NCBI GenBank assembly: GCA_001001345.1
Contig: LCKI01000003.1
Coordinates: forward strand, 4,614-68,613
Direction of reading: 5' to 3'
Length of the DNA stretch: 64,000 nucleotides
Origin: Parcubacteria group bacterium GW2011_GWC1_45_14
GTDB taxonomy: Bacteria > Patescibacteriota > Minisyncoccia > Moranbacterales > GWC2-37-73
Shown: positions 1-64,000 of the stretch, one piece after another
Layout: each line of letters begins with the position of its first letter
How positions within the stretch are numbered: position 1 is the stretch's first letter
Position numbers and translations under genes: made by a program
Notes under the pieces: generated by a model
The model's input: the letters and a program-made list of their open reading frames with translations, nothing else
Told to the model about the DNA's origin: nothing
The model's database searches: none

Positions 1-90
1 ACGCTGATCACCGATCAATACGGATTCCACGGATTAAATCCGTGATCCGTGCAAATCAGTCCATCATCCGTGAATATCCGCAATTGAAAT

Positions 91-297
91 ATGGAAAAGA
101 AATCTTGTTTTTTCTGCGAAGAAAAAATGGAAAAAATAGACTACAAGGAAGCTTATATGCTCAGGAGATTCATGAATTCCCAGGGTAAGATCTATCCTCC
201 GAAAAGACACGGTACCTGCACAAGGCATCAGAGAGCTCTCGTCAGCGCGATCAAAAGAGCCCGCGTCATGGCTCTGGTACCATACGTAGTCAAATAA
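91..297 (+). CDS. rpsR: 30S ribosomal protein S18
   Basis: 68 aa. The '[28 protein letters not shown]' segment matches the conserved S18 core. Confidence 0.9.
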
Positions 298-396
298 CAC
301 GCGATACGAACGATACGAATCGCATACGAACGATACGAAACAGAAACACAAGTTCGTAGCGTTCGTATATGTTCGTAGGTTAGTATCGATTTATAT
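298..396. repeat. Array of 4x ATACGAA(C) direct repeats followed by 3x GTTCGTA, the inverse orientation, filling the rpsR-efp intergenic region
   Basis: Read directly from the sequence: gatacgaac gatacgaat cg catacgaac gatacgaaa ... gttcgtagc gttcgtatat gttcgtagg. Confidence 0.6.
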
Positions 397-954
397 ATGC
401 TGAATATAAACGAAATAAAAAACGGCAAGAACATCCTCTGGAACGAAGAGCCTTTCGTGGTGCTTTCTTCCCAGCATTCCAAGACCGGAAGAGCCGGAGC
501 AGTGCTTCGAACCAAGCTCAAGAACCTCATCACCGGAGCGATGATCGACAAAACCTTCCAGGGTTCCGACAAAGTGGAAGAGGCCGATATCTCCAAGTCC
601 AAAGCGCAATACCTCTACCAAGAGGGAGACGCATACAACTTCATGGATACCGCCACTTACGACCAATTTTCCCTTTCAAAAGACGTGATCGGTGATTTGG
701 CTCTCTGGATGATCGAAGGGACGGAAGTGACGGTTTCAAACTTCAACTCCAACCCGGTCAACATTGAGCTTCCGGTCAAAGTCACTCTCACTGTCGTCGA
801 TGCCCCTCCGGGAATCAAAGGAGACACGGCTTCCAGCGGAGACAAACTTGTTACCCTGGAAACAGGAGCGAAGGTTACCACCCCGCTTTTCGTGGAAACG
901 GGAGACAAGATAATCGTGAACACGGAAACAGGAACATACGTTTCAAGAGCGTAA
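397..954 (+). CDS. efp: Translation elongation factor P
   Basis: 185 aa with EF-P hallmarks: N-terminal KOW-like 'KNGKNILWNEEPFVVL' and the C-terminal 'KGDTASSGDKLVTLETGAKVTTPLFVETGDKIIVNTETGTYVSRA'. Confidence 0.9.
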   Translation: MLNINEIKNGKNILWNEEPFVVLSSQHSKTGRAGAVLRTKLKNLITGAMIDKTFQGSDKVEEADISKSKAQYLYQEGDAYNFMDTATYDQFSLSKDVIGDLALWMIEGTEVTVSNFNSNPVNIELPVKVTLTVVDAPPGIKGDTASSGDKLVTLETGAKVTTPLFVETGDKIIVNTETGTYVSRA

Positions 955-985
955 GGGCAGTTTTTTAGGAAAATACGCTACACAC

Positions 986-1010
986 AAAAACCGCGCGAAG
1001 CGGTTTTTTG
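986..1010 (+). terminator. Rho-independent terminator of efp
   Basis: aaccgc-gcgaa-gcggtt hairpin followed by a TTTTTT run. Confidence 0.6.
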
Positions 1011-1068
1011 TTGTTCTTAATTAGTACGGTGGATAAATTTGGAATTTTATACTAAGATGCATATTTCA

Positions 1069-1198
1069 TTTGTCATCTTGAGCGAAGTGATTCCGCCCTT
1101 AGGCGGGGAACGTAGTCGAAAGATCTACGCGATAATACAGCTTGACGTGTTATAACGCAGATTTTTCGACTTCGCTACGCTCCGCTCAAGATGACAAA
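1069..1198. other. About 130-nt imperfect palindrome or structured element between efp and the DGR RT 3' end
   Basis: The 16-bp outer arms tttgtcatcttgagcg / cgctcaagatgacaaa enclose nested hairpins (ccgccc tta ggcggg; cgtag tcgaaagat ctacg). No flanking T-run, so it is not a canonical terminator. Confidence 0.4.
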
Positions 1199-1212
1199 AA
1201 TCGACACATTAA

Positions 1213-2085
1213 TCAACAGGTGGCCGATTTTTTGACGCTTTCTTCCAATTTCTTCGCATTTCCGTGACTCAGCAATCCCAAATAAGACTGTATCGTCTCA
1301 TTTTTTGGATTTTTCGTAATATTCTTCATCATTCTTCTCTTCGTGCTGGTCCGCAATATCCTGTGATGCGGGAAATGCACCCATCCCAGAAAATCAACTC
1401 CCGAAGCGTACGTCTTTATGAAGACCTTATCCGGATGAAGCGTGAGTTTCAATCTTGTTTCCAAGAAATCACTTATTTTCGGCAAAACATTTTCCAAGTA
1501 TGCCATATCGTCATGCAGAATTACAAAATCATCCGCATATCGTATATAGTGGCGGATTTTTAATTGGCGTTTCGCAAATTGGTCGAACTCATTCATATAG
1601 ATGTTCACCAGGAGTTGCGAAGTCAGATTGCCGAGCGGTAGCCCGATTCCTATTTTTCCGTTAAAACTTTCTATGACTTGCGAAAGGAGCCGTAAAACAT
1701 CCCTATCTCCGATACGTTTCGATAAGATGACTCTTAAGATACTGTGATCTATGCTTGCGAAGAATTTCCTGATGTCGCATTTCAAAACCCAACACGTCTG
1801 GGTATTATTCCTTGAAACCTTGAGACTGAAACATTGAAAACGATCCATGGCCCTATGCGTGCCTTTATCTAACCTACAGGAATATGAGTCATGGATGAAT
1901 TTCCTGTCAAAATGCGGATACAGGATCCGATGAATGGCGTGATGGAGCAGGCGGTCGCGCACGCTCGCTTTATGGATGTCGCGCGGTTTGGGATCGTTTA
2001 TCTTGAAAGCTTTATAACCTCCGTGCCGGTATGTTTTATCCGCAAGTTCGCGGTGAAGCGCGAGGATGTTGTCCATGAAATGCAC
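1213..2085 (-). CDS. DGR-type reverse transcriptase. The annotated ORF starts at GTG 2085, but the conserved N-terminus continues in-frame upstream to 2253.
   Basis: RT motifs are present: 'LKCDIRKFFASIDH', the DGR-specific 'GLPLGNLTSQLLVNIY' (an IGxxxSQ variant) and 'YIRYADDFVIL'. The same frame is open upstream through 'IYDNIISFDNLLISWREFLRGKRKRKDVAEFQ', which resembles the N-terminal region of the Bordetella phage bRT. Confidence 0.85.
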   Translation of the reverse strand: MHFMDNILALHRELADKTYRHGGYKAFKINDPKPRDIHKASVRDRLLHHAIHRILYPHFDRKFIHDSYSCRLDKGTHRAMDRFQCFSLKVSRNNTQTCWVLKCDIRKFFASIDHSILRVILSKRIGDRDVLRLLSQVIESFNGKIGIGLPLGNLTSQLLVNIYMNEFDQFAKRQLKIRHYIRYADDFVILHDDMAYLENVLPKISDFLETRLKLTLHPDKVFIKTYASGVDFLGWVHFPHHRILRTSTKRRMMKNITKNPKNETIQSYLGLLSHGNAKKLEESVKKSATC

Positions 2086-2200
2086 CTGGAATTCGGCGAC
2101 GTCTTTCCGTTTCCTTTTTCCACGTAAAAATTCCCGCCAAGAAATTAGCAGGTTATCGAAAGAAATGATATTATCGTATATATGAAAAAGACTCCCTTTA

Positions 2201-2226
2201 CTCTCTCTCTCTCTCTCTCTCTCTCT
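2201..2226. repeat. (CT)13 dinucleotide microsatellite, which is (GA)13 on the RT coding strand
   Basis: Perfect ctctct... run. It lies inside the open upstream extension of the RT frame, where it translates as (ER)n. Confidence 0.95.
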
Positions 2227-2267
2227 CGAAAAATGCCTCTGTTCTCCAGCGGATCAAAGAGGGATAT

Positions 2268-2618
2268 TTGATTTGGATGGATGTTTCCGTTCATATTCCT
2301 AAAAGTGCGCGCTATACTATCGGCGCAAGGATTGAAAATAAATATCTTGATCTGCTTGAACTTGCCCGCGTCGCCTACTTCACTGGCAGAGAAGAAACCG
2401 AAAATAAAATCAAGAGAATATCGGACTGCATCTTCGTTTTGGACGCCTTGAAATTTTTGGTAACCGTAGCTTGGGAAGCCAAACTGCTTTCAAACAAACA
2501 CTACGAAAACGTGGGACTGAAACTGGAAGAAATCGGCAGGATGCTTTGGGGTTGGATGGAGGGATTGAAAAACCCTGAAAAGAAAAACCGCGCCTTTGAC
2601 GGAACGGAAAAGAAATGA
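2268..2618 (+). CDS. avd: DGR accessory variability determinant (Avd-like four-helix-bundle protein, 23S rRNA IVS protein family). The likely true start is ATG 2277.
   Basis: About 113 aa. 'KSARYTIGARIENKYLDLLELARVAY...LDALKFLVTVAWEAKLLSNKHYENVGLKLEEIGRMLWGW' fits the Avd/IVS four-helix-bundle signature. It is adjacent to the TR and RT. Confidence 0.7.
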   Translation: MIWMDVSVHIPKSARYTIGARIENKYLDLLELARVAYFTGREETENKIKRISDCIFVLDALKFLVTVAWEAKLLSNKHYENVGLKLEEIGRMLWGWMEGLKNPEKKNRAFDGTEKK

Positions 2619-2754
2619 CTTTCGGAAACGGAAGACAAACTCATTGTCGGCATTCCACCTATTGTCAGACTTCGCCCAGTTGTCGTTCAGCCACGACTTG
2701 CCGTCATTGTTCCGGTTCACGTTGAACACGTGCGGATTACCGTCAGAGTCGATT
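2618..2754 (-). repeat. DGR template repeat (TR)
   Basis: 137 bp, about 87% identical to 3082-3218. Every mismatch is a T on the + strand, which is an A on the minus (sense) strand, in this copy. On the minus strand it reads ...NRNNDGKSWLNDNWAKSDNRWNADNEFVFRFRK, rich in AAC codons. Confidence 0.88.
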
Positions 2755-3061
2755 CGTATGCAACGCCATCCATATCACTGCCCGCTCAAATTGGAGCTGT
2801 GCTGTATTTTATTCGGGATCTAAAATCCTCCAGCGTCGCATACCAAGTCTATTTTCTTTATTTTGAAAATATCGTTCCATATCACAAAAAGCCTTGGCCG
2901 TTTGCGCTTCGGGAACGTACTTGCAGAAAGGTTCCAAAAAGCCGTAACCGTTTGGCATGACCAATCTATTCTAAAGTATACCAAATTTTAAAGATTGGAA
3001 GAAATTCCAAAGGATCAAAAAGTCAAAAATTCAAAGTGACAGAATAAAATAATTCAAGGTT

Positions 3062-5005
3062 TCAAGATTCCAAAGAGTTTAACTTGCGGAAACGGAAGAC
3101 AAACTCATCGCCGGCACTCCACCTATCGTCAGACTCCGCCCAGTCGTCGCTCAGCCACGACTCGCCGTCACAGTACCGGTACACGAAGAACACGTGCGGA
3201 CTACCGTCAGAGTCGACAATCTGCTTCATAGCGATCCAAAAATAATCTCCAGGGGACTGCTGTCTGCCGAAAATATCCTCGTAATGGAGGCGCAGGTGAG
3301 GTCCTGTTTCCGGAGGGCACAGATCCAGCCCCAGTTCTTCGGCCCTTTTGTAAATTTGATCCGTTGTCGCTCCGGCGAGAAAACCTAAATCCTTAACCTT
3401 GAGTTTTACGAATTTGACCTGCTCCTTGTTTTCAAGTGTGAAAAATTCATCCCTTTTCAACATGGTTTCCACACCACTGGAAATATATATCTTATCATCC
3501 CCTTCCGCTTTCTTTCTGCTTTCCAGTTCTCTTATGATATTTTCCTTACTTTCCCCTCCCATCCAAGCATCGAATCCTGATATTTTTCCTTCGGGGAAAG
3601 AGGTGTGGATATGCTCGATTCCTTTTGAGAAAATTCCTTCAAAAAGCGGTCCGACATACGTCTTGGTGTTTTCATCGATGTCCTCTTTTTTCCAGGCAAT
3701 TTCAGAGGGATCACGTTCGAACACGACAGGCGCGTCTTCTTGCGCGATCCTTTGTTTCCTTAACTGCTCAATGCGTGGATCCTTATCATAGCCGAAACCT
3801 TCGATCGCATGGTTTATTTCATATAAAAATAATAAATCCTCTTTGGAAAAATGTTCGCCAATTTCCTGTTTCTTCACAAGCTCCGTCACTTTTTTCATAT
3901 CGGAAGCTTTCTTGTCATACGATTCCCCTCCGGGAAGCGAGTGGTACTTTTCCTGCGCGATATCCACCAGTTCCGGTTCGAGCTCCTGCCTGTGATTCAC
4001 TCCGCGCACTTCCCCGACCTTGTCTCCGTCCATACGGATAGCCACGCGCGGCTCGGTATATCCGCCGTTCTCTCCTTTCAGATAATACACATAGAAATCA
4101 CCGCCTTGGAGATGCGCTTGGGCGCTTCCGGTCGCCGTACACCATCCGGTTCCTTTATTTTTGAGATCGTTTTCCAGAATGTAATGATCGCTTCCTTGGT
4201 CATATTTCCTCCATTCCCCCTCGATCTTCTCACCGTTAAGTTCCATGGCTTTGCCGGCAGTTTCAACTAGCGCGAATGCGTACAGTTTCGAAAAATCTTT
4301 CGCATTGAGCAATTTTTCCAATGTATTTTTCTTTTCTGCAAGTTTCGTTTTTTCTTCATCCGATTGGCCTTCCCATGGCTCGAATTCTTTCTGGTCTATT
4401 CCCTCGTCGAGTTTTTTAAAAACCCAGCCCAACGCTTCGGAGTTGAGTTCCGGAAAAGGTGCGACTGTCGATTTCGCCCTCTTGGAAAATTCCAGAGTTT
4501 CCTTGCTCAATATTCCCATCTTCTCGATGCTCCGCATCACGAAATATCGGAACCACATCGGATGTTTCGAATCGTTCTGCTTCAGATAATCAAGCCACGC
4601 GGAAAGTGTCTTGCGCTGGATTTCGGCTTTTTCCATGACGAGCGGTTTGTATTTCTCGACAATCTCCTGCGTCGAACCGAACTTTTGGATATCCGCTCCA
4701 CGGCCCTGTTCGATTGCGATACGCTTTTCCGATTCATAAAGACCTTCCGCGATCTTCTCAAGCGTTTCAGGATTTTCCACATTCAAAGTAAAGCGGCTTA
4801 GAATGCGTCTTTTGAGAAGTTCGTATCCATGGTCATTCTCAACGATCGCCTCGAGACGGTCCAAATACGTATCCACCCGTTCCTGCTTGTTTTCAGGTCC
4901 CGGTTCCCCTTCGCGGAGATTTTTAGCCACCGCGCGTTCCACCGGCTTGGAGCCGGCAAGGTCGGGATATTTTTGAGGGAGAAAGTGTTTTTCCATATGA
5001 GGCAA
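3062..5005 (-). CDS. DGR target (variable) protein, 647 aa, with the VR at its C-terminus
   Basis: Long ORF whose last roughly 45 codons are the VR. There is no obvious N-terminal signal peptide. An extended -10 (TGgTATAAT) sits just upstream of the start. Confidence 0.8.
   Translation of the reverse strand: MPHMEKHFLPQKYPDLAGSKPVERAVAKNLREGEPGPENKQERVDTYLDRLEAIVENDHGYELLKRRILSRFTLNVENPETLEKIAEGLYESEKRIAIEQGRGADIQKFGSTQEIVEKYKPLVMEKAEIQRKTLSAWLDYLKQNDSKHPMWFRYFVMRSIEKMGILSKETLEFSKRAKSTVAPFPELNSEALGWVFKKLDEGIDQKEFEPWEGQSDEEKTKLAEKKNTLEKLLNAKDFSKLYAFALVETAGKAMELNGEKIEGEWRKYDQGSDHYILENDLKNKGTGWCTATGSAQAHLQGGDFYVYYLKGENGGYTEPRVAIRMDGDKVGEVRGVNHRQELEPELVDIAQEKYHSLPGGESYDKKASDMKKVTELVKKQEIGEHFSKEDLLFLYEINHAIEGFGYDKDPRIEQLRKQRIAQEDAPVVFERDPSEIAWKKEDIDENTKTYVGPLFEGIFSKGIEHIHTSFPEGKISGFDAWMGGESKENIIRELESRKKAEGDDKIYISSGVETMLKRDEFFTLENKEQVKFVKLKVKDLGFLAGATTDQIYKRAEELGLDLCPPETGPHLRLHYEDIFGRQQSPGDYFWIAMKQIVDSDGSPHVFFVYRYCDGESWLSDDWAESDDRWSAGDEFVFRFRKLNSLES
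3082..3218 (-). repeat. DGR variable repeat (VR), encoding the C-terminus of the target protein
   Basis: Homologous to the TR. It differs at about 18 positions, all corresponding to TR adenines. It encodes ...YRYCDGESWLSDDWAESDDRWSAGDEFVFRFRK. Confidence 0.88.
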
Positions 5006-5043
5006 TTATACCACAATTCACACAAGCTCTTCTGAATAAAAAC

Positions 5044-5070
5044 AAAAAACCGCACGAGGCGGTATTTTTG
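5044..5070 (-). terminator. Rho-independent terminator downstream of recA
   Basis: ccgc-acga-ggcgg hairpin with a T-run on the minus strand. Confidence 0.6.
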
Positions 5071-5074
5071 TTTC

Positions 5075-5105
5075 CCTGATTCCTGATTCCTGATTCCTGA
5101 TTCCT
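5075..5105. repeat. (CCTGATT)4.4 heptamer tandem repeat
   Basis: cctgatt x4 plus cct. It lies in the recA 3' UTR, which is also the region upstream of the DGR target gene. Confidence 0.9.
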
Positions 5106-5128
5106 AAAGCCTAAATCCTAATTCCTGC

Positions 5129-6145
5129 TTATATCTTGGCTTTGGCCGCAATTTCCTTAAAGATCTTTTGCGCGATCTTCTCATTTTCCCGAAGGAAAGT
5201 CTTGGCGGCCTCCCTGCCGACTCCCAATTTCACTTCCTCGAAGGTATATGAATTTCCTGATTTTTTGACAACCTCGAACTTCACTCCGGAATCAATGATG
5301 TCTCCGGCCAGCGAAATCCCCTCGTTATACATGATGTCGAATTCCGCGACTTTGAAAGGCGGAGCGACTTTGTTTTTGACGACTTTCACCTTCACCCTGT
5401 TGCCGACCACATCTTCGCCTTTCTTGATCTGGGCGGATCTTCTGACCTCAAGCCTGACCGAAGAATAAAACTTGAGAGCCTGCCCTCCGGAAGTGGTCTC
5501 AGGATTACCGAACATCACTCCGATCTTCATCCTGATCTGATTGATGAAAATGACGATGACATTGGACCTGGCGACGATGGCGGTGAGTTTTCGCAGGGCC
5601 TGGGACATGAGCCTGGCCTGCCTTCCTACATGCTGGTCTCCCATCTCTCCCTCGATTTCAGCTCTGGGAACCAAGGCGGCGACGGAGTCGATAACGACCA
5701 CGTCCACGGCGTTGGAGCGGACCAGCGTTTCCACGATGTCGAGCGCCTGTTCTCCCGTGTCCGGCTGGGAAACCAACAGGTCGTCGATTTTAACTCCGAT
5801 CTTCTTGGCATATTCCGGATCAAGAGCGTGTTCGGCATCCACGAAAGCCGAAGTCCCTCCTTTTTTCTGGGCGTTCGCGATGATGTGAAGCGCCAAGGTG
5901 GTCTTTCCGGATGACTCAGGTCCGTATACCTCGATTATCCTGCCCCTCGGCACTCCGCCGATTCCCAACGCGATATCCAAGGAAACCGAACCGGTCGGGA
6001 TCGACTCCACGTCGACCCTGCGGACATCCCCCAGCTTCATGATCATCCCCTCGCCGAACTTCTCCCGGATTTCACTCACCACGTTATCCACCTTCTTGTC
6101 ATCTGCGACCGCCCCTACTTCCGGCTTCGTTGTTTTCTTTGCCAT
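5129..6145 (-). CDS. recA: Recombinase RecA
   Basis: 338 aa. Walker A 'GPESSGKTT' and the canonical RecA core '[18 protein letters not shown]...[13 protein letters not shown]'. Confidence 0.97.
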
Positions 6146-6228
6146 ATTCTTATCAACTGCGCCAATCGACGGATTACTAAATCAGCAATCGGAGGATCGG
6201 TGCAATGTTTTAATAACTTTTTTAAATA

Positions 6229-7221
6229 TTATAAAGCGCGTCCATCGGGGGTGAAAACAATGTCGCGCACTACACCTGATTCGCTGCTTAAAATTTCTTC
6301 TTCCTTTCCTTCCAATTTTATATGGGTATCGTTTCCCTTTCCGGATGTCACGCTTATCTTCTCCTTGGCTGTGAACTTCTGCACCGAATCCGGAAGCAGG
6401 ACCCCGCTATACATCAAATTCCCATCAGCTTCGACTGAAATCCAAGTGGGATTGGATGAAACATAGAGCTCCATATCGAACTCCTCCTTGTTCCCAGCAT
6501 CTTCCCCCTCGGAAGCGCCCGCTCCGGAAGATGGGGATTCCACGTTCTGATAATTGGCGTTGACTGAAACGGTCTGCCTGGATTCCTTATCAAACTTGTT
6601 CCTGGCTACCACGGTTATGGCGTTGAGCCCTTCCCGAAGTCCCACATCCTCACTGAATTCTCCCTTCTCGTTGACCAAAATAGGCTGGTCGTTTATGAAA
6701 AGCTGGGCGTTTTTTTCCGCCACCCCTGCTATCCTGACGGTTCTTCCGTCCACACTGGACCCGTCGGACGGGGTCATGACGACCAATCTTGGCATGGAAA
6801 CGAAATTGTTGACCTGCCGGTATAAATACAGGAATCCCGAAAAAACGAACAGGACGCTCAATGTTATTATGATTATCTTGGGAGTCACCACGAAACTTGA
6901 AAACTTTATCGGCTTTATCTCCTTGTTGCCCGCATCTTCCCCTTTGATATTCTGCGCTATCTTCTGTTCCCTTTCGTATTGCTTGAGAAGCGACTGTCCG
7001 CTTATCCCCATGAAGATGGCATAGTTGCGGAGGAATCCTTTGACATAAACCTGTGCCGGAAGCTTGGAATAGTTCCCTTCCTCAAGATACTCCAGATATT
7101 TCACCTGCACGCGCGTGCTCTTGGAGATTTCACTCAAACTCAAACGGCGTTCCTCGCGAAGCTTTTTCATTTGCTCCCCAAGAGTCATCGAGTCTATCTT
7201 TTTCGTAGTGAATCGCACCAT
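6229..7221 (-). CDS. HTH (XRE-like) domain membrane protein, RodZ-like
   Basis: N-terminal 'LGEQMKKLREERRLSLSEISKSTRVQVKYLEYLE' HTH, a single TM segment, then a Ser/Gly-rich extracellular region. Confidence 0.55.
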   Translation of the reverse strand: MVRFTTKKIDSMTLGEQMKKLREERRLSLSEISKSTRVQVKYLEYLEEGNYSKLPAQVYVKGFLRNYAIFMGISGQSLLKQYEREQKIAQNIKGEDAGNKEIKPIKFSSFVVTPKIIIITLSVLFVFSGFLYLYRQVNNFVSMPRLVVMTPSDGSSVDGRTVRIAGVAEKNAQLFINDQPILVNEKGEFSEDVGLREGLNAITVVARNKFDKESRQTVSVNANYQNVESPSSGAGASEGEDAGNKEEFDMELYVSSNPTWISVEADGNLMYSGVLLPDSVQKFTAKEKISVTSGKGNDTHIKLEGKEEEILSSESGVVRDIVFTPDGRAL

Positions 7222-7331
7222 AGCTGAAAAATTTCTAATTCCTAATTACTAATTTCCGATCAAACCTCCTTGCCCGGCGCCGAAGTCTAAAAAATATTTC
7301 TAGGTCGACCAGGAATCCTTACATTTGCCAT

Positions 7332-9463
7332 TTATCCCTTTCCACCTGATCGTCCATGGCGCTGGCATATTGTGGGCCGCTTTTCTCTCCGACCAGGATC
7401 TCCCTGGCTTTCGCCCCGTCTCCGGGACCGATCACTCCTCTTTCTTCCAGGATGTCGATCAGTCTGGCCGCCCTCGCATATCCTATCCTGAATTTCCTTT
7501 GCCTCGAATTTCATGGAACCGAAATCCAGCTTGTCCTCGCTTGGCAGATCCAATTCCTGCTGCTCTCCGGGCGCGCCCGCCACGATGTTCTCGCCGATCT
7601 CTTCCTCCCCTCTCTCGATTTTCTGGTTCTTCACGAAAGAAACCACTTTCTTCACTTCTTCCTCTGAGACATATACTCCCTGGATACGCTTCATGCCTGT
7701 CGCTGAAACCGAAAGGAAAAGCATGTCTCCGTTGCCCAAAAGCTTCTCTGCTCCGGCGCTGTCCAGCATGGTCCGCGAGTCCATCAAGGATGGGACTTTG
7801 AAAGCGCCCTGGCCATCTGCGCCAAACGGATTATCGCACCTTCTACTTCTTTCCCGTGCGTGGCCATAAGGTCGGCCAGCTCGTCAATCACGATGACGAT
7901 ATATGGAATCTTCTCAATTTCCTCTTCAATCGTCTCGTTCGTGTCGGGATCGACGATCGTCACGGTCTCGCCAGCTTCCGCTTTCTTGTTATATGAAACG
8001 ATGTCCCTCGAACCGCTGAGCTGAAGTTTCTTATATCTTCTTTCCATCTCCCCGATCGCCCATTTGAGGGCGCTGAGAACCTTGCCGTTGTCCACGATCA
8101 CGTCCGAAAGCAGATGAGGTATCCCGTTATAAAGCGAGAGTTCCACTCTCTTGGGATCCACCAAAATAAGCTTGAGGTCTTCCGGCGAATTCTGGTATAT
8201 CATCGAAAGAAGGATGGAGTTCACGCAGACGCTTTTTCCGCTGTTTGTCGATCCCGCGATCATAAGATGGGGCATCTTCTTGAGGTCGGCATAGATGAAA
8301 CTTCCGCTCACGTCTTTTCCAAGCGCCAACAAAAGATTCGAGTTCCTGCTTTCGAATTCCGGGGTTTCCAAGAGCTCCCTCATCCTGACCATCGCGATTG
8401 ACTTGTTCGGCACTTCGATTCCGATCAAGGATTTTCCCGGAATCGGAGCCTCTATCCTGACCGAATGGGCGGCAAGCGCCAAAGCCAGATCCTGAGAATA
8501 CGAGGTTATCCTGCTCAGTTTCACTCCCACCGCAGGACGGAAACTGTATTGCGTCACCGTCGGACCGGTCTTGATCTCGCCCGGCTCCACGTCTATTCCG
8601 AAATGCCTGAACGTATCCTGGATTATTTTAGAATTCTTGCCCACATCCCCGCCCAAGGCGGTCTCGGTCGAAGTTTCCAAAAGATCCAACGGCGGAAGCT
8701 CCCAATCCTCCGGACTGACCTTCTTTTTCTTCTTGAATATCTTTTCCATGATAGGCATCCTGACTTCGGCCTCCACGTCCTCATTTGGATCCTCGACGTA
8801 CTGGGACTCCTCCGGAACATTCTCGGGTTCAACGTGGTGCTCAAGGATAGGGTTGGCGTCCTCTTCAACTTCATCCTCTTCTTCTTTGGAGATTTCCATC
8901 GCCTCCATTTTCCTACTGATGAACTTCCTAACGAAAGTCACCAAGGAGAAGTTGAAAGCAACGATGATTCCGGAAAGCAGCAGCGCCGACAAAATTACGG
9001 TTCCTCCGATCCTTCCCGTGAGCTTGATAAGCAGATAGGCAATGGCGTAACCGATATATCCTCCTCCCTGTCCGTCCTGGGCCAGTTCAAGCAGTTCATT
9101 ATTATCGAAATAAATATGGAAGAAAGCCAGGACGCTGAAAAAAGCTATGGAAAGACCGATGATTTTGGAAATATAGAAAAGCGCTTCCTTGCGGAAAAGC
9201 AAAATGATGCCGGCTGCGATTAAAACGAATGGGGAAAGCCATTTTCCCCAACCGAACAAGGATCCGGCCGCCATGTCGAGATATTCTCCCAGCAGTCCGG
9301 CTTGCTCGAAAAAGCCGAGCACGAAAAGGATAGCCAAGGCGAAAAGAAAAATCGCCGTCGCCCCTCTTTTCGCGTCGCTATGCACGACCGCTTTTTTTTC
9401 CGCTATCTCTTTTTCAATATCCTCTTTTTTTCTTCTTCCCATTTGTTTTGATTTTTCCGCCAA
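7332..9463 (-). pseudogene. ftsK: DNA translocase FtsK/SpoIIIE, disrupted. The ORFs 7784..9463 and 7332..7787 are in different frames, and the gamma domain is in a third frame.
   Basis: Walker A 'GSTNSGKS' and '...IIRLAQMARA' run straight into a stop. The next frame resumes at 'AFKVPSLMDSRTMLDSAGAEKLLGNGDML', so about 29 aa, the expected 'GIHL..[12 protein letters not shown]...' segment, is missing. The gamma-domain '[23 protein letters not shown]' is in yet another frame behind a stop. Confidence 0.7.
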
Positions 9464-9624
9464 AAATCGGCGGCAAATATAGAGCTTAATACCCTTATTC
9501 TATCACACAAGCGCCCTCTCCGCCATATTCCACGGAGCCCGCCTGGACCCAGATGAAGAGCAATTCCTGCGCTATATTTTCTATTTCCATATTTTTGTTT
9601 TTTAGGGCCCGTTTGGGCCATTGA

Positions 9625-10287
9625 TCAGATACTGACGAACGCCACCGGTAGCACTTTCTTGAAAGTCCCCGCGATCATGATCGAATCCGTTTCCGAAATG
9701 TAGATCGGATGGTGCGTCTTGTTCGTGGATTCAGGGAAAAGCCCGATAACCCCGTCCCCTAACTTCTTAAAACGCTTGATGGTCGCCATGCCGTTGATGA
9801 CCGCGACCACCGTTTTGCCGTCGAGATCGTCGAATCCTTCCGCTTTCTCGAAAATCACGTAATCACCGTCGTTTATTCCCGCTTTGTTCATGGAATCCCC
9901 CAGGGCTTTGACTGCGAAAAGCTTTTTCGGATCGGCCTTGAAAAAAAGATTCTTGGAAATCTGCAGGAAGTCGTCCGCCGCCCCTCCATCCGCATAGGCC
10001 AGAGCCTCCCCGCAGGAAGCCAGACCATAAAGCGGAAGGGAAATCACGCTGTTGAGATTGGAATAATTTTTGTTCTCGACGAGATAAATCCTTTTCTGCT
10101 CATCCCTCTTAATGAGGTCCTTTTTCTCCAGGGCCTCGACTACCTGCATGACCGACTTGAGGCTCTCCTCCACCCCCATGGAAGAAAGCTGTTTGTGCAG
10201 GCGGTAACCGGTCGGGTTCTCCTTCCGGCTCTCGATCGCCTCCCTGATCGACTCGAGAATGTTTTTCTGTTTTGAAGTGAGTTTCAT
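9625..10287 (-). CDS. lexA: LexA repressor
   Basis: 220 aa. N-terminal wHTH, C-terminal S24 peptidase with 'GDSM' Ser and 'TIKRFKK' Lys. Confidence 0.85.
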   Translation of the reverse strand: MKLTSKQKNILESIREAIESRKENPTGYRLHKQLSSMGVEESLKSVMQVVEALEKKDLIKRDEQKRIYLVENKNYSNLNSVISLPLYGLASCGEALAYADGGAADDFLQISKNLFFKADPKKLFAVKALGDSMNKAGINDGDYVIFEKAEGFDDLDGKTVVAVINGMATIKRFKKLGDGVIGLFPESTNKTHHPIYISETDSIMIAGTFKKVLPVAFVSI

Positions 10288-10295
10288 GTATTTCT

Positions 10296-10338
10296 CTACG
10301 AATTACGAATTTTGTACGAATATACGAATGTACAAAAG
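10296..10338. promoter_or_regulatory. Operator-like repeat block upstream of lexA: 4x TACGAAT plus a TTTTGTAC-N12-GTACAAAA palindrome
   Basis: Read directly from the sequence, 10-50 nt upstream of the lexA start on the minus strand. Confidence 0.4.
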
Positions 10339-10371
10339 CATAATCTTAAGCTTAAATATAATGCATCAAAT

Positions 10372-10956
10372 CTATCGCTTTTTAGATTCAAATCCTATTT
10401 TATTTTTTCGGGATTTCATATCTGGATCTTCCTTTTTTAAAAACTCCCTCAATGTGTCGAAAATTATTTTGAATCTTTTATCATATCTCCTTTCCATCTC
10501 TTCGATCCTGGTCCTCAGTTCCTTGTTGCTGATTATCATTTCCCGAAGCTTCACGAATGTCCTGATAATCTGGATATTCACTTCGATAGCCCTGCGGCTA
10601 TTCAAGACGCTTGATAACATCGCTACGCCTTGCTCCGTGAAAACATATGGCAAATATCGTCTGCCTCCATAACCTGAGGTGACAATTTGGAACCTCAAGT
10701 TTTCAAATTCCTTCTTATTGAGCTGAAACATGAAATCATCAGGGAAGCGAGCGATGTTTCGTTTAACCGCCTTGTTGAGATTTTTCGTTTCAACGTCATA
10801 AAGAACGGCTAAATCGCTGTCCAGCATCACTTTCTTGCCTCTTGTCAGAAAGATTTTACTCTCTATTGTTTCTTGCGGGACTGGGATTATGTCGGATTTT
10901 ATATTTTTCATTTTTGTTTTTTCAAGCAGGCTGTCTTCGGGTAGTCGGAGTATCAA
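10372..10956 (-). CDS. ORF6N-domain protein (phage antirepressor-like, KilA-N-related)
   Basis: 'KVMLDSDLAVLYDVETKNLNKAVKRNIARFPDDFMFQL...YLPYVFTEQGVAMLSSVL' matches the ORF6N consensus. Confidence 0.7.
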   Translation of the reverse strand: MILRLPEDSLLEKTKMKNIKSDIIPVPQETIESKIFLTRGKKVMLDSDLAVLYDVETKNLNKAVKRNIARFPDDFMFQLNKKEFENLRFQIVTSGYGGRRYLPYVFTEQGVAMLSSVLNSRRAIEVNIQIIRTFVKLREMIISNKELRTRIEEMERRYDKRFKIIFDTLREFLKKEDPDMKSRKNKIGFESKKR

Positions 10957-10977
10957 TGAAAGCAGCCTGCGCTTTTC

Positions 10978-11208
10978 CTATTTCAAGAATTTTCCCGCTT
11001 CGGCCAGCGCCGTGGAGAATTCCCTGAGATTGTCGGAAAAAATCATCAGGCGGTTCCTGACGGACTCCCCGTCCTTCTTTTTCCAAGTCTCGGAAATGGT
11101 CAAGTAGTTGTTTCCGCTCTTAGCCTTCTTCACGTCAAAGAAATAGGTTTTTCCTCCAGCTTTGACGACCTGTGAATTCACGACTTCCTGCTGTGCGTTT
11201 TGTTCCAT
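10978..11208 (-). CDS. DUF3276 / PUR-alpha-like nucleic-acid-binding protein
   Basis: 76 aa. 'KAGGKTYFFDVKKAKSGNNYLTISE' fits the DUF3276 pattern. Confidence 0.5.
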   Translation of the reverse strand: MEQNAQQEVVNSQVVKAGGKTYFFDVKKAKSGNNYLTISETWKKKDGESVRNRLMIFSDNLREFSTALAEAGKFLK

Positions 11209-11324
11209 TTTATTTTTTTAATTGTTACATTTTCGGAGCACCCCCGCACTCCTTAGTGTTATTCTATCACTGCTATGTTATCACTGCAAGATACCACTTA
11301 TCCACAGGTTGTCAGGAAAATAAA

Positions 11325-11362
11325 AAAACCGGCGACCAAACAGGTCACCGGCAAACAAATAC
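11325..11362 (-). terminator. Terminator downstream of the sigma factor gene
   Basis: ccggtgacc...ggtcgccgg hairpin followed by a T-run on the minus strand. Confidence 0.5.
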
Positions 11363-11363
11363 G

Positions 11364-13097
11364 TCACATGCGCTTCATTTTTTCAAGTCCGTCCATCAGC
11401 AGGACATTGATGCGGGCTTCAATCTTGGATTTCTTTCGCAAGGAAAGCCTCAGACATTCCTCGACCGCCTTGACTTGCAGTTCCTCGAAAGGAATCGCGG
11501 CGATCGCCAAAGCGGCTTCCATCCGGAAAAAAGGTTTCCCGTTTTTCGAAGGGACGCTGAAAATCATCCTTCTGGCTTCCAGGCAGAGCGTTTCCAGCCC
11601 TTTGAACTTGCGGAACCATTCGTCTCCTTTGCCCACCTTCTTCAGCAGTTCCTTCTTGCCGAAGCCCTCTTTCTCCAGACATTTCTTCATCCATTTGAGG
11701 ACATTGAGATAATGGGCGGACGGATCAGCCAAGAGTTCCTTCAGTTTCTCCAATGGATCCTTTTCTTTTTCCGGCAAATGAGGAGCGTCCGAAGAACCGA
11801 CCAGCGGAGCATCGTAGTCGAATTCATCCTCGAGTACGTTACCATAGATCGTTCCGGCCTTGAATACCTGCCTGTTTTTCTCAAAAACGGCCTTGGCTTC
11901 TTTTCTGGCTATGAAACCCCAAACCTTCCGGTTGCTTTTGTTTTCCCTTTGCCTGATTCTTTCCCTGGTCCGTCCGTGCATCCGGCCGATGTTGTCGAGT
12001 GAGAAAGTCTCACCTCCGGTCCCATGCCACCAAATCAGCAGGTCGATCTCTTCATGCCTCAGGATTTCCAGCATCGCGTCTATGATCACGTCTTCCGTTT
12101 CCTTGACAAGGCACTTGTCACCCCGCTTGAGACCGAAGAAGATTTCCATCTCCTGCTTGGAAATCCCAACTTTGGTCTTGAGCACGTGCTCTGAAAGCTT
12201 CTGGAAAATCTCCCTGGCCTTTCCGTCGCACTTTTGATGCTCCGAAGGGCACTCCCATTCTTCCTTGCGCGCGGCCAAAAGGGCCATGTCGCAAAAAGTC
12301 AGGGTTTCTTTCATTGCCTCAAGAAAGAGCTCCGCCCATTCGATCGCCTCGACCAACCTGTCGGACTTCGATGATTTGCAATCCTCGACCGTATCGCCAA
12401 GGGTGTAAGCGTCGTCTTTGTTCCCATAGGGATGTTCCAATGATTCGACATGGCGGCGCATGAGCATCGATTTCTCGACCTGCTCCTCGCTTATTCCCAG
12501 ATCCTGCGCGATCTCACTGATCGATGGCTGCCTTGCCAGCTTCGCCGTCAGCTTTTCCTCCACCGCGGCTATTTTGCTTATTTCGTCATGGACATGTACG
12601 GGATAGCGCATGGTCCTGGATTTGTCGGCGATAGCCCTGGTTATCGACTGGCGTATCCACCAGGTCGCATAGGTCGTCAGGCGGAAGCCTTTCTCAACTT
12701 CGAACCTTTTCACCGCCGTCATCAATCCGATATTGCCCTCGCTGATAAGGTCAGCCAAAGGAAGGCCCCTTCCCTGGTATTTCCTGGCGATCTTGACGAC
12801 CAAACGCAAATTGGACTCAATCAGCTTGTCACGAGCCCAAGAATCACCGTTTTTGATCCGATAAGCCAGTTCGCGCTCTTCCTCGGCGGTCAACAAATTG
12901 GTTCTGTATATCTCTTTCAGATACGCGGCCACCGGGCCGCTGCTTGCCGCTTCGCCCGGCTCAAATTTGACGTCTTCGCCGTCTTCTTCCGGCTCCTCTT
13001 CTTCGATATTATTGGGTTCCTCTATCTCTTCCTCATCGAAATCGGAAAATTCATCCTCTTCAACTTCAGCCAAATTACCCCTCTCAAAATCCTCCAC
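11364..13097 (-). CDS. RNA polymerase sigma-70 family factor (RpoD-like) with an insertion between regions 3 and 4 and a long C-terminal extension
   Basis: Acidic N-terminus, region 1.2 'AAYLKEIYRTNLLTAEEERELAYRI', region 2 'LISEGNIGLMTAVKRFEVEKGFRLTTYATWWIRQSITRAI' and region 4.2 'TRERIRQ'. About 80 extra residues sit before region 4 and about 190 after it. Confidence 0.8.
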   Translation of the reverse strand: MEDFERGNLAEVEEDEFSDFDEEEIEEPNNIEEEEPEEDGEDVKFEPGEAASSGPVAAYLKEIYRTNLLTAEEERELAYRIKNGDSWARDKLIESNLRLVVKIARKYQGRGLPLADLISEGNIGLMTAVKRFEVEKGFRLTTYATWWIRQSITRAIADKSRTMRYPVHVHDEISKIAAVEEKLTAKLARQPSISEIAQDLGISEEQVEKSMLMRRHVESLEHPYGNKDDAYTLGDTVEDCKSSKSDRLVEAIEWAELFLEAMKETLTFCDMALLAARKEEWECPSEHQKCDGKAREIFQKLSEHVLKTKVGISKQEMEIFFGLKRGDKCLVKETEDVIIDAMLEILRHEEIDLLIWWHGTGGETFSLDNIGRMHGRTRERIRQRENKSNRKVWGFIARKEAKAVFEKNRQVFKAGTIYGNVLEDEFDYDAPLVGSSDAPHLPEKEKDPLEKLKELLADPSAHYLNVLKWMKKCLEKEGFGKKELLKKVGKGDEWFRKFKGLETLCLEARRMIFSVPSKNGKPFFRMEAALAIAAIPFEELQVKAVEECLRLSLRKKSKIEARINVLLMDGLEKMKRM

Positions 13098-13213
13098 GTT
13101 TTCCTCCTCTATGAATTTGTAAAAGTGCCGTTATATATAAAAAAATCCCTATTCGAAATTGAACCTGGATTATACCAGGCTTTGATAAAAAAATCAAGCT
13201 TATTTCCCACCGG

Positions 13214-13831
13214 TCAAAGGGGGAATTTTAGCTGTTCGATCGTCTCCAAAATCTCGTCGAAGCTCGAAACGATCTTGAAAGGTTTTCCTTTTTCCAGCCT
13301 TTCCCTTTCATGGAAGCCGAAATCCACCGCGATCGTCCTGAGACCGACTTTGTTCCCTTCGAGTATGTCACCCAACGTGTCAGTCACAAAAACGCAATCC
13401 TCACGCTTCAGGCTATATTTTTCAAACAAATATTTAAATTTCTCGACTTTGGACCTGTGCGTTTCAGCTCCCAGCACTTCTTTGAAAACGTTCACGAAAT
13501 TATTATTTTGAAAATAAGTGTTCAAGGCGGCTTCCTGATTCGAAGAAACGATGAACAGCGGATATTGCCCGGACAGCTTTTTCAAATTCTTCTTGATGTT
13601 CTCTTCCAGCTTCAAGAGCTTAAACGCTTCGTTTTGCAATTCGTAAAATTTTTTTATGGACACCTCTTCCTTTTCCGCATCATCCACCTTCCTTTCGAAA
13701 ATATTACCATTGAAAAAATCCCTATATTTCTCCTTGGTTATCTTCCCTCCCGTGATCTCGACATTTATCCCATAAGCCAACTCGAACGTATCGTGGATCA
13801 CGCCGTCGAAATCGAAAATAATAGCTTTCAT
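13214..13831 (-). CDS. HAD-superfamily hydrolase
   Basis: Motif I 'IIFDFDGVIHDT'. Confidence 0.7.
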   Translation of the reverse strand: MKAIIFDFDGVIHDTFELAYGINVEITGGKITKEKYRDFFNGNIFERKVDDAEKEEVSIKKFYELQNEAFKLLKLEENIKKNLKKLSGQYPLFIVSSNQEAALNTYFQNNNFVNVFKEVLGAETHRSKVEKFKYLFEKYSLKREDCVFVTDTLGDILEGNKVGLRTIAVDFGFHERERLEKGKPFKIVSSFDEILETIEQLKFPL

Positions 13832-13849
13832 ACTCCTTATTTTTATATA

Positions 13850-15034
13850 TTACTTCACGAAAAGCTTCCCGTCCTTTTCCGCCTTCTCCAACATTTCCAT
13901 TTTTTCCTTCTGTCTTTTCTCCAATTCTTCCGCCTCCGCTTTCCGTTTGGCTAGCAATTCTCCCATGTCCTGCTCATTAAAACTCTTGAATGTGGCCGCT
14001 TCATTTTCCTTTTCAAAATCCCAATATTCCGCAAAGTCCTCCGCCACTTTCCGAAAAGATCCCTTGCCTAGAGATTTTTCAATCACTCGCGCCAAAGGCA
14101 GCAGCCTTCCGGAAAAATGCGCCCGCATGAACAATTCGGTAATTTTTTGCCGATCGGCATATTCGCCGGCTGAGTTTTCCAAAATTGAATCAACCAAAAA
14201 ATCGAATTTTTTTCTTTCCTGAAATCTCTCACGGAAAACCACGTCGCCTTTTTTCAACATCTCCTCGACATATCCGCTGAGAAAACCAAGCTTATAATCC
14301 TCGCTTTCATCCCCGTTAAGATTTTCAATGAGGCTGTTGACGTCAGGAAACGAATGGGTATTGTCTAAAAACTCCTTTTGTTTCTCTGAGATGCCTCCGT
14401 CCGTTTCGAATAATTTGCGAAACCAGCCCTTGATAAAATCGGTTTTGGCGATTTCATCGGCGAACCGCGGATCTTTTCGCAAATATTCGTCGTAAAGCAT
14501 GCTTACCGCCTGCGCTATAAGCGCTTCCTCGACATCCTTAAAATATGAAGTGGTGCCGTCCTTCGATTCCAGCGCCATCCCGGTCCTATATAAATCCATA
14601 TCGTTCTTTTCCTTTGAGAAACGCAAAGAGGTGTAGCCGGCCAAATGGAACATTTCATGCGCCAAGGTTGTCGCAAAAAATACACGGGAAGGATGCGAGT
14701 CAATGATTATCCGTCTCCGGTATTGCGAGCAAGCGCCATCGTCGAATCTTCCTTTGGTGGCTTTATTGACTCCCCCGGGCTTGAACAAGATGACTTCCGG
14801 AGCCAATTTCTCCTCCGCCCCATACCGATGTGCGATTTCATTCACATAACCTTCTATACGCCCGATGTCTTCGCGTTGCTCTGCCGTGAGCTGCTGCTTA
14901 AATTCGGCAAATCCGCTCTCGTTCTTTTTTGAAAGCTCTTCGATTTCCTGATGCCAATTTTCTTTCAGCTCTTTTTTCCTCTCTTCATCCGCCCCGACTA
15001 TGTTATTGAACGGAAATTCCATTTTGTTTTTCAT
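13850..15034 (-). CDS. Hypothetical HExxH-motif protein, a putative zinc metallopeptidase-like protein; paralog of 17172..18119
   Basis: 'TTLAHEMFHLAGY'. Shares the C-terminal block 'FSGRLLPLARVIEKSLGKGSFRKVAED' with 17172..18119. Confidence 0.5.
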   Translation of the reverse strand: MKNKMEFPFNNIVGADEERKKELKENWHQEIEELSKKNESGFAEFKQQLTAEQREDIGRIEGYVNEIAHRYGAEEKLAPEVILFKPGGVNKATKGRFDDGACSQYRRRIIIDSHPSRVFFATTLAHEMFHLAGYTSLRFSKEKNDMDLYRTGMALESKDGTTSYFKDVEEALIAQAVSMLYDEYLRKDPRFADEIAKTDFIKGWFRKLFETDGGISEKQKEFLDNTHSFPDVNSLIENLNGDESEDYKLGFLSGYVEEMLKKGDVVFRERFQERKKFDFLVDSILENSAGEYADRQKITELFMRAHFSGRLLPLARVIEKSLGKGSFRKVAEDFAEYWDFEKENEAATFKSFNEQDMGELLAKRKAEAEELEKRQKEKMEMLEKAEKDGKLFVK

Positions 15035-15215
15035 ATTTTAAAATATTCCCATTTAACGAACCTGAGAAATTAGCCGATTTCAATCCGCCTTCTTTTTCAG
15101 ATCTCCGTCGCGTCTTCATCCCCGACTCTGATTTTCTTCACTTCTTTGAAATTCCCTCCTTCGAAAAACATCTTTTCCATTTTTTTATTCCTTTTATTTA
15201 AGATTTGATACTTTT

Positions 15216-15527
15216 TTACACAAGGATCAACACGGTTATCGCGGCTGCGAAAAACAGGGCGAGCCAACCGAGAGTGAATGCGAATACCCGCACGGCCTCC
15301 TCTTTCTTATTCTCCAGATAAAGCAGGACCGGCTTGCCGAAGACCAGCGCGGCTGAGATTGCGGCGGAAATCACGAACAGAAGCAGAAACGTCAATGGAG
15401 CCAGGAAATTGTCCGGTTTGTCTCCCAGAAATTTCTCCGCTCCGCGCATAAGGGTCGCGACCAACAGGATGTAGGCAGCCTCACTCGCCGCCAAGAAAAA
15501 AGCAGTTTTCAAAAACTTTTTGTCCAT
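15216..15527 (-). CDS. Small integral membrane protein
   Basis: 103 aa with three hydrophobic TM-like segments. Confidence 0.4.
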   Translation of the reverse strand: MDKKFLKTAFFLAASEAAYILLVATLMRGAEKFLGDKPDNFLAPLTFLLLFVISAAISAALVFGKPVLLYLENKKEEAVRVFAFTLGWLALFFAAAITVLILV

Positions 15528-15605
15528 ATGTTTTTTTAATTTAAAAAATTATTTAAATCTTTAAAATTATATTTTCATTTTCCTCATTATCTCACGGCCG
15601 TAGGA

Positions 15606-16187
15606 TTATGAGGAATTTTTAAAATTCCCTATGGCCTTGGAGAAATGTCTTTTGAGGGAGTCCTCGTTGTCGATTTTTTCCGCCGTGATCACCCTCACAT
15701 AAGCCTGGGCGGAATACAGACGCGTCAGTTCCAGGATGGCATCCTCGAAAGGGTGGGGCGAAACGAAGACGCTGTGTTGCAATTTGAAAAATTTCAATTC
15801 CCCGAGATGCGCGCGCAGTATGTTGCGGAAAACCCTGTCTTTTTCGGGAATGTCAAAAATCACGATTCGCCATTTCTTGTCCCATTTTTTCGGTTTTTTG
15901 AAATTTATCGAACCGCCCAACAAATCCAATCGTCTTGCCTGTTCCTCCCCCTTTTTGGTCAACACCAGCTTGAAAGAGCCGTCGGGAAGGATTTTTTCCT
16001 CGATAAGTTTTTCCGAGGATAGGCGCCGGAGGGAACGATCGAAATTATATCGGTTAGACTTGCTCCACTCCTTGCGGATTTTGCGGAGCGTGTCGAAATA
16101 CTGGCGGGGAGAAGAAGACACTCCCAGAGCCACCCCTCCGAGAAGTGTTATCATGATTTTCTTCTGCACCGGTCCGAATTTATACAT
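15606..16187 (-). CDS. PaaX-like / Cas2-fold regulator-domain protein
   Basis: 'WDKKWRIVIFDIPEKDRVFRNILRAHLGELKFFKLQHSVFVSPHP' matches the PaaX C-terminal, Cas2-like motif. No CRISPR array is present. Confidence 0.45.
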   Translation of the reverse strand: MYKFGPVQKKIMITLLGGVALGVSSSPRQYFDTLRKIRKEWSKSNRYNFDRSLRRLSSEKLIEEKILPDGSFKLVLTKKGEEQARRLDLLGGSINFKKPKKWDKKWRIVIFDIPEKDRVFRNILRAHLGELKFFKLQHSVFVSPHPFEDAILELTRLYSAQAYVRVITAEKIDNEDSLKRHFSKAIGNFKNSS

Positions 16188-16251
16188 ATCCCTATTTTAT
16201 CACCAACCCACGGCCGTGAGAAGATGAGGATTTTTTTATTATCGACTGTTT

Positions 16252-16284
16252 TCCTCATAATTATACGGTCGTGGGATTATGAGG
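16252..16284. repeat. Palindromic operator-like repeat CCTCATAATTATACGGTCGTGGGATTATGAGGA
   Basis: Identical copy at 17032..17064. Related copies at 16301..16320, 20291..20313 and 20546..20573, and a partial at 16210..16230. Confidence 0.8.
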
Positions 16285-16352
16285 ATATTATCATTAACTT
16301 ACGGCCGTATAATTATGAGGAAAGTGGGGATGGCGACCGGTTTTTTAAATTC

Positions 16353-16997
16353 CTAATGATTGTTTTTAAATATCCTGACGGATTCCTGGTGGATATCGGA
16401 AATCTTTTCCGCCATGGCGGGATCTTTTTGGAATTTTTCGCATCTCAAGGTAACTTCCCTTCCCATTCTTGCCGGAATCCCGAAGAAATCCCAGAGCTTT
16501 TCATAATCATCCAGCGCCGGCGCTTCTTCCCTGTCATAAAACTTTCTCACAAATCCGTAATATCTTTCCATGTCGGAAATATCCTCTCCGTTTGGCAAAT
16601 CGCCTGCTTTGAGATATTTGAGATATTTTCTTATTTGAAAACCTTCCAGATCGCGCATCTCCTGCAAGATCTTCACCGCGGTCAAACTGATCCAGAGGTC
16701 GTCATATTGGGAAATTTCTTTGCCAAGGGGGTTTATGAGTTTCGCAGCCAAGTCCTTTTGGATCTCGTCGCAAAAAAGATGGACCTGCCAACCCTTTTTG
16801 AAATCGTCGGCCGCGAATCCTTTTTCCAAAAATTCCTTGGCGTGCGTAAGGTTCCTTGCGGTCTTCGCGATATACCTGCTGTCGGGATAGATCGTACCGG
16901 AAAGATATTGCCGCATATCCTTGATGCCCAATTTATCCTTAACGGCTAACGCAAATTTTATGTGAGTTCCTTCTAGTGCCATTTTATTTATTTCCAA
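16353..16997 (-). CDS. Hypothetical protein
   Basis: 214-aa ORF with no recognised motif. Confidence 0.4.
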   Translation of the reverse strand: MEINKMALEGTHIKFALAVKDKLGIKDMRQYLSGTIYPDSRYIAKTARNLTHAKEFLEKGFAADDFKKGWQVHLFCDEIQKDLAAKLINPLGKEISQYDDLWISLTAVKILQEMRDLEGFQIRKYLKYLKAGDLPNGEDISDMERYYGFVRKFYDREEAPALDDYEKLWDFFGIPARMGREVTLRCEKFQKDPAMAEKISDIHQESVRIFKNNH

Positions 16998-17031
16998 ATG
17001 CTTATTATGATATTTTTCATACCGATCGTTT

Positions 17032-17064
17032 TCCTCATAATTATACGGTCGTGGGATTATGAGG
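17032..17064. repeat. Second identical copy of the CCTCATAAT..CGGYCG..ATTATGAGG palindrome
   Basis: Exact match to 16252..16284. It is immediately followed at 17070..17098 by the hairpin also found at 27010..27038. Confidence 0.8.
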
Positions 17065-17171
17065 AGGGGTTCAACGGCTCAGGTGGGGTGGGCCGTTGAG
17101 GGAAGGGTTTATTTGAGGGAATAATACGCGAATTTTCCCATGCCCTTGTCTATTAATTTATTAGCCATGCG

Positions 17172-18119
17172 CTAGAACTTCATCATCGACTCTTCCCCGA
17201 TTTTTCGGAAAAATCCTTTGCCATAAGTCTTTTCTATCAACCGCGCGACCGGCAGAAGCCTTCCGGAAAAATACGCCTTCGCGAAAAAATCGAAAACCTC
17301 CTCGGCACTCTTGAATTTTTCAGGATTCTTTTCGTGGATATGTTCAAACATGGCCATGGCCTTTTCGTGCTCTTCTTCATAAGTTACCCTGGCAACAGGA
17401 TCAGGATCTCCTCCTTCTCCTTCGCGCATCCAAAGCACCGGAGGAAAAGGCTCATGCGCGCCATATCTCTTCTTCAATATCCAAACTTCATCCCTAAACA
17501 TCTCATGACTCTTCATGCGCGCATGGAAACGATTGGTCAATTCCGTAGTTACCGCCTCGTTTATATACCCGAAATACTGGTCCTTTTCATCCTTAGATGA
17601 GGAAATGGCCAACCCAGTGCGTTCAAATGATACATCTGCATAACCATCGCTCTTCCCACCTTCAAGCACGATCCTAGAAAAACCGAACAAGTGCATCAAC
17701 TCATGGAAGGCAGTTTCCGCCAATTCGGTCTTGGACGTTTTTCTATCCACCATGACAGCGACAACCTGTTTGAATGTAACGCAAACCCCTACCGCTTTTT
17801 CAAGTCGGACTTCCTTAAAAAAACCCGCGTCGACCAGCTTGATAAAATCCACCGAGGCCTTCGATTCTTTTTCCGCATATTTCCCCAAAAGAGCGTTGGC
17901 TTCTTCGACGACCAGTTCCAATATTTTCCGCTGTTCCGGGGTCTTCTTCATCTCGTGCCTTTCAATCATTTTGCTGATCCGCCCAAAATCATCCCGCACC
18001 TCGCGCTTTTCCCAATCAGCCTTGATGTTTTGGTATTTCTTTTCGGAAAGATTATCCGGTTTCCTTACGAAAGTGTTTCCCTCCTGCCCATTGGGCATCT
18101 TCAAAAAATTTCCTTCCAT
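17172..18119 (-). CDS. Hypothetical HExxH-motif protein; paralog of 13850..15034
   Basis: 'ETAFHELMHLFGF' and 'FSGRLLPVARLIEKTYGKGFFRKIGEE'. Confidence 0.5.
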   Translation of the reverse strand: MEGNFLKMPNGQEGNTFVRKPDNLSEKKYQNIKADWEKREVRDDFGRISKMIERHEMKKTPEQRKILELVVEEANALLGKYAEKESKASVDFIKLVDAGFFKEVRLEKAVGVCVTFKQVVAVMVDRKTSKTELAETAFHELMHLFGFSRIVLEGGKSDGYADVSFERTGLAISSSKDEKDQYFGYINEAVTTELTNRFHARMKSHEMFRDEVWILKKRYGAHEPFPPVLWMREGEGGDPDPVARVTYEEEHEKAMAMFEHIHEKNPEKFKSAEEVFDFFAKAYFSGRLLPVARLIEKTYGKGFFRKIGEESMMKF

Positions 18120-18316
18120 ATGACTAATTTTAATTTTAAACTACGTTCTTTTGCCCTTGGTTTCGATTACGAGTTTTTCTGCCTCAACCACCAAGCCTGC
18201 GACCGCAAGGATCAGGATAAGATTTAATGTGTTTATTAATTTATTTATTAATTTAATTAAATCCAGACGACACGATCTGACGGTCGTCTCAGGATGTGGG
18301 TTTTTTATTTTTATAA

Positions 18317-19816
18317 TCAAACTGATTTCAATACCTTCCAAATTTCAACCATGGCTAGGGTGTCGAGGTGGCAATAGTCTTTGAGTGCCTGTATCTTAAC
18401 ATTTTTATCCTCCTCGGAGTATTCTCCTGACACGATACGGTTCCAAGTGTCCGAAGCGGTGCCTCCTTCTTGGATATACAAATTCTTATATGAAAGATGG
18501 GGCACAAGGGCCGGCAAGACATATTTTATCGAAGCGCTTCCCTTGAATGCCGGATGGTCATACATTGTCGTTTTTCCATAAAATGGAATCATCAGGTCAA
18601 CGATGCGATCATTAACTTTTTGCATAAAATCATGATATTCCAGCAAGCGTTGCCCGATTTCCTCATTCCTGCTTTTTTCAAAGCTTTGATTCCAAACGAC
18701 CACACTTCCCTTTTTTGGAAGATGCACTTCCAACGCTTTGGTAAAATGCTCATCAGGGCACCCAGATCCCGTATAAATAAAATCGAAATGTTCCAATTCG
18801 CTCTCATGCGAATCAATCACATGCAGAGAAAACTGGAAAGTAATTTGCTGGTATGGTTTGTATCCGTCATATCTCGGCACGGCAGAAGGGTATGTTTCAT
18901 AATCAAGAAAAGACAATGGATATTTCCAATTTTGCAAAAATTCAACAATGCCTTTTTTATCGATATATTCCTTGCCTGATTGCGCTGTATCAACTTGTCT
19001 TCTTTGATTGTCAGACAACTTGAAATCTTCCGGAACATCTTTGATGCTGAAAATTCCACTATCAACCAATTCTGCTAGCTTTTTCTTGCTGGTGCCGATT
19101 CTTGAAATTTCATGAACCGAATATTCCGGAAGATCAGAATTTGAATACCACGAAGTCGTGCAATGTGAATTTTTACCTTTCAAAATACAGTCGCAGTGTC
19201 CCTTTGGTTCATTTTCATTGGACAGTAATTCATAGGCGCCTTCCATCTTGTTTTTCACATCCTCCAGTTTTTCATTCACCTTGTCGGTCAAATTTTCTAT
19301 CAAAAAGAGCTTTTTTAAATCAAGCTCTCCTCGGCGCACATATTCTTTGTTTAGTCTGATCAAATTCAAAGTTCCCACTTCAACACCCAGATCATTCAAA
19401 ACATTTTTCTGAAAAGCCATATCGATCAAATAGTCTTCGGCTTTCCTTCCGCCATTTTCTTCCGTGCTTGTCGAAGATTTTACTTCATACAAATCATAAA
19501 CGTTTTTTTCAGGATTAAAAACAAATATATCAGCTACGGCATAATATCTTTCCGTGGCAAAAACCGGCTGATAAATCACAGGGGTCCTGTTTTCCATGAG
19601 CTTTTTTGTGTATTCAGCGTCATCACGGGATTCGACGAGCACACCACCAGGGAAAAGACCGCGCGCAAGCTCATCGATCTGATTGCCGGTGTCGATAATA
19701 TTCTGCTCAAAAGAAGAAAGCGCTTTTTGCTTGTACACCTCGGGCCTGTGAATTTTAAGCCAAGCGTTTTTCGCACAATCGAGGCAGATCAGAAAATTTG
19801 TTTTTGATAATTTCAT
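18317..19816 (-). CDS. DUF2779-like nuclease with an N-terminal PD-(D/E)xK and a C-terminal DnaQ-like exonuclease
   Basis: 'YYAVADIFVFNPEKNVYDLYEVKSSTS' looks like a PD-(D/E)xK motif. 'LSFLDYETYPSAVP' is an Exo-I-like DEDD motif. Confidence 0.55.
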   Translation of the reverse strand: MKLSKTNFLICLDCAKNAWLKIHRPEVYKQKALSSFEQNIIDTGNQIDELARGLFPGGVLVESRDDAEYTKKLMENRTPVIYQPVFATERYYAVADIFVFNPEKNVYDLYEVKSSTSTEENGGRKAEDYLIDMAFQKNVLNDLGVEVGTLNLIRLNKEYVRRGELDLKKLFLIENLTDKVNEKLEDVKNKMEGAYELLSNENEPKGHCDCILKGKNSHCTTSWYSNSDLPEYSVHEISRIGTSKKKLAELVDSGIFSIKDVPEDFKLSDNQRRQVDTAQSGKEYIDKKGIVEFLQNWKYPLSFLDYETYPSAVPRYDGYKPYQQITFQFSLHVIDSHESELEHFDFIYTGSGCPDEHFTKALEVHLPKKGSVVVWNQSFEKSRNEEIGQRLLEYHDFMQKVNDRIVDLMIPFYGKTTMYDHPAFKGSASIKYVLPALVPHLSYKNLYIQEGGTASDTWNRIVSGEYSEEDKNVKIQALKDYCHLDTLAMVEIWKVLKSV

Positions 19817-19903
19817 ACAATATATTTCTTAACCTTCAGGGATTTGTTTCAGTTATTGATCATCACTAATTATATTTTTCTCTTACAAGACATTCTCACA
19901 TTC

Positions 19904-20284
19904 TCAAGAATGTGAGAATGTCTTCAGGAATTTTTGGATGGCTTGGCCATAGGGGGAAAGCTCGTGGACGACCAGGCGACCCATATTCCTTTTTCTCACG
20001 AGCCCGGCTTGTTCCAGGCGCAAGATATGGGCGGAGATGGTCTTGAGGTTGCACTTCAATATCGCGGAAACGGAATCCACGCTGATTCCCTTCTTCTCCG
20101 CGATCAGGAAAAGGATTTCGATCCTTCTGTGGTTCGCCACACCCTTAAGGTGCCGTTCCATCTGCTTGGAGGATTTTTCCTGGCGGACTTTTTCCTTGGG
20201 ATATTTTTTTCTTTTTATCGCAAGCATAAGTTTATACTCACATTTTACCCCCAAAACCCTCTCCGGACAACATTCTTTAGCCAT
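19904..20284 (-). CDS. ArsR/SmtB-family transcriptional regulator
   Basis: 'HRRIEILFLIAEKKGISVDSVSAILKCNLKTISAHILRLEQAGLV' is a wHTH signature. The true start is probably an internal Met. Confidence 0.65.
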   Translation of the reverse strand: MAKECCPERVLGVKCEYKLMLAIKRKKYPKEKVRQEKSSKQMERHLKGVANHRRIEILFLIAEKKGISVDSVSAILKCNLKTISAHILRLEQAGLVRKRNMGRLVVHELSPYGQAIQKFLKTFSHS

Positions 20285-20324
20285 TGACTTGTGGCTGTGG
20301 GATTATGAGGAGGATATAGAAAAG

Positions 20325-20489
20325 CTATTTCCAATCTTTAATTATGATTGTTTTGCCCTTGGTTTCGATGACAAGTTTCTGACGCTCGCGGATTTTTAGC
20401 GCGTCCACGATTTCAGCGGGGATGTTGATTGAGAGGCTGCGCTTCCCCTGCCTCGTCACCTTGCGCACGAATTTTTCTCCTTTTTTCAT
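20325..20489 (-). CDS. Small AbrB/MazE/SpoVT-family, antitoxin-like DNA-binding protein; absent from the ORF track because it is under 60 aa
   Basis: Translated by hand: MKKGEKFVRKVTRQGKRSLSINIPAEIVDALKIRERQKLVIETKGKTIIIKDWK, a looped-hinge helix pattern. Confidence 0.5.
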   Translation of the reverse strand: MKKGEKFVRKVTRQGKRSLSINIPAEIVDALKIRERQKLVIETKGKTIIIKDWK

Positions 20490-20545
20490 ACTCTCTTGTC
20501 ATTCCAGCCTTTAAGCCGGAATCTATATTAATTTTTTATTATAGT

Positions 20546-20573
20546 CATAATTCCACGGCCGTGGAATTATGAC
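20546..20573. repeat. Perfect 28-bp palindrome TCATAATTCCACGGCCGTGGAATTATGA
   Basis: Same family as 16252 and 17032. It lies in the region upstream of the AbrB-like and ArsR genes. Confidence 0.8.
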
Positions 20574-20610
20574 TATGTTGAAAATACAGGTGTTACGTAG
20601 CATGTTACGT

Positions 20611-20640
20611 AGCGCAAAAAGGTACCTGACCTTTTTCTTT
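20611..20640 (-). terminator. Terminator closing the four-gene RM operon
   Basis: aaaggtcaggtaccttt hairpin plus a T-run on the minus strand, directly after the 20641 stop. Confidence 0.5.
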
Positions 20641-21612
20641 TTAGTCATTGATATTCTTTATCAGCAGATCAATCCATGCATCCGTATAAATATAATCCTT
20701 ATGCGGTTCATCATATTGGCAATATTCTACTTTACAACTTTTTGAATTTGGCCTAACATTGTATTTTTTCCACATCTTGGTGTGCCAACTCATTGTCTTT
20801 TTTTGCTTTGTTCTTTCTTTAATAATTTCCAACACACTTGTTGGCTTATGCTTTCCTTGGTTTGCAACTTGAATATTTTTTTCTTTTATCCCTACAATAA
20901 ATTTCTCATATTTTTTCATTTCCTCACTATTGCTTTGATCAAACTTAACATACTCAACAGCAACATCAGATGAATTACGATGATTACCTAGCTTAGGAAT
21001 AAAAAAAGCTTTGAAAGAAAATTTTTGAGAATCTGAAATGTCAGCAGAAAGAGAATTTCTAAAAGTTTTAATAAAATCAATAATTTTTTCATCTTGTTTT
21101 GATTTTGGCAAGGTTTTTCTTTGTTCTGTAAATTGCAATGGTATGAAGAGATTTTCTACAATGGAATGCTTATCTCCAAACTCTTGCACTAGAAGCTCCT
21201 CAAAATTCAATAGCAATGACTGACATTCACCAGAAATCATAGGGTCTATTATTGGCATAAACCTATGTTCAATTTTATTTCTTATCTCATAAAAAAAGGA
21301 AATATTTTTTAAAACTGGACTATTTTCATCCTTATAGAATTCTGTTGCGGAGTCTAATAATCCCCAAGCCTTATTTTCTCCATTAATTTTTTTAAATCTT
21401 TTTGGATTTTTTTCGTCTAGATAAAAATATTTAACCCTTTGTTTTTCAAAAATAGCATGGAACAATGATGTCCAAGCTATGCACATTAAAACCACAAATC
21501 CACCGGCACGAAATGAAGTCTTCGGCTTATTATAAATATCCACACCCAACAAAGCTGACTCCTTTGCTTTTTCTAATAAATTTGAAACTTTTCCGGGTAA
21601 TCCTCTAGACAT
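20641..21612 (-). CDS. DUF3644-like protein, last gene of the RM operon
   Basis: N-terminus 'ALLGVDIYNKPKTSFRAGGFVVLMCIAWTSLFHAIFEK' resembles DUF3644, assigned from memory. Confidence 0.4.
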   Translation of the reverse strand: MSRGLPGKVSNLLEKAKESALLGVDIYNKPKTSFRAGGFVVLMCIAWTSLFHAIFEKQRVKYFYLDEKNPKRFKKINGENKAWGLLDSATEFYKDENSPVLKNISFFYEIRNKIEHRFMPIIDPMISGECQSLLLNFEELLVQEFGDKHSIVENLFIPLQFTEQRKTLPKSKQDEKIIDFIKTFRNSLSADISDSQKFSFKAFFIPKLGNHRNSSDVAVEYVKFDQSNSEEMKKYEKFIVGIKEKNIQVANQGKHKPTSVLEIIKERTKQKKTMSWHTKMWKKYNVRPNSKSCKVEYCQYDEPHKDYIYTDAWIDLLIKNIND

Positions 21613-21627
21613 ATATCAATATCCTAT

Positions 21628-22392
21628 TTATATTCTTTTCATTTGACTAATAATAGCGTTTGCAAGGTCACGTTTATCAATCAAAAAGTTATCCCATTTA
21701 TTTGCTTCATTTCTCTTTCTGCCCGCAACAAATCCAAACATTGCCTTTCCATTGTTGGAAATTTTATTTGCAAGTCGCACAAAGTCAGGACCTGGAACAA
21801 ACCAAAGATAATCCCAGAGATCACCTTCCTCCGTGTCAAAATAACAAAAAATTGTGGCCGTTGAGTAGTGATCATTAACACCAGAAGCCTTTGCTGTTGC
21901 AGTGAAAATCTCATCGGGATTATTACCAAAACGACTTTTGATCTGGATATACATCGTTTTCAAACTTCCTTTCTCCTTAACAATCAAATCAATTCCCTCA
22001 TCATCAGAAATTGGTTTATAACACGACAAGGTTGTATCGCCATATAAAATAACAAGCTCTGCAATTCGAGCCTCTGCGATATCTCCTTTTTGTTTCGTGG
22101 AAACATCTTTTGAAATGTTGTGAGTTTTATCTTCTTTTTGCGACTTTGATTTTACAGTTTCCCTGAATTCAGGATTCAATCCAAATGTCGAAGGTGCGGT
22201 CTTAATAAAACGAGATTTTTCTTTCTTTGAATTTGTATCAACAACAAGCTGAGCATTCATAGTGGCTTTTGGTGTTTTTCCTGCTGTTTTTAACCAACCC
22301 CTATCAAGAGCAACTTGTGTAATGTCGTTACTATGCAATGGCTTTCCAATTTCTTTTAATATTTGAAAAGCGATTTCTTTAAAAGAATTCAT
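21628..22392 (-). CDS. HARE-HTH domain fused to a PD-(D/E)xK restriction-endonuclease-like domain
   Basis: N-terminal 'EIAFQILKEIGKPLHSNDITQVALDRGWLKTAGKTPKATMNAQL' is a HARE-HTH. C-terminal 'DDEGIDLIVKEKGSLKTMYIQIKSR' is a D..(E)xK-type nuclease motif. Confidence 0.55.
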   Translation of the reverse strand: MNSFKEIAFQILKEIGKPLHSNDITQVALDRGWLKTAGKTPKATMNAQLVVDTNSKKEKSRFIKTAPSTFGLNPEFRETVKSKSQKEDKTHNISKDVSTKQKGDIAEARIAELVILYGDTTLSCYKPISDDEGIDLIVKEKGSLKTMYIQIKSRFGNNPDEIFTATAKASGVNDHYSTATIFCYFDTEEGDLWDYLWFVPGPDFVRLANKISNNGKAMFGFVAGRKRNEANKWDNFLIDKRDLANAIISQMKRI

Positions 22393-22404
22393 GCAATTTT
22401 ATTA

Positions 22405-25140
22405 TTAAAAAATATTTTTTCTAATGTTATACAAAGTTTTCAGCGAACCAATTATATTATCCCTATATTCTGAAATACCGAATGCATCAAAAACCACATC
22501 GTCAAATTCTTTCCTATCACTACTTCTTAACTCATCTAAAATTGGCAGAATTTCTCGATTTTTTAAGACAGCAAATTTTTTCTTTATATCGTCTTTTTGT
22601 TTGTCAGATAACAAATCAGAATTTAAAATTTGCAGACTATTTTTCATCCGAGTTGAACTCAAGTCAAGAGCCCCTAATCCTCTTCCAAATCCCAACGCTT
22701 CAATAAAGAAAATTCCTAAAACACTATTTAACAGTGCCTGCGATAAATCGATATCGATATCGATATTTTTAGCAGTAAATCTCGTCAAGCGCTGATTAAC
22801 GAAAGATCTTTTTTCAAGTTTGGCAACGAAAATTCTCTTATCAAAATTCATACTCGTGACTAAATCTGCCATTGTTGAATTATTCATTTCATACCAGAAA
22901 TATCCAGCCCTCTTTAAAGCATCCGGTAATAGCTTATCCCCACTAGTGTTAAATTCATGTTCGAATTTTCTGATCCAATTTAACGCTCCCGTGTGTCCAA
23001 GCTTTTGTAAATTTTCCAACGATTCAGAACAGCAAAATGATTCTGATTCAGCTTGCGTCACAAGCATATTTATATCTCTTGATGATTTTAAAACAGGCTG
23101 TAAATATTCCGCCTCAATGTTATGCCCAGACTCTGGATAAAACATCGCGTCCCATCCTCTTCTTTCTCCCCTGTTAATATCAAACAAATTACTAGCCAAA
23201 ATAAGTTTATTTTCTATATCTTTAAGCCATGAAACATCGCTAAATAATGCACTCCAATTTAACGTAAAGTCAGACAATTCTTTGGTTTTATATTTTCGAA
23301 TAATTACATGTTCACTTGAAAGGCCAGCCAACACATTTTCCAAAACTTCACCGACCTTTTGATTATCAGTTTCCTTCTGCAAATCAAAATCAATTGTTAT
23401 GAAATTAGTAACTTCATCCTCATTGATTTCATTTAATAAATTTCTTCTATTTAAAATTAGAATGGTAGTTACAACATCAGCATTATTAAACCACCTTCCC
23501 TTACCTGAAATTAATATGGACTCGATGTGATAAAACTTATTCAGAGCAACCTTGAAAGCTGAACCCCATTCTGTACCGAGCCAAGAATTAGAAGTGATAA
23601 TTCCCAGCCTGCCGCCTGTCTTTAATATTTTCCATAAATAAAAAGGTATATATGCATATAAATCACTTTTTGCTTTTAGACTTAAATTTTCACCTAAAAG
23701 ATTTTCAAAAATTTCCCTTGTATTTTCTTTTATATTTGGATTCAAAATCTCTAAATCTTCTTGCTGAATGAATGGCAAATTAGAAGCAATGTAATTAACG
23801 CCCTCATACTTTTTAACGACGGGCTTACCTGTGTAGGGGTCTTTGAATTCAATGTCTTGTCCAATGAAAACATTAGTGCAGTCTTCCTTGAAAATTTGAA
23901 TAATCTCTCCAATATTTACTGGCTCTGTTAATGCGATTGTCGCCATTTGAAGAGGAAAAGCAACCTTGTCACTAGAAAAAATAGTTTTTAATGAATCCTT
24001 AGAGCTTATCCCTGATTCTTTTTTAATATCGTACGCACATCTTGCGATGGTTCCAGTTCCACAGCATGGATCATGAAAGGTTAACTCCTTATTTAACATT
24101 ACTAGACCGGTTAACAACCGAGCCAAAAACATTGGTGTTGCATATTGACCGGCAATTTTTCTTTTTGAAGAATAGATAATATCTTGCAAAAGCTCCTGAA
24201 GGAGTTCTTGACCCACGGATGACAATTCAACATTATTTAATAAGACATTCAATTGGATAATCTCCGACCACGATTCATCTGTTAAATAGTTTTCACCGAG
24301 CTGTGGCTGAAAAATATTCCAAAAATTACATTCGGCAGATATTTCTTGAAAAATTATTTCAGCTTCTTCAACGGAAGTTTCATCCTTAATCAATTCTATT
24401 TTTTTGGCTGGATCAAAGAATGCAATAAGAATATGTGCAAATAGAATCTTGTTAATCCAATTTATCAATATTATTTTAGATAGGATTTCCCATTGATTTT
24501 GTTGCGGATAGTCAAGCTTCGCAACTCGCCACCAAATGTTCGCTTCAGCTGAAAATCGCGCATCTTTCGTGGCCGCTTTTTTTAAATTCTCCGCAACGCC
24601 TGTATCATTTCTTAAAATAAAGTCTACTATCTCACTATCCTTAAAGGACTCTATGAATGTTTTTTTCTCGATAAAACCACTTTCAAAAAAAGCATTAAGA
24701 TCCTTTAATATTTCTTGAAGTAACTTTTTCCATTCATCCTTAAATTCATCAACCTTATCTCTTGTTGTAATTGATTTCTTTAAACTATCCCAAAGTTTAG
24801 CTGGTTCAAATTCGTTGTCCTTTTTTACATACAAAACAGCAACTCCCACATTCCAAAGCAAGAAACTATTCAAGCCCAATATATTTGCCTTTAAAATTGC
24901 GTTCTTAATAAACTCTTCATCTGTAACCAACGTGTCAGGCATCTTTAACTCCCAACCCATTAAAATTTCACTATTACGTCCATACAAAAGAACATCAGGA
25001 AATAGTCTCTTTTTTCCAGTATTTATTGTTGTTTCTCCACCAGCCCTGTCAATTGTCTTATTTTTTGCTGAAGAATATGCATTAATCTCCGAAATGAGAT
25101 CAATTGCCCAACTTCTTTCATTGTAAGAAGTTTTTGCCAT
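22405..25140 (-). CDS. Type IIG (MmeI-like) restriction-modification enzyme: PD-ExK endonuclease, gamma-class N6-adenine MTase and TRD
   Basis: 911 aa (MmeI is 919 aa). N-terminal 'FPDVLLYGRNSEILMGWELK' is a D-ExK motif. MTase motif I is 'HDPCCGTGTI' and motif IV is 'SNLPF'. A long C-terminal target-recognition region follows. Confidence 0.75.
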   Translation of the reverse strand: MAKTSYNERSWAIDLISEINAYSSAKNKTIDRAGGETTINTGKKRLFPDVLLYGRNSEILMGWELKMPDTLVTDEEFIKNAILKANILGLNSFLLWNVGVAVLYVKKDNEFEPAKLWDSLKKSITTRDKVDEFKDEWKKLLQEILKDLNAFFESGFIEKKTFIESFKDSEIVDFILRNDTGVAENLKKAATKDARFSAEANIWWRVAKLDYPQQNQWEILSKIILINWINKILFAHILIAFFDPAKKIELIKDETSVEEAEIIFQEISAECNFWNIFQPQLGENYLTDESWSEIIQLNVLLNNVELSSVGQELLQELLQDIIYSSKRKIAGQYATPMFLARLLTGLVMLNKELTFHDPCCGTGTIARCAYDIKKESGISSKDSLKTIFSSDKVAFPLQMATIALTEPVNIGEIIQIFKEDCTNVFIGQDIEFKDPYTGKPVVKKYEGVNYIASNLPFIQQEDLEILNPNIKENTREIFENLLGENLSLKAKSDLYAYIPFYLWKILKTGGRLGIITSNSWLGTEWGSAFKVALNKFYHIESILISGKGRWFNNADVVTTILILNRRNLLNEINEDEVTNFITIDFDLQKETDNQKVGEVLENVLAGLSSEHVIIRKYKTKELSDFTLNWSALFSDVSWLKDIENKLILASNLFDINRGERRGWDAMFYPESGHNIEAEYLQPVLKSSRDINMLVTQAESESFCCSESLENLQKLGHTGALNWIRKFEHEFNTSGDKLLPDALKRAGYFWYEMNNSTMADLVTSMNFDKRIFVAKLEKRSFVNQRLTRFTAKNIDIDIDLSQALLNSVLGIFFIEALGFGRGLGALDLSSTRMKNSLQILNSDLLSDKQKDDIKKKFAVLKNREILPILDELRSSDRKEFDDVVFDAFGISEYRDNIIGSLKTLYNIRKNIF

Positions 25141-25146
25141 ACTGAT

Positions 25147-26754
25147 TTACTTTAAACTTAATTTCTCTTTTGCTAATTCAACCCTGTCATTGCATATTTT
25201 TACATAGTCAATCTTTTTATCTTTAAATAAGTGCACGTCGGTATTTTTTTCAATTCCAACAAAATCCCTGCCTTCAACAACAGCGGAAACCAAAAAACTT
25301 CCGCTTCCGCATGTATTGTCCAGAATAATTTCGCCAGGATTGCTAAATGTTCTTATTAGATACTGACCAAGTTCTACTGGTTTTTGAGTAGGATGATATA
25401 CTTTTCCTTCGCTTTCTGCGGTTTTGAAATAAACAACATCAATTGGGTATCTCTCTCCATCGCTCTTGACCTCAACAGGTTTAAAATCACCATAACTTCC
25501 AGTAAGTTGATTTTTCCTAACACCCTTATTATATGCCTCTCCTTTTCTCATTTGTGGATTATAAGTTGGCTGTGTTTTATAAAAAACACAGATATCCTCA
25601 TGCTTTCTTAATGGCTGTTTTTTTGCATTCAAAAAATTTGTTGGTTTTGATTTTTCCCAAATTATTTTATATTTAAATAATTTCTCATTACTTAAAATTA
25701 GTTTTGCTGTAAATAATCCTTGAGCTGTTAATACTATTGCGCCGTTGTCTTTTATTATCCTCTCGTATTGCTCCCATAATTTATCCAAAGGAATAACACT
25801 ATCCCATTTATTTTGCGTAGTTCCATAAGGAAGATCACACAAAATCATATCGATAGATTTGTCTGGGATTTTTTTCATCACATCCAAACAATCTCCCGAA
25901 TGAACTTTATTTACAAAATCTTTTATTTCTTTCCTCAAAACTGGTTTTTTTATATTACTCATCGGAAAGTTATTTGCCTCAAAAGCCTGCTCCTCGAGAC
26001 TTGTCTCATAGGCCGTCTTTTCAGTTTCAAGTAATTCAAACAGAGCTGCCTGCGCTCCCTCAGCAACATAATCAAGGCTTTTATTTTTACCCTTTAGATC
26101 TTCAGAAAAACTATAACTTCCCTCACTAGAAGTAATTATAAAATCAATCACATTTATACCGAGAAGTGATCCTGCCTCTGCAATTTTTTTTATGACTTCA
26201 ATATCTTTCTCACTTGGCAAAGGATCCCCGGAAGGATGATTATGAACCAAAACTATACTTGCTGCCCTGAGTTCAAGTGCTGGTGCAAATATTTCTCTTG
26301 GATGAATAAGACTTTTGTCAAGCAAGCCTATGGTTATTGTTTCTTTTTTTATCAACACATTTCTAGCATTCAAATAGAGACACACGAGATATTCTTTCTT
26401 TTTATCTCTCAAACCATAAGTGAGGGAAAGGACACTATTTGAATTTTTAATAACAATTTCATTCCCCCTTCCTTCTTCATAATATCTTTTAACTAGCGCT
26501 ATCGCAGATGAAATTTGCAAGGCTTTTGCTTTTCCAATTCCCTTAATTTGGAGCAAATCGTCAACGGACGAGCTTAAAAATTTTACACCAAATTTTCTTA
26601 TAATTTGTTCCGACAATTCTTTCACATTCTTTCCCATGATTCCACTACCAAGAAGTATGGCAAGTAGTTCACTTTTCGTAAGTGCATCTGAGCCCTTTTT
26701 TAGAAATTTTTCCCTAGGACGATCAACTCTTGATATATCTTTTATTTTTGCCAT
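25147..26754 (-). CDS. RadC-like JAB/JAMM domain fused to a beta-class (N4/N6) DNA methyltransferase
   Basis: RadC 'VLVHNHPSGDPLPSEKDIEV' at residues about 170-190. MTase motif IV 'ILCDLPYGT' precedes motif I 'ILDNTCGSGSFLVSA', which is the beta-class order. Confidence 0.75.
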   Translation of the reverse strand: MAKIKDISRVDRPREKFLKKGSDALTKSELLAILLGSGIMGKNVKELSEQIIRKFGVKFLSSSVDDLLQIKGIGKAKALQISSAIALVKRYYEEGRGNEIVIKNSNSVLSLTYGLRDKKKEYLVCLYLNARNVLIKKETITIGLLDKSLIHPREIFAPALELRAASIVLVHNHPSGDPLPSEKDIEVIKKIAEAGSLLGINVIDFIITSSEGSYSFSEDLKGKNKSLDYVAEGAQAALFELLETEKTAYETSLEEQAFEANNFPMSNIKKPVLRKEIKDFVNKVHSGDCLDVMKKIPDKSIDMILCDLPYGTTQNKWDSVIPLDKLWEQYERIIKDNGAIVLTAQGLFTAKLILSNEKLFKYKIIWEKSKPTNFLNAKKQPLRKHEDICVFYKTQPTYNPQMRKGEAYNKGVRKNQLTGSYGDFKPVEVKSDGERYPIDVVYFKTAESEGKVYHPTQKPVELGQYLIRTFSNPGEIILDNTCGSGSFLVSAVVEGRDFVGIEKNTDVHLFKDKKIDYVKICNDRVELAKEKLSLK

Positions 26755-26839
26755 TTTGTTTCAAAAATAAGCGCCTTGTTACGTATACTGGGGGATGTGA
26801 GGCAGGTGGCGGTTTACCGCTTATATGACCATTCTACTC

Positions 26840-27040
26840 CCCTTTCCCCCCATGGTCCAGCTTTTTAGGGGGTGCGAAATTCCCAATCAAAGCAGGGGTT
26901 CACATTATCAATTATAAATTATCAGTTATAAAATCCCCTTATTTAAGCCGAAATACTGTTATCAGTTACAGGTTATCGGTTATCAAAAATGCCCTGATTT
27001 AAGCAAAAATCAACGGCTCAGGTGGGGTGGGCCGTTGAAA
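26840..27040. repeat. Interspersed intergenic repeat, copy A: C-rich/agcttttt box, GTTATC modules and a caacggctcagg..ccgttga hairpin
   Basis: Related copies at 28412..28630, 35705..35825, 37575..37720, 40871..40900 (partial) and 39262..39288 (hairpin only). The hairpin alone also occurs at 17070..17098. Confidence 0.75.
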
Positions 27041-27084
27041 AAAAGGGCTTAGGAAGGCTTCAAAACCTCCTGGGCGTCGTTTTT

Positions 27085-28410
27085 TCAGGCTTCGCACCTT
27101 TCCAAAAATTCCTTCTGGGCGGAGCGTTTTTTCAAGATGCCCATCTTGGCGACTTCGGCGGAGCTTTTTTGGGAAAGTTTTTGCAAAGCCTTGTCGAACT
27201 CGTGCACCTGCGGATTCACTTCCAAGGCGATATAGTTGATGCCCAAAAGCTTGATTCCCCCGAGGGTCCTGACGCGGGAAAGGGCGACATAGCCCATGCC
27301 GAACTCGAACGATTTGCTAAGGTCCATCTCCACCGCGTCCAGCGTCATGCCTTGGCTTTTGTGGACCGTGATCGCCCAAGCGAGGCGGAGCGGAACCTGG
27401 CTTATGGAAACCAAGGTTTTCTCGTTTTCCTCTATCGACCATTTCTCGGGAGTCGCGACGATCGTTTTTCCTGAAACCGTTTCGACGATCGGCATCCCGC
27501 TTCCGTTGAATCCCGCGACTTTGCCCAGTGTGCCGTTGACATAGCCCTGCTCGAAATTGTTCTTCACGAACATCACCACCGCGCCTTTTTTGAGAAAAAG
27601 GATTTCCGGAGCCAGACAACCTTTCTTGACGGAGCTGACCAAAAACTCGTTGCCGTTCGAGGTCATTTCGAAAACCCGCGCTTCCTCTTTGATCTTTTGC
27701 AATTCCGTTTTATTGATGGCGTCCACGTTGACGTTGTGGGTATAGAGCCTAGTCGGCGTGATTTTGCTGGCTATGGATTTGTTTTCCCGCGAAAGGATCG
27801 TAGCCATGGTTTTCGCGTCGCACGACCGGCTCCGGATGTCGGAAAGTATTTTGAGCATTTCCTTGTCTTCCTGGCGGTGCTGTTCTTCCAGATAGCAGAT
27901 TTTCGGATCCATTTCCTTCCAGGAGTCGGATTCGATTACGAACTGCGCCTGCTGGCCGTATTTCGCGACCGGAGGAAGCTGGAAAAAGTCCCCGCAAAGG
28001 ACCACTTGCAATCCGCCGAACGGCTTGAAGGGGTTTTTGAATTTCTTGCAGATGGCGTTGACGATGTCCAACTGGTAGGCGTGAAGCATAGAGATTTCGT
28101 CTATGATCAGCACGCTGGCGGCCGCGAAGCGGTTTTTGTGGTAATGCCTTTTTTTGAGTTTGGCGTATTCGGCCTCGTCGAAAACTTCGCTGATGCCCAT
28201 GCCTGACCAGCTGTGGATCGTCTGCCCGTTCATGTGGGTCGCGGCGATCCCGGTGGAAGCGGTGACCGCGACTCCGATGTTATTCTTTTTGAGATATTCG
28301 ATATATTGCTTGAGCACGTGGGTCTTTCCGCTCCCGGCCGGACCGGTCAAAAAAACGCTGTGCCCAAGTTTGAGGATATCCAACGCGGTTTTTTGTTTCA
28401 TACTAGCCAT
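27085..28410 (-). CDS. Pif1/RecD-family (AAA_30) DNA helicase
   Basis: Walker A 'GPAGSGKT', 'LIIDEISM', 'GDFFQLPPV', 'HKSQGMTLD' and 'YVALSRV'. Confidence 0.8.
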   Translation of the reverse strand: MASMKQKTALDILKLGHSVFLTGPAGSGKTHVLKQYIEYLKKNNIGVAVTASTGIAATHMNGQTIHSWSGMGISEVFDEAEYAKLKKRHYHKNRFAAASVLIIDEISMLHAYQLDIVNAICKKFKNPFKPFGGLQVVLCGDFFQLPPVAKYGQQAQFVIESDSWKEMDPKICYLEEQHRQEDKEMLKILSDIRSRSCDAKTMATILSRENKSIASKITPTRLYTHNVNVDAINKTELQKIKEEARVFEMTSNGNEFLVSSVKKGCLAPEILFLKKGAVVMFVKNNFEQGYVNGTLGKVAGFNGSGMPIVETVSGKTIVATPEKWSIEENEKTLVSISQVPLRLAWAITVHKSQGMTLDAVEMDLSKSFEFGMGYVALSRVRTLGGIKLLGINYIALEVNPQVHEFDKALQKLSQKSSAEVAKMGILKKRSAQKEFLERCEA

Positions 28411-28411
28411 G

Positions 28412-28630
28412 CTACCCCCTTTTAAACAGCTAGTCTAGCTTTTTAGGCTTTAGCTTTTTAGGGGGGTACGAAATCCCCAATCTAGGAAGGGATGCTGTTA
28501 TCTGTTATGAGTTATCGGTTATCAAAATGCCCTGATTTAAGACGGAATGCCGTTATCGGTTACAGGTTATCTGTTATCGAAATGCCTTAATTTAAGCCGA
28601 AAACAACGGCTTAGGTGGCCGAAGCCTTTT
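28412..28630. repeat. Interspersed intergenic repeat, copy B, with a tandemly duplicated GTTATC module
   Basis: Shares ccccttttaaacagctagtctagctttttag..gggggtacgaaatcccc, gttatcggttatcaaaatgccctgatttaag twice, and a variant hairpin with copy A. Confidence 0.75.
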
Positions 28631-28701
28631 AATCCTCCATTTTAAGCCAAAAAGAAAACCGGAATTAATCCCGGTTTTTCTGCTTGAAATCAATAAAAGG
28701 C

Positions 28702-28893
28702 TTATTTGCAAGAATTTGTCTGCAAGCTACCGAATTTGCGATCATATTCCTTTACGAGCTTGAGCTGATCCTTGTTGGCTCGCTTAGTAGCCTCCACGAC
28801 AAGCTTCTTTTGCTCCCTCGAAGATAAATCAAAAAAACTAAGCTCCTTGCCTGCCTTATTGCGTGTAATTTTTTGAATTATTTTTTTCAACAT
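28702..28893 (-). CDS. Small hypothetical protein overlapping the 3' end of the zeta-like gene by 7 nt
   Basis: 63-aa ORF. Its position suggests a possible cognate partner of the zeta-like kinase. Confidence 0.3.
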   Translation of the reverse strand: MLKKIIQKITRNKAGKELSFFDLSSREQKKLVVEATKRANKDQLKLVKEYDRKFGSLQTNSCK

Positions 28894-29603
28894 AATATTT
28901 TGCTTAGTGATTTCTTATTATATGGCATATCCAAGTAATTGTCAATATTGTCTATGTTAAATTTTATTTTTTCAGTCTCATTTGAATAATTTTTTATTAC
29001 CAGATTAATTTCAACATCTTTTCCAAATTCCTTTTTAATAGCGTTTACATTTTCCTTTGCCTTGAAAAATGCATCCACAAAAGCGTCTTTTGGAATATAT
29101 CTGCCCTCGAGCTCCTCTCGCTTTCTCGTAAACTCCCACGCCCTGAGCGGATCCTGATATAAATAAAATACGCTTATGACCCTGCCTTTCCTTAAGGATC
29201 TTTTGATATTTTCACGTGCGATCTCGTATTTTGCAAATGTTCCATCCATTAAGGCGTTTTGTCTATATTTTAAGACATGGTCGTATATCTTTTCGACTCC
29301 AAGCGAAGAAGCGCCTTGGATAATATCTGAATTTTTTCCATTATATTGCGGGATAATTTTTTTGATTTCATCCGCATCTATTCTTACAATTTCAGTAGCA
29401 TTTTTATATTTTGAAAATAGGATTATAAGTTCTTTTGAAAATTCGGTTTTACCCGCACCAGGAGAACCCGCCATGAAAATAGTAAACGGTTTCTCCACTG
29501 ATGGAAAATTATCAAGACTGCAAAATTTATCCAATAAAGTACGTTTTTCTTTTTGGATAAAAATTCTAGCTTCCTGTGATATTTTCAGCTCATCTCCATT
29601 CAT
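28887..29603 (-). CDS. Zeta-toxin-family P-loop kinase
   Basis: 'FTIFMAGSPGAGKTEFSKEL' is a Walker A. The 238-aa size fits zeta/PezT-like proteins. Confidence 0.65.
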   Translation of the reverse strand: MNGDELKISQEARIFIQKEKRTLLDKFCSLDNFPSVEKPFTIFMAGSPGAGKTEFSKELIILFSKYKNATEIVRIDADEIKKIIPQYNGKNSDIIQGASSLGVEKIYDHVLKYRQNALMDGTFAKYEIARENIKRSLRKGRVISVFYLYQDPLRAWEFTRKREELEGRYIPKDAFVDAFFKAKENVNAIKKEFGKDVEINLVIKNYSNETEKIKFNIDNIDNYLDMPYNKKSLSKILC

Positions 29604-29872
29604 TTATCAATTTTATCAATTTTATTATAGAAAAGCAAAAACATCCTCACAAAAAAGTCTGTTTTTAAGAAAATTACCTTCCTGTTTCTCAGTCACTCAC
29701 CTGACAAGAGTAAGAAATGATGCTAATCCGCGAATTCACCCTATTAAATCCCCGACGTGTCAGGGTGCTTGCCCTGTTGAATTTCAATGATTCAACAGGG
29801 TAAACAATTCAACAGGGTAAATGCCAATCCGCGAATTGCGAATATTATCAAAAGATTGAATATGGCTCAATT

Positions 29873-30337
29873 CTACTCCCCCTTCCCTTTAATCTCAATC
29901 CTATCCAATCCATGCTCATAAAGTTCGTCTCCGTACTTATCGATAAACTCATAACGTTTATAAAATCGCTCGTCCTTACCCATCTTCTTTATTTTATCCT
30001 CACCGTATTTCCGCAAAAAATCCCTCTCGCCCAAGCGATCGGCCAACTCTTCCCAGAAAACATCCTCGTCATATTCTTCTTTGAAATGATCGACAAGTTC
30101 TTCGAACTCAGCCGTCGGGAAATATTTCATATCTCCGACAGGTTCATCATCGACGTATTTTTCCAATCCCGCTTCCTGCGCATATGAAAAAATATAGCTT
30201 TCCAAAAAATTAAACTCCTTGAATTTGTCATCCGTCCGGATTGCATTCACCATCCAATTGCCCAAATATACCAATTTGAGCAAATTTCCATATTGCTTCT
30301 TGGTTAGCTGCACATTGATTTTATTGTTTTCAGTCAT
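29873..30337 (-). CDS. Hypothetical acidic protein
   Basis: 154-aa ORF with no recognised motif. Confidence 0.35.
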   Translation of the reverse strand: MTENNKINVQLTKKQYGNLLKLVYLGNWMVNAIRTDDKFKEFNFLESYIFSYAQEAGLEKYVDDEPVGDMKYFPTAEFEELVDHFKEEYDEDVFWEELADRLGERDFLRKYGEDKIKKMGKDERFYKRYEFIDKYGDELYEHGLDRIEIKGKGE

Positions 30338-30391
30338 ATTTTTTTGAAATCCATATCCCAGCCATATATGATTGTATGGAATTATATAAGA

Positions 30392-31282
30392 TTATTTTTC
30401 ATACTTGAATCCGGCTCCTATTTTCCAAACCCCTTTTTCCCTAAACGCCGGGATGTTTTGGCGGCGGGCGGCGTTGAAGATAGCCGGCGCCGATTTCTCG
30501 TGACCCTTGGCGTATTCCGAAAGGGTAATTATTTTTTCGCCTTTGAGATAGGCAATCCTTTTGTGCAGAGATTCCATAAGCGCTAACGCCAGGATTTTTT
30601 CCATCGTCTTGGTGTTCTTTTTGTCACGGTAATCTCCGAATGCCTTGTAGTATTCGGCTTTTTCCTTATCCCTAATTATGATCGGCACGAGCCCGAGTCT
30701 CATCAATTGGTAGCAGATGATCACGCGCCCGATGCGCCCGTTGCCGTCGCAAAACGGGTGGACGGTCTCGAAGTCAAGATGGAATTTCGCGATTTTTTCC
30801 AAAAAGTACGCATCCAGTTCTTTTGAATATTCCTGCAGAGTCGAGTCTATCATAAGCTCGACATGCTCGGGCGCAGGCGCTATATGCGTGCCGACCCTGA
30901 CGTATTCATATTGCTTGCGGAATCTTCCGGCGATGCCGTCATTTATGCCCCCGATCAACATCTGGTGCATCAGTAAAATAAGCTCTTTGTCGATTTCTTT
31001 TTCTTGCGACTTCGTTCGGATATATTCCATGACACGTGCAAGATTCTTCGCTTCAAATATTTCGCGGACATTCAAATCGCGCGAGACCTCCATCTCCAGC
31101 AGGATTTTCTCCGTTTCCTTGAGCGTAAGGGTTGAATTTTCAATGGCATTCGAGTTATAAACGCTTTCCGGCACCTCCGCCTCATCAATCATAACCAAAA
31201 GCGCCTCCTTGCCCTTTCTGAGGGAGTCGAATTCATTTTTAAGCTCTTGTATGCGCTTTTTAATCGGATTTGTTATGGCCAT
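30392..31282 (-). CDS. Fic-family protein, with an AMPylator-type motif
   Basis: Canonical 'HPFCDGNGRIGR'. Confidence 0.85.
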   Translation of the reverse strand: MAITNPIKKRIQELKNEFDSLRKGKEALLVMIDEAEVPESVYNSNAIENSTLTLKETEKILLEMEVSRDLNVREIFEAKNLARVMEYIRTKSQEKEIDKELILLMHQMLIGGINDGIAGRFRKQYEYVRVGTHIAPAPEHVELMIDSTLQEYSKELDAYFLEKIAKFHLDFETVHPFCDGNGRIGRVIICYQLMRLGLVPIIIRDKEKAEYYKAFGDYRDKKNTKTMEKILALALMESLHKRIAYLKGEKIITLSEYAKGHEKSAPAIFNAARRQNIPAFREKGVWKIGAGFKYEK

Positions 31283-31469
31283 ATTTTTTAGTGAATATTA
31301 CAATAACATCATATCATATTCACGTTTTTTTGTCAATATTTAGTGAATATTATCAATATATTGCATAAATTCACTACTTTTTATAGACCATTTCTGCCCT
31401 TAAGGCTTAAATGGGCCTCTTTTATGGAGATGGCATTAGTCAATTTTGTGAAGGTTTTTTATTTTCATT

Positions 31470-31922
31470 TTACTTTTTGCGAAGTTTGAGGGATTTGACG
31501 GTGATGATGGCAAGGCTTGTGATGAGAAAGGTTACGGGGAGAGCAAAAATAAACATCTCCTTGAGACTTGGGAAAAGCAAATCTCCGCTAGGAGAAGCTG
31601 TAAAAATCAAAATAATTGAAATCGGAACATAAATAACCGCAAATTTTTTCCATGCATAAAAAACTTGTTCGCGCAAAAACAGCAACAGGAAAGAAATAAT
31701 AAAAATAGGAACAGAAAAAACAAAAAGTGGCACAAAAATAGGGTTGTAACGATCTATATATTTGTGCAAACACCCTATATCATCCTTTTCACAAAGACCT
31801 AAAATTTCTGGCGAACCGAGTGCGAGGCTTAGCAAGATTATAAACACAGAAAAAGCAATAGTCGAATAGATTTTCTTTTTGTAGCTCATTTTTTTATTTT
31901 TAAAAATTATAAACTTAATCAA
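31470..31922 (-). CDS. Integral membrane protein
   Basis: 150 aa with several TM helices. It overlaps the downstream giant gene by 8 nt. Confidence 0.4.
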   Translation of the reverse strand: MIKFIIFKNKKMSYKKKIYSTIAFSVFIILLSLALGSPEILGLCEKDDIGCLHKYIDRYNPIFVPLFVFSVPIFIISFLLLFLREQVFYAWKKFAVIYVPISIILIFTASPSGDLLFPSLKEMFIFALPVTFLITSLAIITVKSLKLRKK

Positions 31923-34900
31923 TTAATTGGATTCGCTCTATAATCACTATCAGCTTTTCCGCTTCCTCTTTCGGAATACGGAATTTTTCCGGAGCATTTT
32001 CCCTGCTGAACGTTTCTATTTGCTGTTTCACATTGGCAAGCATGGCATTGGTCGCTATGTTATGGCCTTTTTCCAGCTGCTTCCTGGCATTGCCTATCTT
32101 GTCGATGAGCCTGTCTTTGACCGTTTGATGGATGTCCAGAAAGCCGATCATCTTTTCGAGGATTTCCAATGATGTTTCCTTGCTTGCCTCCTCTCCAGGA
32201 CGGATAATGAAATCTTTCTCCCCGTCTCCGTTAATGTCTATTTCCATCTCTCCGACGGAATCGGAAATCGCTATTTCGGCGATCATCCCTTCCATAACCG
32301 GGATGTTTTCAAAAGTCGTGTTTTTCGTTTCGCCTGTTCCGAAAACCTCGTCGATCTCAAAGGTGAATGTCCCCAGATCCTCTCCCTTGAGTATAACATC
32401 TTGAGCGATTCTCCCCTCCGCTCCGGCGTATTTCGTTTCGCCGAATTCCATATAATACGAGTTCGGCACTTCTTGTTCATATCGCCGGATGTCCGAATCC
32501 TGGTCATTGTTTTCGATGATGCCGATATGGTTTCCATTTTCATCTATTATGTCGATCTTAACCGGTGAATGCAGACGGTATCTTAAACGTTTATACTCTT
32601 TTTCTACTTTTGGCTTTTCTGTTGAAATATAAGTTACTTGTTCTTTTTTATTTTGAATAATATTTTTTATAAAGTCTTGCAATGGTGTAGCTTCCAGTAT
32701 ATCAGCATGGTTCCTACTTATTCTAAACTTAAGATCCAAAGGGTTATTGTAAAGTTTGAGATTCAAATAATACCTCTCCTCCCCCTCCATCGCCGCCGCG
32801 CTAGGGACGACCACCGTTTCGTCCCCGTCCTCGGTCAGGATCAACTTGCGGTCGAGGTTGCTGAGATTGTCCGGGCAAAAGAGAATGTCGCAATCGTCAT
32901 AACTTATTCCGCGCACCGTATCCAAGCCCCAGCCGGCGATTTGGATCACTTCCATATGCTCCGGCGCTCGCCAAGAATCAAGATTATTATGGGTCTCAAT
33001 GGAGCGGGAAAGGAAGGTGTTTTTCAGGACATTGGGCGAATCGGTGTCGTCCTCCTCCGGCTCCGTGCGCTCTCCGTTGTCCCCAAGCAAAAAGCTTTTG
33101 AACGAACCGAAACCGCTTATGCTCTCGCCGTAGATGGAACGGAAATCATAAATATCCCTGACATCATAATCAAATTCGATGACCGGACTTTGCACGATTT
33201 CGAAATATTTTTTCGACGGCAGAAGGTTGTAGGCGCTGGCCATGTTCTCTCCCAAGCCACGCGCAGTCTCCTTATCCAGAAGCAATCCCTTGAGAAGATT
33301 GATACCGTCCCCATGAAGAAGCCCCGCCATAGCTTTGGGCGTCCCGATTTGGGGCGTGCCGACCATGATCAGCCTGTCCACAAGACCAGCCTCTCCGGAT
33401 TTTTCCAAACGGTCGATGACCACTTTCGCCAGCAAGCCCCCGTTGCTGTGCCCGACAAGTGAAACCTTTCCGCTCTTGGAAGACTTCGCCATTTCGCGGA
33501 TCTGCTCAAGGACATTGGCCGTGCTCCCGTCCTCAAGCCTCGTCCCTTCGTCGACGATCTCTTCCAATGGCATGCGCCAATCATATGGGAAAGCGCGCCA
33601 TTCCTTGATCGCCCCGCTCTCGACGAATTCGTCCATCGACAGCATGAATTTTTTGTACACGTTGTCGGCGAAACCGAACGCTTCGTCTATCGCGTCGCGG
33701 GTATAGATGCCGGGATCGACGCTCTCTCCGCTTTCCGGATCCATAAATAGCTGCCGGACATCCTGGTTGCGGTTAGGCTCCCAGAGCTGATCTTCAGTTC
33801 CTATTACGCCTTCACGGTATAGCCGGCTGGCCTGATGGCCGGGCAGGAAAAGGACGCTGGAATGGCAATTTTCCTGACAAGCCGATCCGACAGCGTCTTC
33901 GTGCTTAAATTCTTGTGCCCAAGGATAATAATCGATTATCTTGCCGGAACCGTACGGATTATCGCAAATCTTGTCATTATTCGAATCTACACACTTAGCT
34001 TCGTTCTTTTTCCAATAATTGCCACCGATCGGCAAATCGAGATTGAAAGAAATACCGTTAGAAAAATTGGCCTGAAATATCGAAATGCTAGTCCCCATGA
34101 AATTATTATTGTAAAACAGGTTGTTGTTACTGCTGGACAAATAAGCTCTTTCGAGAGTGTTTTTCCTGATAATATTATTGTCGGACCCCGAAAAATCGAT
34201 AGTGATATTTTTATCCGGAGAAGTTATGTTTTCCAACAAAGAACCCTTCGTATTCAAAAAACGTATCTGGGCGTTATTTTCCGATAATGTCAGGTTTCTA
34301 AATGTCACATCGGCACAATTCACGCAATAAATTATTCCCGCATCCGCCAACCCGTCATACGTCACGCCTTCAATGTTTTTTATAAAATAAATCGATTTTT
34401 CCTCGACTTTATTACTTGTATCTATATCGTTGGTGTCTATATTCCCTCCTCCCTGCATTAAAAAATTGTAAGGCTTGTTGCCGGACATGGCATTACCATG
34501 AAGCTTTTCATAATAACCCTCGACTATCCGCATACCGTCCGAAAGATTTCCATCAATCTTGTTGTTATCCAAAATATCGCCCCTACCACCGTAAATGTAA
34601 ATGCCCGCTTCCCCATTTCCCGAAATATCATTATTTTCATAGGTGTTGCCGGTAGTACTGCCGTTATAGTTTTGCCATGCTTGTGAGACTCCATACTTAT
34701 TACCGCCACTTATGGTATTGTTGGAGAGAATATTTCTCATGGCATAATTAAGTTTTATTCCACTATCGATGCTTTGGATTATCGCACTATCAGTGACGAT
34801 ATTATTTCCGGAATACTGAAAGTAAACGCCGTTCCGGTTATTTTTCAGATTAACAAAGGAAACTTCGTTGTAACTTGAGGATGAAGAAAAATAGATTCCA

Positions 34901-35601
34901 TAATAAAAGGAATTAATGGTGACATTCTTAATCTTGATGCCTTTTTTATAAGAGGCATAAATTCCGGATCCCGTGCCGGTTCCCGTGATGGAGTGGCCAT
35001 TACCATCCAATGTTATATTATCGCTGTTTATCTGGATAGACTCGTTCACGTCTTGCGTCAAGGCGCAGGTTTTGCTGGCCACATCCCAGCTACCGATAGA
35101 TCCACAATCCCCTCCGGTAGCGTCATTTTTTATGAATTTCGTGCTCTTTCTCGGCTGGATGAAAATCACATGCCTTTCGCCTATGTCTTGGACGAAAGAA
35201 AACGAGCCTTCCGCGTCGGTGGCGAATGGCTCGTGATTTTGATAACCGTCCTGGTATTTGTGATACGTCGTTTTGGGACTGAGTCCGGAAAGGACCATTT
35301 GGGAAGACTCGGCGGCGCCTGAAGATTCCACTTCCAAAACCACCATCTCCGGCGCGGATTCCATCCTGACCGCCACCTCCTCGGCACTTTCCAATTTTAT
35401 GTTCAAATACTCGCTGTCCGTGATCTCGAAACGCGTCCCGGTTCCGGAAAAGGTCCCGGGCATATGCGGAAATTCCTCGGCGGTTTGGGCGAAAGAAACC
35501 GGCGCGGCGAAAAGCAAAAATGACGCTACTGACAAAAAGAAAGTAGATTTTTTTACGGCTTCGCGCATCGCTTTTTTAAAATCGTTATTCTTATTCTCCA
35601 T
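31915..35601 (-). CDS. Large secreted protein with a signal peptide, right-handed beta-helix repeats and an alpha/beta-hydrolase (GHSxG lipase/PGAP1-like) domain
   Basis: N-terminal 'KKSTFFLSVASFLLFAAPVSFAQTAEE'. Repeated 'NNxIxGG/NNxI' beta-helix-like units. 'VSLVGHSNGGLLAKVV' nucleophile elbow. Confidence 0.6.
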   Translation of the reverse strand: MENKNNDFKKAMREAVKKSTFFLSVASFLLFAAPVSFAQTAEEFPHMPGTFSGTGTRFEITDSEYLNIKLESAEEVAVRMESAPEMVVLEVESSGAAESSQMVLSGLSPKTTYHKYQDGYQNHEPFATDAEGSFSFVQDIGERHVIFIQPRKSTKFIKNDATGGDCGSIGSWDVASKTCALTQDVNESIQINSDNITLDGNGHSITGTGTGSGIYASYKKGIKIKNVTINSFYYGIYFSSSSSYNEVSFVNLKNNRNGVYFQYSGNNIVTDSAIIQSIDSGIKLNYAMRNILSNNTISGGNKYGVSQAWQNYNGSTTGNTYENNDISGNGEAGIYIYGGRGDILDNNKIDGNLSDGMRIVEGYYEKLHGNAMSGNKPYNFLMQGGGNIDTNDIDTSNKVEEKSIYFIKNIEGVTYDGLADAGIIYCVNCADVTFRNLTLSENNAQIRFLNTKGSLLENITSPDKNITIDFSGSDNNIIRKNTLERAYLSSSNNNLFYNNNFMGTSISIFQANFSNGISFNLDLPIGGNYWKKNEAKCVDSNNDKICDNPYGSGKIIDYYPWAQEFKHEDAVGSACQENCHSSVLFLPGHQASRLYREGVIGTEDQLWEPNRNQDVRQLFMDPESGESVDPGIYTRDAIDEAFGFADNVYKKFMLSMDEFVESGAIKEWRAFPYDWRMPLEEIVDEGTRLEDGSTANVLEQIREMAKSSKSGKVSLVGHSNGGLLAKVVIDRLEKSGEAGLVDRLIMVGTPQIGTPKAMAGLLHGDGINLLKGLLLDKETARGLGENMASAYNLLPSKKYFEIVQSPVIEFDYDVRDIYDFRSIYGESISGFGSFKSFLLGDNGERTEPEEDDTDSPNVLKNTFLSRSIETHNNLDSWRAPEHMEVIQIAGWGLDTVRGISYDDCDILFCPDNLSNLDRKLILTEDGDETVVVPSAAAMEGEERYYLNLKLYNNPLDLKFRISRNHADILEATPLQDFIKNIIQNKKEQVTYISTEKPKVEKEYKRLRYRLHSPVKIDIIDENGNHIGIIENNDQDSDIRRYEQEVPNSYYMEFGETKYAGAEGRIAQDVILKGEDLGTFTFEIDEVFGTGETKNTTFENIPVMEGMIAEIAISDSVGEMEIDINGDGEKDFIIRPGEEASKETSLEILEKMIGFLDIHQTVKDRLIDKIGNARKQLEKGHNIATNAMLANVKQQIETFSRENAPEKFRIPKEEAEKLIVIIERIQLID

Positions 35602-35835
35602 GACAAAAAATCATCAGCCCCAAGAATCTATCTATATTCCGATTTTACCACGCCAGCAACACTTCGCATAGCATTACTAAGCGAGCCTGAGGGAATCAAG
35701 TAACCAGTTCGTCAAGAAACACCGAATTTAAGCCGAGATACACATTATCGATTATGAATTATCAGTTATCAAAAATGCCCTGATTTAAGCCGAAACCAAC
35801 GGCTCAGGCGGGCTGAGCCGTTGAAACTACCCTTT

Positions 35836-36816
35836 TCAACCCTTTGTCGACAACAGCGTCGTGACGAGCGCTGTCATTTGGTCTTTTTTCTTCGGATCGC
35901 TCTCGGCGATAAGCAAGGTCAGAACAGTCAGAGCGGCGGGGTTGATTATTCTCGCTCCCTTCGTGCGGGTTTTGCGCAAAAACCACACGAAAGCGAACGC
36001 TCCGGAACGCTTGTTGCCGTCGACGAACGGATGGTTTTTCACCATGAAATATAGGAGGTGCGCCGCTTTCTCTTCGACCGTGGCATAGACCGGCTTGCCG
36101 CCGAAAGACTGCATCACGTTTCCGACGATTCCTTCCACGCTTCCGCCTTTTCTCTCCTGCGCGAAAATATCCGTCGCCTCGCCTTTTCTCATCAATTCCC
36201 CACGAAGACTCGCGATCGCTTCTGAAAGTTCGGTCCCGGTCAGTTTCACCGCCCTCTTGGTCGTTCCGATGGGCCTCAGCTCTTCCTTGTCATAGGCGTC
36301 CAGCGAAACCCAAGTGCCGGCGAATTCCTTGATCAAGTCCAGCACCATTTTCGGATCCAAGGTCACGTGCTCCGGCAAAAGCGCTTGGATGTCCGCGACC
36401 GCCTTCATGAAAGAGTCATAATTCTTGCCGATCCGTTGGCGGTTGATGGTGTAGCCTTTCGTGATATGCTCGCGCAAAGTCCTTGTCGCCCATCTTCGAA
36501 ATTCCGTAGCTGTTTTCGAATTGACCCTATACCCGACTGAAATAATGGCATCTAAATTGTAATATTCTACCTGATAAACCTTGCCGTCAGCGGCAGTTGT
36601 TGCATTTTTTGCAACAACTGCTTTTCTCTGCAGCTCACCTTCTTTAAAAATATTCCTTAAATGGCGGGATATTACCGATTTATCGCGCCCAAAAACGTCA
36701 GCAATCTGATCCAAAGATGCCCAAATAGTCTCATGTTGAAAATCTCCCTTGAGCTCGATCGCCCCGTTTTCGGCTTGGTAAATCACCATATTATTTTGCA
36801 ACTTTTTCTTTTTCAT
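35836..36816 (-). CDS. RhuM-family N-terminal domain fused to a Doc-type Fic domain
   Basis: N-terminus 'ETIWASLDQIADVFGRDKSVISRHLRNIFKEGEL' is RhuM-like. C-terminus 'HPFVDGNKRSG' is a Doc/Fic motif. Confidence 0.75.
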   Translation of the reverse strand: MKKKKLQNNMVIYQAENGAIELKGDFQHETIWASLDQIADVFGRDKSVISRHLRNIFKEGELQRKAVVAKNATTAADGKVYQVEYYNLDAIISVGYRVNSKTATEFRRWATRTLREHITKGYTINRQRIGKNYDSFMKAVADIQALLPEHVTLDPKMVLDLIKEFAGTWVSLDAYDKEELRPIGTTKRAVKLTGTELSEAIASLRGELMRKGEATDIFAQERKGGSVEGIVGNVMQSFGGKPVYATVEEKAAHLLYFMVKNHPFVDGNKRSGAFAFVWFLRKTRTKGARIINPAALTVLTLLIAESDPKKKDQMTALVTTLLSTKG

Positions 36817-36925
36817 TTTTTTTGGTTTTGATAATGGTTATAGTGATATAGTATCACTCATTATCCTTCCTTGCAAATCGCTTTGTTTCCTATCCTTTAA
36901 CTAAGCTGTTATTGAGCCGACAAAA

Positions 36926-36950
36926 AAGGCTGGTTGCCCAGCCTTCCCGT
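36926..36950 (-). terminator. Terminator of the RDD-family gene
   Basis: aggctgg-gcaa-ccagcct hairpin plus a T-run on the minus strand. Confidence 0.5.
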
Positions 36951-36992
36951 TATTTCACCTTCGCATACGCATGGCGGTCGAGATATTTCCCG

Positions 36993-37517
36993 TCATTTTT
37001 TCCGGTAAATAACCACGGAATCTCCGATGAAGTCATGAAGCGCCTGCTTCCTTTTCGTGAAAGCCGCGATCAAGTAGCCGATATTGAAAGTCACGGAAGA
37101 AACTATCTTCCCCACGACTTCGCGCATGAGGACCTTTTTGAAAGTGAGTTTCTCGAAATTTTCCGAAACGACCATGAGACCGAAAAGTCTCTTTCCGAGC
37201 GTGTCCTGATATTTGTCCGTCATGAACGCGAAATAGATGAATGAAACGAATGGTATAAGGATCCAACCGACTATAGGGATAAGGACCAAGGAAAAAATGG
37301 CGACCGAAAGTATCAGTCCGTCAATCATGGAAGCGACAAACCTGATCCAAAAGCCGGCATATTTAATTTCCGCCGTCGTCGCCTGCGCTCCTGCTTGGGG
37401 TTGGATAGGAGCTTCGCTCACTGACTGACCCGCGGAAGCGTCGAATTTTTGGGAACCGCATTTATGGCAGAAAGTTCCGCCCTCGGCGATCTGTTCACCG
37501 CAATTGTGACAATACAT
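36993..37517 (-). CDS. RDD-family membrane protein with an N-terminal zinc ribbon
   Basis: 'MYCHNCGEQIAEGGTFCHKCG' zinc ribbon followed by RDD-like TM segments. Confidence 0.6.
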   Translation of the reverse strand: MYCHNCGEQIAEGGTFCHKCGSQKFDASAGQSVSEAPIQPQAGAQATTAEIKYAGFWIRFVASMIDGLILSVAIFSLVLIPIVGWILIPFVSFIYFAFMTDKYQDTLGKRLFGLMVVSENFEKLTFKKVLMREVVGKIVSSVTFNIGYLIAAFTKRKQALHDFIGDSVVIYRKK

Positions 37518-37747
37518 TTTTTTATTGGCTTAAAAATTATTAATCGAAATTTGAAGGGTTCCCATGCTTGTGCTTCCATTTTACCCCCTTTTGAAAAGCT
37601 GGTCTAGCTTCTCAGGCTTTAGCTTTTTAGGGGGGGATAGAAATAGTGTCATCAGTTATCGGTTATCAAAATGCCATATCCAAGCCGAAACCAACGGCTT
37701 TTACGCTCTGAGCCGTTGAATTAGGCTTTTTTGGCTATGCTTTTCCC

Positions 37748-37776
37748 TTGACTTTTCCGCTTTAAAATGCTATGCT
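37748..37776 (+). promoter_or_regulatory. Sigma-70-like promoter: TTGACT, 17 nt spacer, TATGCT
   Basis: Consensus-like -35/-10 with a 17-nt spacer. The RBS aaaggagg lies 7 nt before ATG 37819. Confidence 0.55.
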
Positions 37777-37818
37777 TTCCGGAAGTTAACTTGAAAAACT
37801 AACCCAAAGGAGGATGCG

Positions 37819-38307
37819 ATGCCACTGTTCATTTGCAGTACCCATTGCGAAAGCTGTGAGGAAACGGCTACCTGCCCGATGAAAGGACAAGTAGCGACGC
37901 AGACGGCGGAAAAAATCGGGGATCTGCCGGATCCGATCAAGAAGATCATGCTCGCAAAAATCGAAAAGTTGGCCCCCGCGGATTTTTTGGAGTCGACTGA
38001 AATCAGCGTTTTCAATTTTCTCAGCTTGATCAAGTTTCTGCAAAACGACGGCATCGACCTCACCGTCAGCGACATCGCTTTCCGGCTCGAGGATGCCATC
38101 AGCAAAAAGCGTCCAGACATCAAGGATAACGATCTTGCCTTCAAAGAAAAGATACAAGCCATGATCCTGACGGTCGCCCAACGGATTTTCGAATCAGTCA
38201 GCGGAAACTGCCAGCGAGACTGCCGCTCCTGCTATCTCGCCGAGGAGTGCAAACTCCTAAAGGACTTAGTCTCGGTATCCGACAGCGCAAAAAACGGACG
38301 TCCCTGA
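37819..38307 (+). CDS. Cys-rich hypothetical protein
   Basis: N-terminal 'CSTHCESCEETATCP' and C-terminal 'CQRDCRSCYLAEEC' cysteine clusters. Confidence 0.4.
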   Translation: MPLFICSTHCESCEETATCPMKGQVATQTAEKIGDLPDPIKKIMLAKIEKLAPADFLESTEISVFNFLSLIKFLQNDGIDLTVSDIAFRLEDAISKKRPDIKDNDLAFKEKIQAMILTVAQRIFESVSGNCQRDCRSCYLAEECKLLKDLVSVSDSAKNGRP

Positions 38308-38336
38308 CATTCCAACGAGAAAGAAAGGTGAAAAAA

Positions 38337-38633
38337 ATGGAATATTTCTTTTCATTCCTTCTTGTTCCGACCAATTGCGTGCTCGGAGTCAATATTTTCC
38401 AGCACACCATAAAGACGGTCGGAAACGAGTGGCGCGACAAATTACCCTTCACGGTCTATTCTTCGCTCATGTTACTGGTCGCCCTCGCATGCATGATGCT
38501 TGTGATCGCCTGCTTGTTCAAGGATGAACATTTGCCGGAAGCCTTTAGGATAAACATCCTCATCCTTATCCACCTTGGACTGATACTGTTGTATTGGAAA
38601 AAGCGATACCCATTGCCTACAAAAGGGCAATAA
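38337..38633 (+). CDS. Small membrane protein, reading from the internal Met of ORF 38247..38633
   Basis: Three hydrophobic segments, co-directional with 37819..38307. Confidence 0.4.
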   Translation: MEYFFSFLLVPTNCVLGVNIFQHTIKTVGNEWRDKLPFTVYSSLMLLVALACMMLVIACLFKDEHLPEAFRINILILIHLGLILLYWKKRYPLPTKGQ

Positions 38634-38641
38634 AACCACCA

Positions 38642-38690
38642 CCCCCTCCCAGGATTTTCTTGGGAGGGGTTTTATTTTATTTTTTACCAA
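38642..38690 (+). terminator. Rho-independent terminator
   Basis: ccctcccagg-attttc-ttgggagggg hairpin plus a T-run. Confidence 0.65.
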
Positions 38691-38741
38691 AGAAAAAAGG
38701 CCTTCCGTTCGGAAGGCCCTGTTTGCCAAAATTGGCGGATG

Positions 38742-39260
38742 CTACTTTGAGAATTTCCCGCTTTCGAAATCATCGGCGATATTTTTGAGAAAATCCAATC
38801 TTCTCTTGAGTTCGGGAATATTTTTTTGACTGAATTCCCTTATTTTTTTCCTGCCTTTGAACGGGTCGGTTTTTTGAAGCTCGTTCAAGCTTCCGATCAA
38901 ATCCGCCTGCGTTTGCGCAAAGGATATGTGGGTCTCGATCACGCGCTGGACCCCGAGCCTATCGAAAGCTTCCCTTGATGACTCTTCCTTCATGACCAAA
39001 CATAGCCGTTCAAGCTGGAAACTGATTTCTTCCAAGACGTCTTCCACTCTGTTGATCTCTTGGTGGCCTTTTAGGGACACATAATGTTTTCTAAAGCTTT
39101 GCCACTGGGTTTGCGCACATGCGGCCATGATGCACCCCAGGATGATCAAAATTGAGCCTACCATATTCGTCCTCCTTCCGAGGTTTCGGGTTTCAGGTTT
39201 TAATAAATCAAATAACTGAAAAACCATCATACACCCGTCCTTCAAAATTATCAACTCCAA
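38742..39260 (-). CDS. Hypothetical protein; the real start may be an internal Met
   Basis: ORF with one TM-like segment. Confidence 0.3.
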   Translation of the reverse strand: MELIILKDGCMMVFQLFDLLKPETRNLGRRTNMVGSILIILGCIMAACAQTQWQSFRKHYVSLKGHQEINRVEDVLEEISFQLERLCLVMKEESSREAFDRLGVQRVIETHISFAQTQADLIGSLNELQKTDPFKGRKKIREFSQKNIPELKRRLDFLKNIADDFESGKFSK

Positions 39261-39352
39261 TCCAACGGCTTAGGCCGAAAAGTCGTTGAAAAAAGCCGGG
39301 GGTGCGAATCGCACTCCCGGCTGATAGGTTTCCGGATGTTCCGGTCATGTTC

Positions 39353-40063
39353 TCATATGCTGCTGATGTACCCTTCCCGATATTTCACCAGCATGTCTTC
39401 ATATTCGTCGAGCGAATCGACGATAAACTGCTCGATGGCGGAGAACGGAAGGGTCTTCGTTTCAAGATGATGGTCCGTCTGATAGGGCGAATCGCGGACG
39501 GTCCCGTCGACCAGGAATTCGGCCGTGAATTTTTTGGCGCCCGGATCCACGCTGATGATCTTACCGGATATCGCATGATAAAATCCCCTGGATACCCGCA
39601 CCCACTCGCCGATCTTCGGACGGAAGATCGCACCGCTCAGCAGTTCTTTGAACTTATTGCCGATGTTGTCAGGAAACTTTCTGGTGAGATCACGGACTTT
39701 TTCGCAAATATCCTTCCGCTCCTGTCCGGAAAATTCCGATTCCTCAAGCTTTTTGCAGGCCAGTTGGAATTTAGACAAAAGCCTGTTAAGAGTTTCCATG
39801 TTGGCGAGCCAATCCCTCTCGCTTTCCAAGTCAAAAGGAAATTCCTTGAAGTTCATCTCCCACAAAGGCCTTCTGGTCTCCTCGATGCAATCGCGCGCCA
39901 ATGCCAAAATCGCCTCCAGCCGGTTTCCGATCTCATGCTTCTTCATCTCGATATCCTCCCTTGGTTGATTTTCAAGTTGCTGCCGATAAGTCCCAATTTT
40001 AGCAACTGCGCGGATTTCGTCAAGAAGCGAGGAGCTGCCACCACACGAAGGAAACCGCACCAT
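39353..40063 (-). CDS. Hypothetical protein with a C-terminal Tudor/KOW-like segment
   Basis: 'IGEWVRVSRGFYHAISGKIISVDPGAKKFTAEFLVDG' resembles small beta-barrel RNAP-interacting domains. This is a weak assignment. Confidence 0.3.
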   Translation of the reverse strand: MVRFPSCGGSSSLLDEIRAVAKIGTYRQQLENQPREDIEMKKHEIGNRLEAILALARDCIEETRRPLWEMNFKEFPFDLESERDWLANMETLNRLLSKFQLACKKLEESEFSGQERKDICEKVRDLTRKFPDNIGNKFKELLSGAIFRPKIGEWVRVSRGFYHAISGKIISVDPGAKKFTAEFLVDGTVRDSPYQTDHHLETKTLPFSAIEQFIVDSLDEYEDMLVKYREGYISSI

Positions 40064-40911
40064 AGCCGAAGTTCAAATCTTCGGACTGAAAGAAAAAGGC
40101 CGGGAAGATTCCCAGCCTCATCGGATCAAACATGAAAAAACATTATGGCCAAACTTGTAAAATGTCCGCGGTTTCCTGCCGTTCTTTTGCCAGACAGCCG
40201 CACGCATCTCCGCAAACGGCGGATCCGCAGCAGCCCTTCCCGCTTTTCCTCGCCTCCGCCACTTCGAACGCATGGCGGACGAAATCGTCATCAACCGAAA
40301 CCAAAACGTTGCCTCCGGCTCCTATCTCTTTCGCGCATTTTTGGCACATAATCTCCTCCTTGTTTTTTCCGCTTAGTCCATATCCCACGCTTGAAACATG
40401 CTGATTATATCCGGATGATGCTTCCAGGACACCAGACAACTTTCAAGATTAGAGACAATTCTCCAGGGAATCAGCAAACAATCGATGATCGTTTCTTTCA
40501 CTATGGCACATTTCTTTTTCGAATCCTCCATGCTCAGAAAGAAAGTCAGCGTCACGCTTGCGAGAATAATAAAAACCAATATATCCATAAACTGTCCTAT
40601 CATGGCCGTCCTCCTTTTTTGAAAAGCAAATTAAACTGCCTAGCAACCTCCCTGATATTGTTCCAAAGCGGATATCTGCGCCCATCGACCCAGTTGGTGA
40701 ACATTCCCCAGGCCAATGCGGCCAAAAGCAATAAAAACAAAATCATGATGTCGTTATTGGGAATACCCATAGCTCTCTCCTTCCCTTTTATTGTTAAAGA
40801 AAATTGAAAACTCCTGTTGCCTCCATATTAACCCCTTTTTACCTACAGTTCAAGCGAGGAATAAGCGCTACCGGCCATCAGTTATCCGTTATCAAAAATA
40901 TGGACCTTTCC

Positions 40912-40940
40912 TTGACTTTTAGGCTGAAATCTGCTATAAT
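40912..40940 (+). promoter_or_regulatory. Sigma-70-like promoter: TTGACT, 17 nt spacer, TATAAT
   Basis: Perfect -10 and near-perfect -35. The RBS gggagg lies before ATG 41034. Confidence 0.55.
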
Positions 40941-41033
40941 AGATTATTGGAACTTAACAACCGCCTAGCGCGTTTTTTGGCTATACATAGCCCGATACCA
41001 ATTACAGGATCGACAACCTAAGGGAGGAAAGAA

Positions 41034-41219
41034 ATGAGAGGACACCTAACAGATGCGGAATTGATGGCCCACCGCTTCAATAAGGATGAGGACGGCAAGC
41101 CGCTACTTTCGGACAGCGAGGTCAACTGGGTGTCCAGCCATCTACTGGACTGCCCGGAATGCCTTGAGCGGAGCGAGGCTCTGGCCGAAGAAAGACTCGC
41201 TTCCAAAACCCCGACCTGA
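41034..41219 (+). CDS. Small protein with a zinc-binding anti-sigma (ZAS, HxxxCxxC) motif
   Basis: 'SSHLLDCPEC'. Confidence 0.35.
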   Translation: MRGHLTDAELMAHRFNKDEDGKPLLSDSEVNWVSSHLLDCPECLERSEALAEERLASKTPT

Positions 41220-41313
41220 GAACGCCAGGCCGACAGAAAAAGAAAAGCCTCTCGGACTTCCGCGGGGCTTTTTTCTTTGGAAAAAACTTGAGAAAAAAAT
41301 ATCACGCAAAACA

Positions 41314-41346
41314 AAAAACGCCCCGCATATCGCGGAGCGTTTTTTA
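41314..41346. terminator. Bidirectional terminator hairpin, downstream of rpoC on the minus strand
   Basis: aacgccccgc-atat-cgcggagcgtt flanked by A/T runs on both strands. Confidence 0.5.
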
Positions 41347-41517
41347 AAGTTGTTTCCCCTAACCCATTAGTCATTAAAGCAATGAAGCATGAAAACATAA
41401 AAGCGGTAATGCCATGGGATTTTTTAAAACGATGCTTTTCTCAATAACAATAAACCTATCTCCTGACACCTAAAACCTAACGACTGAAAACTAGAAACTA
41501 AAAACTAAAAACTGTTC

Positions 41518-44500
41518 CTATTTTCCGATTTCGCGGTAACCCGTTCCCGCAGGAATGAGCCGTCCGATAATCACGTTCTCCTTAAGTCCCCTGAGCTTGT
41601 CGTCTTTTCCGGTAACCGCGGCGTTGATCAGAACGCGGGCGGTCTCTTGGAAGGACGCGGCTGAAAGGAAGGATTCGGTCGAAAGGGCGACCTTGGTGAT
41701 TCCCATGATCAATTCCTCTCCTGCAGCCGACTCGCCTTTCTGAGCAAGAGCTTCCACGTTGGATTCGTTGAACTGGTCCTTCTCAACGATGTCTCCCGGG
41801 ATAAGGTCGGTGTCTCCGGCTTCGATAATCTTGATCCTTGAGAACATCTGGCGGATGATCACTTCGATATGCTTGTCATTGATTCCCTCTCCCTGCGCAG
41901 CATAGATCTCCTGGATTTCCTTGACGATATATCTTTGGACTTCCTGCCTTCCCATCGTTTCATAGAGCTTCTTGAGATCGATATGTCCTTCGTTGAACTG
42001 GGTTCCCTTGCCGATGAGCTGACCTTTCTCGACGGTCAAAGAGGTTTCGGCCGGCACTTGGAATTCCTTGATTTCGGAATTCTTGCCCTGCGTCTCGACT
42101 TTGATCGTGATGGTCTTCTTGTTCTCGTCGATAATTTCGAGAATCTTGCCGTCTACGTCCGAGATGACCGATTCACCTTTCGGAGGCCTGTTTTCGAAAA
42201 TTTCCTCGACACGCGGGAGACCCTGGGTGATGTCCGATCCCGCGACACCTCCGATATGGAAGGTACGCATCGTCAGCTGTGTTCCCGGCTCACCGATCGC
42301 CTGGGCGGCGACGATTCCCACTGCCTGTCCGGTCTGAACGATCTCCGATCTTCCGAGGTCCACGCCGTAGCATTTCTTGCAGATTCCTCTTTTGGTCTTG
42401 CAAGTAACGACGCTTCGGATCTTGAGCTGAGGTATGTTGGCTTCTTCGATTTTCTTGGCATCGGCCTTTTCAACCAAGGCGTTCTTCTTGATGATGACTT
42501 CTCCTGTCTTCGGATCAACCACGTTCTCGGCGACATATCTTCCTTCGATCCTCGGAGCGAACGATAGTCCGATCCTGTCGGAATCAGCCTTGTATAGGTA
42601 TGCTCCTTCTTTGTCTCCACAATCATCCTCGCGCACGATGATGTCCTGGGAAACGTCAACCAAACGCCTAGTGAGGTATCCGGCAGTCGCCGTTCGAAGG
42701 GCGGTGTCGGCCATACCTTTTCGGGCTCCATGGGTAGAAATGAAGTATTCCAACACGTTGAATCCTTCCTTGAAAGAGCTTTTGACAGGGAGCTCGATGG
42801 TTTCTCCGGTAGGACCGGCCACCAAACCTTTCATACCCATCATCTGCACCACTACGGATTCGGATCCCCTAGCTTTGGAGTGGACCATGGTATACACCGG
42901 TCCTTCCTTGTCCAAGGATTTCTTCACCGCGTCGGCGATGATGTTCTTAGCTCTGTTCCAAACTTCGATGACCCTGTTTTTCCTTTCCTCATTAGTGAGG
43001 AGTCCCATATTGTATTGGTCATTGATCAGTTCGACGTCCTTCTCGGCTTTCTCAATAGCTTCTTTCTTCTCGGCAGGAACTTTGAGGTCGTCCATTCCCC
43101 AACTGATTCCGGATTTCTTGGCGAAATCGAAACCGAGTTTTTTGATCCTATCGATGAATTTGGCTGTTTCCTCCTGTCCTTTGAGGGCGAGCATCTTGGC
43201 AACCAGGACCTTGATGTCCTTGGCGGTCAATTCTTCGTTTAGGTATCTGAGTTCTTCCGGCAAAATGTCGTTCAGGATGATCCTTCCGGCTGAGGTCTCG
43301 ATCACCGATCCTTCGTAATCCAATTTGATCTTGGCATTGATGGCGATGACGTCGTTCTGGTAAGCCAGAATGGCCTCGTTCATAGAAGCGAATATTTTCC
43401 CTTCGCCTTTGACTCCGTCCTTGGTATGGGTGATGTAATAGACTCCCAACACGATATCCTTGGAAGGAACCGCGATAGGCTCTCCGGAAGCAGGCTTGAG
43501 AAGGTTCTTGGATGAAAGCATCAAGTTCTTGCTTTCTTCACGGGCCTTGTCAGTCAGCGGAACATGCACGGCCATTTGGTCTCCATCGAAGTCGGCATTG
43601 AAAGCGGCGCAGACCATCGGGTGGACCTGGATAGCTTTTCCTTCGATAAGTACTGGCTGGAAAGCCTGGATCGAAAGCCTGTGAAGCGTCGGTGCGCGGT
43701 TAAGCAGCACGTAGTGATGTTCGATTATCTGGTCGAGGATTTCATAGGCTTCTTCCGCTTCGGCGTCCACCATCCTTCCGGCGGTCCTCACGTTGTGTGC
43801 GTATTCTTTCTCGATCAGCTTATTGATGATGAACGGCTTGAAAAGCTCCAACGCCATTTTCTTCGGAAGTCCGGCCTGGTGCAGCTTAAGCTGCGGTCCG
43901 ACCACGATAACGGATCGCCCTGAATAGTCGACGCGTTTTCCAAGAAGGTTCTGCCTGAATCTTCCCTGTTTTCCTTTGAGGGCGTCAGCAAGAGAACGCA
44001 GGGCTCTTCTTTGTCCTGTCGAAGCGGCTACTGAGGCCTGTCCTTTTCTGGCGCTGTTGTCAAAGAGGGCGTCCACAGCTTCCTGGAGCATCCTTTTTTC
44101 GTTTCTGGTGATGACTTCAGGAGCTCCGAGGTCGATGAGTTTTTTCAAACGGTTGTTCCTGTTGATGATCCTTCGGTAAAGGTCGTTCAAATCGGAAGTC
44201 GCGAAGCGTCCTCCGTCCAAAGCTACCATCGGGCGAAGATCCGGCGGGATGACAGGGATAGCTGTCGGAAGCATCCATTCGAGATGGAGTCCTGATTTCT
44301 TGAATCCCTGGTAAAGCTTCATCCTTTTGAGAACCTTCTTCTTGTCGACGATATCCTCGTTGTCGATCTCCTTCTTGAGTTCGACGATCGTCTTGTCGAC
44401 GTCAGTCTTTTCCAAAATGGACCTGACCGCTTCGGCTCCGATTCCGGCGGTGAAAACCTGTCCGAATCTCATGGAAAGATTGAAGTATTCCAATTCGGAA

Positions 44501-45105
44501 AGGATCTGCATCGGGCGAAGGCTCTTGAGATCGTCCTTGATTCCCCTGAACTGCTCTTTGAGTTCTTCCAAAGCTTTCTCCAATTCCTTGCTGTCGGCTT
44601 TGGCTGATTTTACTTCCTTCTGCTTGTTCTTATATTCTGATTCCAACTGATCCAAAACGGATTCGCGGGCTTCTTCATCGACATCCTTCACGATATATGA
44701 AGAGAAGTAAACGACTTTCTCAAGTTCCATCAGCGAGATACCCAAGGCGAGGCCGATCCTGGACGGAACACCCCTCAAAAACCAAATATGGGAAACAGGC
44801 ACGGCCAATTTGATGTGCCCCATCCTTTCGCGCCTAACAATCGAGCGGGTAACTTCCACTCCGCATTTGTCGCAGACGATCCCTTTGTAACGGATCCTTT
44901 TGTATTTTCCGCAATAACACTCCCAGTCCTTCGAAGGTCCGAAGATCTTCTCACAGAAAAGTCCGTCTTTTTCATACCTCTGCGTCCTGTAGTTGATAGT
45001 TTCAGGCTTGGTAATTTCGCCGTGCGACCAGTTCATGATCTCCTCCGGGCTCGCCAGCTTGAGCTTCACACTATTGAAGTCACTTACCTTGGTGATATTT
45101 TCCAT
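41518..45105 (-). CDS. rpoC: DNA-directed RNA polymerase subunit beta'
   Basis: 1195 aa. The Zn-binding '[35 protein letters not shown]' and conserved NADFDGD-region homologues. Confidence 0.97.
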
Positions 45106-45163
45106 AATGTTATTAAACTTAAGATTTTTACGAAGTTATTTAATGTTGGAATGCTTAGCCCTG

Positions 45164-48100
45164 TTAGATCTGGTCGATGTCAACTGCCGTCTTCGGTTCG
45201 TCTTCATCCTCTTCTTCACTGACCAAAGATCCGACTAATTCCACATCCAAACATAGTCCCTTAAGTTCATTAACGAGCACGTGGAACGACGCTGGTATGT
45301 TCGGACTCTTGATAGGTTCTCCCTTGATGATGGATTCATATGCTTTCGATCTTCCAAGGACGTCGTCCGATTTGATCGTGAGCATTTCCTGCAAGGTGTA
45401 AGCGGCTCCGTATCCTTCGAGCGCCCACACTTCCATTTCTCCGAACCTCTGTCCTCCGAACTGGGCCTTTCCTCCGAGAGGCTGCTGGGTGATGAGGGAG
45501 TATGGTCCGATCGAGCGCATATGTATCTTGTCTTCAACCAAGTGGTTCAGTTTCATGACATACATCACTCCGACCGTTACCTCGTTATCGAAATATTCTC
45601 CGGTTCTTCCGTCGATGAGTCTTGATTTTCCGTTCTCGGAAAGTCCGGCTTTCTTGAGTTCTTCCTTGATGTCCTCTTCAGTCACACCGTCCAGAGCTGG
45701 GGTAGCGGCCTTGTATCCAAGGTGGAGCGCCGCCCAACCAAGATGGGTTTCCAAAATCTGTCCGATGTTCATACGGCTGACGACTCCGAGCGGGTTCAAA
45801 ATGACATCCACCGGTCTTCCGTCCGGAAGGTGCGGCATGTCTTCGATAGGCGCTATCCTTGAGATAACACCTTTGTTTCCGTGTCGTCCGGCCAATTTGT
45901 CTCCGACGGAGACTTTTCTCAGCTGAGCAATGGAAACTTGGATCTGCTTGATGACTCCGGTCGAAAGCTTGTCTCCCTGCTCTCTGGAAAGGATCTTGAT
46001 GTCGACGATCTTTCCTTTCTCTCCATGAGGAAGGTAGAGTGAAGAATCCTTCACGTCTTTGGACTTCTCTCCGAAGATGGCTCGGAGCAATCTTTCTTCC
46101 GGGGTGAGGTCTCCCTCTCCCTTGGGAGTGATCTTTCCGACCAGGATGTCTCCTGATGAAACTTCCGCTCCGATCCTGATGATTCCGGTCTCGTCGAGGT
46201 TTTTCAATCTTTCCTCTCCGATGTTCGGGATGTCCCTCGTCACGACCTCCGGTCCAAGCTTCGTGTCTCGCACGTCTATCGAGAAATCCTCGATATGGAT
46301 CGAACTGTATCTGTCTTCATGCAAAAGTCTTTCTGAAAGGATGATGGCATCTTCATAGTTGTATCCTTCCCAAGAAACGAAAGCGACGACGGCGTTCTGT
46401 CCGAGCGCCAACTCTCCGTTGTCAGTGGCGGCCCCATCGGCAAGAAGCTGTCCTTTCTTCACTATCTGTCCTTTTTCCACTCTCGGCGACTGGCTCATGG
46501 AAGTGAAGGCGTTCGATTTCTGGAAAGACAGCAGGTTATATGTCCTCTTGAAATAATCTTTTTTAGCTCCGGCCGGGGCTTTTTCTTTGACCACGACATG
46601 GGCGGCGTCCACTTCGACGACTTCTCCGTCATTCATCGCCAAAACCACCTGACCTGAGTCAGCGGCAGCTTTGTCCTCGATTCCTGTTCCTACGATCGGA
46701 GACTGCGGAACGATACAAGGCACGGCCTGGCGCTGCATGTTCGATCCCATCAAAGCTCGGTTGGCATCGTCGTGCTCGATGAAAGGAATGAGCGAGGTCG
46801 CGACCGAGATGCACTGCTTGGCGGAAACGTCGAGATAATCCAACTTGGTGGACTCGATCATTCCAGGATGCCCTTTGATCCTGGCTTCCACGAACTCATC
46901 GGCGATGTTCCTGTTGTCGTCAAGATTGATCGTCGCATGCGCGATGACCATCCTGTCTTCCACAGTCGCGTTGATGTAGTCGATCTGTTCGATTATATAT
47001 GGTTTTACTTTGACGTTTTCTTTTTTCTCCTTGGCGATCTTCTTAGCCAATTCCTCGGAAACTTTCTCTCCGACTTTTCCTCCGGCGATTTCCTCGTTCA
47101 AAATCCTTCCGACCAAAAGTTCCGCTTTCGGCTCAACCTCATGCATCACCTTGATATAGGGAGTTTCCAAAAATCCGAATTCGTTGATCCTGGCGTAAGT
47201 TGCCATGTGTCCCACCAAACCGATGTTCGGTCCTTCAGGAGTCTCAATAGGACAGATCCTTCCGTAATGGGAATAGTGGACGTCGCGGACTTCAAAGCCA
47301 GCCCTTTCGCGGGTAAGTCCTCCCGGTCCCATCGCTGAAAGCCTTCTTTTGTGCTCAAGCTCGGCCAAAGGATTGACCTGGTCCATGAACTGCGAAAGCT
47401 GCGAAGATGAGAAGAATTCTTTGATAGCGGCGGCTACGGGCCTCGAGTTCACCAATTGTCCCGGAAGCACGGTCGCTACGTCGCAAGTACTCATCCTGTC
47501 CTTGATGTTCCTGCTCATTCTGGCCATACCGACCCTGAGCTTGTTCTGGATAAGCTCGCCGACTCCCCTGACTCTCCTGTTTCCAAGATGGTCTATATCG
47601 TCAGGCAAAGCGTTCGGATCATTGTTGAGTCGGATGATTTCCCTGATGACCAAAATGAGGTCGTCAAGGCGAAGGATTCTGTTTTCCTCATTGTCTTCCC
47701 TCTCGACGGTGAGCCTCTGGTTCATGCGGTACCTTCCGACGCTGCCGAAGTCATATTTCTCAAAATTGAAGAACATCGAATCGATCAGCTGCTTGGCGTT
47801 CTCCTCGGTCGCCAAATCTCCCGGCCTGATCCTTTTGTATATTTCCTTATATCCCTCTCCCTGGCTCTTGGTTATATCTTTGGCGATCGTAGTCTCGATG
47901 TAATTCACTTCTCCCTTGTCGATGTCGGCGAACTCCTGAATGATCTGCTCATCCGAGCTCATTCCGAAAGCTCGAAGCAGCGCCGTTACCGGAATCTTTC
48001 TCTTGCGATCGATTCTCACGTTGATGACGCCGGCGATGTCGGTGTCGATTTCAAGCCACGCTCCCCTATTAGGGATAAGTTTGGATCCGAAAAGCTTCTT

Positions 48101-48601
48101 TCCTTTCTGATATTCCATCGTAAAGAAGACTCCCGAACTCCTGATGAGCTGGCTGACCACGACTCTTTCGACTCCGTTGATTACAAAAGTTCCTCGGTCA
48201 GTCATGACCGGGAAATCTCCAAGATATATTTCCTGCTCCTTGACCTCGCCGGTCTTCTTGTTTACCAGGCGGGCTTTGGCGCGTAGAGGCGCCTCATAGG
48301 AAATGTTTTTGCTTTTGGCGGTAAGTTCGTCGTATTTAGGCTCGTCGAGATAGTAGTCTATGAATGAAAGCTCCAGATCTTTTCCTGTGAAATCCCCGAT
48401 AGGATTGACTTCATCGAAAAGCTCCTTAAGACCCTTTTCCAAAACCCACTGATATGAGTCCAATTGCCCTTCTATAAGGTTGGGCAGCGAGACCATCAGA
48501 TGCTTTCGGAAGAATTTCCTCTTGGAAAGCGATGAGGTGGAACTGTACGAATCTCTCATTTTCAGCACTTTTTTCTCTTTGAGCATAAAAACAACCCTCA
48601 C
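45164..48601 (-). CDS. rpoB: DNA-directed RNA polymerase subunit beta
   Basis: 1145 aa. 'ELEHKRRLSAMGPGGLTRERAGFEVRDVHYSHYGRICPIETPEGPNIGL'. Confidence 0.97.
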   Translation of the reverse strand: MRVVFMLKEKKVLKMRDSYSSTSSLSKRKFFRKHLMVSLPNLIEGQLDSYQWVLEKGLKELFDEVNPIGDFTGKDLELSFIDYYLDEPKYDELTAKSKNISYEAPLRAKARLVNKKTGEVKEQEIYLGDFPVMTDRGTFVINGVERVVVSQLIRSSGVFFTMEYQKGKKLFGSKLIPNRGAWLEIDTDIAGVINVRIDRKRKIPVTALLRAFGMSSDEQIIQEFADIDKGEVNYIETTIAKDITKSQGEGYKEIYKRIRPGDLATEENAKQLIDSMFFNFEKYDFGSVGRYRMNQRLTVEREDNEENRILRLDDLILVIREIIRLNNDPNALPDDIDHLGNRRVRGVGELIQNKLRVGMARMSRNIKDRMSTCDVATVLPGQLVNSRPVAAAIKEFFSSSQLSQFMDQVNPLAELEHKRRLSAMGPGGLTRERAGFEVRDVHYSHYGRICPIETPEGPNIGLVGHMATYARINEFGFLETPYIKVMHEVEPKAELLVGRILNEEIAGGKVGEKVSEELAKKIAKEKKENVKVKPYIIEQIDYINATVEDRMVIAHATINLDDNRNIADEFVEARIKGHPGMIESTKLDYLDVSAKQCISVATSLIPFIEHDDANRALMGSNMQRQAVPCIVPQSPIVGTGIEDKAAADSGQVVLAMNDGEVVEVDAAHVVVKEKAPAGAKKDYFKRTYNLLSFQKSNAFTSMSQSPRVEKGQIVKKGQLLADGAATDNGELALGQNAVVAFVSWEGYNYEDAIILSERLLHEDRYSSIHIEDFSIDVRDTKLGPEVVTRDIPNIGEERLKNLDETGIIRIGAEVSSGDILVGKITPKGEGDLTPEERLLRAIFGEKSKDVKDSSLYLPHGEKGKIVDIKILSREQGDKLSTGVIKQIQVSIAQLRKVSVGDKLAGRHGNKGVISRIAPIEDMPHLPDGRPVDVILNPLGVVSRMNIGQILETHLGWAALHLGYKAATPALDGVTEEDIKEELKKAGLSENGKSRLIDGRTGEYFDNEVTVGVMYVMKLNHLVEDKIHMRSIGPYSLITQQPLGGKAQFGGQRFGEMEVWALEGYGAAYTLQEMLTIKSDDVLGRSKAYESIIKGEPIKSPNIPASFHVLVNELKGLCLDVELVGSLVSEEEDEDEPKTAVDIDQI

Positions 48602-48928
48602 CCGTTCTTCCCCTGCTTCGATATGATGTTTATCGGAAGCCCGAGAAGCTCGAAAATGAGTTTATATTAAGACTATTTATTTACTTAATTGTAGGTTTTA
48701 CCATTCCCGCTTGACGCGAAGTCTGTTTATAGGGGGAATTAAAAGATGTGGAATAAAGTACCCGTACTTTCCTAGTTCGTGAATGTAGATTGAATTTAGC
48801 ATATAAAAAAGGAACTGTCAATAGTTCCTTTTCGTCAAGTCCCTGTCCTGTTTCGCCTTTATTCACAAGTTATCCACAACGTAAAACCCGACGCGTTGTC
48901 GGGTCACGTTGCACGGCACAATAAAGAT

Positions 48929-49477
48929 TCAATTCACCGCCTTAAAGGTCGGGATGATCTTATCGAAAAGCTCGACCGATTGTTCGACGCTCCGGCTGAG
49001 GTATGTCAGGGTGATCACGTCCTCTCCCTGGATGATCTTGGCGGTCTGATTCAAAACCTCCGCTTCCACCTTCTCAATCTTCACTCCATTGGCTTCAGTC
49101 AAAGGTTGGACATTCGCGCTCTCATCGGATTCCATGGTCTGTGCAAGCAGTTTCTCGGCAGAGATATCCTCGTCAGCTTCCTCGATCATCACGCTTATTT
49201 CCTCCGCTTCACCCTCTGCCACGAATTTTCCGCTTTCGTCCTGCAGTTTCCAATTTTCAGGCAAACTGAATTCGTAACCCTCGTTGTCGTTGCGGAAAAT
49301 CTTCCACGCCCCCTCATTCTCCTTCTTGGTGGAAGCGCCGTTCTCACTGCTGATGGAAATCGTCGGTGCGCTGTCAGTCGAAATATTCATAGCGCCCTTC
49401 CAAAAGATATAAGCGAAAGTTCCAGCAACTATAAGTATCACCGCGATGGCGAACTCACTGCTAAGTTTTTTGTCCAT
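48929..49477 (-). CDS. Hypothetical membrane-anchored acidic protein
   Basis: N-terminal TM segment. Terminator-like hairpins follow at 48811..48830 and 48880..48905. Confidence 0.4.
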   Translation of the reverse strand: MDKKLSSEFAIAVILIVAGTFAYIFWKGAMNISTDSAPTISISSENGASTKKENEGAWKIFRNDNEGYEFSLPENWKLQDESGKFVAEGEAEEISVMIEEADEDISAEKLLAQTMESDESANVQPLTEANGVKIEKVEAEVLNQTAKIIQGEDVITLTYLSRSVEQSVELFDKIIPTFKAVN

Positions 49478-49617
49478 TTTTGATGCGCCCGCCTGAAGTC
49501 TTAAATTAGACGAAGGAGAGCTTTAAAAAAGAAATTTAATATGGTTATATTATACAACAAAAAAATCCTGCCGACAAACAGGATTTTTTCCTATGGATAT
49601 GTATTTCGAAAAATTCC

Positions 49618-49890
49618 TTACTTACGGGCGACGCTTGCAATGTTCCAAGCGTCCGCCACCGTCTGCACGATGCGCGCGGAAGTGACCGAGCTCTCCTCGT
49701 CATATACGGCGACCGCTTTTCCAACTTGCTCTTTGGAAAAACCGTTGCATCTCAATAGGTTATCTATTTCACCAAGAAGTCTTTCGGAAAGAGAAAGGTC
49801 GCCATCCCAGCCTGACTGGGCGACGATCTTATCGCCGTCTTTTATCAGCAACTTCACATTGCTTTTTTCCAAAATTATCTCCAATACCAT
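49618..49890 (-). CDS. Short TsaB/YeaZ-like N-terminal-domain protein
   Basis: 'LLIKDGDKIVAQSGWDG...LSERLLGEIDNLL...SVTSARIVQTVADAWNIA' resembles the TsaB N-terminal half. Only 90 aa. Confidence 0.35.
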   Translation of the reverse strand: MVLEIILEKSNVKLLIKDGDKIVAQSGWDGDLSLSERLLGEIDNLLRCNGFSKEQVGKAVAVYDEESSVTSARIVQTVADAWNIASVARK

Positions 49891-49896
49891 AATTTG

Positions 49897-50682
49897 TTAT
49901 TTTAATTCATCCCAATCAAAGTTCCACGGATCAGTCTTTCTTCCGGGCGCGATATCATCGTGCCCCAGGACATATTTGATGTCATAATCCCCCTTTATCT
50001 TGGCGATCAAAGCGGATACCGCTTCGTATTGTTCGCTTGTGTATCCGTCGTCATAATTTCCCACGATCTCGATTCCGATCGAAAACGCGTTAATGTTCGT
50101 CCTGCCGTCCGGCACCGAACTTACTCCGGCGTGGTAGGAAACATCATTGTCTTTCACAAGTCGGTATGCCGTGCCATTGCGACCAATGATATAGTGCGCG
50201 CTTACTCCGTAACTCTTATAGATATCTATTATCTTGTCCACGTCATATTGATCGCCCCCGAGCGAATTGAATGAGGAATGCAAAATTACCGTGTCTATTT
50301 TCCTTTCTCCGCTGACTTTCTGAAATCCGAAAGAAACCAGCCTGTCTTCGATGTCCAAAGAAGTTTCCTTCTTCGCTTGGGCAGGTTCCTTTATGATTTC
50401 CTCCGGCTTAATGACGGTTTCCGTAGGCTTTTTCTGTTCCTGTTTGAACTGCTCGATTATTTCCTCCGGGGATTTCTCGATGATTTCGTCGCGCCTGACG
50501 TCTTCATCGGCCGGAGCCTGTTCGAAAACTACCTGGGGTTCCGCGGCTTTTTCCTCTGTTTCCCCGCTTTCCTGCGAAATCTCCATTTTCCCCGCTTTAC
50601 CGCCATAAAAAATATACCAAGCCGCCATGCCTGCCACAAAAAACACCGTAATGACTATTGAAATCGCTTTTTTCTTATCCAT
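49897..50682 (-). CDS. N-acetylmuramoyl-L-alanine amidase (Amidase_2/PGRP family) with an N-terminal membrane anchor
   Basis: 'HYIIGRNGTAYRLV...SYHAG...SIGIEIVG...YVLGHDDIAPGRKTDP'. Confidence 0.75.
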   Translation of the reverse strand: MDKKKAISIVITVFFVAGMAAWYIFYGGKAGKMEISQESGETEEKAAEPQVVFEQAPADEDVRRDEIIEKSPEEIIEQFKQEQKKPTETVIKPEEIIKEPAQAKKETSLDIEDRLVSFGFQKVSGERKIDTVILHSSFNSLGGDQYDVDKIIDIYKSYGVSAHYIIGRNGTAYRLVKDNDVSYHAGVSSVPDGRTNINAFSIGIEIVGNYDDGYTSEQYEAVSALIAKIKGDYDIKYVLGHDDIAPGRKTDPWNFDWDELK

Positions 50683-50858
50683 AAGCTTTTATATAATACG
50701 AAAATGCCATATTTTTATTTTAAACTAAAGAAAAAAGCGGATCCACCCACCTTTTTAACATATCTATTATAGCAAGACTTTATCTAGTCGTCCAAAACCC
50801 AGACATCAATATACTGGTTTTTTATATTGACTTCGACCACCTCCCCTGTTACAATCAT

Positions 50859-51500
50859 TTGAACCTGCGGTTATTTAAAAGCAACATAAAATACGCCAAA
50901 AAAAGGAGATCCACGATGCCGGAAAATTCAAGCGCTCCAACCTTGAAACCTAGCGTTCCGATGACCGTGAACCAGATACACGTACTGAAGACATTCATAC
51001 ATCTCAGTACTTCCGTGTTAGGAGGGGAGGCCTGCAGGCTTCGGCACGCGGCCATAAGAATCTGTGAATACTTGAACAAGCAGAATGTCTCCATCTCCAT
51101 CCAAACGGTCTATGCTTCGCTAGATTCCCTGGTTAAAATCGGCTTCCTGGCAATCTCTTCCAAACTGCGACTGCCCAAGGAAAGGACCGATTCCAAGTCT
51201 TACGACTTGAACAGAAGCTTCTACGACAACCATGACTATCACAAGGTCGAATCGTGGGAATGGCAGGCCCTCCTCAAACAAAGACGGGGCGAAAAGAAAG
51301 AAAAAGCGACCCCTCTCGAGCAACTCCTGCGGCCAGCCAAAAAGAAATTGACTGAACTGGAAAAACAGGTTGAAGACTTGCGAAAAAAAACGAACAAGCC
51401 GCAAGAAAAAATACTCCAGAAAAAAAGACAGATGGCCGAAATCAAAAAGGCCATGCAAAAACTCAAAGAAAGCGCAACCGCGCTCAAAGAAGTCATCTAG
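50859..51500 (+). CDS. Hypothetical protein with a coiled-coil, basic C-terminus; the likely start is Met at 50916
   Basis: ORF with a K/E-rich C-terminal coiled coil. Confidence 0.35.
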   Translation: MNLRLFKSNIKYAKKRRSTMPENSSAPTLKPSVPMTVNQIHVLKTFIHLSTSVLGGEACRLRHAAIRICEYLNKQNVSISIQTVYASLDSLVKIGFLAISSKLRLPKERTDSKSYDLNRSFYDNHDYHKVESWEWQALLKQRRGEKKEKATPLEQLLRPAKKKLTELEKQVEDLRKKTNKPQEKILQKKRQMAEIKKAMQKLKESATALKEVI

Positions 51501-51556
51501 CAAAGCGCATCAAAAAAGGAGCAGCCATCGGCCGCTCCTTTTTCAATTTCCTTTTT

Positions 51557-52297
51557 CTAATCCTTCTTCCCGAATTTCTCGAAAGCCCGAAGGACCTCGA
51601 TCGGGGTAGCGAAAATAACCGTATTGGACTGGTCTGACGAAAGATCATTCAAGGTATGCAGGGTTCGAAGGTGCAAAGCCCCGTCATGCCCGGAAAGAAT
51701 GCTGGCGGCCTTGGCGATGTTTTCGGCGGCGATAACCTCTCCCGAAGCTTTAATGATGACCGCCCTCTTCTCCCTCTCGGCCTCGGCCTGCTTGCCGATT
51801 ACCCTCTTCATCTCTTCCGGAAGAGTAACATCCTTGAGTTCCACGGACTGCACTTCAATTCCCCAAGCGTCCGATGCCTTGTCCACAATAGCCCTGATCT
51901 TTTCCGCAATCTGGTCGCGACTCGAAAGCAACTGATCCAGATCAACCTCTCCCACCACATTCCTCATCGTGGTCTGAGCCAGTTGGGAAACCGCGAACAA
52001 AAAGTTTTCAACTTCGATAATCGCTTTTTCCGAGTTGGAAACCTTGTAATAGATGACCGCGTTTACTCTGACTGAAATGTTGTCCTTGGTGATCGCCTCC
52101 TGATCCGGCACGTCCACTGCGCGCACACGGATATCCACCTTTTGGTAGCTCTGGAAAATCGGAACAACCAATCTCCAGCCAGGCTCCATAATGCCGACAT
52201 ATTTTCCTAACATGAACTTCACGCCTTTTTCATATTGATTGATCTGCTTGATGGAAACGAGCAGAACCGCCGCGATAAAAAGTAAAAAACCTGTCAT
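51557..52297 (-). CDS. SPFH/band-7 (stomatin/slipin-like) protein
   Basis: N-terminal TM segment and an SPFH core 'RVRAVDVPDQEAITKDNISVRVNAVIYYKV'. Confidence 0.8.
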   Translation of the reverse strand: MTGFLLFIAAVLLVSIKQINQYEKGVKFMLGKYVGIMEPGWRLVVPIFQSYQKVDIRVRAVDVPDQEAITKDNISVRVNAVIYYKVSNSEKAIIEVENFLFAVSQLAQTTMRNVVGEVDLDQLLSSRDQIAEKIRAIVDKASDAWGIEVQSVELKDVTLPEEMKRVIGKQAEAEREKRAVIIKASGEVIAAENIAKAASILSGHDGALHLRTLHTLNDLSSDQSNTVIFATPIEVLRAFEKFGKKD

Positions 52298-52334
52298 ATT
52301 TTTGTTCGTTTATTAATTAACCAGATGCCACGAT

Positions 52335-53108
52335 TTATTTGACCTCGTAATTAAGACCCATTTCTACGACGATTTCCTGCGTTCCGGTCGGCACATTGGC
52401 CGATGATTCCTTCGCGTCTCCGCCGTAACCCAAAGATGAGAACACCGGCCTAGGCTCCGGGGAACCGAGGACGTTCTCATACCAGCCGACTATCTTTCCC
52501 AATCTCGTTCCAGTGACCTGACTGAGCTCGGCCGCCTTGGCTTTCGCATCCGCAACCGCCAAAATCCTAGCCTGTTGGCGAAGGTCGCTCACCGAAGAGA
52601 CATCGAACGAGATTCCATTCACCTGGTTAGTGCCGGCTTTTCCCGCCTCGGCTATCACGGCGCTGACCGCATCCTTGTCCTCCTGGATATTTTCAACCTT
52701 GATGGAAAGCTGCTGCGCGGCGTTATATCCGGACTGCACGCTGCGCCCTTCCACAAAATCATATTGCGGATAGACGGAGTAGTTTTGCGTCTGGATGTTC
52801 TCCCTTTTGACTCCTGTCGCCACTACGGATTCGACGACTTTGTTGATTTTCTCATTGAGCTGGTTGAGCGCGCTCTCCGCTGTTTGGGCTTTGTCTATCT
52901 GGACCCCCAAAGTCACGACCGCGATGTCGGGCTGGTAAGCTACCTTTCCTTGCCCCGTGACCGTCACCTGGTTTTCCCTGGGACTCACGATCCTTTCGCG
53001 CACGAGCGCCGTGATCACGACGGCACCCACCAACAAAATCCCCGCCAGCATCAAGACGGCTTTGGGCTCCTTCCATCTCTCGCCCACAAGAACGGTTCTC
53101 TCTTCCAT
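52335..53108 (-). CDS. SIMPL-domain (DUF541) protein
   Basis: TM anchor plus repeated beta-sheet regions typical of SIMPL, with a 'GYNAAQQLSIKV' pattern. Confidence 0.65.
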   Translation of the reverse strand: MEERTVLVGERWKEPKAVLMLAGILLVGAVVITALVRERIVSPRENQVTVTGQGKVAYQPDIAVVTLGVQIDKAQTAESALNQLNEKINKVVESVVATGVKRENIQTQNYSVYPQYDFVEGRSVQSGYNAAQQLSIKVENIQEDKDAVSAVIAEAGKAGTNQVNGISFDVSSVSDLRQQARILAVADAKAKAAELSQVTGTRLGKIVGWYENVLGSPEPRPVFSSLGYGGDAKESSANVPTGTQEIVVEMGLNYEVK

Positions 53109-53267
53109 ATTTTTTTATTAATAAATTAAAAAGCACCTTGAAAGACTTTACTGCTCTTATATTACCACAAAACCGGTATAAAAATAACACCGCTGGTGGA
53201 AATATTCCACTCCATTGACCCTGTTAAATCCGCTTTCAGCGGTGCCGCGCTCGGCAATTTAACAGGG

Positions 53268-53296
53268 TTGACACCTTTTGCGCGCCATAGTATAAA
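53268..53296 (+). promoter_or_regulatory. Sigma-70 promoter: TTGACA, 17 nt spacer, TATAAA, upstream of the efflux operon
   Basis: Textbook -35/-10. It is preceded by the CTGTTAAAT..ATTTAACAG palindrome at 53221..53266. Confidence 0.6.
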
Positions 53297-53350
53297 GGAT
53301 AAGTATATACCCCCCTGGGGTATCATTAATCAATAACTAATTTATCCAGG

Positions 53351-53458
53351 ACTTACGCGTTTTGCTTCTTGGAATTTCCGGCAATATTGTTTTTTGCGCA
53401 CTGCCGGCCGACTCGGGAGGGAAAGGCAAGCAAAAAACAATATTTGTCGGAAAACCAA
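53351..53458 (+). ncRNA. Conserved roughly 105-nt leader element, copy 1 (copy 2 at 58108..58218); candidate cis-regulatory RNA
   Basis: About 90% identical to 58108..58218. Nested stems ttttgctt/aagcaaaa and tccggca/tgccgg. It lies between the promoter and ATG 53488. Confidence 0.5.
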
Positions 53459-53487
53459 CTAATCTCGTAATTAACTATTATCCAAAA

Positions 53488-54648
53488 ATGAAAAAACTTA
53501 AATTTATCCTGCCGGCAGGCATGGCACTGGCAGCTATCGCGTTCATCTCTTTAGGAGCCGGCTTTGAAGACAAAGAAAGCGTTAAAGATTCCCTCAAACA
53601 AGTATCCGTCCAAACGGCGGAAATAGGAACGATCGAACGCGTCGGGCAATATTCCGGCATAGTGAAAGGAGCGAACGAAACCCAATTATCACCGAAAATA
53701 TCAGGGACTATCCGAAGCCTTCTGAAAAATGAAGGTGATTTCGTAAGGGCCGGAGAGCTCCTGGCTACGATAGACAGCTCGGAGCTGCAAGCCGAATCGG
53801 CCCTGGCCAAGGAAAACATCTCAGCAAACGAAAGTTCCCTGAAAGAAACCGGTGATTATTACGACCAGCTGGTCGATGAGGCCAAATCCGCCTTGAAAAA
53901 ATCGGAAAGAGCTTATGACATAGCGAAAGAAAGTTCCGATCAGGACAGCGAGGACTTGGCCGCAAGAGATTTGGAGAAAGCTCAGGAAGCAGTGAGCAGC
54001 GCAAAAAGACTCCGAGACCTGCAGATAAGCTCCACCAAGGGCCAACTGGACCTATCGAAAAAACAACTTGGCGTGGCCGATGCTTACTTAAAAAATTCCC
54101 GTATAGTCGCCCCTTTTTCCGGAGTGATAACAGCTAAAAATTCCCAATTGGGATCACTGGCTGCTCCGGGAAGCCCGATATATTCACTTTCCTCATCCGA
54201 CAAGAAAGAGGTTTTGATTTCCGTGGCCGGAGAAGAAGCCGAGAGAATGGAAGTTGGACAAGCGGTGAAGATATCCCTGGAAGGACAAGATGAAACCGAA
54301 GGGAAAATAATCTCAATCAGCCCTGTTTCCGACTTTAAAGACCGCAAGTCCAGCATAAGGATAGCGGTGTCCGAAGAGGTCAGACTCGGCTCCTATGTGC
54401 AAATCTCCATTCTACTCGAAAAGAAAGATTCTATCTTGGTTGTTCCGACCGAAGCGATCGTGAAAAAATATCATGACACCTTCATCTATGTATCCGAAAA
54501 TGGAAAAGCGGCGCAAAGGGCCGTGGAGACAGGGATAGCGCAAAACGGATCGACGGAAATAGTTTCCGGGTTGAGCGCGGGAGAAATATTGATCACCAAG
54601 GGACAGCATTACCTGCGAAATGGCGACACGATCGGATTTCAAAATTAA
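53488..54648 (+). CDS. Efflux RND transporter periplasmic adaptor (membrane fusion protein)
   Basis: Signal/lipoprotein-like 'MKKLKFILPAGMALAAIAFISLGAG', then coiled-coil and beta-barrel segments typical of HlyD/MFP. The upstream TTG-initiated ORF extension would translate the leader repeat. Confidence 0.75.
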   Translation: MKKLKFILPAGMALAAIAFISLGAGFEDKESVKDSLKQVSVQTAEIGTIERVGQYSGIVKGANETQLSPKISGTIRSLLKNEGDFVRAGELLATIDSSELQAESALAKENISANESSLKETGDYYDQLVDEAKSALKKSERAYDIAKESSDQDSEDLAARDLEKAQEAVSSAKRLRDLQISSTKGQLDLSKKQLGVADAYLKNSRIVAPFSGVITAKNSQLGSLAAPGSPIYSLSSSDKKEVLISVAGEEAERMEVGQAVKISLEGQDETEGKIISISPVSDFKDRKSSIRIAVSEEVRLGSYVQISILLEKKDSILVVPTEAIVKKYHDTFIYVSENGKAAQRAVETGIAQNGSTEIVSGLSAGEILITKGQHYLRNGDTIGFQN

Positions 54649-54663
54649 AAATTGCGAATAAAC

Positions 54664-57600
54664 ATGTCTATGGAAAATAAAGCGGAAAAACTAGGCCTTC
54701 CGGGAAAGATGACCAGGTTCTTTTTGGAAAACAGGGAGTTCGGGATATTGAGCATGATAGTCATTTTTGCCTGGGGCATATTCAGCTTTTTCACAATGCC
54801 AAAGCAATACAACCCTGAGATAGTGGCTCCGGCTTTCAACGTCGTCACAGAATTTCCGGGCGCGGACAGCGAAGAGGTGTATGAGCTCATCACCCGCCGC
54901 ATGGAAGACAAAGTCAAAGAAATCCCTGCAGTGGACGAAGTGATGTCCCGCTCCATGGAAGGAGGAACGAGTATCGTAACGGTCAAATTCCATATCGGGG
55001 AGAATCTGGAAAACGCGAAGATAACCTTGGCGCAAAAACTTCGCGACAATATGGGACTGAAACCCCTGGGAGCCGAGGATCCCCAAATAGCATCCATCGA
55101 TCCGGAAGACATCCCCATTATGAATCTGGGGCTCACTTCGGAAACTTTTTCCGAAGAATCGTTGCGCTCCTTGGCTTTCGACCTGGCCGACAGGCTTAAG
55201 CAGGTCGAAAAAACCTCGAACATTGAAATCAAGGGAGGAAAAACCAAGCAACTGAGCGTTAATTTCGACGCCGGAAAAATCAATCTCTATGAAATTACCT
55301 TGGATGGAGCCTTGGAAATCATAAAACAAAACAATCTCAACTCCATCCCGGGCGTCATCGACGGATTCCAACAAAACTTCACCGTGGAAATAAGGGGGTC
55401 CATCGAAAACGCCGAGAATATGGGAAAGGTAATTATAAAACAAAGCCCTTCCTCGACCGTCCGCCTCTCCGACGTCGCCGATATCACCTATGACGGCGGC
55501 GAGATAGAAAACTACATGAGGCTTTCCCAAAAAGATTCTTCCCTGCCTGTCGTCAACATCGCGATTTCCAAACTCAAGGGGAGCAACGTGATGACGGTTT
55601 CAAAAGATCTGGAGAAAGAAATCGTAAATCTGCGCGAAAATTTCCTGCCGGACGGAGTCAAGATGGAAATACTCCGGGACGACGGCGCGGTGGCCAGCGA
55701 AGCTGTCTTGGGACTGACGTCGAATCTTTTCACTTCGGTCCTGATAGTCGCCCTGGTGCTCTTGGTTTTCTTGAGCTTCAAAAGCGCGCTGATCGTCGCC
55801 GTTTCCATACCCCTGACCCTGGCCGCCGTTTTCGGTATCGGCAGCTTGGCCGGACAAAATATCAATCGAATAACCCTTTTCGCGCTGATATTATCCCTTG
55901 GACTGCTGGTGGACAGCGCGACCGTCGTTATTGAGAACATCTGGAGGAAGTTGAAAGCCGACAAGGTTTCCAGTAAAAAGGAAATCATCATAAGAGCAGT
56001 GGATGAGGTGGGAATGGGACTTTTTATGTCCACGGTCACAACCATCCTGGCTTTCTATCCGATGGCTTTCGTAACCGGCATGATGGGACCATATATGGGA
56101 CCTATTCCCTTTTTCGTTCCGGCCGCCCTCATCGCCTCGCTTTTGATATCCTACACGATAAATCCTTTCCTGGCCGATATCTTGATCAAAAAACATGACA
56201 CTGACGATCAGGAAAAAACCGCCAACGCCAAACAAAAAATTTCAAACCGCCTCATGGATTCGATCCGCAAAAGATACGCGGACTTATTGAAAGACCTGCT
56301 TGAAAATGACAAAAAAAGAAAGTTTGTCATTTTGTCTTGCGTAGCCGCGTTTTTCCTAGTTATGACTTTTCCCGTCTTCCAGATCGTCAAATTCAGGATG
56401 CTTCCGAAAGCGGACAAGGAGCAATTTTATCTGTACCTCGATCTCCCTTCGGGTTCTTCCCTGGAAAAGACCGACGGCATATCCAAGAAAATAGAGGAAT
56501 TTCTTTTGAAAAAAGAGACTGTCACGAAAATCCAGAGCTTCGTGGGAGATCCGCAGATAGTCGACTTCAACGGACTTTTCAAGGGGAGCGACGCCAGGAC
56601 CGGGGAAAACCAGGCGACCTTGAAAATAAACCTTGTTCCCAAGCAATCAAGGAAAGAAACTTCGGAACAAATAGCTCTCGCGATAAGGGAGGAGCTCTCG
56701 GACGAATTGCAAAATGAGCCCGACGCGAAAATAAAGATCGTCGAGGATCCGCCGGGACCTCCGGTGCTTTCGACGGTCTTGGTAAAAATACAGGGAGACA
56801 ACATCCGGAGATCGAAAGAAATCGCCCTCGACATGGAGGCTGCCCTGAAAAATATCAGCGAAGTGGTGGATATCGACAATTCCCTGGATGAAAACAGCGT
56901 GGAATATGTCCTCAGAATAGACCAAGAGAAGGCCGGGTCTTTCGGGGTTTCTTCCGCCCAAATTTCAAACGTGCTAAGGACCGCGCTGAGCGGAAGCGCC
57001 GTCGGGATATATCACAAAAACGACGACTCCCGATTGCGAAAACCGGAGCCGGAATATATCGTCGCCAGACTTAAAAAGCAGGACCGCGACCAAGAAGAGG
57101 ACCTTGCCAAAATTTGGATATCAAACTCAAAAGGAGAACATATTCCCCTGCTCGAGATAGCCCGGGAGGCGGACTCCGAAGCCAAGGAAACGATCTATTC
57201 GGACGAGAGAAGAAAGACTTCCTACGTCTCGGCTGAAATGGGAGAGCGGAGCTCCGCTTACGCAATGATCGATATGCTCAAGTTCCTCCGTTCATATGAA
57301 TTGGAAAACGGGAATGGAAAAATATCATCCTGGTCCCTTTTCGGGGTCGATTACGTCGACAAAGAAACTGGTGAAACTTTTTCTGTCGCCCTCGACGGCG
57401 AATGGAAACTGACCCTGGAAGTTTTCCGGGATTTGGGAATAGCCATGGCAGTCGCTATTTTTCTGATATATTTCGTCCTGGTCGCGCAGTTCCGCTCGTT
57501 GAAAGTCCCATTGTTGGTCATGGGAACCATTCCGTTGGCCATGATAGGTGTCATGCCTGGATTCGCCCTGCTGGGAGCGATCAAAGGAACCTATTTCAAT

Positions 57601-57921
57601 GCCACCTCGATGATCGGGGTCATAGCTCTTGCCGGAATCGTAGTCAACAATGCTATTATACTTTTGGAGTATCTCAATGAATTGAAGGCGAGAAAATATG
57701 GCATCCGGGAGGCGCTGTTGGAAACCGGAAAAACAAGATTCCTGCCGATCATACTCACTTCCATAACGACGATCCTGGGATCGCTCACGATCATCAGTGA
57801 TCCGGTCTGGGAAGGCCTGGCCTGGTCAATCATCTGGGGACTTTCCCTTTCTACCGCCCTGACCCTCGTCATATTCCCCCTCCTCTACTACACGTTCGAA
57901 AAAAATAATTGGGAAAAATAG
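54664..57921 (+). CDS. RND-family efflux permease (AcrB/MMPL-like)
   Basis: About 1085 aa, 12-TM RND architecture with two large periplasmic loops. Start is Met 54664. Confidence 0.8.
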   Translation: MSMENKAEKLGLPGKMTRFFLENREFGILSMIVIFAWGIFSFFTMPKQYNPEIVAPAFNVVTEFPGADSEEVYELITRRMEDKVKEIPAVDEVMSRSMEGGTSIVTVKFHIGENLENAKITLAQKLRDNMGLKPLGAEDPQIASIDPEDIPIMNLGLTSETFSEESLRSLAFDLADRLKQVEKTSNIEIKGGKTKQLSVNFDAGKINLYEITLDGALEIIKQNNLNSIPGVIDGFQQNFTVEIRGSIENAENMGKVIIKQSPSSTVRLSDVADITYDGGEIENYMRLSQKDSSLPVVNIAISKLKGSNVMTVSKDLEKEIVNLRENFLPDGVKMEILRDDGAVASEAVLGLTSNLFTSVLIVALVLLVFLSFKSALIVAVSIPLTLAAVFGIGSLAGQNINRITLFALILSLGLLVDSATVVIENIWRKLKADKVSSKKEIIIRAVDEVGMGLFMSTVTTILAFYPMAFVTGMMGPYMGPIPFFVPAALIASLLISYTINPFLADILIKKHDTDDQEKTANAKQKISNRLMDSIRKRYADLLKDLLENDKKRKFVILSCVAAFFLVMTFPVFQIVKFRMLPKADKEQFYLYLDLPSGSSLEKTDGISKKIEEFLLKKETVTKIQSFVGDPQIVDFNGLFKGSDARTGENQATLKINLVPKQSRKETSEQIALAIREELSDELQNEPDAKIKIVEDPPGPPVLSTVLVKIQGDNIRRSKEIALDMEAALKNISEVVDIDNSLDENSVEYVLRIDQEKAGSFGVSSAQISNVLRTALSGSAVGIYHKNDDSRLRKPEPEYIVARLKKQDRDQEEDLAKIWISNSKGEHIPLLEIAREADSEAKETIYSDERRKTSYVSAEMGERSSAYAMIDMLKFLRSYELENGNGKISSWSLFGVDYVDKETGETFSVALDGEWKLTLEVFRDLGIAMAVAIFLIYFVLVAQFRSLKVPLLVMGTIPLAMIGVMPGFALLGAIKGTYFNATSMIGVIALAGIVVNNAIILLEYLNELKARKYGIREALLETGKTRFLPIILTSITTILGSLTIISDPVWEGLAWSIIWGLSLSTALTLVIFPLLYYTFEKNNWEK

Positions 57922-58107
57922 TATCCGAGTTGGAGTTTTTGCAAAACTACTTTCTTTTTGGTCCGTTGATGACGACAGGAATCAAGAGCTCTTGGTCATA
58001 GATTTCGACTGAGAGCGTGCCGAAAAAGAAAGCAGATAGAGCAAAAAATTTTCCAAGAAACCTAAATTGCGCATAACTGATTATCCGTAAAAAATTATCA
58101 ATATGGA

Positions 58108-58218
58108 ACTTACGCGTTTTGCTTCTTAGAATTTCCGGCAAATATTATTTTTTTGCGCACTGCCGGCCGACCCAGGAGGGAAAGGCAAGCAAAAAAATAT
58201 ATATTTTCCGGAAAACCA
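58108..58218 (+). ncRNA. Conserved leader element, copy 2, upstream of the DUF2892 gene
   Basis: See 53351..53458. It is followed by TATAAT and ATG 58250. Confidence 0.5.
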
Positions 58219-58249
58219 GTCAAACGCGCAACTCCTATAATAAAAAAAT

Positions 58250-58480
58250 ATGAAGCAAGAAAAAATCTATCGACTCGACACCGAAACATGGTATATCGAA
58301 AGAGCGGTTTATCTGTTGGCAGGAATCTTCGTCCTGGCGTCGATAATCCTCTCACTCACCGTGCACAAAAACTTTCTTTACTTCACGGCCTTGGTGGGAG
58401 CGATGCTCATCAATTTCTCCCTAACCGGCTATTGCCCCCTTTCGATCCTGCTCGGAAAAACGGGGCTGAAGAAAAAATAG
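58250..58480 (+). CDS. DUF2892 (YgaP-like) small membrane protein
   Basis: 76 aa with two TM helices and 'LTGYCPLSILLG'. Confidence 0.55.
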   Translation: MKQEKIYRLDTETWYIERAVYLLAGIFVLASIILSLTVHKNFLYFTALVGAMLINFSLTGYCPLSILLGKTGLKKK

Positions 58481-58484
58481 GATA

Positions 58485-58517
58485 ATAAAAAACCCGCCGT
58501 TTTCGGCGGGTTTTTTA
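58485..58517. terminator. Strong bidirectional terminator between the DUF2892 gene (+) and folC (-)
   Basis: cccgccg-tttt-cggcggg hairpin flanked by A and T runs. Confidence 0.7.
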
Positions 58518-59885
58518 TTGGAAACTTTCCAAATTTTCCAAGATATAATCCTCGCTGATCCACTTCTTGCGAAGCTCACCTGAAAGATAAAACGAGCCGG
58601 TAGCCAAGACAAGGTCTTTTTCTCCCGCCAAGGAAAGAGCTTTTTCCAAGGCTGCTTCTTTATTTGGCATGCTTTCCGCTGCCACCCCATCCTTCAAAAA
58701 TTCCCTGGAAATTTCCGCGAGTTTTTCCGGGTCAAAGCACGGACCGAAATCGAAAGTCGTGAAAATTACGTGGTCGGCTTTCGGGATAAGCGTCTCCAGT
58801 ATTTCCCCGACGTCCTTTTTCTGTGAAATGCCCAGAATCAAAATCATTTTTCCATATTCAAGTTTCTCGACATTCGAAACGGTACTGGCCATCTTGGCGG
58901 GATTATGCGCCCCATCCAGAACCACCAAGGGTTTTTCCTGAATTATCTCGAACCGGCATGGCAGATTCGCCTTCGCGATTCCCCGGACGATCTCCTCCTC
59001 TCCGATTCCCAGAAACTTCGCGATTTCCACGACCAATGAAATGTTTTTCTCCTGGTACTCACCCCAAAGTTTGCTCGCGATTTCCTTTTTCAATCCTTCG
59101 ATTTTTATTTCCATCCCGTCTTCGGAATATCTTATTTTTTCCGTTTTTTCTTCGACGACGTTCATCCGCACTTTTTCCTTTCCGCACACGTCGGAGAATA
59201 TTTCCAGGATTTCCGGCCTTTTTTCCGTCGTGAAAAATTCGCAGCCGCCTTTGATTATGCCGGCTTTTTCAAAGGCGATCTTTTCCAAGGTATCGCCGAT
59301 GATATGCATATGGTCCAGATCGATATTGGTGACAGCCGCCACCGGCTTTTTCTCGACGACGTTGGAAGCGTCGTACCTTCCGCCACATCCGACTTCCAAG
59401 ACGACCATTTCACAACCCTTCTTTTTGAAATGGAAAAGCGCGATCGCCAAGAAAATTTCAAAATATGTCGGCCTGCCCCAAGGACATTCCTTCGCCGCTT
59501 TCTCGATATAGGGCTTGAAAAAATCCATGATCTGGACGAACTCTCGCGGGAAAATATACTTACCGTCGACGGAAATCTTCTCGATCGAAGTCGTGGCGAA
59601 CGGCGAAGTGAAAAGCCCGGTTTTTTTTCCGCTTTCCGAAATTACCCCGGAAAGCATCGTTGAAACCGAACCCTTGCCGGAGGTCCCGGTGATGTGCACG
59701 AATTCCAATTCCTTGTCCGGATTTCCAAGAAGCTCCAAAAACCATCGCATCCTTTCAAGATACGCTTCGGGATTTTTCGAAGCCGAAGGCGCGAAACACC
59801 CGTTTGTGATCGACGGCAGATTCTCCAGATATTCCACGGCTTCGTGATATTTTCGAAATTTATCCATAAACCCGATGTCGCCCAT
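58515..59885 (-). CDS. folC: Folylpolyglutamate synthase / dihydrofolate synthase (Mur-ligase family)
   Basis: 'VHITGTSGKGSVSTM' P-loop and Mur-ligase middle and C-terminal domains. Confidence 0.8.
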   Translation of the reverse strand: MGDIGFMDKFRKYHEAVEYLENLPSITNGCFAPSASKNPEAYLERMRWFLELLGNPDKELEFVHITGTSGKGSVSTMLSGVISESGKKTGLFTSPFATTSIEKISVDGKYIFPREFVQIMDFFKPYIEKAAKECPWGRPTYFEIFLAIALFHFKKKGCEMVVLEVGCGGRYDASNVVEKKPVAAVTNIDLDHMHIIGDTLEKIAFEKAGIIKGGCEFFTTEKRPEILEIFSDVCGKEKVRMNVVEEKTEKIRYSEDGMEIKIEGLKKEIASKLWGEYQEKNISLVVEIAKFLGIGEEEIVRGIAKANLPCRFEIIQEKPLVVLDGAHNPAKMASTVSNVEKLEYGKMILILGISQKKDVGEILETLIPKADHVIFTTFDFGPCFDPEKLAEISREFLKDGVAAESMPNKEAALEKALSLAGEKDLVLATGSFYLSGELRKKWISEDYILENLESFQ

Positions 59886-59978
59886 ATTAAAGATAATTAA
59901 ACTATTATAATCATTACTGGGGAAAATACAAATGAAAAACCGCCCGGTGCGGGCGGCTCAAAAAAATCCTAACGTGAT

Positions 59979-61232
59979 TCATTTCTTCCAAGCGTTTTTC
60001 AATATCTTGTTTATGACATCCTCATCCTGGCAGGAATACTTATTGGACGGGGAATAAAATTCCCTCTTGTCCCCATAACACCCGCCGTTATCCTCAGCCA
60101 AAACCGCCAAAATCGGAAGCATGAACCCGTTGCCGCGCGACACGAAATATTTATGCAGATCTTCCAAAGTCTCTTCTCGCATGTCCTTGTCCATCCTGGC
60201 GAAAGTACTCATGTCATCCCCGACTTTCGGAGTCCAATCCAAATGCAAGAAAACGTTATTGGCCTTGCTGGCGAAGGTCTTGTGCCAAAGAAGCGCCCAA
60301 CACCAATCTCCCGGCTTTTTCCACCACCTGGAAGAACAAGCCCCTTGCTGGATCGATCCGTCGCTTTTGAGTCCCACTCCCCCGTCTATGAAATCGAAAT
60401 TCCGAAGATATTCCTCGTCGGTGATATCGTTCGTCTGCGCCCCGATGACGATTTCCATTCCTAAGGAAGCAGCGTATTCCCTCATCTCTTTTATGATTTC
60501 AGGAATGACCGGGTCTGAAAGGTTGCTTTTGTCCTGATAAAAAATCTGGCCGAAAAGGAAACTCTGGATCCCGATATCCATAGCCTTTTGCGTTATCTGC
60601 CGAAGATATCTTCTGTACTCGGGAGATTCGAAAGACGGGATGCAAATATTCTTCTTCCAGAAATCCTCCTTGCCCTGCTTACACATCCTTTCGAAATCAA
60701 ACTTGCGGTCCCCGTCCTGATATTTATACACTGTTTTCGTGTTGATGGCTTCGGCGATGAACATCCCCCAAACCGCTTCCTTTTTGCCGACCTTGGCTAT
60801 CACTTTTGCCGCGTCTTCAAAATCAGGGTTGTCCGCCCAACTCTCCAACGCGCGGTGGAAATAATAGCAGTTTGACCGCTGGGCGACTCTTATCATTTCC
60901 TTCTCATCACCGCCGAAACCCGAAAGCAGCCCGTCAGCCACGCAGCCTTGCCTTTTCATCCTTTCCATATCAGGGGGCGGAGGCGGAGGCAATTTTATGG
61001 GCGCCGCAGGAATAGAGGTTACGATACTGTCGGGTCTTTCAATCTCCACTATTTCAACCACAGGAACCTCGAAATCGCGATTTTCCTTCACCAAAAAATA
61101 CCCGATCCCGACGGAATCAAGCAGGATGATCGTTATTGCGACCCAAGATTTTATCTGGAAATTTCTAATCATAACCGTCTTAAGTATACAACATGTAATA
61201 CCAAAAAGAACCTGCTTTCTTTTTCCCCTCAA
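59979..61232 (-). CDS. Hypothetical membrane-anchored protein
   Basis: TM anchor and a proline run 'PPPPPP'. No recognised catalytic motif. Confidence 0.35.
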   Translation of the reverse strand: MRGKRKQVLFGITCCILKTVMIRNFQIKSWVAITIILLDSVGIGYFLVKENRDFEVPVVEIVEIERPDSIVTSIPAAPIKLPPPPPPDMERMKRQGCVADGLLSGFGGDEKEMIRVAQRSNCYYFHRALESWADNPDFEDAAKVIAKVGKKEAVWGMFIAEAINTKTVYKYQDGDRKFDFERMCKQGKEDFWKKNICIPSFESPEYRRYLRQITQKAMDIGIQSFLFGQIFYQDKSNLSDPVIPEIIKEMREYAASLGMEIVIGAQTNDITDEEYLRNFDFIDGGVGLKSDGSIQQGACSSRWWKKPGDWCWALLWHKTFASKANNVFLHLDWTPKVGDDMSTFARMDKDMREETLEDLHKYFVSRGNGFMLPILAVLAEDNGGCYGDKREFYSPSNKYSCQDEDVINKILKNAWKK

Positions 61233-61287
61233 AAAACAAAAAAACGCCCTTTGAAAGGCGCCGAAAACAGACGTTGGAAAACATTCC

Positions 61288-62208
61288 TCATTCCCTTCTC
61301 TTCATTTGATGGAGATAAATAATTTGCATCTTCCCGATATCGGCCGGCAAGTTGCGAAAGAGTTTTTCATACTCCTCTGTGCTTATGGTATGGAGAGCTC
61401 CCTGCTTATTTGGCCCAACCATATCAATACCGTGAAATCTTCGAAGTATCTCAAGAACGCTTCCGACCATGACCACAAACATCAACGATATCGCCGCGCC
61501 GTTTGCCGAAGCTAAGAAGCTTGCATCGAGCGCGCCACCGGCTTTTCTTAAGAAGGAATTGATTTCATTTTTAAAAATCGCTACTTTGTTTCCCGCGCTT
61601 CCGATGAGGGTGCTTTTTCCCGCAAGCAAACCGCTGTCTATCAAAACAGCCCTCTTGGTTTCAGATGTCGCTTCCTTTTCCCTGACCGGTTCTTTTTTCT
61701 TCTCTGGCAAAGCGACAGCCCCTGTGCGGTTTCCGAACTGCTGGACGGTGATGATGGTTTCCTTTCCATTTATAGTTCCGCTCGCCACCGCCACACCGAC
61801 TTCATTGAACTGCTCTCCTAAAATATTCTTCCTGTGCGTCGCGCTGTCCATCAATGCCTTGTTTTGCTTTTCAGCGGTTTTGAAATTTATCGCCAGATTC
61901 TCCCCGGCGAACTTATAGTCGTATCCAGCTTTCTCAATCCAATACCATGGCGTCAGCCCCTCGGGCGAAGTATGGGAAAAATAATTCTTTTCCAACATAT
62001 CCTGGGCCTTTTTCTGGGCGGCCCGGGAAAGATTCCCGTTTTCAACCAACGGCACTAAACCAGCCATCTCCCTTTCCTGATTAACCAGTCCGATCACGTT
62101 TTCAATCGTTATTTCGCTGGCCGAAGCCGAAAAAGCCCAGAAGGCTCCGCCGCCAAGGACTAAAAGGGTGAAAATTGTAATTTTTATGTCTGTTTTTCGC
62201 ATAAACAA
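61288..62208 (-). CDS. CAP/SCP/PR-1-domain secreted protein
   Basis: Signal peptide and 'YFSHTSPEGLTPWYW...GENLA' CAP motifs. Confidence 0.65.
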   Translation of the reverse strand: MFMRKTDIKITIFTLLVLGGGAFWAFSASASEITIENVIGLVNQEREMAGLVPLVENGNLSRAAQKKAQDMLEKNYFSHTSPEGLTPWYWIEKAGYDYKFAGENLAINFKTAEKQNKALMDSATHRKNILGEQFNEVGVAVASGTINGKETIITVQQFGNRTGAVALPEKKKEPVREKEATSETKRAVLIDSGLLAGKSTLIGSAGNKVAIFKNEINSFLRKAGGALDASFLASANGAAISLMFVVMVGSVLEILRRFHGIDMVGPNKQGALHTISTEEYEKLFRNLPADIGKMQIIYLHQMKRRE

Positions 62209-62390
62209 AAGAAAAAGGGCGCTCCGCGAGGAAACACCCTTCTATTTATCTATCTCTATTATACACCCAAAAAGGCGAAAAGTCAAGGAAAAACTTGTCC
62301 TTGTTAAACTGAACACGCTTATCCGCAACGAGCGAGGCTTTGCTTTTTTATGAAAATAAAGTTTAAACAGCTACAAACCTGCAATTCAAA

Positions 62391-62810
62391 TCAAGCCTTG
62401 ATATTGCATTTTTTTGCTTTCCAATGAATTATTGTTTTGGTTACGAGAGACAAAGAAAAAGGTATTCCAAAAAATACCGTCATTATAGCTCCCAGTAAAC
62501 CAGCACCGTCTTCTGAACTTAATATTATAAAATATAACGCCAAAAAAAGACCTCCCGTGCTTATAAGAAAGACGACAAAACTTAACCAATCAATCATTTT
62601 CATTAATCCAAATTGCTCTTTTTTTCTTTTCTTCTCAAATAGCGTGCCTAGGCATGCAACCAAAAAAATAACTGCTAGCGGCACAAGTACAAACTCGATT
62701 ATGTCATTTTGATAAAAATTATTACTGACACTAAAAAACAATATACTTACAATAAAAGAAGCGACTATTAATTCCAAAGTCCACATGACTATTTTTTCAA
62801 ATAAACTCAT
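62391..62810 (-). CDS. Small integral membrane protein
   Basis: Four hydrophobic helices. Confidence 0.35.
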   Translation of the reverse strand: MSLFEKIVMWTLELIVASFIVSILFFSVSNNFYQNDIIEFVLVPLAVIFLVACLGTLFEKKRKKEQFGLMKMIDWLSFVVFLISTGGLFLALYFIILSSEDGAGLLGAIMTVFFGIPFSLSLVTKTIIHWKAKKCNIKA

Positions 62811-62939
62811 ACTTATTTTTATATCAAAATATTATATAAAATTATACCACGGTTCAATTCCCCGTCTGCCGGTAGGTAGGCCTTGTAACTTTTCTTGGCA
62901 CCAAGAAAAGTTAACTATGGGATTGGAGTTTTTAAATTC

Positions 62940-63497
62940 TTATCGCTCAAATTTCCGAAGGTGGTCCATGGCTCCGGAAAGCATCCTTTCAAGAAAATCT
63001 AGTTCTTCGTCTTTTAATTTGCCATTGTTGCGTTTCATCAAGATTTCAAATATTCCCGGATTGATGAAGCTTATTTTGTCTGCCATCTGCAAATATTTCC
63101 CTTCCTTGGTCCTCGGCTTACCCTTCGAGCCGTGGTTCTGTACGCAGTCCGCAACCTTGTCCGAAACAATGACACCCTCCCTTTCCAAAATCGCTATCCC
63201 TCTCTCAGCGTGCCTATCCTCGCATTCGACGTAACCGATGTCATGGAGCCAACCGCCCATTTCCAAAACTTCCCTGTCCACGGTTTTGTCCCCTTCCGAA
63301 AGCGCCAGCGCGGTCTTGGCCACGGCTTTGGCGTGAAAAACGCGAAAATCCCTATCCGCTTCGCTCTCGATTTGTGAAAAGATTTCCAGTGCGAACTGCT
63401 TGGCTTTTTGAGGCGTAAGCGTTTTCTTATCCATATATTTAGGGATAATTCTTATGTTTTGTATTTTGAGCCGGACATGCAATGACGTGCGAATCAC
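62940..63497 (-). CDS. HD-domain phosphohydrolase; the likely start is Met at 63431
   Basis: 'GGWLHDIGY' HD motif. Confidence 0.6.
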   Translation of the reverse strand: MIRTSLHVRLKIQNIRIIPKYMDKKTLTPQKAKQFALEIFSQIESEADRDFRVFHAKAVAKTALALSEGDKTVDREVLEMGGWLHDIGYVECEDRHAERGIAILEREGVIVSDKVADCVQNHGSKGKPRTKEGKYLQMADKISFINPGIFEILMKRNNGKLKDEELDFLERMLSGAMDHLRKFER

Positions 63498-63507
63498 TAC
63501 TGCCGAA

Positions 63508-63960
63508 TCAGAATCCCGGTATGAACCTTAAAAAATCACTTTCCACTGGCCTATTGGTCAATCCACTGGCCATTATATAAAATCCGAGCATCCCGTATAT
63601 GACCAGAAGGAGGCCGATGTATCCCATTAACGAGAGAACTTTGAATTTAAGTTTGTACTCTATCGGAAAAAACCATTTCCCATATTCCACCCTTCTTTTT
63701 TTAAGCAGTGCATAAATAAAATATCCAAAAATCGAAAGGATCAGATAAAAAAATAGTCCCGCGTAAAACATCTCCTCGTTATAATTCCCAAACGGGAAGA
63801 AAACAGTATTTGCCAAAAAACCGATACAAATAGAAACTACGAGCAATCTAAACCCTATTTTGTATAATAAGTTTTCAGTCTCCCATTCTCCTGCTTCAAA
63901 GGGAGGCTTTATAAATAAATCTTTGAATAAAAACCTATAGGCTATGGCTATGCTTACCAA
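63508..63960 (-). CDS. Integral membrane protein
   Basis: Multiple TM helices. Confidence 0.35.
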   Translation of the reverse strand: MVSIAIAYRFLFKDLFIKPPFEAGEWETENLLYKIGFRLLVVSICIGFLANTVFFPFGNYNEEMFYAGLFFYLILSIFGYFIYALLKKRRVEYGKWFFPIEYKLKFKVLSLMGYIGLLLVIYGMLGFYIMASGLTNRPVESDFLRFIPGF

Positions 63961-64000
63961 TAAAAATGATTGTATGCCGACAAACAGCAGGAGTCCCCAA

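Follow-up and report, generated by a model that had tools for sequence, protein, structure and literature searches.

How can a diversity-generating retroelement (DGR) bear the marks of recent activity when both of the genes that should drive it, avd and the reverse transcriptase (RT) gene, are out of frame with their own starts? This is the question raised by one cassette of the window, by which we mean the whole 64-kb stretch of DNA that was analysed. The locus is a real and recently active DGR, of a type already known from bacteria of the candidate phyla radiation (CPR). The original prediction had recognised the retroelement, and it lacked the context of the B3 group of CPR elements, the out-of-frame starts of avd and RT, and the conserved, polymorphic (CT)n tract that causes them. 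We think it likely that this is a B3 DGR of the CPR clade in which the tract acts as a joint frameshift switch for avd and RT.

The repeats leave little ambiguity about the kind of element. The template repeat (TR, 2618..2754) and the variable repeat (VR, 3082..3218, encoding the final ~45 residues of the target) are both read on the minus strand, which is the RT strand, and a repeat search matched 2618-2752 to 3082-3216 with 88% identity at an offset of 464. They had been described as 137-bp repeats with about 18 differences, all at TR adenines. Our recount of 2618-2754 against 3082-3218 gave exactly this: each of the 18 mismatches is at an A of the minus (sense) strand of TR, i.e. at a T of the plus strand, and none lies elsewhere. 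Given 38 A among the 137 nt of the TR sense strand, the hypergeometric probability of this result is 2.4e-12, and when two positions at the edges are left out the count is still 16 out of 16. The substitutions in VR are 11 A>G, 6 A>T and 1 A>C. Re-translation returned the same peptides as before, ...NVNRNNDGKSWLNDNWAKSDNRWNADNEFVFRFRK for TR and ...FVYRYCDGESWLSDDWAESDDRWSAGDEFVFRFRK for VR. TR has five AAC and five AAT codons, and the earlier statement that AAC codons became Y, C, S, D and G has to be amended for two of these residues, since Cys comes from AAT>TGT and Gly from GAC>GGC. A scan of the 64 kb allowing any base at TR adenines revealed no VR-like copy beyond this pair. The 3' end of VR, GAGTTTGTCTTCCGTTTCCGCAAGT (3082..3106, minus strand), differs from its TR counterpart (2618-2642) over 25 nt only at the TR adenine 2622, and its position suggests that it may serve as the IMH/IMH* segment. 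The repeat search found no GC-rich inverted repeat after VR. Such a hairpin is not strictly defining for DGRs, because it was reported in only 34% of them (PMC5758913).

The claim that the cassette has been active is well supported by its own population. Over ~3 kb, three independent assemblies from the same population (L001-L003) match the window everywhere but at 7 positions of VR, each of which is a TR-adenine site between 3111 and 3135; two of the assemblies (L002 and L003) have no other difference whatsoever. Hence, a second VR allele is visible, at the consensus level, and it differs from that of the window only where a DGR would have changed it, which is why we regard the activity as recent. 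TR itself is identical across all population contigs. Population variation confined to adenine-templated VR positions, here seen as two alleles among assemblies, is what one expects of a DGR.

The target gene (3062..4996, minus strand) encodes the variable protein. The ORF of 647 aa proposed originally is there. Its start at TTG 5005 is not retained, since the ATG at 4996 gives the 644 aa found in the homologues and is the most likely start. Invariant GTGWCTA, PRxAIR and EVRG motifs mark the conserved N-terminal part (~470 aa). VR lies in the remaining ~175 aa at the C-terminus, which form a C-type-lectin-fold domain, i.e. the diversified segment is coding, C-terminal and within the fold typical of DGR targets. 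The AF2 model of the protein has a pLDDT of 91.4. We found more than 1641 homologues, all in Patescibacteria and all annotated as 'hypothetical', and the family spans 529 species genomes with the GTGWCTA motif invariant. The protein has no family match in Pfam, NCBIfam, PADLOC or PHROG, and the region upstream of VR does not match the Pfam PcfJ-like motif reported for some CPR DGR targets (PMC5758913). It was said to have no recognisable signal peptide, and indeed there is no hydrophobic segment, the maximal Kyte-Doolittle hydropathy over 19 aa being 0.65. This agrees with published remarks on CPR DGR targets, which have no transmembrane or recognisable domains (PMC8144416). The protein is CPR-specific and apparently cytoplasmic, and its diversified surface might bind a ligand there. 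Between the target stop and TR lies a non-coding spacer (2755..3061, minus strand) without a conserved ORF. A sigma-70 consensus scan called no promoter in it, and we presume that it is the site of the promoter of the TR RNA, which would then start within it.

The two genes of the mutagenesis machinery are just as clearly identified. The RT gene (1213..2294, minus strand, with the conserved core at 1213-2160) matches RVT_1 and bRT. Its best match among solved structures is the Bordetella bRT (8ub7_A, E=1.8e-50), against 3.6e-20 for group II intron RTs, and it matches phrog_1423 at 1.3e-103. The GNLTSQ motif on which its assignment had been based is present in the ORF, as GLPLGNLTSQ against GIPIGSLTSQ in bRT, and fits the DGR pattern [ILV]GxxxSQ. 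The Avd-like gene proposed between TR and RT also held up: avd (2182..2618, plus strand) scores 51.5 bits with Pfam bAvd (cut-off 40, 1.6e-13) and matches the PHROG 'Avd protein of DGR' at 5.5e-16. It scores 58.3 bits with NCBIfam DivGenRetAVD (7.7e-16), under the cut-off of 80, and a search against PDB gave no sequence match. The 3' end of TR abuts the avd stop codon (2616-2618, plus strand). In related loci TR likewise adjoins the 3' end of avd, and every one in which we found both genes shows avd opposite to RT with TR on the RT strand.

This inverted avd is not a peculiarity of the locus. A 'TR-(avd)-RT' architecture, named B3, accounts for 90% of CPR DGRs (Wu et al. 2018, PMC5758913), and since the inverted avd matches this published layout, the element in itself is an unremarkable representative of a clade already known. 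Its own family is that of the DGRs of CPR/Patescibacteria, described as B3 (PMC5758913) and as DGR clade 2 (Roux et al. 2021, PMC8144416), with which it shares gene order and orientation, host group, groundwater origin and a target lacking recognisable domains or transmembrane segments.

What is not ordinary is the junction between the two genes. The avd gene begins with ATG 2182, continues for 6 codons, and runs into a (CT)13 simple-sequence repeat (SSR; (GA)13 on the other strand, 2201..2226), after which its body extends from 2229. In the window the body is not in the frame set by this ATG, and the ORF that begins there ends after 29 aa. RT is affected by the same tract. When delimited mechanically, its ORF (1213-2085, GTG start) lacks the conserved N-terminus, which runs upstream to ~2160 and then across the tract to an ATG at 2294, and the frame is lost at the SSR. 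The probable RT start is this ATG (2294-2292), antisense to a His codon of avd. Hence, avd and RT overlap head to head over ~110 nt in codon-aligned antisense register, and the tract, inside both frames, reads (LS)n in Avd and (RE)n in RT. Simulation of the frames showed that 13 and 14 units truncate both ORFs, 16 units giving the same frame as 13, and that 12 or 15 units open them together, with an Avd of 144 or 146 aa and an RT of 359 or 361 aa. The 15-unit allele is indeed called as an RT of 361 aa (P0242). A repeat within the 5' coding part whose unit length is not divisible by 3, so that the number of units sets the frame, is what is seen in phase variation.

Codon usage also argues that the RT start overlapping avd is real. 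Leu and Ser codons that would create an antisense stop make up 5 of 151 in the first 22 codons of avd, against 153 of 615 in the rest of the gene (p=4e-11), and correcting for the general fall in A-ending codons leaves a probability of 4e-7. Similarly, the conserved His codon of avd is CAT, i.e. antisense ATG, in 35 cases and CAC in 3, against 23 and 25 elsewhere in avd (p=9e-6). These P values are optimistic because the loci compared are related to one another.

The tract is polymorphic in nature. Among nine assemblies of the same element, at least 99.1% identical, it has 13, 13, 13, 13, 14, 14, 15, 15-equivalent and 16 units, lengths that come from consensus assemblies, dinucleotide tracts being somewhat error-prone both when sequenced and when assembled. 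The remaining cassette is invariant except for the VR sites and 2 SNPs, so that at the consensus level one finds a variable tract between constant flanks, as in phase-variable genes. The SSR is also conserved well beyond this population. It was found at the junction in 96 of 109 related DGRs, with a unit of 1, 2 or 4 nt and never of 3. A long (GA)n or poly-G occurs there in 30 of the 37 loci selected by target and in 66 of the 72 selected by RT, and two further loci have (GT)8 or (CTGG)9 instead. No other dinucleotide SSR exists in the 64-kb window, and 1.09 Mb of related loci contain none of at least 6 units outside the avd/RT junction. Of the 92 loci with an SSR, 33 are in frame, no different from one third; of the 7 target-selected loci without a long tract, 6 are. 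In no locus is the tblastn match of avd or RT broken other than at the SSR.

One might speculate that the tract works at the level of RNA. If RNA polymerase slips, or ribosomes shift frame, on (GA)n or poly-G, every allele would yield a mixture of reading frames, polymerase slippage supplying some of the mRNA in frame. The repeat would then attenuate Avd and RT to a low and roughly constant level instead of acting as a binary switch. The purine tract might also play a structural or Shine-Dalgarno-like part in the TR-RT RNA. Read on the RT strand, most tracts are rich in purines, (GA)n or poly-G, and some relatives have an ATG directly behind the tract, at a spacing like that of a Shine-Dalgarno sequence (e.g. 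...GAGAGGAAAATG in L050 and L059). Furthermore, although two thirds of the genomes count nominally as OFF, clean adenine-only differences between TR and VR persist in most. But such differences in OFF alleles are equally expected from earlier ON phases, the length polymorphism is directly visible in the DNA of a single population, and (GT)8 and (CTGG)9, which are found at this site too, are not purine tracts. For dinucleotide repeats, such slippage is not known to be an established mechanism. Hence, we regard this explanation as improbable, though it is the best of the alternatives.

A slightly less probable explanation is that this is an ordinary CPR DGR in which (CT)n is an incidental linker or untranslated spacer, with both genes starting downstream and activity independent of tract length. 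Avd would then start at TTG 2268 or ATG 2277, and RT at a near-cognate codon near HIY or at GTG 2085. Mechanically delimited ORFs do start avd at TTG 2268 and RT at GTG 2085, and public gene callers give an Avd of 113 aa and an RT of 287 aa on several contigs. About a third of loci being in frame also fits an absence of constraint on the frame, and neutral drift of a functionless tract would give the same. Yet, the conserved protein reaches the tract in both genes, with NASILQRIKEGY in Avd and HIYDNIISFDNLL in RT, and downstream starts would remove these segments, of which that of RT aligns from residue 16 of bRT. Relatives without the SSR pass straight from ATG into the conserved N-terminus; their Avd begins directly as ATG-...-NASILQRIKE. 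An incidental tract is also hard to reconcile with a position shared by ~90% of loci and with the near absence of comparable SSRs elsewhere in more than 1 Mb. Were nothing translated across it, the scarcity of antisense stops and the conserved CAT would have no explanation. A separate point against the joint switch is that a shorter RT could start downstream of the SSR, so that Avd alone would be switched. Such a start could be the TTG found in several relatives two codons ahead of the conserved His, or an ATG soon after the tract; the window offers there only the near-cognate codons ATA, ATC and ATT. Finally, it is very improbable that we are looking at a decaying DGR with avd and RT inactivated by frameshift and VR differences left as relics: both ORFs are truncated in the window and decaying DGRs do exist beside close target homologues (L005 has a remnant of RT, and the TRs of L006 and L013 have degenerated, with mismatches off the adenines), but here the tract is the sole lesion, avd and RT being intact elsewhere and sharing 60-72% identity with relatives from end to end, in-frame 15-unit alleles coexist, TR does not vary among population contigs while the two VR alleles differ at adenine sites only, and the 18 adenine mismatches come with zero accumulated non-adenine changes.

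We thus return to the joint switch. As established for DGRs in general, the RT-Avd complex would reverse-transcribe the TR-containing RNA, misincorporating opposite template adenines, and the cDNA would replace VR, rewriting ~18 codon positions in the ligand-binding face of the C-type-lectin-fold domain. The segment shared by avd and RT holds a hypermutable repeat, which is (CT)n in the window; relatives have poly-C, (GT)n or (CTGG)n instead. Because the tract sits inside the segment common to both genes, slipped-strand changes in its length would shift avd and RT in and out of frame together. The outcome would be a heritable and reversible ON/OFF switch for targeted hypermutation, of which the window would carry a 13-unit OFF allele, with 15-unit ON alleles coexisting in the same groundwater population. 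That the tract switches mutagenesis on and off is probable, judging from consensus assemblies. Its length may then control the levels of Avd and RT proteins and retrohoming, and switching may be frequent and adaptive. Whether the whole clade uses one repeat in a codon-aligned avd/RT overlap as a bidirectional, heritable and reversible frameshift switch of hypermutation is a broader proposition, to which we give even chances. If true, cells would bet-hedge between diversifying a receptor and fixing one of its variants, a second-order control of evolvability not described for any DGR. In the readable literature, covered in part, we found no mention of the avd/RT overlap or of a conserved SSR at the junction, and an earlier description is possible.

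Two known kinds of systems help place this element. The prototype DGR, that of Bordetella phage BPP-1 (mtd-avd-TR-brt), is phage-borne, whereas the one in the window is chromosomal, has no GC-rich IMH or hairpin that we could find, and diversifies a target without tail-fibre features or export signal. Its avd is inverted between TR and RT, so that the RNA 3' of TR, the counterpart of the 'Sp' priming region of BPP-1, is antisense to avd; and, unlike in BPP-1, avd and RT overlap head to head with an SSR common to both. The other kind are the SSR contingency loci of Neisseria, Haemophilus, Campylobacter and Helicobacter. The likeness lies in a 5' coding repeat with a unit length not divisible by 3, which varies in length within the population and among orthologues, with all three frames sampled and lesions confined to the tract. 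In contrast to these loci, the tract of the window would switch a mutagenesis machine instead of surface antigens or restriction-modification systems, a single tract shifts a pair of divergent ORFs that overlap, and it is CPR bacteria that carry it. For the target, Treponema denticola TvpA and the FGE-type C-type-lectin fold of DGR variable proteins are among the closest known systems.

It is practically certain that the element at 1213-5005 is a diversity-generating retroelement (DGR). Its reverse transcriptase (RT), a minus-strand ORF ending at 1213, matches Pfam RVT_1, and its closest match among solved structures is bRT, the DGR enzyme of Bordetella (8ub7_A, E=1.8e-50, over query residues 2-298); matches to group II intron RTs are thirty orders of magnitude weaker. 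The DGR-specific GNLTSQ motif reported in the original prediction is present, with GLPLGNLTSQ aligned to GIPIGSLTSQ of bRT. The Avd-like gene that had been placed between the template repeat (TR) and RT is an Avd: this plus-strand ORF, ending at 2618, matches Pfam bAvd above its cut-off and the PHROG 'Avd protein of DGR'; the NCBIfam DivGenRetAVD score is below its cut-off. TR (2618-2754) and the variable repeat (VR, 3082-3218) are 137-nt copies in register at an offset of 464, both in the repeat listing and on direct recount. The claim that they differ only at TR adenines survived this recount. At all 18 mismatches TR has T on the plus strand and so A on the minus strand, which is the target's sense strand (P = 2.4e-12 by chance, given 38 A among 137 TR positions). 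Eleven are A>G, six A>T and one A>C, and 16 of the 18 fall at codon position 1 or 2. Both repeats had been translated correctly, but the statement that AAC codons became Y, C, S, D and G needs amending, as Cys derives from AAT and Gly from GAC. A scan allowing any base at TR adenines found no further VR-like copies in the 64-kb window.

The target protein had been given 647 aa. Its gene most likely begins at ATG 4996 and encodes 644 aa, like the homologues. The protein has no family in Pfam, NCBIfam, PADLOC or PHROGs, and a profile search of the PDB gave nothing credible. Matches to MHC_I, Cpf1_PI and L22 were below threshold and were dropped, and a PcfJ-like identity of the GTGWCTA region was unsupported. 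The family has more than 1641 database proteins and occurs in 529 of 185,579 species genomes; every named source belongs to the Patescibacteria and every annotation is 'hypothetical'. Conservation is strong over the first ~470 residues, where the GTGWCTA, PRxAIR and EVRG motifs are invariant; the Cys of GTGWCTA is Cys286 in the 644-aa numbering, and the protein has a GNAT-like core. In the last ~45 residues homologues vary at exactly the VR positions.

Exact-protein look-ups retrieved contigs of the same population from independent assemblies of Rifle-type groundwater metagenomes. Over ~3 kb, two of these (L002 and L003) differ from the window at just 7 positions, between 3111 and 3135, all 7 inside VR and all 7 at TR adenines. 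A third (L001) shows the same 7 VR differences and 4 SNPs in recA. The TR sequence is identical in the window and in the three contigs. Mutagenic retrohoming predicts just such a pair of VR alleles on an otherwise identical background, and the second allele supports the earlier view that the cassette has been active. The differences are limited to the 3' part of VR, which fits the conversion tracts of DGRs, 3'-anchored and 5'-variable (PMC5758913).

The avd and RT genes are head to head and probably overlap. Their conserved N-termini (NASVLQRIKEGY... in Avd and HIYDNIISFDNLL... in RT) face each other across only 68 nt, with a (CT)13 tract at 2201-2226. The avd ATG at 2182 lies upstream of this tract. 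On the complementary strand it reads CAT, the His codon that lies in frame in the RT 'HIY', and the two frames are therefore antisense to each other with their codons aligned. The body of avd is out of frame with this ATG in the window, where the ORF from the ATG stops after 29 aa. For RT the only canonical start is the ATG at 2294, the antisense of a conserved His codon in avd, and the ORF that it opens stops after 49 aa. In a frame simulation, tracts of 12 or 15 units opened both genes (Avd of 144/146 aa and RT of 359/361 aa), and a tract of 14 units truncated both. The predicted N-terminal sequences are MNGNIHPNQISLFDPLENR... for the long RT and MKKTPFTLSLS... for Avd.

We propose that this tract is a switch common to both genes. 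If the cycle resembles that of the Bordetella system, RT-Avd would copy TR RNA into an adenine-mutagenic cDNA, which would then replace VR. Slipped-strand mispairing in the common tract would bring both genes into frame or out of it at the same time, resulting in ON and OFF states that are heritable and reversible. On this view the window would be an OFF allele from a population that would also hold ON alleles, as well as the two VR alleles. We regard such a shared-SSR switch as rather likely; for the full claim, control of both genes by adaptive phase variation, we see even odds.

The tract is rare outside the junction and conserved within it. (CT)13 is the sole dinucleotide SSR in the 64-kb window, and 1.09 Mb of related loci hold no dinucleotide SSR of at least 6 units outside the junction. 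Elsewhere in this 1.09 Mb there are only three G/C runs of at least 8, the remaining SSRs being A/T 8-9-mers and one (TAAT)4. At the junction, 30 of 37 target-selected loci carry (GA)6-21 or G8-14. An independent sample of RT-selected loci from many environments has a long (GA)n or poly-G tract at the junction in 66 of 72 cases, and among the others two have (GT)8 or (CTGG)9 and two have G7. The sizes of the repeat units are 1, 2 and 4, never 3. The heaviest rival to the switch gives the tract a role at the level of RNA: transcriptional slippage could act as an attenuator, or the purines could serve as an SD-like tract for RT. Neither this rival nor the following two explains jointly the site-specific conservation, the non-triplet units, the variation of length within the population and the avoidance of antisense stops.

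The latter is visible in the codons of avd. Among the 22 avd codons that follow the tract, just 5 of the 151 Leu/Ser codons are TTA, CTA or TCA, which would be stops in antisense, against 153 of 615 in the rest of avd (p=4e-11; this and the next two P values treat related loci as independent and are thus upper bounds on significance). A-ending codons overall go from 43% in the rest of avd down to 28% in these 22 codons, and after correction for this the 5 observed compare with ~25 expected (P=4e-7). The conserved avd His is CAT in 35 cases and CAC in 3, other avd His codons being split 23 to 25 (p=9e-6). According to the second rival, the tract is incidental and both avd and RT start downstream of it. 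For RT there is no ATG, GTG or TTG between the tract and the conserved N-terminus in the window, and relatives with a degenerated tract retain an intact long ORF (e.g. MRNEINPNQIPLFNSAKDRGATREGERGFGLRH...).

Tract length varies within the population. Among nine assemblies at least 99.1% identical, four have 13 units, two have 14, and one each has 15, a 15-equivalent tract of 31 nt, and 16; the only other variation in the cassette is at the VR sites and in two SNPs. In public gene calls for the 15-unit contigs, RT has 361 aa and Avd 146 aa. The genes are in frame in 33 of 92 SSR-bearing loci, which is indistinguishable from one third, and in 6 of 7 target-selected loci without a long tract. The third rival, simple decay of the element, would fit the truncated frames of the window, but tblastn matches to avd or RT show no breaks except at the SSR, and we dropped this pseudogene reading after weighing it. 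An exact-flank search for the SSR locus among JGI metagenome contigs gave 0 matches. Several independent assemblies of this population end within ~200 nt of (CT)n, inside avd (window positions 2269 in L001, 2286 in L002, 2391 in L003, 2293 in L090, 2274 in L091 and 2420 in L084). Breaks of this kind would arise if reads of differing tract length had not been resolved.

The organization of the element is common among its relatives. We mapped RT, Avd and TR/VR in 80 genomic loci that carry a gene for a target homologue. About 45 of the 80 have RT and/or avd within 8 kb. In every locus of this set having both genes, avd runs opposite to RT, while TR shares the strand of RT and adjoins the 3' end of avd. 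The module (5'-TR, antisense avd, RT-3') can face either way with respect to the target, and TR is therefore inverted relative to VR in ten loci. The window element has this known layout of published CPR DGRs (Wu et al. 2018, PMC5758913), and its RT belongs to DGR clade 2 of Roux et al., which is restricted to Patescibacteria. Given this common layout and clade, the element as originally described is a regular member of a known group, described in 2017-2021.

The closest target homologues (57-65% identity) lack a working DGR, and the target family thus outlasts DGR loss. One has only a 59-aa RT remnant (L005, 4007-4183), two have TR-like copies with many non-adenine mismatches (L006, 10227-10354; L013, 2241-2681), and in L004 no DGR part is left. 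Three other loci have TR copies with mostly adenine-only differences (L007, 10176-10321; L010, 10250-10391; L073, 10419-10552) and no RT or avd by tblastn within the fetched flank; they may depend on an RT that is divergent, lies farther away or acts in trans. In a further locus (L051, CAYJED010000004.1, 6193-13274) the avd/RT junction with poly-C14 is doubled (7167-7180 and 10536-10549). Between RT and avd lie ~3.4 kb with a second target copy, and 281 nt around VR are identical in both copies. This pattern suggests that the DGR recently underwent a duplication or rearrangement.

Wu et al. 2018 (PMC5758913) make no mention of the junction tract. In the full-text literature we found no paper linking DGRs with phase variation, SSR, homopolymeric tracts, slipped-strand events or contingency loci, although an earlier mention is possible. 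Whether new or already catalogued, the DGR itself is of a known kind; the shared-SSR switch is probably new.

Because few random variants of a binding site are of any use, constitutive hypermutation is costly. CPR bacteria have tiny genomes and are among the taxa most enriched in DGRs. If true, a built-in stochastic switch would explain how they afford these elements and how a useful VR variant becomes fixed. It predicts that activity follows the number of repeat units modulo 3, and would apply to most of the ~110 related elements sampled. The avd/RT pair would be a rare example of two divergent genes with a common coding segment and a single frameshift-prone tract. In practice, avd and RT will be called wrongly or cut short by annotators and DGR-finding tools in about two thirds of these loci, and live elements may be scored as degenerate.

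Some other features of the window deserve mention. No Rfam family matched anywhere in it. Consensus scans for sigma-70 promoters and terminators gave no more matches than in shuffled sequence, and nothing for the TR RNA. A promoter-like site at 2145-2174 (plus strand; TTAGCA-18-TATTAT, extended TG) lies inside the RT N-terminal coding region and ends 8 nt before the avd ATG 2182; its 9/12 match is no better than the shuffled background overall. If the site is real, avd would have an almost leaderless mRNA. Directly beyond the RT stop (1213), positions 1069-1198 of the minus strand form an imperfect long hairpin of 130 nt with 19-nt terminal arms (TTTGTCATCTTGAGCGAAG and complement), single-copy in the window (MFE -68.7 kcal/mol; z = -9.5 vs shuffles). 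Its possible identities include a terminator, a MITE-like element and a structured RNA; we dropped it as a conserved DGR part, as it was not found downstream of RT in related loci. A degenerate heptamer tandem repeat (5075-5130; CCTGATT x4, then CCTAAAG/CCTAAAT/CCTAATT) sits between the recA stop and the target terminator and start, and a similar TCTAATTCCTAATTACTAATT is found at 7234-7254. The spacer between the S18 gene and efp (304-368) contains two direct copies and one inverted copy (353-368) of a 16-nt motif, ATACGAACGATACGAA. Finally, the region ~19000-26000 has a G+C content of 0.33-0.36, against 0.45-0.51 elsewhere in the window, and may be an island of foreign origin.

Follow-up and report, generated by a model that had tools for sequence, protein, structure and literature searches.

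The window, as we call the whole 64-kb stretch of DNA that was analysed, carries a diversity-generating retroelement (DGR) whose components follow one another on the minus strand in the order target gene (with the variable repeat, VR), template repeat (TR), inverted avd and reverse transcriptase (RT). The avd gene, located between TR and RT, is encoded on the other strand and diverges from RT. The features to which we refer throughout are these:

1213 to 2200, minus strand: RT body downstream of the tract, reading SKGSLF, His39 (CAT, 2184-2182) and then IYDNIISFDNLL..., with the stop codon TGA at 1215-1213.
2145 to 2147, minus strand: TAA that, in the rebuilt frames, closes the 49-aa RT stub from ATG 2294 at 13 units.
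2145 to 2174, plus strand: promoter-like site recognised by its match to the consensus (TTAGCA, an 18-nt spacer, TG-TATTAT).
2182 to 2200, plus strand: 5' part of the avd ORF, ahead of the tract, with ATG 2182-2184 and the reading MKKTPFT; opposite this ATG, on the RT strand, is the His39 codon.
2201 to 2226, both strands: simple repeat common to both frames, (CT)13 on the plus and (AG)13 on the minus strand, followed by a C at 2227.
2227 to 2294, minus strand: 5' part of the RT ORF, ahead of the tract, with ATG 2294-2292 followed by MNGNIHPNQISLFDPLENRGIF.
2227 to 2618, plus strand: avd body downstream of the tract, reading SKNAS-VLQRIKEGYLIWMDVSVHIPK..., with the stop codon at 2616-2618.
2269 to 2271, plus strand: TGA that, in the rebuilt frames, closes the 29-aa avd stub from ATG 2182 at 13 units.
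About 2619 to 2753, minus strand: TR, from its alignment with VR.
About 3082 to 3217, minus strand: VR, at the 3' end of the target gene, from its alignment with TR.
3062 to 5005, minus strand: DGR target gene, a 647-aa ORF with no family match.

The RT is a reverse transcriptase of the DGR/group II intron-like type. It is matched by Pfam RVT_1 at 2e-22, 8000 homologs were found for it, and its best NCBIfam match, group_II_RT_mat, reaches 146.7 bits and thus stays under the equivalog cut-off of 300, as is expected of a non-intron RT. The protein contains LPLGNLTSQLLVNIY, and its SQ motif is one that we take to be typical of DGR RTs. The accessory protein Avd is recognised by Pfam bAvd with 51.2 bits (cut-off 40), and NCBIfam DivGenRetAVD scores 57.9 bits, under its equivalog cut-off of 80. 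VR lies within the last ~50 codons of the 647-aa target ORF, and the element is a genuine DGR since all TR/VR mismatches within the repeat fall at TR adenines. An Rfam scan of positions 1000-5300 gave no significant match. By exact matches of its proteins, the organism falls among Parcubacteria/Moranbacteria MAGs.

The (CT)13 tract is both the sole period-2 array and the sole long simple repeat in the 64-kb window; it is not there by chance. Its translation is (LS)n in the avd frame and (RE)n in the RT frame. The mechanically called RT ORF extends on the minus strand from GTG 2085, the first canonical start in the RT body, to 1213, and its frame remains open upstream to a TGA at 2254-2256; this upstream stretch reads ...SRERERERESKGSLFHIYDNIISFDNLLISWREFLRGKRKRKDVAEFQ, with ATG, GTG and TTG all absent. 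An ATG at 2294-2292 opens a 49-aa ORF (2145..2294) that reads MNGNIHPNQISLFDPLENRGIFRERERERERV... and is offset by 2 nt from the RT frame. An earlier reading of the letters of this DNA (hereafter the sequence-only reading) had already pointed to the tract at 2201-2226, to the open RT frame without a start and to ATG 2294 in the other frame, and all three are found in the sequence as described. It had also stated that the putative RT start would overlap the 5' end of avd in antisense. Indeed, the 5' coding ends of the two genes overlap head to head by 113 nt (2182-2294), the tract lies inside this overlap, and the codons of avd and RT within it are exactly aligned antisense to each other. The RT 5' segment is codon-aligned antisense to avd helix 1 and, at 13 units, out of frame with the RT body; ATG 2294 itself lies opposite the codon for the His of HIPK in avd.

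We rebuilt the locus with 9-18 units and computed the frame outcome for each. With 12, 15 or 18 units, ATG 2294 is fused to RT to give proteins of 359, 361 and 363 aa, respectively, and an Avd protein of 144-148 aa is intact; the 12-unit outcome agrees with the forecast of the sequence-only reading that the loss of one CT would yield an RT of roughly 359 aa. With 13 or 16 units both ORFs abort, avd after 29 aa and RT after 49 aa; with 14 or 17 units the avd frame again ends early, and TTG 2253 is the one start from which RT can be read. For both ORFs to be in frame, the number of units must be a multiple of 3, and they come into frame at the same tract lengths because the upstream segments are codon-aligned antisense to each other. 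The window, with its 13 units, would consequently be OFF for both genes. Here our analysis goes beyond the sequence-only reading, which had considered the RT: ATG 2182 of avd lies past the tract as well, and we infer that both genes are gated together.

The RT annotation in GenBank varies with the tract. At 13 units, the annotated protein begins at an ATG further downstream and has 287 aa (KKT95167.1), the 14-unit form is called from a third-frame TTG (348 aa), and the 15-unit form is annotated in frame, with 361 aa (HAV11732.1); an in-frame allele of the kind that the sequence-only reading had envisaged thus exists. Gene callers systematically truncate or mis-start RT and avd in such cassettes. 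Some RT calls err in the other direction. In the P0052 cluster (Giovannonibacteria RTs, 474 aa) they are ~115 residues too long: the frame antisense to the whole of avd is open, an upstream ATG was chosen, and the conserved MRRNIHPKQISLFD start is internal.

Nine near-identical contigs with the same RT, from at least seven other assemblies and at 99.1-100% identity, allowed us to compare tract lengths directly. Thirteen units are present in the window and in contigs L003, L004 and L005, 14 units in L001 and L007, 15 units in L002 (GCA_003484185.1) and 16 units in L008. L006 holds an interrupted tract of 15 units, (AG)5TG(AG)9, at its positions 501-530, equivalent to window positions 2201-2226; the TG interruption makes a TGA in the RT frame, and avd, called with 146 aa, stays in frame. 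This allele may be partly locked and may, in addition, make the tract more stable. Among the contigs, those covering the entire cassette (window positions 1-5100, with RT, avd, TR, VR and target) differ from the window in tract length only, apart from one SNP at 509 in L004, and the short contigs add isolated changes at 1379 in L008, at 2462 in L006 and in an efp run at 651-702 in L007 and L008. Repeat number therefore differs among otherwise identical genomes, and in-frame and out-of-frame alleles coexist, with 13-16 units among them. This is the length heterogeneity that the sequence-only reading had expected of a phase-variable tract, although all of these length differences are differences between assembled consensus sequences.

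The few SNPs that separate the near-identical contigs are tightly clustered, at window positions 6607-6685, 6298-6359 and 651-702. Five of them, confined to 79 nt inside the gene upstream of recA, are common to L002, L004 and L005, and in L007 and L008 a ~50-nt segment of efp holds five to seven. Such clusters look like recombination patches or local variable segments.

A second species shows the same behaviour with another repeat. Six of its contigs carry G13 and two carry G14; they are otherwise identical but for a single mismatch in L192, and only the G14 contigs (L186 and L190) have a 136-aa avd call. Ten other RT clusters, formed at 90% identity, were inspected, and several hold members that differ in repeat count or in the upstream frame. 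Short (AG)5-6 tracts in three other species showed no variation across 5, 2 and 9 contigs, which is the expected outcome given that the kinetics of slippage depend on tract length.

To place the tract in a wider context, 160 related loci were fetched from genome and metagenome collections, of which 136 are non-redundant. Wherever avd was found it diverges from RT, with its helix 1 at a distance of 33-120 nt from the RT N-terminus. A long simple repeat is present at the avd/RT junction in 123 of the 136 non-redundant loci, compared with two such repeats in 606 kb of flanking sequence. The motif changes with the lineage: poly-G of 7-13 nucleotides in 79 loci, (AG)5-21 in 52, (CTGG)9-10 in two, and (CT)10 and (GT)13 in one each. 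The window's own (CT)13, whose unit is not a multiple of three, lies inside both inferred ORFs and is long enough to be unstable, as in a contingency locus. That different motifs occupy one and the same position argues that it is the instability in length, and not a particular sequence, that is selected; these data hence suggest that length instability is the selected property of the junction repeat. Judged from these comparisons, the design is clade-wide and employs different repeat types, a point not contained in the sequence-only reading. Both exceptions in the flanking sequence are G10 tracts in a single locus (L072, positions 3403 and 5252), and they may mark further switchable genes or a second cassette.

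The relatives also bear on the nature of the RT sequence upstream of GTG 2085. The sequence-only reading had proposed that this stretch matches the N-termini of DGR RTs and had recommended a comparison with orthologous DGRs. Relatives at 65-73% identity begin with MRxNIxPNQISLFD...RG(RE)n and thus carry the same extension through an (AG)n tract, and the residues W54, F57, K61, D66 and F70 (in the numbering of the 361-aa protein) are invariant in 108 relatives. On the basis of these alignments, the stretch upstream of GTG 2085 is real RT sequence.

Several lines of evidence indicate that avd starts on the far side of the tract. The RT residue His39, located nine residues before (E/D)NLL (window positions 2184-2182), is encoded by CAT in 127 of 127 loci. 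Other His codons in these RTs are CAT in 59% of cases (1364 to 963; P~3e-30 against His39), and we conclude from this difference that what is conserved is the ATG on the avd strand at 2182-2184. From this ATG to the repeat, the avd-strand frame is open in 115 of 116 loci (59/59 in class I and 56/57 in class II, the two classes being defined below), whereas the other two antisense frames, which served as controls, are closed in 34-86%. The avd body offers as its earliest canonical in-frame starts TTG 2268 and ATG 2277, both inside helix 1, which is predicted from 2235 onward by a low-confidence, single-sequence AlphaFold model (pLDDT 55.8), and the NCBIfam Avd profile aligns from the V at 2241, its position 3. 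Since the profiles reach up to the tract and no canonical start is available between the tract and helix 1, the avd ORF should cross the repeat and, in all likelihood, reads MKKTPFT-(LS)n-SKNAS-VLQRIKEGY... from one side to the other. The promoter-like site at 2145..2174 ends 7 nt before ATG 2182, and the RT codons 43-44 that underlie it are partly conserved at synonymous sites; it may be the avd promoter and give rise to a leaderless mRNA. TTG 2268 is preceded by a good Shine-Dalgarno-like sequence, AAGAGGG, and a shorter Avd protein made from it in the OFF states, without most of helix 1, is possible.

For the RT start, two classes of loci have to be distinguished. Class I is the subclade that includes the window; in it, the avd His of HIPK is encoded by CAT, giving an ATG on the RT strand. 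In class II, RT possesses a separate ATG of its own, located 5-7 codons ahead of His39. An upstream ATG on the RT strand was found in all loci of the (AG)n class. Those avd Leu and Ser codons that would create a stop on the RT strand (TTA, CTA, TCA) are depleted in class I, where they account for 7 of 188 codons (3.7%) in the overlap versus 265 of 1127 (23.5%) in the rest of avd (p=2e-12), and this depletion holds in those class I loci that are currently out of frame (4/118). Class II shows no depletion of stop-creating avd codons (24% vs 25%). Likewise, 58 of 63 class I loci, versus 26 of 69 class II loci, have an open frame between the ATG and the repeat, and in 42 of 59 class I loci ATG, GTG and TTG are all absent between the repeat and His39. 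The conserved starts and the open frames, taken together, argue that both ORFs are really translated across the repeat. Which of the two frames dominates can also be read from the alignments: the variation in the extension (S/A/T/P, F/L) matches synonymous changes in avd, so that avd is the frame under selection at the protein level, and third-position entropy in the extension is only modestly reduced. No conserved ribosome-binding site was found before ATG 2294, where the third codon positions of avd vary freely.

Other possible starts and readings of the RT frame were considered and set aside. For 13 units, the sequence-only reading had left the choice between an RT that is off and an RT truncated to a start at GTG 2085. 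The former agrees with the predicted 49-aa stub; the latter was rejected, as a start at GTG 2085, or equally at ATG 2076, would cost the protein ~33 conserved residues. The ATA at 2181-2179, which follows GGGAG, was rejected as a near-cognate RT start that could serve as a general mechanism, this codon not being conserved in relatives. An alternative genetic code in which TGA specifies Gly was also rejected: reading past the TGA at 2254-2256 leads to a TAG without encountering a start, and the RT itself ends in TGA. The idea that the conserved N-terminal peptide is a mere mirror of avd helix 1 is partly true; the avoidance of stop codons and the conservation of the ATG, however, show that the antisense frame is kept open.

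The findings lend themselves to the following model. We consider it likely that the tract serves the DGR as a slipped-strand frame switch of the contingency type, so that the phase-variation reading first proposed from the letters of the sequence is supported by the comparison of loci. Replication slippage would flip the tract between its states reversibly and at a high rate. Translation of avd would start at ATG 2182 and that of RT at ATG 2294, and both would have to cross the tract; in the OFF states the resulting stubs of 29 and 49 aa would presumably be non-functional. Since the DGR of the Bordetella phage needs the Avd-RT complex for cDNA synthesis, OFF alleles should stop mutagenic retrohoming. 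The outcome would be a heritable yet reversible on/off state for targeted hypermutation.

Two observations do not speak for an advantage or a visible effect of the ON state. About one third of the loci are in frame (18/59 in class I and 16/57 in class II); in-frame alleles are thus not enriched across species, and as one third is the neutral expectation, nothing points to the ON state being favoured. Furthermore, VR showed no differences between ON and OFF alleles: it is identical in the window and in L002-L005, of which L002 is ON, in a comparison of consensus sequences in which minority variants are invisible. VR variation in the population, the mark of ongoing mutagenic retrohoming, was not seen in this consensus comparison, and with a single VR common to the ON and the OFF contigs, no sign was found that DGR activity follows the state of the tract. 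Slippage of RNA polymerase on long tracts could make OFF alleles leaky.

This last consideration leads to an explanation in which the tract acts at the level of RNA. Transcriptional slippage or ribosomal frameshifting would restore the frame in some of the transcripts, and the tract would then be an attenuator that keeps Avd and RT scarce rather than a heritable switch. The same overlap geometry fits such an attenuator, which moreover would account for in-frame alleles at chance level and for the one VR that is common to ON and OFF contigs. Long homopolymers are known to provoke RNA polymerase slippage, and many of the loci have runs of G8-G13. We nevertheless regard an RNA-level attenuator as unlikely: variation in length at the DNA level is clear, the tract is the sole variable site in the cassette, and slippage on dinucleotide (AG)n templates is, to our knowledge, not well established. 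Slippage at the RNA level and switching at the DNA level are in any case not mutually exclusive.

A second alternative takes the tract to be an untranslated spacer between divergent genes, the length of which tunes promoter geometry or the structure of the 5'-UTR, as does the (TA)n repeat of hifA/hifB; RT would then start at ATA 2181-2179 and avd at TTG 2268. A Shine-Dalgarno-like AAAGGGAG located 10 nt before ATA 2181, the AAGAGGG before TTG 2268, the promoter-like site that abuts the region and an in-frame fraction at chance are all compatible with such a spacer. However, RT codon 40, the ATA in question, encodes T, I or S in relatives and does so with many codons, and a start at TTG 2268 would remove most of the strongly conserved helix 1 of avd. 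A spacer also leaves unexplained why His39 is always CAT and why the frames on the far side of the tract are kept open specifically where they are needed. We therefore judge it to be very improbable.

That the frame break is an artefact, namely an assembly or polishing error in repeat length, or that the RT is a pseudogene in a dying DGR, has next to no probability in our view: dinucleotide repeats are error-prone in sequencing and the annotated RT (KKT95167.1) is truncated to 287 aa, but a count of 13 units was obtained independently in four assemblies stemming from different projects, which rules out the assembly error that the sequence-only reading had named as its main alternative, 14 units recur in two, RT, avd, TR and VR are without other lesions, and the arrangement is kept, with signatures of selection, across >120 species-level loci.

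The frame switch that we favour belongs, judging from its sequence features, to simple-repeat phase variation. Well-known contingency loci of this kind are the poly-G tracts of Campylobacter jejuni, the tetranucleotide repeats of the Haemophilus influenzae lic and mod genes and the poly-G tracts of meningococcal hmbR and hpuAB. As in these loci, a repeat whose unit is not a multiple of three lies near the 5' end of an ORF, its length shifts the reading frame, and different lengths coexist in natural populations. Unlike in these loci, a single repeat here is common to two ORFs of opposite orientation, what it would gate is a mutagenesis machine and not a surface structure or a methyltransferase, and the host is an uncultivated lineage of the Patescibacteria (CPR). 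With the DGR of Bordetella phage BPP-1 (mtd-avd-TR-brt), the cassette shares RT, Avd, adenine-specific TR/VR mismatches and a C-terminal VR in the target. The genes of BPP-1 are all co-oriented, whereas avd is inverted here, and we know of no repeat in the start regions of BPP-1 avd or brt.

As far as two genes under the control of one repeat are concerned, the closest precedent, going by what is cited of it, is hifA-hifB of H. influenzae, where the two divergent promoters are combined and contain a (TA)n tract (van Ham et al., 1993, cited in PMC11868660). In both systems one dinucleotide repeat between divergent genes controls both of them; according to the same source, however, the hif repeat lies outside coding sequence and acts by changing the distance from the -35 to the -10 promoter element, whereas our evidence points to translational frame control within overlapping coding 5' ends. 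With respect to gene order, the cassette corresponds to architecture B3, TR-(avd)-RT with an inverted avd, which Wu et al. (2018, PMC5758913) report in 90% of the DGRs of CPR bacteria. The B3 description in that study does not mention a repeat tract, overlapping starts or a dependence on reading frame (PMC5758913). In a full-text search of the accessible literature, to which the principal study of CPR DGRs (Paul et al., 2017) did not belong, no published description of a repeat-gated DGR was found, and a study of Bacteroides DGRs from 2024 states that the mechanisms controlling mutagenic retrohoming 'await discovery' (10.1101/2024.11.15.621889).

We are inclined to believe that in most CPR DGRs a single hypermutable repeat, placed in a head-to-head antisense overlap, forms a shared translational gate for avd and RT with a heritable and reversible ON/OFF state, and perhaps with a third state in which RT alone is made. 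If this holds true, a stochastic switch would sit atop a diversity generator, and this would be the first proposal of a concrete mechanism by which DGR activity is regulated. The gating of two divergent, overlapping ORFs by one repeat through their reading frames is apparently an undescribed design, and it would bear on the question of how cells restrain DGR mutagenesis. The tract would at the same time provide a marker for the ON or OFF state of DGR competence that is readable from sequence in those organisms in which DGRs are most abundant, so that activity states could be scored directly from metagenomic reads.

A few further observations concern the DNA around the tract. On the minus strand, TR and then the full avd gene in antisense (2619-2294) lie ahead of the RT start; a co-transcript of TR and RT would complement the avd mRNA over ~350 nt, and an interplay of sense and antisense RNAs is possible. 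A terminator-like hairpin with a T-run is present on the minus strand at window positions 2133-2152, inside the 5' coding region of RT and just downstream of the end of the 49-aa OFF-state stub (TAA 2147-2145). Directly after the recA stop codon, on the minus strand, a heptanucleotide array, (AATCAGG)~7.6, occupies window positions 5075-5127; beyond it, and still upstream of the DGR target gene, come a terminator-like hairpin and a stretch that contains TATAAT. The array is unchanged among the near-identical contigs. A 9-nt array, (CGATACGAA)4, follows directly after the stop codon of the gene for ribosomal protein S18 (302-339), and repeats of the TACGAAT type occur again at 10297-10333; they may represent a lineage-specific family of intergenic repeats.

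Follow-up and report, generated by a model that had tools for sequence, protein, structure and literature searches.

Classical Type IIG restriction enzymes require a companion methylase (PMC2582602, PMC3185434), whereas MmeI is defined by the absence of a second methylase (PMC2582602). In BREX and Dnd loci, HARE-HTH-REase fusions function as auxiliary effectors, as the Aravind group has described (PMC12839542, PMC10853773), and in mobile elements, RadC is found fused to ArdC, primases, and helicases (PMC3239186, PMC5512222). DUF3644 constitutes a HEPN family (PMC3710099) of RNases that do not act on DNA (PMC3710099; bioRxiv 10.1101/2024.01.29.577857), and in HEC-08, mutating the Rx4-6H histidine abolished defence. 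Domains of these kinds are combined in one gene array within a 64,000-nucleotide (nt) stretch of the Parcubacteria group bacterium GW2011_GWC1_45_14 genome, here referred to as the window.

The array consists of four tightly packed, co-directional genes on the minus strand (Table 1), and its defence-island nature, suspected in the original prediction, proved to be real. Profile matches bore out the domain identities of all four genes, apart from the label "MmeI-like" given to gene 2, and the PADLOC check returned matches for gene 2 (REase_MTase_IIG) and gene 4 (PDC-S19). The packing is indeed tight, with true spacers between the four open reading frames of 6, 12, and 15 nt; the 7, 13, and 16 nt given initially are coordinate differences. 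The GC content of the individual array genes is 0.31 to 0.35, and the segment has approximately 33% GC compared with approximately 46% for the whole window and 0.40 to 0.52 for the adjoining genes. Genes for a PIF1 helicase, a zeta toxin, and a Fic protein lie nearby, upstream of the array. Because of the short spacing and the lack of a convincing internal terminator, the array is probably co-transcribed. In our preferred explanation, to which we assign a probability of roughly 0.7, the AT-rich array is horizontally acquired and represents three functionally autonomous defence modules that were joined by recombination at gene boundaries.

Table 1. Features of the array and its borders (positions in the window)
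Feature	Position	Strand	Remarks
Gene 1, RadC-methyltransferase fusion, 535 aa	25147-26754	minus	ATG start
RadC part of gene 1 (UPF0758_N helix-hairpin-helix + RadC JAB)	26101-26754	minus	aa 1-218
Beta-class N6/N4 DNA methylase part of gene 1	25150-25926	minus	aa ~277-535
Gene 2, Type IIG enzyme, 911 aa	22405-25140	minus	ATG start
Gene 3, HARE-HTH nuclease, 254 aa	21628-22392	minus	ATG start
Gene 4, DUF3644 HEPN-domain protein, 323 aa	20641-21612	minus	ATG start
Block A, RadC-methylase + Type IIG	22416-26761	minus	71-72% nt identity to loci L044, L046, L047-L050
Block B, HARE + DUF3644	20634-22392	minus	85.7% nt identity to loci L075, L076
Weak 8-bp AU-rich hairpin	20616-20636	minus	Directly after DUF3644 stop; RNA fold
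Perfect 34-nt palindrome	20542-20575	.	16-bp stem, 4-nt loop in RNA
Upstream intergenic region	26755-27084	minus	0.43 GC; candidate array promoter region

The terminator originally placed at 20611-20640 amounts to the weak hairpin listed in Table 1, whose U-run forms part of the stem and which was absent from the terminators listed by the terminator scan. The nearby palindrome, present as a single copy in the window, is much stronger and possibly represents a terminator or a protein-binding site at the island border. At the opposite end, the upstream intergenic region contains two sigma-70-like minus-strand matches (26932-26904 and 26859-26831), both of which are consensus matches only.

Examination of relatives did not reveal a conserved four-gene order; instead, the neighbourhoods split the array into two mobile blocks (Table 1). 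Homology of block A ends before the HARE gene, and that of block B extends from precisely the HARE start codon to 7 nt beyond the stop codon of DUF3644, so that the nucleotide homology breakpoints coincide with gene borders. HARE and DUF3644 genes occur together in one other lineage (L075/L076), where the relative of block B follows a different, AlwI-type restriction system. Since the nearest relatives of the two blocks and their divergence differ (71% versus 86% nt identity), the blocks were joined recently.

The last gene of block B encodes a protein with DUF3644 (E value of 1.5e-50) that matches PADLOC PDC-S19 with 407 bits; its Rx4H motif reads R111-NKIE-H116, and its C-terminal part holds a Cys/His patch (C293-x4-C298). 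No HARE, Type IIG, or RadC-methylase gene was found near 17 metagenome DUF3644 loci (33-81% identical), and in the annotated loci among them, DUF3644 resides inside Type I restriction-modification (RM) operons. Gene 4 would thus resemble a single-gene abortive-infection-type RNase of the HEC-08/PDC-S19 kind, serving as a last line of defence, and the proposed action of DUF3644 on DNA is at odds with its family. The original prediction had further envisaged a composite system directed at DNA that lacks the protection of both methylations, but HARE and DUF3644 genes each stand alone in many unrelated defence operons. The same linkage data weaken a broader version, in which the four genes form an obligate composite and HARE and DUF3644 are effectors under the control of the methylation state or of the RM enzymes, as in PrrC guarding EcoprrI. 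PrrC is held latent by the RM complex, and latent RM-embedded HEPN nucleases are an established paradigm, with PrrC itself listed as almost exclusively Type I-embedded. The 6- to 15-nt spacers and the uniform GC content would also fit such an arrangement, as would a second lineage in which block B follows a RadC-headed RM system. Nevertheless, every gene of the array is found without the others in many loci, the two blocks differ in their nearest relatives and divergence, and a guard that serves Type I, IIS, IIG, and III RM systems, BREX, and Abi cannot need one specific protein contact. We therefore regard an obligate composite as improbable. Some functional coupling of HARE and DUF3644 with RadC-headed RM systems is conceivable, given the HARE and DUF3644 pair in L075/L076 and the position of HARE behind RadC-headed RM systems in L039 and L041.

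The HARE-HTH domain of gene 3 occupies residues 3 to 72 (E value of 7e-20) and is followed by a PD-(D/E)xK region (residues ~95-254) with near-invariant E107, D130, D135, and Q150-x-K152. The Pfam PDDEXK_5 match is at threshold (26.4 versus 26.1 bits), and the nuclease fold is confirmed by a structural model with pLDDT 93 and by Foldseek; no PADLOC model matched this promiscuous nuclease, which is unusual. Altogether, 790 homologues were found, the top 120 of which are 72-91% identical, in CPR bacteria, Gammaproteobacteria, Omnitrophota, Bacteroidota, and Pacearchaeota and Methanosarcinales archaea. A literature search found no experimental data on this clade. In most of 35 loci, the HARE gene is last or near-last in a co-directional cluster, and in about 20, the distance to the upstream gene is at most 25 nt or the two overlap, the other gaps being approximately 55-310 nt. 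Its upstream neighbours include AbiU2, ThsB-TIR beside BREX PglZ/BrxL, AbiEii-WYL, GmrSD-HNH, HsdS, ResIII helicases, a PLD-SNF2 helicase, a YgjP peptidase, Fic, D12 or N6_N4 methylases, and AlwI nucleases. Whatever the GC content of the flanks (0.33-0.62), that of the HARE gene is 0.34-0.45.

Such a distribution suggests that gene 3 is a free-standing, methylase-independent auxiliary nuclease. Having no need of a cognate methylase, it would most likely act as a Type IV-like or "backup" enzyme targeting DNA that has evaded restriction, such as phage DNA carrying modified bases. The same features could alternatively mark not a defence gene but a selfish, homing-endonuclease-like gene that inserts behind genes of mobile defence islands. 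PDDEXK_5 is the Pfam family of the homing endonuclease I-Ssp6803I, which Foldseek also finds; one NCBI homologue is named "group I intron-associated PD-(D/E)XK endonuclease"; and conservation across phyla is very high, GC content is low independently of the host, and the insertion points lie exactly at gene borders. However, we found neither a conserved target sequence in the flanks nor any intron context, and the upstream neighbours with a Pfam match (7 of 20 scanned had none) are all defence or toxin genes, except for the YgjP-like peptidase of L037. Moreover, the HARE-HTH domain is a reader characteristic of restriction-type proteins, some copies have apparent promoter-like and terminator-like conserved flanks of their own, and searches yielded a single match in 2.9 million viral contigs and none in plasmids. 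A homing origin hence seems doubtful to us.

The remaining module, block A, would be an Eco57I-style Type IIG RM system. The RadC part of gene 1 matches UPF0758_N and RadC JAB over residues 4-218, scores 208 bits against the NCBIfam RadC equivalog (cut-off of 180), and retains intact JAB residues (E154, H171-x-H173...S175...D184). The methylase part matches N6_N4_Mtase at residues 301-505, and its motif IV (DLPY, 307) lies ahead of motif I (DNTCGSG, 479), as in beta-class enzymes. We identified 16 full-length fusions, 70-76% identical. Fusion partners in the nearest 120 RadC relatives comprise D12 methylases (27) and C5 methylases (14) besides N6_N4; a RadC clade fused to three unrelated methylase classes is unusual, and our literature search found no paper describing RadC-methylase fusions. 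The helix-hairpin-helix (HhH) and JAB module may serve as a DNA-binding, targeting, or regulatory extension of the methylase.

Gene 2 combines an N-terminal PD..ExK nuclease (PD48..E64xK66), a gamma-class N6-adenine methylase (motif I DPCCGTG at 357 preceding NLPF at 454), and a C-terminal recognition region. These motifs are invariant across 5 homologues, and the PADLOC model REase_MTase_IIG (PDLC03606) aligns along the entire protein with 1052 bits. Its closest solved relative is M.BseCI; a profile search matched no MmeI structure and detected no relationship to solved Type IIG structures. The Pfam Eco57I match remained below threshold (21.8 versus 25.3 bits), and MmeI_N, MmeI_hel, MmeI_Mtase, MmeI_TRD, and MmeI_C were not matched. 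With no MmeI Pfam match and a companion methylase present, the "MmeI-like" label was not upheld, and it is because of this partner that we call the enzyme Eco57I-style.

The methylase and the Type IIG gene are adjacent in 11 separately sampled contexts that lack HARE and DUF3644 genes. Contexts were read for three of the 16 fusions (72-74% identical homologues); they lie in three different chromosomal settings, all devoid of HARE and DUF3644, and in each the next gene, at +3 or -20 nt, encodes a Type IIG enzyme with 67-68% identity to gene 2. The RadC-less 310-aa methylase P0233 has the same Type IIG partner. In six of the seven best plasmid matches, from lactic acid bacteria and Rhizorhabdus, the methylase (65-70% identical) lies directly upstream of a collinear Type IIG gene (28-40% identical, aligned over 63-100% of the query), and the only plasmid homologue tested, from Lactobacillus, matches the same PADLOC model, PDLC03606. 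An exception is the LexA-fused family member P0186, the partner of which is a convergent 322-aa gene and not a Type IIG gene. The methylase is far more conserved than the Type IIG homologues found downstream of it in each case (65-81% versus 28-68%), which is odd if both track the same recognition site. Judged by this linkage, the gene 1 methylase appears to be the companion of the downstream Type IIG enzyme. The 911-aa enzyme would bind a recognition site, where it methylates one strand, and would cleave DNA that lacks the modification, while the beta-class methylase would add further protective methylation, probably on the second strand.

The conserved neighbour of the beta-class methylase is thus the Type IIG gene and not the HARE nuclease, which leaves little room for the two interleaved RM systems proposed originally. 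In that arrangement, the RadC-methylase and the HARE nuclease would form a Type II pair, with a self-sufficient, MmeI-like Type IIG gene inserted between them. A beta-class methylase and a small PD-(D/E)xK nuclease do share the array, and HARE also lies behind RadC-headed methylases in L039, L041, and L075. There, however, RadC is fused to a D12 methylase belonging to a complete AlwI-type IIS system, and HARE is therefore surplus. Across 33 HARE loci from other lineages, no close relative of the gene 1 methylase was present (the top tblastn hits for the methylase part reached 25-43% identity), and in L014 and L017, no methylase gene was called within approximately 3 kb upstream of HARE or downstream. 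The methylase, in turn, adjoins the Type IIG gene where HARE is absent, and gene 2 matched no MmeI models. HARE is spread over unrelated defence operons, often with no methylase in the vicinity, and so does not constitute the RadC-methylase's cognate nuclease; linkage has already largely refuted the Type II pair, to which we give very little credence. The original prediction had named as its own refutation a known Type II pair plus an unrelated Type IIG enzyme, with DUF3644 commonly unlinked, and this is nearly what we found: DUF3644 is commonly unlinked, as is the HARE nuclease, but the pair is the methylase and the Type IIG enzyme and not a Type II pair. Equally remote is the idea that, instead of partnering the Type IIG enzyme, the RadC-methylase serves a mobile element in anti-restriction or establishment. 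[quoted passage not shown] Nevertheless, the methylase is strictly adjacent to a co-diverging Type IIG gene in chromosomal contexts without mobile-element genes and keeps this partner even without RadC.

Compared with known systems, gene 2 resembles Eco57I and BpuSI in uniting nuclease, gamma-class N6-adenine methylase, and recognition region in one chain and in the conserved, separately encoded methylase next to it, but the companion here is beta-class and RadC-fused, and no sequence relationship to solved Type IIG structures was detected. The MmeI family shares the nuclease-methylase-recognition order in one chain, whereas its members have no second methylase. The RadC part of gene 1 is the same HhH and JAB module, with intact metal ligands, as in ArdC-RadC, primase-RadC, and DinG-RadC proteins (PMC3239186, PMC5512222), and, like them, is fused in a conflict setting to an enzyme that acts on DNA, except that its partner is a DNA methylase. 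Gene 3 has the N-terminal HARE-HTH and C-terminal PD-(D/E)xK arrangement of the HARE-HTH-REase fusions that Aravind and Iyer (2012) described computationally and that recur in BREX and Dnd loci as auxiliary or "backup" effectors (PMC12839542, PMC10853773); these also lie downstream of modification or defence genes and are predicted to discriminate modified DNA. Gene 3 differs in belonging to a very tightly conserved clade of ~253 aa, outside the PADLOC models and found behind no fewer than 15 different kinds of upstream gene, among them Abi genes and those of Type I, IIS, IIG, and III RM systems. Like DpnI and winged-helix-fused Type IV/IIM endonucleases (PMC11037411), gene 3 combines a small PD-(D/E)xK domain with a winged-helix-type reader, and DpnI, which is among its Foldseek matches, likewise needs no cognate methylase; in gene 3, however, the domain order is reversed, with the reader N-terminal, and HARE-HTH has an extra helix. 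Generic 6mA-dependent cutting is argued against, because the gene is co-resident with several N6-adenine methylase families. The best structural match of its nuclease domain is the SPARDA DREN (DUF4365) domain (Foldseek E value of 1.9e-5), and Pfam DUF4365 was matched in 9 of 55 family members, but gene 3 has no APAZ or Argonaute partner. Finally, gene 4 shares with HEC-08, PDC-S19, and Ishtar the N-terminal DUF3644 HEPN domain, the Rx4-6H motif, and a C-terminal Cys-containing region, and their relatives are embedded in RM operons; gene 4 is instead appended after a Type IIG and a HARE gene and not embedded in a Type I or Hma system.

The four minus-strand genes between positions 20641 and 26754 form a stacked mosaic defence array of known kinds of module, in which the RadC-fused companion methylase is the new part. 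The tight packing of these genes was correctly predicted; however, the originally reported spacers of 7, 13 and 16 nt are coordinate differences, and the true untranslated gaps measure 6, 12 and 15 nt. The GC content of the four genes is 0.31 to 0.35, compared with 0.40 to 0.52 in the adjacent genes and approximately 0.46 in the whole window, and the segment is therefore compositionally foreign. A megablast search returned no plasmid match to this 6.1-kb segment. Promoter-like matches were found upstream of the array (26932-26831), and terminator-like matches within it were not enriched (6 observed versus 4.1 ± 2.3 expected). Co-transcription of the four genes is plausible. The terminator placed at 20611-20640 was not recovered by a terminator scan, which gave no call there; the region contains no more than an AU-rich hairpin of 8 bp (20616-20636). 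The dominant downstream structure is a perfect 34-nt palindrome (TAGTCATAATTCCACGGCCGTGGAATTATGACTA, 20542-20575), which lies approximately 65 nt beyond the array on its downstream side, occurs nowhere else in the window and accounts for most of a −33.9 kcal/mol fold (126 nt, z = −5.3). Since the minus strand has no U-tract at this palindrome, it may serve for protein binding or recombination and not as a terminator.

The surroundings of the array constitute a mobile or defence neighbourhood, which includes genes for a DUF2779 protein, a MazE-like small ORF and a winged-helix regulator, and the defence island extends beyond the four genes. The conflict genes directly upstream encode a PIF1-like helicase, with weak matches to PADLOC PDC-S68 and to RecD-like proteins, a zeta toxin and, next to it, a 63-aa ORF that overlaps it, a 154-aa unknown protein, and a Fic protein, which matches PADLOC PDC-S04/SoFic. 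No toxin partner was identified for the MazE/AbrB-like ORF, which lies directly downstream of the array.

Coordinates of the array genes and of the neighbouring features in the window
Feature	Position	Strand	Remark
Gene 1, RadC-methylase	26754-25147	minus	ATG start, 535 aa
Gene 2, Type IIG enzyme	25140-22405	minus	ATG start, 911 aa
Gene 3, HARE nuclease	22392-21628	minus	ATG start, 254 aa
Gene 4, DUF3644	21612-20641	minus	ATG start, 323 aa
Conflict genes directly upstream of the array	27085-31282	minus	
54-aa MazE/AbrB-like ORF	20325-20489	minus	Pfam MazE_antitoxin 24.3 bits, cut-off 24.7
126-aa winged-helix protein, ArsR/MarR-like	19904-20284	minus	directly downstream of the array

Domain searches upheld the identity predicted for each gene in nearly all respects. 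Residues 4-218 of gene 1 comprise UPF0758_N and the RadC JAB domain, and the protein scored above both NCBIfam RadC cut-offs (NF000642, 208 bits versus 180; TIGR00608, 199 versus 134). The RadC metal ligands HxH...S...D are intact (HNHPSGDPLPSEKD at 171-184), so that the HhH, the JAB domain and the metal ligands of the RadC (UPF0758) family are all present. The methylase part belongs to the beta-class N6_N4 enzymes, with motif IV (DLPY, 307) preceding motif I (DNTCGSG, 479). Gene 2 matched the PADLOC model PDLC03606 REase_MTase_IIG over residues 3-910 of 911 (1052 bits). Its nuclease motif is P48-D49...E64-L-K66, in which D49, E64 and K66 do not vary among 5 homologues, the most distant at 45% identity, and it is followed by an internal gamma-class N6-adenine methylase (DPCCGTG at 357, then NLPF at 454; Pfam N6_Mtase, E value of 9e-10). 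The motifs and the full-length match established gene 2 as a Type IIG enzyme with a PD-(D/E)xK N terminus and a gamma-class methylase.

Gene 3 carries a HARE-HTH domain at residues 3-72 (PF05066, E value of 6.7e-20), which was matched by 30 of 55 family members, and a threshold match to PDDEXK_5 (26.4 bits versus a cut-off of 26.1). An earlier AF2 model, based on a shallow alignment of 28 sequences with identities of 74% or more, was unusable (pLDDT of 55.7); a diverse alignment of 55 sequences yielded a model with a pLDDT of 93.3. Foldseek matched the C-terminal domain of this model to SPARDA DREN (E value of 1.9e-5), archaeal Hjc, DpnI, I-Ssp6803I, EcoRV and NhoI, and residues E107, D130, D135, Q150 and K152 each show conservation of at least 90% across the 55-sequence alignment, which extends to sequences of 20% identity. 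Because of the model, the structural matches and the conserved residues, the predicted nuclease assignment is sound, and Pfam, AF2 and Foldseek concur with the HARE-HTH plus PD-(D/E)xK architecture originally proposed. No PADLOC model matched gene 3. The DUF3644 identity of gene 4 was likewise corroborated, by PF12358 (E value of 1.5e-50, residues 11-187) and by a full-length match to PADLOC PDC-S19 (PDLC04950, 407 bits, residues 1-322). Its HEPN motif Rx4-6H reads R111-NKIE-H116, and inspection of the C terminus by eye for a zinc-ribbon-like region revealed only one CxxxxC (293-298) and nearby His residues. DUF3644 is a HEPN family (PMC3710099). Annotated DUF3644 loci place the gene between HsdR and HsdS, or after the M/S genes, of Type I systems, and none of 17 metagenome loci with DUF3644 homologues (33 to 81% identical) contained a HARE, Type IIG or RadC-methylase gene nearby.

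Adjacency of the methylase and the Type IIG enzyme was observed in 11 separately sampled contexts (the window, the loci L044, L046, L047 and L053 in other contigs, and 6 plasmids). Full-length RadC-methylase fusions number 16 and are 70 to 76% identical. Contexts were read for three of them, at three unrelated chromosomal positions, and in each case a Type IIG enzyme of 908 to 916 aa, 67 to 68% identical to that of the window, follows at +3 or −20 nt; neither HARE nor DUF3644 was present in any of the three. A RadC-less 310-aa methylase (P0233) has the same Type IIG partner. Similarly, the two genes are adjacent and co-oriented in 6 of the 7 best plasmid matches, which come from Weissella, Lactobacillus, Pediococcus (two), Levilactobacillus and Rhizorhabdus; there the methylases are 65 to 70% identical and the Type IIG enzymes 28 to 40%, and the one Type IIG enzyme tested, from the Lactobacillus plasmid, matches PDLC03606 as well. 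The shared adjacency, together with the requirement of classical Type IIG enzymes (Eco57I, BpuSI) for companion methylases (PMC2582602, PMC3185434), argues that the conserved unit is the methylase plus the Type IIG enzyme. Across L044-L053, L077 and the plasmid matches H1-H18, the companion methylase is 65 to 81% identical, versus 28 to 68% for its partner; if the two have to read one and the same site, a methylase so much more conserved than the Type IIG enzyme would not be expected. In the marine contig L053 (10691-14590), the genes behind the pair encode an unknown protein of 317 aa, a RAMA-domain protein and a GmrSD Type IV enzyme. The RAMA domain is a proposed adenine-methylation reader, and this locus is another case of reader/Type IV modules stacked behind this restriction system.

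The original prediction had also considered two interleaved restriction-modification systems, one of which would pair the RadC-methylase with the HARE nuclease as a classical Type II system. This pairing failed from both sides: a close relative of the methylase was absent from all 33 HARE loci of other lineages, and HARE was absent from all contexts read of the RadC-methylase, of P0233 and of the LexA-fused relative P0186. By tblastn, these HARE loci yielded no homologue of the Type IIG enzyme or of DUF3644, nor any close relative of the window methylase. The unusual conservation of both proteins raised the idea of a widely travelling cognate pair of beta-methylase and HARE, which we rejected, as the two do not co-occur outside mosaic loci. 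At two HARE loci (L014 and L017), no methylase gene was called within approximately 3 kb upstream, or downstream, in the flanks examined.

The HARE nuclease has 790 homologues, and the best 120 of these are full length, 72 to 91% identical and spread over Patescibacteria, Gammaproteobacteria, Omnitrophota, Bacteroidota, Firestonebacteria and the archaeal Pacearchaeota and Methanosarcinales. An exhaustive HMMER scan placed this tight clade as one 50%-identity cluster within a broader family of about 20 further full-length clusters (30 to 52% identity; P0474 lower, at 29%), and also recovered the nuclease domain alone or behind other N termini. In most of 35 loci the gene is last or near-last in a co-directional cluster, and in about 20 of the 35 it starts within 25 nt of, or overlaps, the upstream gene, the other gaps being approximately 55 to 310 nt. 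The upstream genes encode AbiU2, GmrSD-HNH, AbiEii-WYL, HsdS, Fic, a YgjP peptidase, ThsB-TIR next to BREX PglZ/BrxL, ResIII helicases of Type I/III systems, a PLD-SNF2 helicase, D12 or N6_N4 methylases, and AlwI-family nucleases. The GC content of HARE genes is 0.34 to 0.45 irrespective of that of the host flanks (0.33 to 0.62), and no general conserved recombination or target motif flanks them, only subgroup-specific promoter-like and hairpin flanks. The variety of upstream genes, the absence of partner homologues, the host-independent GC content and the lack of a flanking motif point to HARE as a portable, methylase-independent module. A stretch of approximately 60 nt upstream of the gene (TTTTGGCGAGTTTAAA..AAACTTTGCA..) is conserved in L021, L029, L034 and L035, where the gene lies approximately 55 to 170 nt from its upstream neighbour, and a GC-rich hairpin just 3′ of the stop codon is common to L019, L020 and L034; the conserved stretch and the hairpin suggest an autonomous promoter and terminator in some HARE copies. 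The HARE protein had no match among plasmids and a single match among viral contigs. Contigs with an identical HARE protein represent the same organism and context only and carry no information on conservation.

Nucleotide comparisons revealed where the parts of the array meet. The closest HARE homologue (91% identical) resides in L075/L076, in the order ClpB-HtrA, RadC-D12 methylase, D12 methylase, AlwI nuclease, HARE, DUF3644. By blastn, the window and L075 are 85.7% identical from precisely the HARE ATG (22392) to a point 7 nt beyond the stop of DUF3644 (20634) and only 69.8% identical over the RadC part (26754-26015), with nothing aligned between the RadC part and HARE. Conversely, L044, L046 and L047 match the window at 71 to 72% identity from 26754/26761 to 22416-22502 and not beyond. 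Because this homology breaks at gene borders, the array is best read as a RadC-methylase/Type IIG block joined to a HARE/DUF3644 block within the 12-nt spacer. Such exact breakpoints illustrate how defence operons are built from portable single-gene modules. Two further loci, L039 and L041, carry the same RadC-headed AlwI system and then HARE, without DUF3644. Downstream of HARE in L041, a Moranbacteria contig, an OLD-family ATPase-TOPRIM (AAA_15/AAA_21 plus OLD-like TOPRIM) is encoded at 8232-9929; it looks split into ORFs of 210 and 345 aa and may be a pseudogene or frameshifted.

Collectively, the genes had been read correctly, and their interpretation stood only in part: known kinds of module are stacked in a mosaic that is no single system. 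Rather than a new four-gene system, a fitting annotation would name a Type IIG restriction-modification system together with its companion methylase, PDC-S19, and a HARE-HTH nuclease that is uncatalogued. Taken whole, the locus is a fairly ordinary stacked defence island; it nevertheless yields two directly testable leads, the RadC-methylase context and the HARE nuclease clade.

To our knowledge, RadC has for decades lacked an accepted function, and our literature search found no paper on RadC-methylase fusions. Among the best 120 relatives of the RadC part (55 to 75% identical), a D12 methylase domain is present in 27 and a C5 methylase domain in 14, besides the N6_N4 fusions. These proteins form a distinct RadC clade that appears to have been fused repeatedly to three unrelated methylase folds (beta N6/N4, alpha D12 and C5), and this RadC-methylase clade heads restriction operons. 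The methylase domain alone is 75 to 82% identical across many proteins with other N termini (P0138-P0240), which are none, UPF0758_N only, LexA-S24, MerR/HTH_17 or Rrf2. As this slot holds varied DNA-binding modules (LexA, MerR, Rrf2, RadC HhH with or without JAB), it is suggestive of a targeting or regulatory extension. The LexA fusions (LexA_DNA_bind plus Peptidase_S24, approximately 485 aa) hint at restriction-modification control tied to the SOS response. In place of a Type IIG partner, one of them (L051/L052, 7001-8458) has an unknown 322-aa gene, to which it lies tail to tail.

That RadC is merely a host housekeeping gene beside an insertion was rejected for the window, where its GC content of 0.346 fits the island, not the host. 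The synteny ClpB-HtrA (trypsin-PDZ)-RadC-methylase is common to L047 (1-9632) and L075 (1-6569), which belong to distantly related genomes (ClpB approximately 60% and the RadC part 73% identical at the amino acid level), and the cargo downstream of RadC is wholly different between them. This synteny suggests that RadC is a fixed chromosomal anchor in some lineages, and RadC may mark a chromosomal hotspot for the exchange of restriction systems. An Omnitrophota locus (L073, 5930-9580) encodes a 324-aa RadC protein with only a weak D12 methylase remnant left, and behind it Bro-N, then a PLD-family protein (PLD nuclease) and then an N6_N4 methylase; the locus resembles a RadC-headed restriction cassette that has decayed or been replaced.

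We propose that RadC (HhH plus JAB) may be a functional partner of restriction-associated methylation, and that the approximately 253-aa HARE clade may be a widespread, methylase-independent and uncatalogued restriction enzyme, a portable tail gene of bacterial and archaeal defence operons. This joint reading is tentative, and we give it a probability of about 0.3. RadC could, for instance, steer the methylase to DNA that is entering the cell or newly replicated, or time the methylase relative to the nuclease. If true, the partnership gives the long-enigmatic RadC a testable role, and the clade joined to three methylase families offers a defined genetic context for probing the JAB/HhH module. 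Its abundance, its exceptional conservation, its presence in both bacterial and archaeal phyla, the lack of a PADLOC model and its constant attachment to other defence systems make the HARE clade a good candidate for a new Type IV-like defence that consists of a single gene. It would act without a methylase, as a backup nuclease or against phage modifications other than 6mA, a role that fits published predictions. Since N6-adenine methylases of several families are co-resident and cutting would be suicidal for the host, the HARE nuclease probably does not cut generic 6mA DNA. The DUF3644 protein, in turn, would serve abortive infection as a HEPN RNase.

Among known systems, the first two genes most resemble Eco57I/BpuSI, with which gene 2 shares a nuclease and a gamma-class methylase in a single chain and an adjoining methylase gene. 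By analogy, the bifunctional enzyme would cut unmodified sites and hemimethylate, and the companion methylase would complete the protection. The earlier label "MmeI-like" was not borne out. Gene 2 matched none of the Pfam models MmeI_N, MmeI_hel, MmeI_Mtase, MmeI_TRD and MmeI_C at an E value of ≤0.01, and these models were in the search set, as a weak MmeI_Mtase match was seen for another protein. Searches with the single sequence or a five-member profile found no solved Type IIG structure (MmeI, BpuSI and others), and the best solved relative was M.BseCI. SPARDA DREN (DUF4365), the effector nuclease of a short-Argonaute system and activated by filament assembly, is the best structural match of HARE residues 95-254 (window 21628-22110). 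MmeI is characterised by having no second methylase, and its single-strand methylation protects the host (PMC2582602); gene 2 differs in that a companion methylase is adjacent in all contexts read. Of the DUF3644 proteins, Ishtar blocks plasmids, and HEC-08 provides defence that was abolished by mutating the histidine of Rx4-6H. Gene 4 is of the HEC-08/PDC-S19 kind and has the DUF3644 domain, the Rx4-6H motif and a full-length model match.

Follow-up and report, generated by a model that had tools for sequence, protein, structure and literature searches.

A RadC–DNA methyltransferase fusion as the probable companion of a type IIG restriction enzyme, with a RadC head that is exchanged among restriction-modification operons

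Introduction

Nearly all bacteria encode RadC, and several species induce it together with competence; to our knowledge, the protein has no known activity, and its role is said to have remained unresolved since the 2008 article "RadC, a misleading name?". The housekeeping form (RadC/YicR, UPF0758; PF20582 and PF04002; NF000642) is a stand-alone protein of 220–235 amino acids (aa) that ends about 15–20 residues past the last JAB strand, and it consists of a helix-hairpin-helix (HhH) domain followed by a JAB domain with the pattern E...HxH...S..D, the same domains in the same order as those at the N-terminus of the protein described here.

Restriction-modification (R-M) systems need methylation ahead of cleavage, and this is especially pressing in type IIG and type IIS systems, where each of the two strands receives its own modification and freshly replicated DNA is endangered. 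R-M methyltransferases of the M.SsoII and M.EcoRII type carry N-terminal regulatory DNA-binding heads, while in eukaryotes, DNMT1–PCNA represents a methyltransferase tethered to a clamp. Type IIG enzymes have been reported to depend on a further methyltransferase for the protection of freshly replicated DNA (PMC2582602). At the locus analyzed here, a RadC protein is joined to a beta-class methyltransferase directly ahead of a type IIG gene. No description of a RadC–methyltransferase R-M architecture was found in the full-text literature, a search whose scope left out most subscription journals and REBASE, and the searchable literature likewise yielded no prokaryotic R-M methyltransferase reported to carry a clamp-binding motif. 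The architecture was also checked for being widespread and characterized; it proved recurrent, yet uncharacterized.

The Fusion Gene and Its Domains

The window (the whole stretch of 64,000 nucleotides that was analyzed) contains, on the minus strand at 25147..26754, an ATG-initiated open reading frame of 535 aa that is the first gene of a two-gene cassette; the plus-strand frame over the same positions is riddled with stops. Its N-terminal part begins with a UPF0758_N HhH domain at aa 4–78 (26521..26745, minus strand; Pfam PF20582, E 2e-21), which ends in GIGKAKA at aa 72–78, and continues with a RadC-type JAB domain at aa 104–218 (26101..26445, minus strand; Pfam PF04002, E 1.1e-35), which matches the solved RadC JAB structure (PDB 2qlc, 8e-25). 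The JAMM glutamate lies in HPREIF at aa 151–156 (26287–26304, minus strand) and the remaining JAMM residues in HNHPSGDPLPSEKD at aa 171–184 (HNHPSG...PS..D; 26203–26244, minus strand), and the residues of E...HxHx7SxxD are all present. The whole protein also matches the NCBIfam RadC equivalog NF000642 with 208.4 bits, above the curated cut-off of 180. The original prediction had described a complete RadC with an HhH N-terminus and an HNHPSG JAMM motif, with which Pfam, NF000642, and the motif positions agree, and the E..HxH..D site that it had singled out for checking is intact in sequence, although the deubiquitinase- or peptidase-like activity that it proposed to be coupled to methylation is only putative.

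The C-terminal part contains a beta-class N6/N4 DNA methyltransferase domain at aa 301–505 (25240..25854, minus strand; Pfam PF01555, N6_N4_Mtase, E 5.5e-24), with 85.8 bits against a gathering threshold of 26.7; PADLOC assigns it to MTase_II with 232 bits, and the sequence matches in the PDB are the beta-class enzymes M.RsrI (3e-16), M.MboIIA (1e-12), and CcrM (1e-11). The Pfam and PDB E-values for the fusion are far past chance. Motif IV, DLPY(G), is located at aa 307–311 (DLPY at 25825–25836, minus strand) and motif I, DNTCGSGS(F), at aa 479–487 (DNTCGSGS at 25297–25320, minus strand); motif IV thus precedes motif I, as had been predicted, which is the circularly permuted beta-class order. 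The methyltransferase motifs, including the DLPY variant, are invariant across 23 homologues, and the leading Asp of motif IV presumably points to N6-adenine as the target base.

It might be supposed that the fusion is an artefact or has no meaning, arising either from a frameshift or assembly merger or from the 3' end of a housekeeping radC gene serving as an insertion hotspot for R-M genes; metagenome assemblies are the source of most of the sequences, and several relatives are truncated or frameshifted. However, the same architecture with a reading frame of 530–543 aa occurs in at least 16 sequence clusters at 70–76% identity, the homologues lack the stop codon that a frameshift-merged gene pair would have left in them, and the identical protein, which NCBI lists as EKD28230.1 and KKT89837.1, is present in four independent NCBI assemblies, on which grounds the frameshift was rejected. 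The insertion hotspot was rejected as well, since the GC content of the head equals that of the cargo and not that of the host, and between hosts, the homologous stretch sets in at the start codon. Moreover, purifying selection is strong, and ordinary RadC proteins are only 31–47% identical to the head and lack its tail. The 535-aa frame is one genuine gene in which RadC and methyltransferase are both complete, and the artefact reading, which we regard as highly improbable, is already largely refuted.

The Type IIG Partner and the Cassette

The second gene of the cassette lies on the minus strand at 22405..25140, starts 6 nt past the stop of the fusion, and encodes a type IIG restriction-modification enzyme of 911 aa; PADLOC matches it to REase_MTase_IIG over aa 3–910 of 911 with 1052 bits, and Pfam to N6_Mtase and Eco57I. 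It contains a PD-(D/E)XK-type nuclease motif, PD...ELK (P48-D49...E64-L65-K66; 24943–24999, minus strand), a gamma-class motif I, DPCCGTG (24052–24072, minus strand), and a motif IV, NLPF (23770–23781, minus strand). These catalytic motifs are invariant in seven IIG partners, one of which is only 50% identical; the sole PDB match of the IIG protein is the BseCI methylase (E 5e-6), and it has no close solved relative.

A type IIG gene directly follows the fusion in the same direction in all eight independent loci examined (including the window, L001-6, L007-8, L009, L010-11, and L074), whose flanks are unrelated; the IIG partners are about 908–916 aa long, and the two genes are separated by 0–6 nt or overlap. 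A metagenome scan with the IIG protein returned two loci, both fitting this pattern and too few for an association statistic. The partnership of the fusion with the IIG nuclease is thus a matter of observation, and because the neighbor is invariable, the fusion is most likely the companion, that is, the second modification methyltransferase, of that enzyme. The original prediction had proposed self-protection for the neighboring nucleases, which holds for the IIG enzyme; the same low-GC island also contains a HARE-HTH plus PD-(D/E)XK nuclease gene (21628–22392, minus strand; Pfam) and a DUF3644/PDC-S19 gene (20641–21612, minus strand; Pfam; PADLOC PDC-S19, 407 bits), but neither accompanies the cassette in other loci or belongs to its conserved part, so the proposal does not extend to the HARE-HTH/PD-(D/E)XK neighbor.

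The GC content of the cassette is 34% against 44% for the flank in the window, and in another locus (L043), it is 35% against 58–60%. The fusion and the IIG gene form a mobile cassette within a defence island of low GC content, which a Candidatus Moranbacteria chromosome has acquired horizontally, and the genes neighboring cassettes are chromosomal housekeeping genes. The intergenic region at 26755..27084 forms the upstream edge of the island, where the GC content shifts; it contains a hairpin and then a T-run after a PIF1-like gene, as well as four TGATAAY repeats at 26904–26985 upstream of the fusion. This region is not kept beside other cassettes, in which homology begins at −7. Flanking direct repeats or att-like sites were sought at the island boundaries and nothing convincing was found, and a promoter/terminator scan gave 35 hits against 24.6 ± 6 in shuffled sequence, which is not clearly above expectation.

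The RadC Head as an Exchanged Unit

The original prediction treated the fusion as a one-off, whereas it is one case of a portable head carried by four methyltransferase families. The head comprises aa 1–252 (25999..26754, minus strand), that is, the HhH domain, the JAB domain, and a conserved tail, and heads with 58–97% identity are joined to methyltransferases of the D12, C5, and N6_N4 types and of a fourth type, with AlwI-like, NgoFVII-like, or type IIG nucleases (three families) encoded downstream. Head-bearing R-M operons are spread over many phyla, and the head is always borne by the first methyltransferase gene of the operon. DNA homology between operons of different methyltransferase classes spans −1 to about +755 nt at 87–88% identity and then ends sharply; in the tree, heads of different classes are intermixed, with cross-class aa identity of up to 97%. 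In L007, a truncated and frameshifted relic of the methyltransferase gene of the displaced cargo is present, which is the sole documented case of such a relic. The head is a modular unit exchanged by recombination among R-M operons with sharp DNA boundaries, and the cassette is mobile.

The head also bears the mark of purifying selection, with dN/dS of 0.02–0.2 for both HhH and JAB, and the JAMM pattern is complete in 63 of 64 fusions. In HhH-only derivatives, JAB has been lost, and HhH, the QxxLF motif of the tail, and the IIG partner have been kept. Among some 40,000 RadC cluster representatives, searched exhaustively, no more than about a dozen were fused or tailed, which agrees with the earlier expectation that RadC-like proteins are not normally fused to methyltransferases.

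The head could in principle be an effector, made first when the cassette enters a new host and either neutralizing a host factor or processing the incoming DNA, a reading close to the anti-restriction role that had been proposed from the sequence. Antirestriction contexts and polyvalent proteins are among the reported settings of RadC-type JAB domains (PMC3239186, PMC5512222, PMC12458937); moreover, the constant place of the head in the leading gene of its operon and the clear horizontal mobility of the cassette across phyla would suit such a role. However, the head clade has the full-length HhH-RadC form, unlike the short form of mobile elements; the annotated phage and plasmid collections returned only ordinary RadC with less than 42% identity; and no member of the clade was detected in IMG/VR viral contigs with the head as a single sequence or as a profile, at the sensitivity used. 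In addition, no conjugation or phage genes are conserved near the cassettes, and an effector that acts freely leaves unexplained why selection has kept the head covalently fused to a methyltransferase in every one of 64 cases. Since phage, plasmid, and conjugative contexts are absent, no evidence for an anti-restriction role was found, and the effector reading is judged to be quite unlikely.

The fusion might also be a second nuclease–methylase protein with an extra activity such as trimming or nicking unmethylated DNA. By an argument from context, RadC JAB domains hold nuclease-equivalent positions in DinG fusions (PMC3239186), the head contains an HhH domain, and ParB–nuclease–methylase fusions provide a precedent (PMC5512222); even so, we consider this reading very unlikely. 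Because the nucleases belong to three unrelated families, a protease aimed at the partner nuclease was likewise judged to be unlikely.

The Conserved QxxLF Tail

The tail of the head, DYVAEGAQAALFELLETEKTAYE, occupies aa 228–250 (26005..26073, minus strand) and follows the near-invariant pattern Y-x-x-[DE]-G-x-QxxLF. In 63 fusions, Q is present in 63/63, L in 61/63, and F in 61/63, and S or T at position 3 in 50/63; a near-invariant Gly lies just ahead of QxxLF, and the flanks are variable. The motif persists in fusions whose RadC is only 46–48% identical, while it is missing from 126 of 127 ordinary RadC representatives, for which reason the tail was rejected as a general RadC feature; in some tailed RadC proteins that are apparently stand-alone, L[SD][DE] is found instead of LF. 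QxxLF sits in an inter-domain linker of 60 aa with a variable sequence, in which a crude charge–hydropathy index of disorder is borderline.

The tail fits the consensus for binding the beta sliding clamp, and an interaction with the clamp is a lead. It has been reported that positions 1, 4, and 5 of this consensus are critical for binding (PMC12309361), and these are the positions that are invariant in QxxLF; the motif is also used by mobile elements across phyla and even across domains (PMC4549789). In the window, the instance is QAALF (26038–26052, minus strand), which fits the consensus and, with Ala at positions 2 and 3, is suboptimal against it; the stricter form QL[SDTN]LF is fitted by 13 of the 63 tails. 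The conserved stretch of about 23 residues exceeds the typical clamp motif of 5–6 residues, so the tail could alternatively serve a structural purpose by packing against JAB. On this sequence evidence, it is possible, and we propose it only tentatively, that QxxLF is a true clamp-binding motif and that the head brings R-M methyltransferases to the replisome, as a prokaryotic, mobile plug-in counterpart of maintenance methylation by DNMT1–PCNA. If so, the JAB hydrolase would act on a fork-associated substrate and might free the methyltransferase through cleavage at the conserved [DE]-G ahead of the motif, the RadC family would obtain its first concrete functional setting, and "polymorphic" R-M loci would be defined, whose conserved head takes up exchangeable methylase–nuclease cargo by recombination.

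Proposed Function of the Head

We are inclined, by somewhat better than even judgment, to see the fusion as the companion methyltransferase of a mobile IIG cassette whose portable head targets it to nascent or incoming DNA. The C-terminal half is an ordinary beta-class methyltransferase that would protect host DNA against the adjacent 911-aa nuclease–methylase, and its methylation chemistry would be left unchanged by the head. By way of the head, the methyltransferase would be coupled to freshly replicated DNA or to DNA newly arrived in the cell; the HhH domain would hold on to DNA non-specifically, while the QxxLF tail would dock on a universal host factor, for which the beta sliding clamp is the best candidate. 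Protective methylation could thereby keep up with the nuclease in any host that receives the cassette. That the same head serves four methyltransferase and three nuclease families argues for a universal host partner and not for a system-specific one. The targeting function, the clamp docking, and any JAB activity are here inferred. The targeting model assigns no role to the JAB active site, which is strongly conserved.

The relatives of the methyltransferase core suggest another possibility, namely that the head acts as a sensor or regulatory switch, just as the LexA, HTH, and Rrf2 heads of that core would do. The same beta-class core (75–80% identity) also bears full-length LexA with the cleavage site, Ser, and Lys intact, as well as HTH_17/MerR or Rrf2/LexA-type wHTH heads; LexA and RadC heads are alike in placing a DNA-binding domain before a peptidase-fold domain; and both the JAMM site and the Gly ahead of the motif are conserved. 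Such a switch would combine DNA binding with signal-dependent self-processing by the peptidase fold, for example by cleavage at the [DE]-G before QxxLF, and would tune the balance of methyltransferase to nuclease during establishment or after DNA damage. However, HhH binds DNA without sequence specificity, and for most pairs of related cassettes, the homologous stretch sets in between −1 and −17, which means that upstream DNA is not inherited along with the head and that a conserved operator is lacking; a transcriptional autoregulator was considered unlikely for this reason. Furthermore, the partners of the LexA and HTH forms are small nuclease candidates in convergent orientation, whereas RadC heads occur in co-directional operons, and the tail motif survives where JAB has been deleted, so the tail is not merely a JAB substrate. 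We therefore regard the switch as unlikely.

As for the significance of these findings, the head, a self-contained module that can be attached to any methyltransferase and has been maintained by selection across four families and many phyla, points to a general, so far undescribed coupling of protective methylation to host DNA transactions. The fusions offer a selectable phenotype, testable in heterologous hosts, for the HhH and JAB domains of RadC, with the sliding clamp as the candidate partner, and the head module is thus a new handle on the long-puzzling function of RadC. The exchange of head and cargo also illustrates the shuffling of R-M specificities among uncultivated lineages, for example CPR bacteria.

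Comparison with Known Systems

Compared with ordinary RadC, the head clade adds the QxxLF tail, a covalently attached methyltransferase, a foreign composition, and movement between phyla; being fused, tailed, and of foreign GC content, it is placed as a derived, mobile RadC clade and not as the housekeeping gene. The cassette as a whole resembles Eco57I-type IIG systems, in which a single chain likewise unites the nuclease, the gamma-class methylase, and recognition and stands beside a separate methyltransferase; the difference is that the companion methyltransferase here bears a RadC head of 252 aa.

The methyltransferases of the SsoII/EcoRII type and the relatives with LexA, HTH_17, and Rrf2 heads are likewise R-M methyltransferases with an accessory domain at the N-terminus. 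However, the LexA-, HTH_17-, and Rrf2-type heads are sequence-specific repressor folds associated with convergent nuclease genes, whereas the RadC head combines HhH with a hydrolase fold and belongs to co-directional operons without a co-inherited operator; the self-regulating SsoII/EcoRII enzymes have an HTH head and an inherited operator, and the fusion has neither.

IS transposases and replication or repair proteins that are tethered to the clamp through QL[SD]LF provide a further parallel to the head, which has a short QxxLF in a linker, with positions 1, 4, and 5 invariant, and is borne by a mobile element that must function in many hosts; the conserved stretch in the head is longer than a canonical motif. 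In mobile-element RadC fusions (ArdC–RadC, DinG–RadC, and DnaG–RadC; RadC/ArdB "moron" modules; polyvalent proteins), JAB is likewise joined to enzymes of DNA transactions that belong to conflict systems, and ParB–methylase fusions set a precedent for placing a domain that acts on nucleic acids at the N-terminus of a beta-class methylase. The mobile-element RadC fusions described so far are conjugative or phage-borne, with none joined to an R-M methyltransferase, whereas the head clade has the full HhH-RadC form and sits in a chromosomal R-M cassette, away from the conjugative or phage locations with ArdC/ArdB, T4SS, or virion genes that characterize polyvalent and antirestriction proteins.

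In its organization, the locus also resembles polymorphic toxin loci, in which a conserved 5' head is likewise followed by recombining 3' cargo with sharp boundaries and by relics of displaced cargo downstream; here, a relic is seen in one case, and the cargo consists of a methyltransferase and a nuclease instead of a toxin and its immunity protein.

Structure and Genomic Setting of the Fusion Gene

The open reading frame at 25147–26754 (−) has 535 codons and an ATG start, while the plus-strand translation of the same interval is full of stops. The original prediction of a RadC protein fused to a methyltransferase holds, and every motif it named is present. UPF0758_N, a helix-hairpin-helix (HhH) domain, covers aa 4–78 (Pfam E 2e-21), followed by a RadC-like JAB domain at aa 104–218 (E 1.1e-35) and N6_N4_Mtase at aa 301–505 (E 5.5e-24); the N-terminal part scores 208 bits against the NCBIfam RadC equivalog, whose curated cut-off is 180. 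The JAMM glutamate lies within HPREIF (aa 151–156), and HNHPSGDPLPSEKD (aa 171–184) matches the JAMM pattern HxHx7SxxD perfectly. Since DLPY (aa 307–310) precedes DNTCGSGS (aa 479–486), the methyltransferase has the beta-class order; the PDB sequence matches are the RadC JAB domain 2qlc and the beta-class enzymes M.RsrI, M.MboIIA and CcrM. A merger of two genes by frameshift should appear as a stop in the relatives, and the homologues all read through the junction without a stop codon. The identical 535-aa protein is present in four NCBI assemblies (EKD28230.1, HAV11752.1, KKT89837.1 and KKT95192.1), and 15 more clusters with 70–76% identity have the same three domains in 530–543 aa, with the JAMM residues and both methyltransferase motifs conserved in the alignment. 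The fusion is a single intact gene.

The window is chromosomal, as it carries rpoB, rpoC and an AcrB-type pump, and its RpoB is 95% identical to those of Candidatus Moranbacteria genomes. The fusion gene lies in a low-GC island at about 20.6–27.0 kb (about 33–34% GC vs. 44–47% in the flanks) of four tightly packed minus-strand genes. Only 6 nt downstream is a 911-aa type IIG nuclease-methylase (22405–25140, −; PADLOC 1052 bits, end-to-end model match) with the motifs PD...ELK, DPCCGTG and NLPF. The other two genes, within 20641–22392 (−), encode a 254-aa protein with HARE-HTH and PD-(D/E)XK domains (Pfam; no PADLOC hit) and a DUF3644 protein of candidate defence family PDC-S19 (407 bits); neither accompanies the fusion and IIG genes in other loci. 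In both methylases the first proline of motif IV is replaced by leucine, giving DLPY in the fusion (25825–25836) and NLPF in the IIG enzyme (23770–23781), each invariant among its homologues.

Between the terminator-like hairpin of a PIF1-like gene and the start of the fusion, an 82-bp stretch (26904–26985, −) contains four TGATAAY repeats. The whole window has 29 copies, where 16 ± 4 would be expected, and further small clusters occur at 10532–10618 and 35758–35771. The repeats show no conservation in other cassettes and may be host promoter or regulator sites. Conflict-type genes are abundant upstream of the island (27085–31282 and 35836–36816, −), including a PIF1/RecD-like helicase of unusually high GC (52%), a zeta toxin (28887–29603, −) overlapped by a small ORF (28702–28893), and two Fic proteins (30392–31282 and 35836–36816, −), the second with a RhuM domain.

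A Mobile Cassette with a Type IIG Enzyme

In every readable locus (the window and compared loci L001–6, L007–8, L009 from a Roizmanbacteria genome, L010–11 and L074), an IIG homologue of 908–916 aa lies on the same strand directly 3′ of the fusion, overlapping it or a few nt away, with nuclease and methylase motifs invariant across seven partners. The genes flanking the pair are completely different between loci, and DNA homology between the window and L007 runs from −7 to +4264 nt, exactly the two genes; the two-gene unit is a mobile cassette. It has been reported that type IIG enzymes methylate one strand only, that newly replicated DNA is classically protected by a second, separate methyltransferase, and that Eco57I is not clonable without its companion methyltransferase (PMC2582602). 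Given this need and the conserved pairing, the fusion is best read as the companion methyltransferase of the IIG enzyme.

The C-terminal half of the fusion is 75–80% identical to hundreds of proteins that are stand-alone or carry another N-terminal part: full-length LexA, HTH_17/MerR, an Rrf2/LexA-type wHTH, or HhH alone. The LexA-headed, HTH-headed and unheaded forms checked adjoin convergent genes of 305–447 aa without a Pfam hit, which is the classic type II layout. The HhH-only form is a clean JAB deletion followed by a co-directional 908-aa IIG gene; this sister lineage includes the protein clusters P0018, P0019 and P0022–P0024 (L014/L015, Kiritimatiellales). The LexA-beta fusions, of about 485 aa, form dozens of clusters (P0066 in L012/L013, P0035, P0038, P0081, P0103 and others); their LexA keeps the autocleavage site SAGQP, the serine (GQSM) and the lysine (VTLKK), and their convergent neighbour has about 305–322 aa and no Pfam hit. 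This form looks like an SOS-responsive, self-regulating restriction-modification (R-M) methyltransferase.

The RadC Head on Other Methyltransferases

When residues 1–230 alone were used as the query, the nearest relatives (58–76% identity) were RadC domains joined to other DNA methyltransferase families, not ordinary RadC. A scan of one genome per species gave 52 loci with the head, in CPR, Omnitrophota, Planctomycetia, Atribacterota, Cloacimonadota, Gammaproteobacteria, Arcobacter and other hosts: 45 carry RadC with a D12 (Dam-like) methyltransferase (about 600 aa), one with a C5 methyltransferase and two with a 655-aa methyltransferase of another type. These three kinds of gene stand first in co-directional operons; downstream of RadC-D12 lie a second D12 methyltransferase in 23 loci, a nuclease cluster in 36, whose scanned representative is of the AlwI family, and an extra N6_N4 methyltransferase in 15. 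NgoFVII-like nucleases come after RadC-C5 and RadC-655. Searched exhaustively with phmmer, 1.84 billion representatives yielded 40,225 RadC relatives. The extension is restricted to about a dozen clusters, and all long representatives that begin with RadC are fusions to a DNA methyltransferase.

Two RadC-D12 genes lie on contigs binned as archaeal (L023, Altiarchaeales MAG, 8.5 kb; L046, Thermoplasmatota MAG, 4.2 kb), and the L023 head shares 96% identity with its counterpart in the Paceibacter genome L071. Either the genes crossed between domains very recently, or these short contigs were placed in the wrong bins. Some RadC-D12 genes end early, just past motif I (FAGTGV...), at L019/L047:5930–6904 and in P0130, P0151 and P0185, and two of these share a new C-terminus, RFNFNQ; at L019, Bro-N, PLD-nuclease and N6_N4 methyltransferase genes follow, which looks like the insertion of another element at a recurring site. 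A GIY-YIG/DUF4357 protein (candidate defence family PDC-S14) lies directly beside RadC-D12 in about five loci (L033:2088–2936; L038 and L044:5150–5998; L029:10296–11159).

Exchange and Selection of the Head

The GC content of the head is that of its cargo (the methyltransferase and nuclease part), not that of the host (35% vs. 58–60% at L043; 30% vs. 41% at L071). Methyltransferase classes are intermixed in the tree of heads: 14 of 63 heads have their nearest neighbour in another class, beta-type fusions arise at five or more points of the tree, and the heads of P0002 (beta) and L071 (D12) are 97% identical. Cross-class DNA homology extends from −1 to about +755 nt at 87–88% identity and stops abruptly at the end of the conserved tail (aa 228–250). 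A 3′ segment with 87% nucleotide identity is also common to L007/L008, which have beta and IIG cargo, and L071/L039, which have D12 and AlwI-like cargo (L007:12616–13316; L008:5008–5613; L071:9640–10416; L039:9614–10420). In L071/L039 it encodes an intact N6_N4 methyltransferase of 258–268 aa; in L007 it is 5′-truncated and frameshifted, downstream of the beta and IIG cargo. This relic is direct evidence of cargo replacement between conserved arms, recorded in situ at L007/L008.

Values of dN/dS are 0.02–0.16 for the HhH part and 0.03–0.20 for the JAB part. The head is a self-contained module that is under selection and recombines, and it occurs on four methyltransferase families and with three nuclease families. 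It is distinct from the ordinary RadC proteins of annotated phages and plasmids, which share only 31–41% identity with it and whose match stops near residue 219.

The Conserved Tail and the Role of the Head

The JAB-methyltransferase linker, about 60 aa, is variable, with one near-invariant element, Y-[VI]-[AS]-[DE]-G-x-Q-x-x-L-F-[DNE]-[LFY]-[LF]-E. Among 63 fusions of four classes, Q is kept in 63, L and F in 61 each, and S/T at position 3 in 50; among the instances are QLSLF, QLNLF and QLTLF, and the window has QAALF (aa 235–239). QKSLF persists, in other sequence surroundings, in fusions whose RadC is only 46–48% identical, HhH-only derivatives keep a remnant Q-E-Y-L, and 126 of 127 ordinary RadC representatives lack the tail wholly. 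Apparently stand-alone RadC proteins of about 260–275 aa (P0174, P0194, P0199, P0204, P0232, P0236 and P0238), without a methyltransferase, carry the variant DYI[AC][ED]G.Q..L[SD][DE][LF][IL] and may be ancestral to the head or degenerate versions of it.

The tail fits the motif by which bacterial proteins bind the clamp, QL[S/D]LF or, in looser form, QxxLF, whose critical positions are 1, 4 and 5 (PMC12309361). Nine IS families have transposases that rely on this motif to function in distantly related hosts, and these also cross-bind archaeal PCNA (PMC4549789). As a tentative lead from this likeness, the tail might bind the sliding clamp. Against it, the conserved tail is longer than the canonical motif, the linker is only borderline by a crude disorder index, and L[SD][DE] replaces LF in the few apparently stand-alone tailed RadC proteins.

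Because the head is of benefit whatever the family of methyltransferase or nuclease, and because it brings no upstream operator along, it would most plausibly act through something universal, namely DNA itself, via the HhH, and a universal host factor, via the tail. The methyltransferase would thereby be brought to DNA that is nascent or incoming, and modification would precede cleavage; keeping modification ahead of cleavage is an acute problem for type IIG and IIS systems (PMC2582602). The main gap of this model is the lack of a role for the JAB active site, which is conserved, the JAMM pattern being intact in 63 of 64 fusions. Rival explanations make the head a LexA-like regulatory or self-processing switch or an establishment or anti-defence effector, or take the JAB domain to be a nuclease.

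Comparison with Known Systems

Neither a RadC-methyltransferase heading R-M operons nor a clamp-binding motif on an R-M methyltransferase was found in the searchable literature, and public databases name these proteins only 'DNA methylase', 'DNA repair protein RadC' or 'MPN domain-containing protein'. Further precedents are RadC/ArdB modules, RadC in polyvalent proteins and ParB-methylase fusions. The RadC fusions described are to HhH, ArdC, DnaG and DinG, from which the present one differs in its methyltransferase partner; the R-M system itself is of a known kind, and on this literature coverage it has a new accessory RadC module and a pattern of head-and-cargo exchange.
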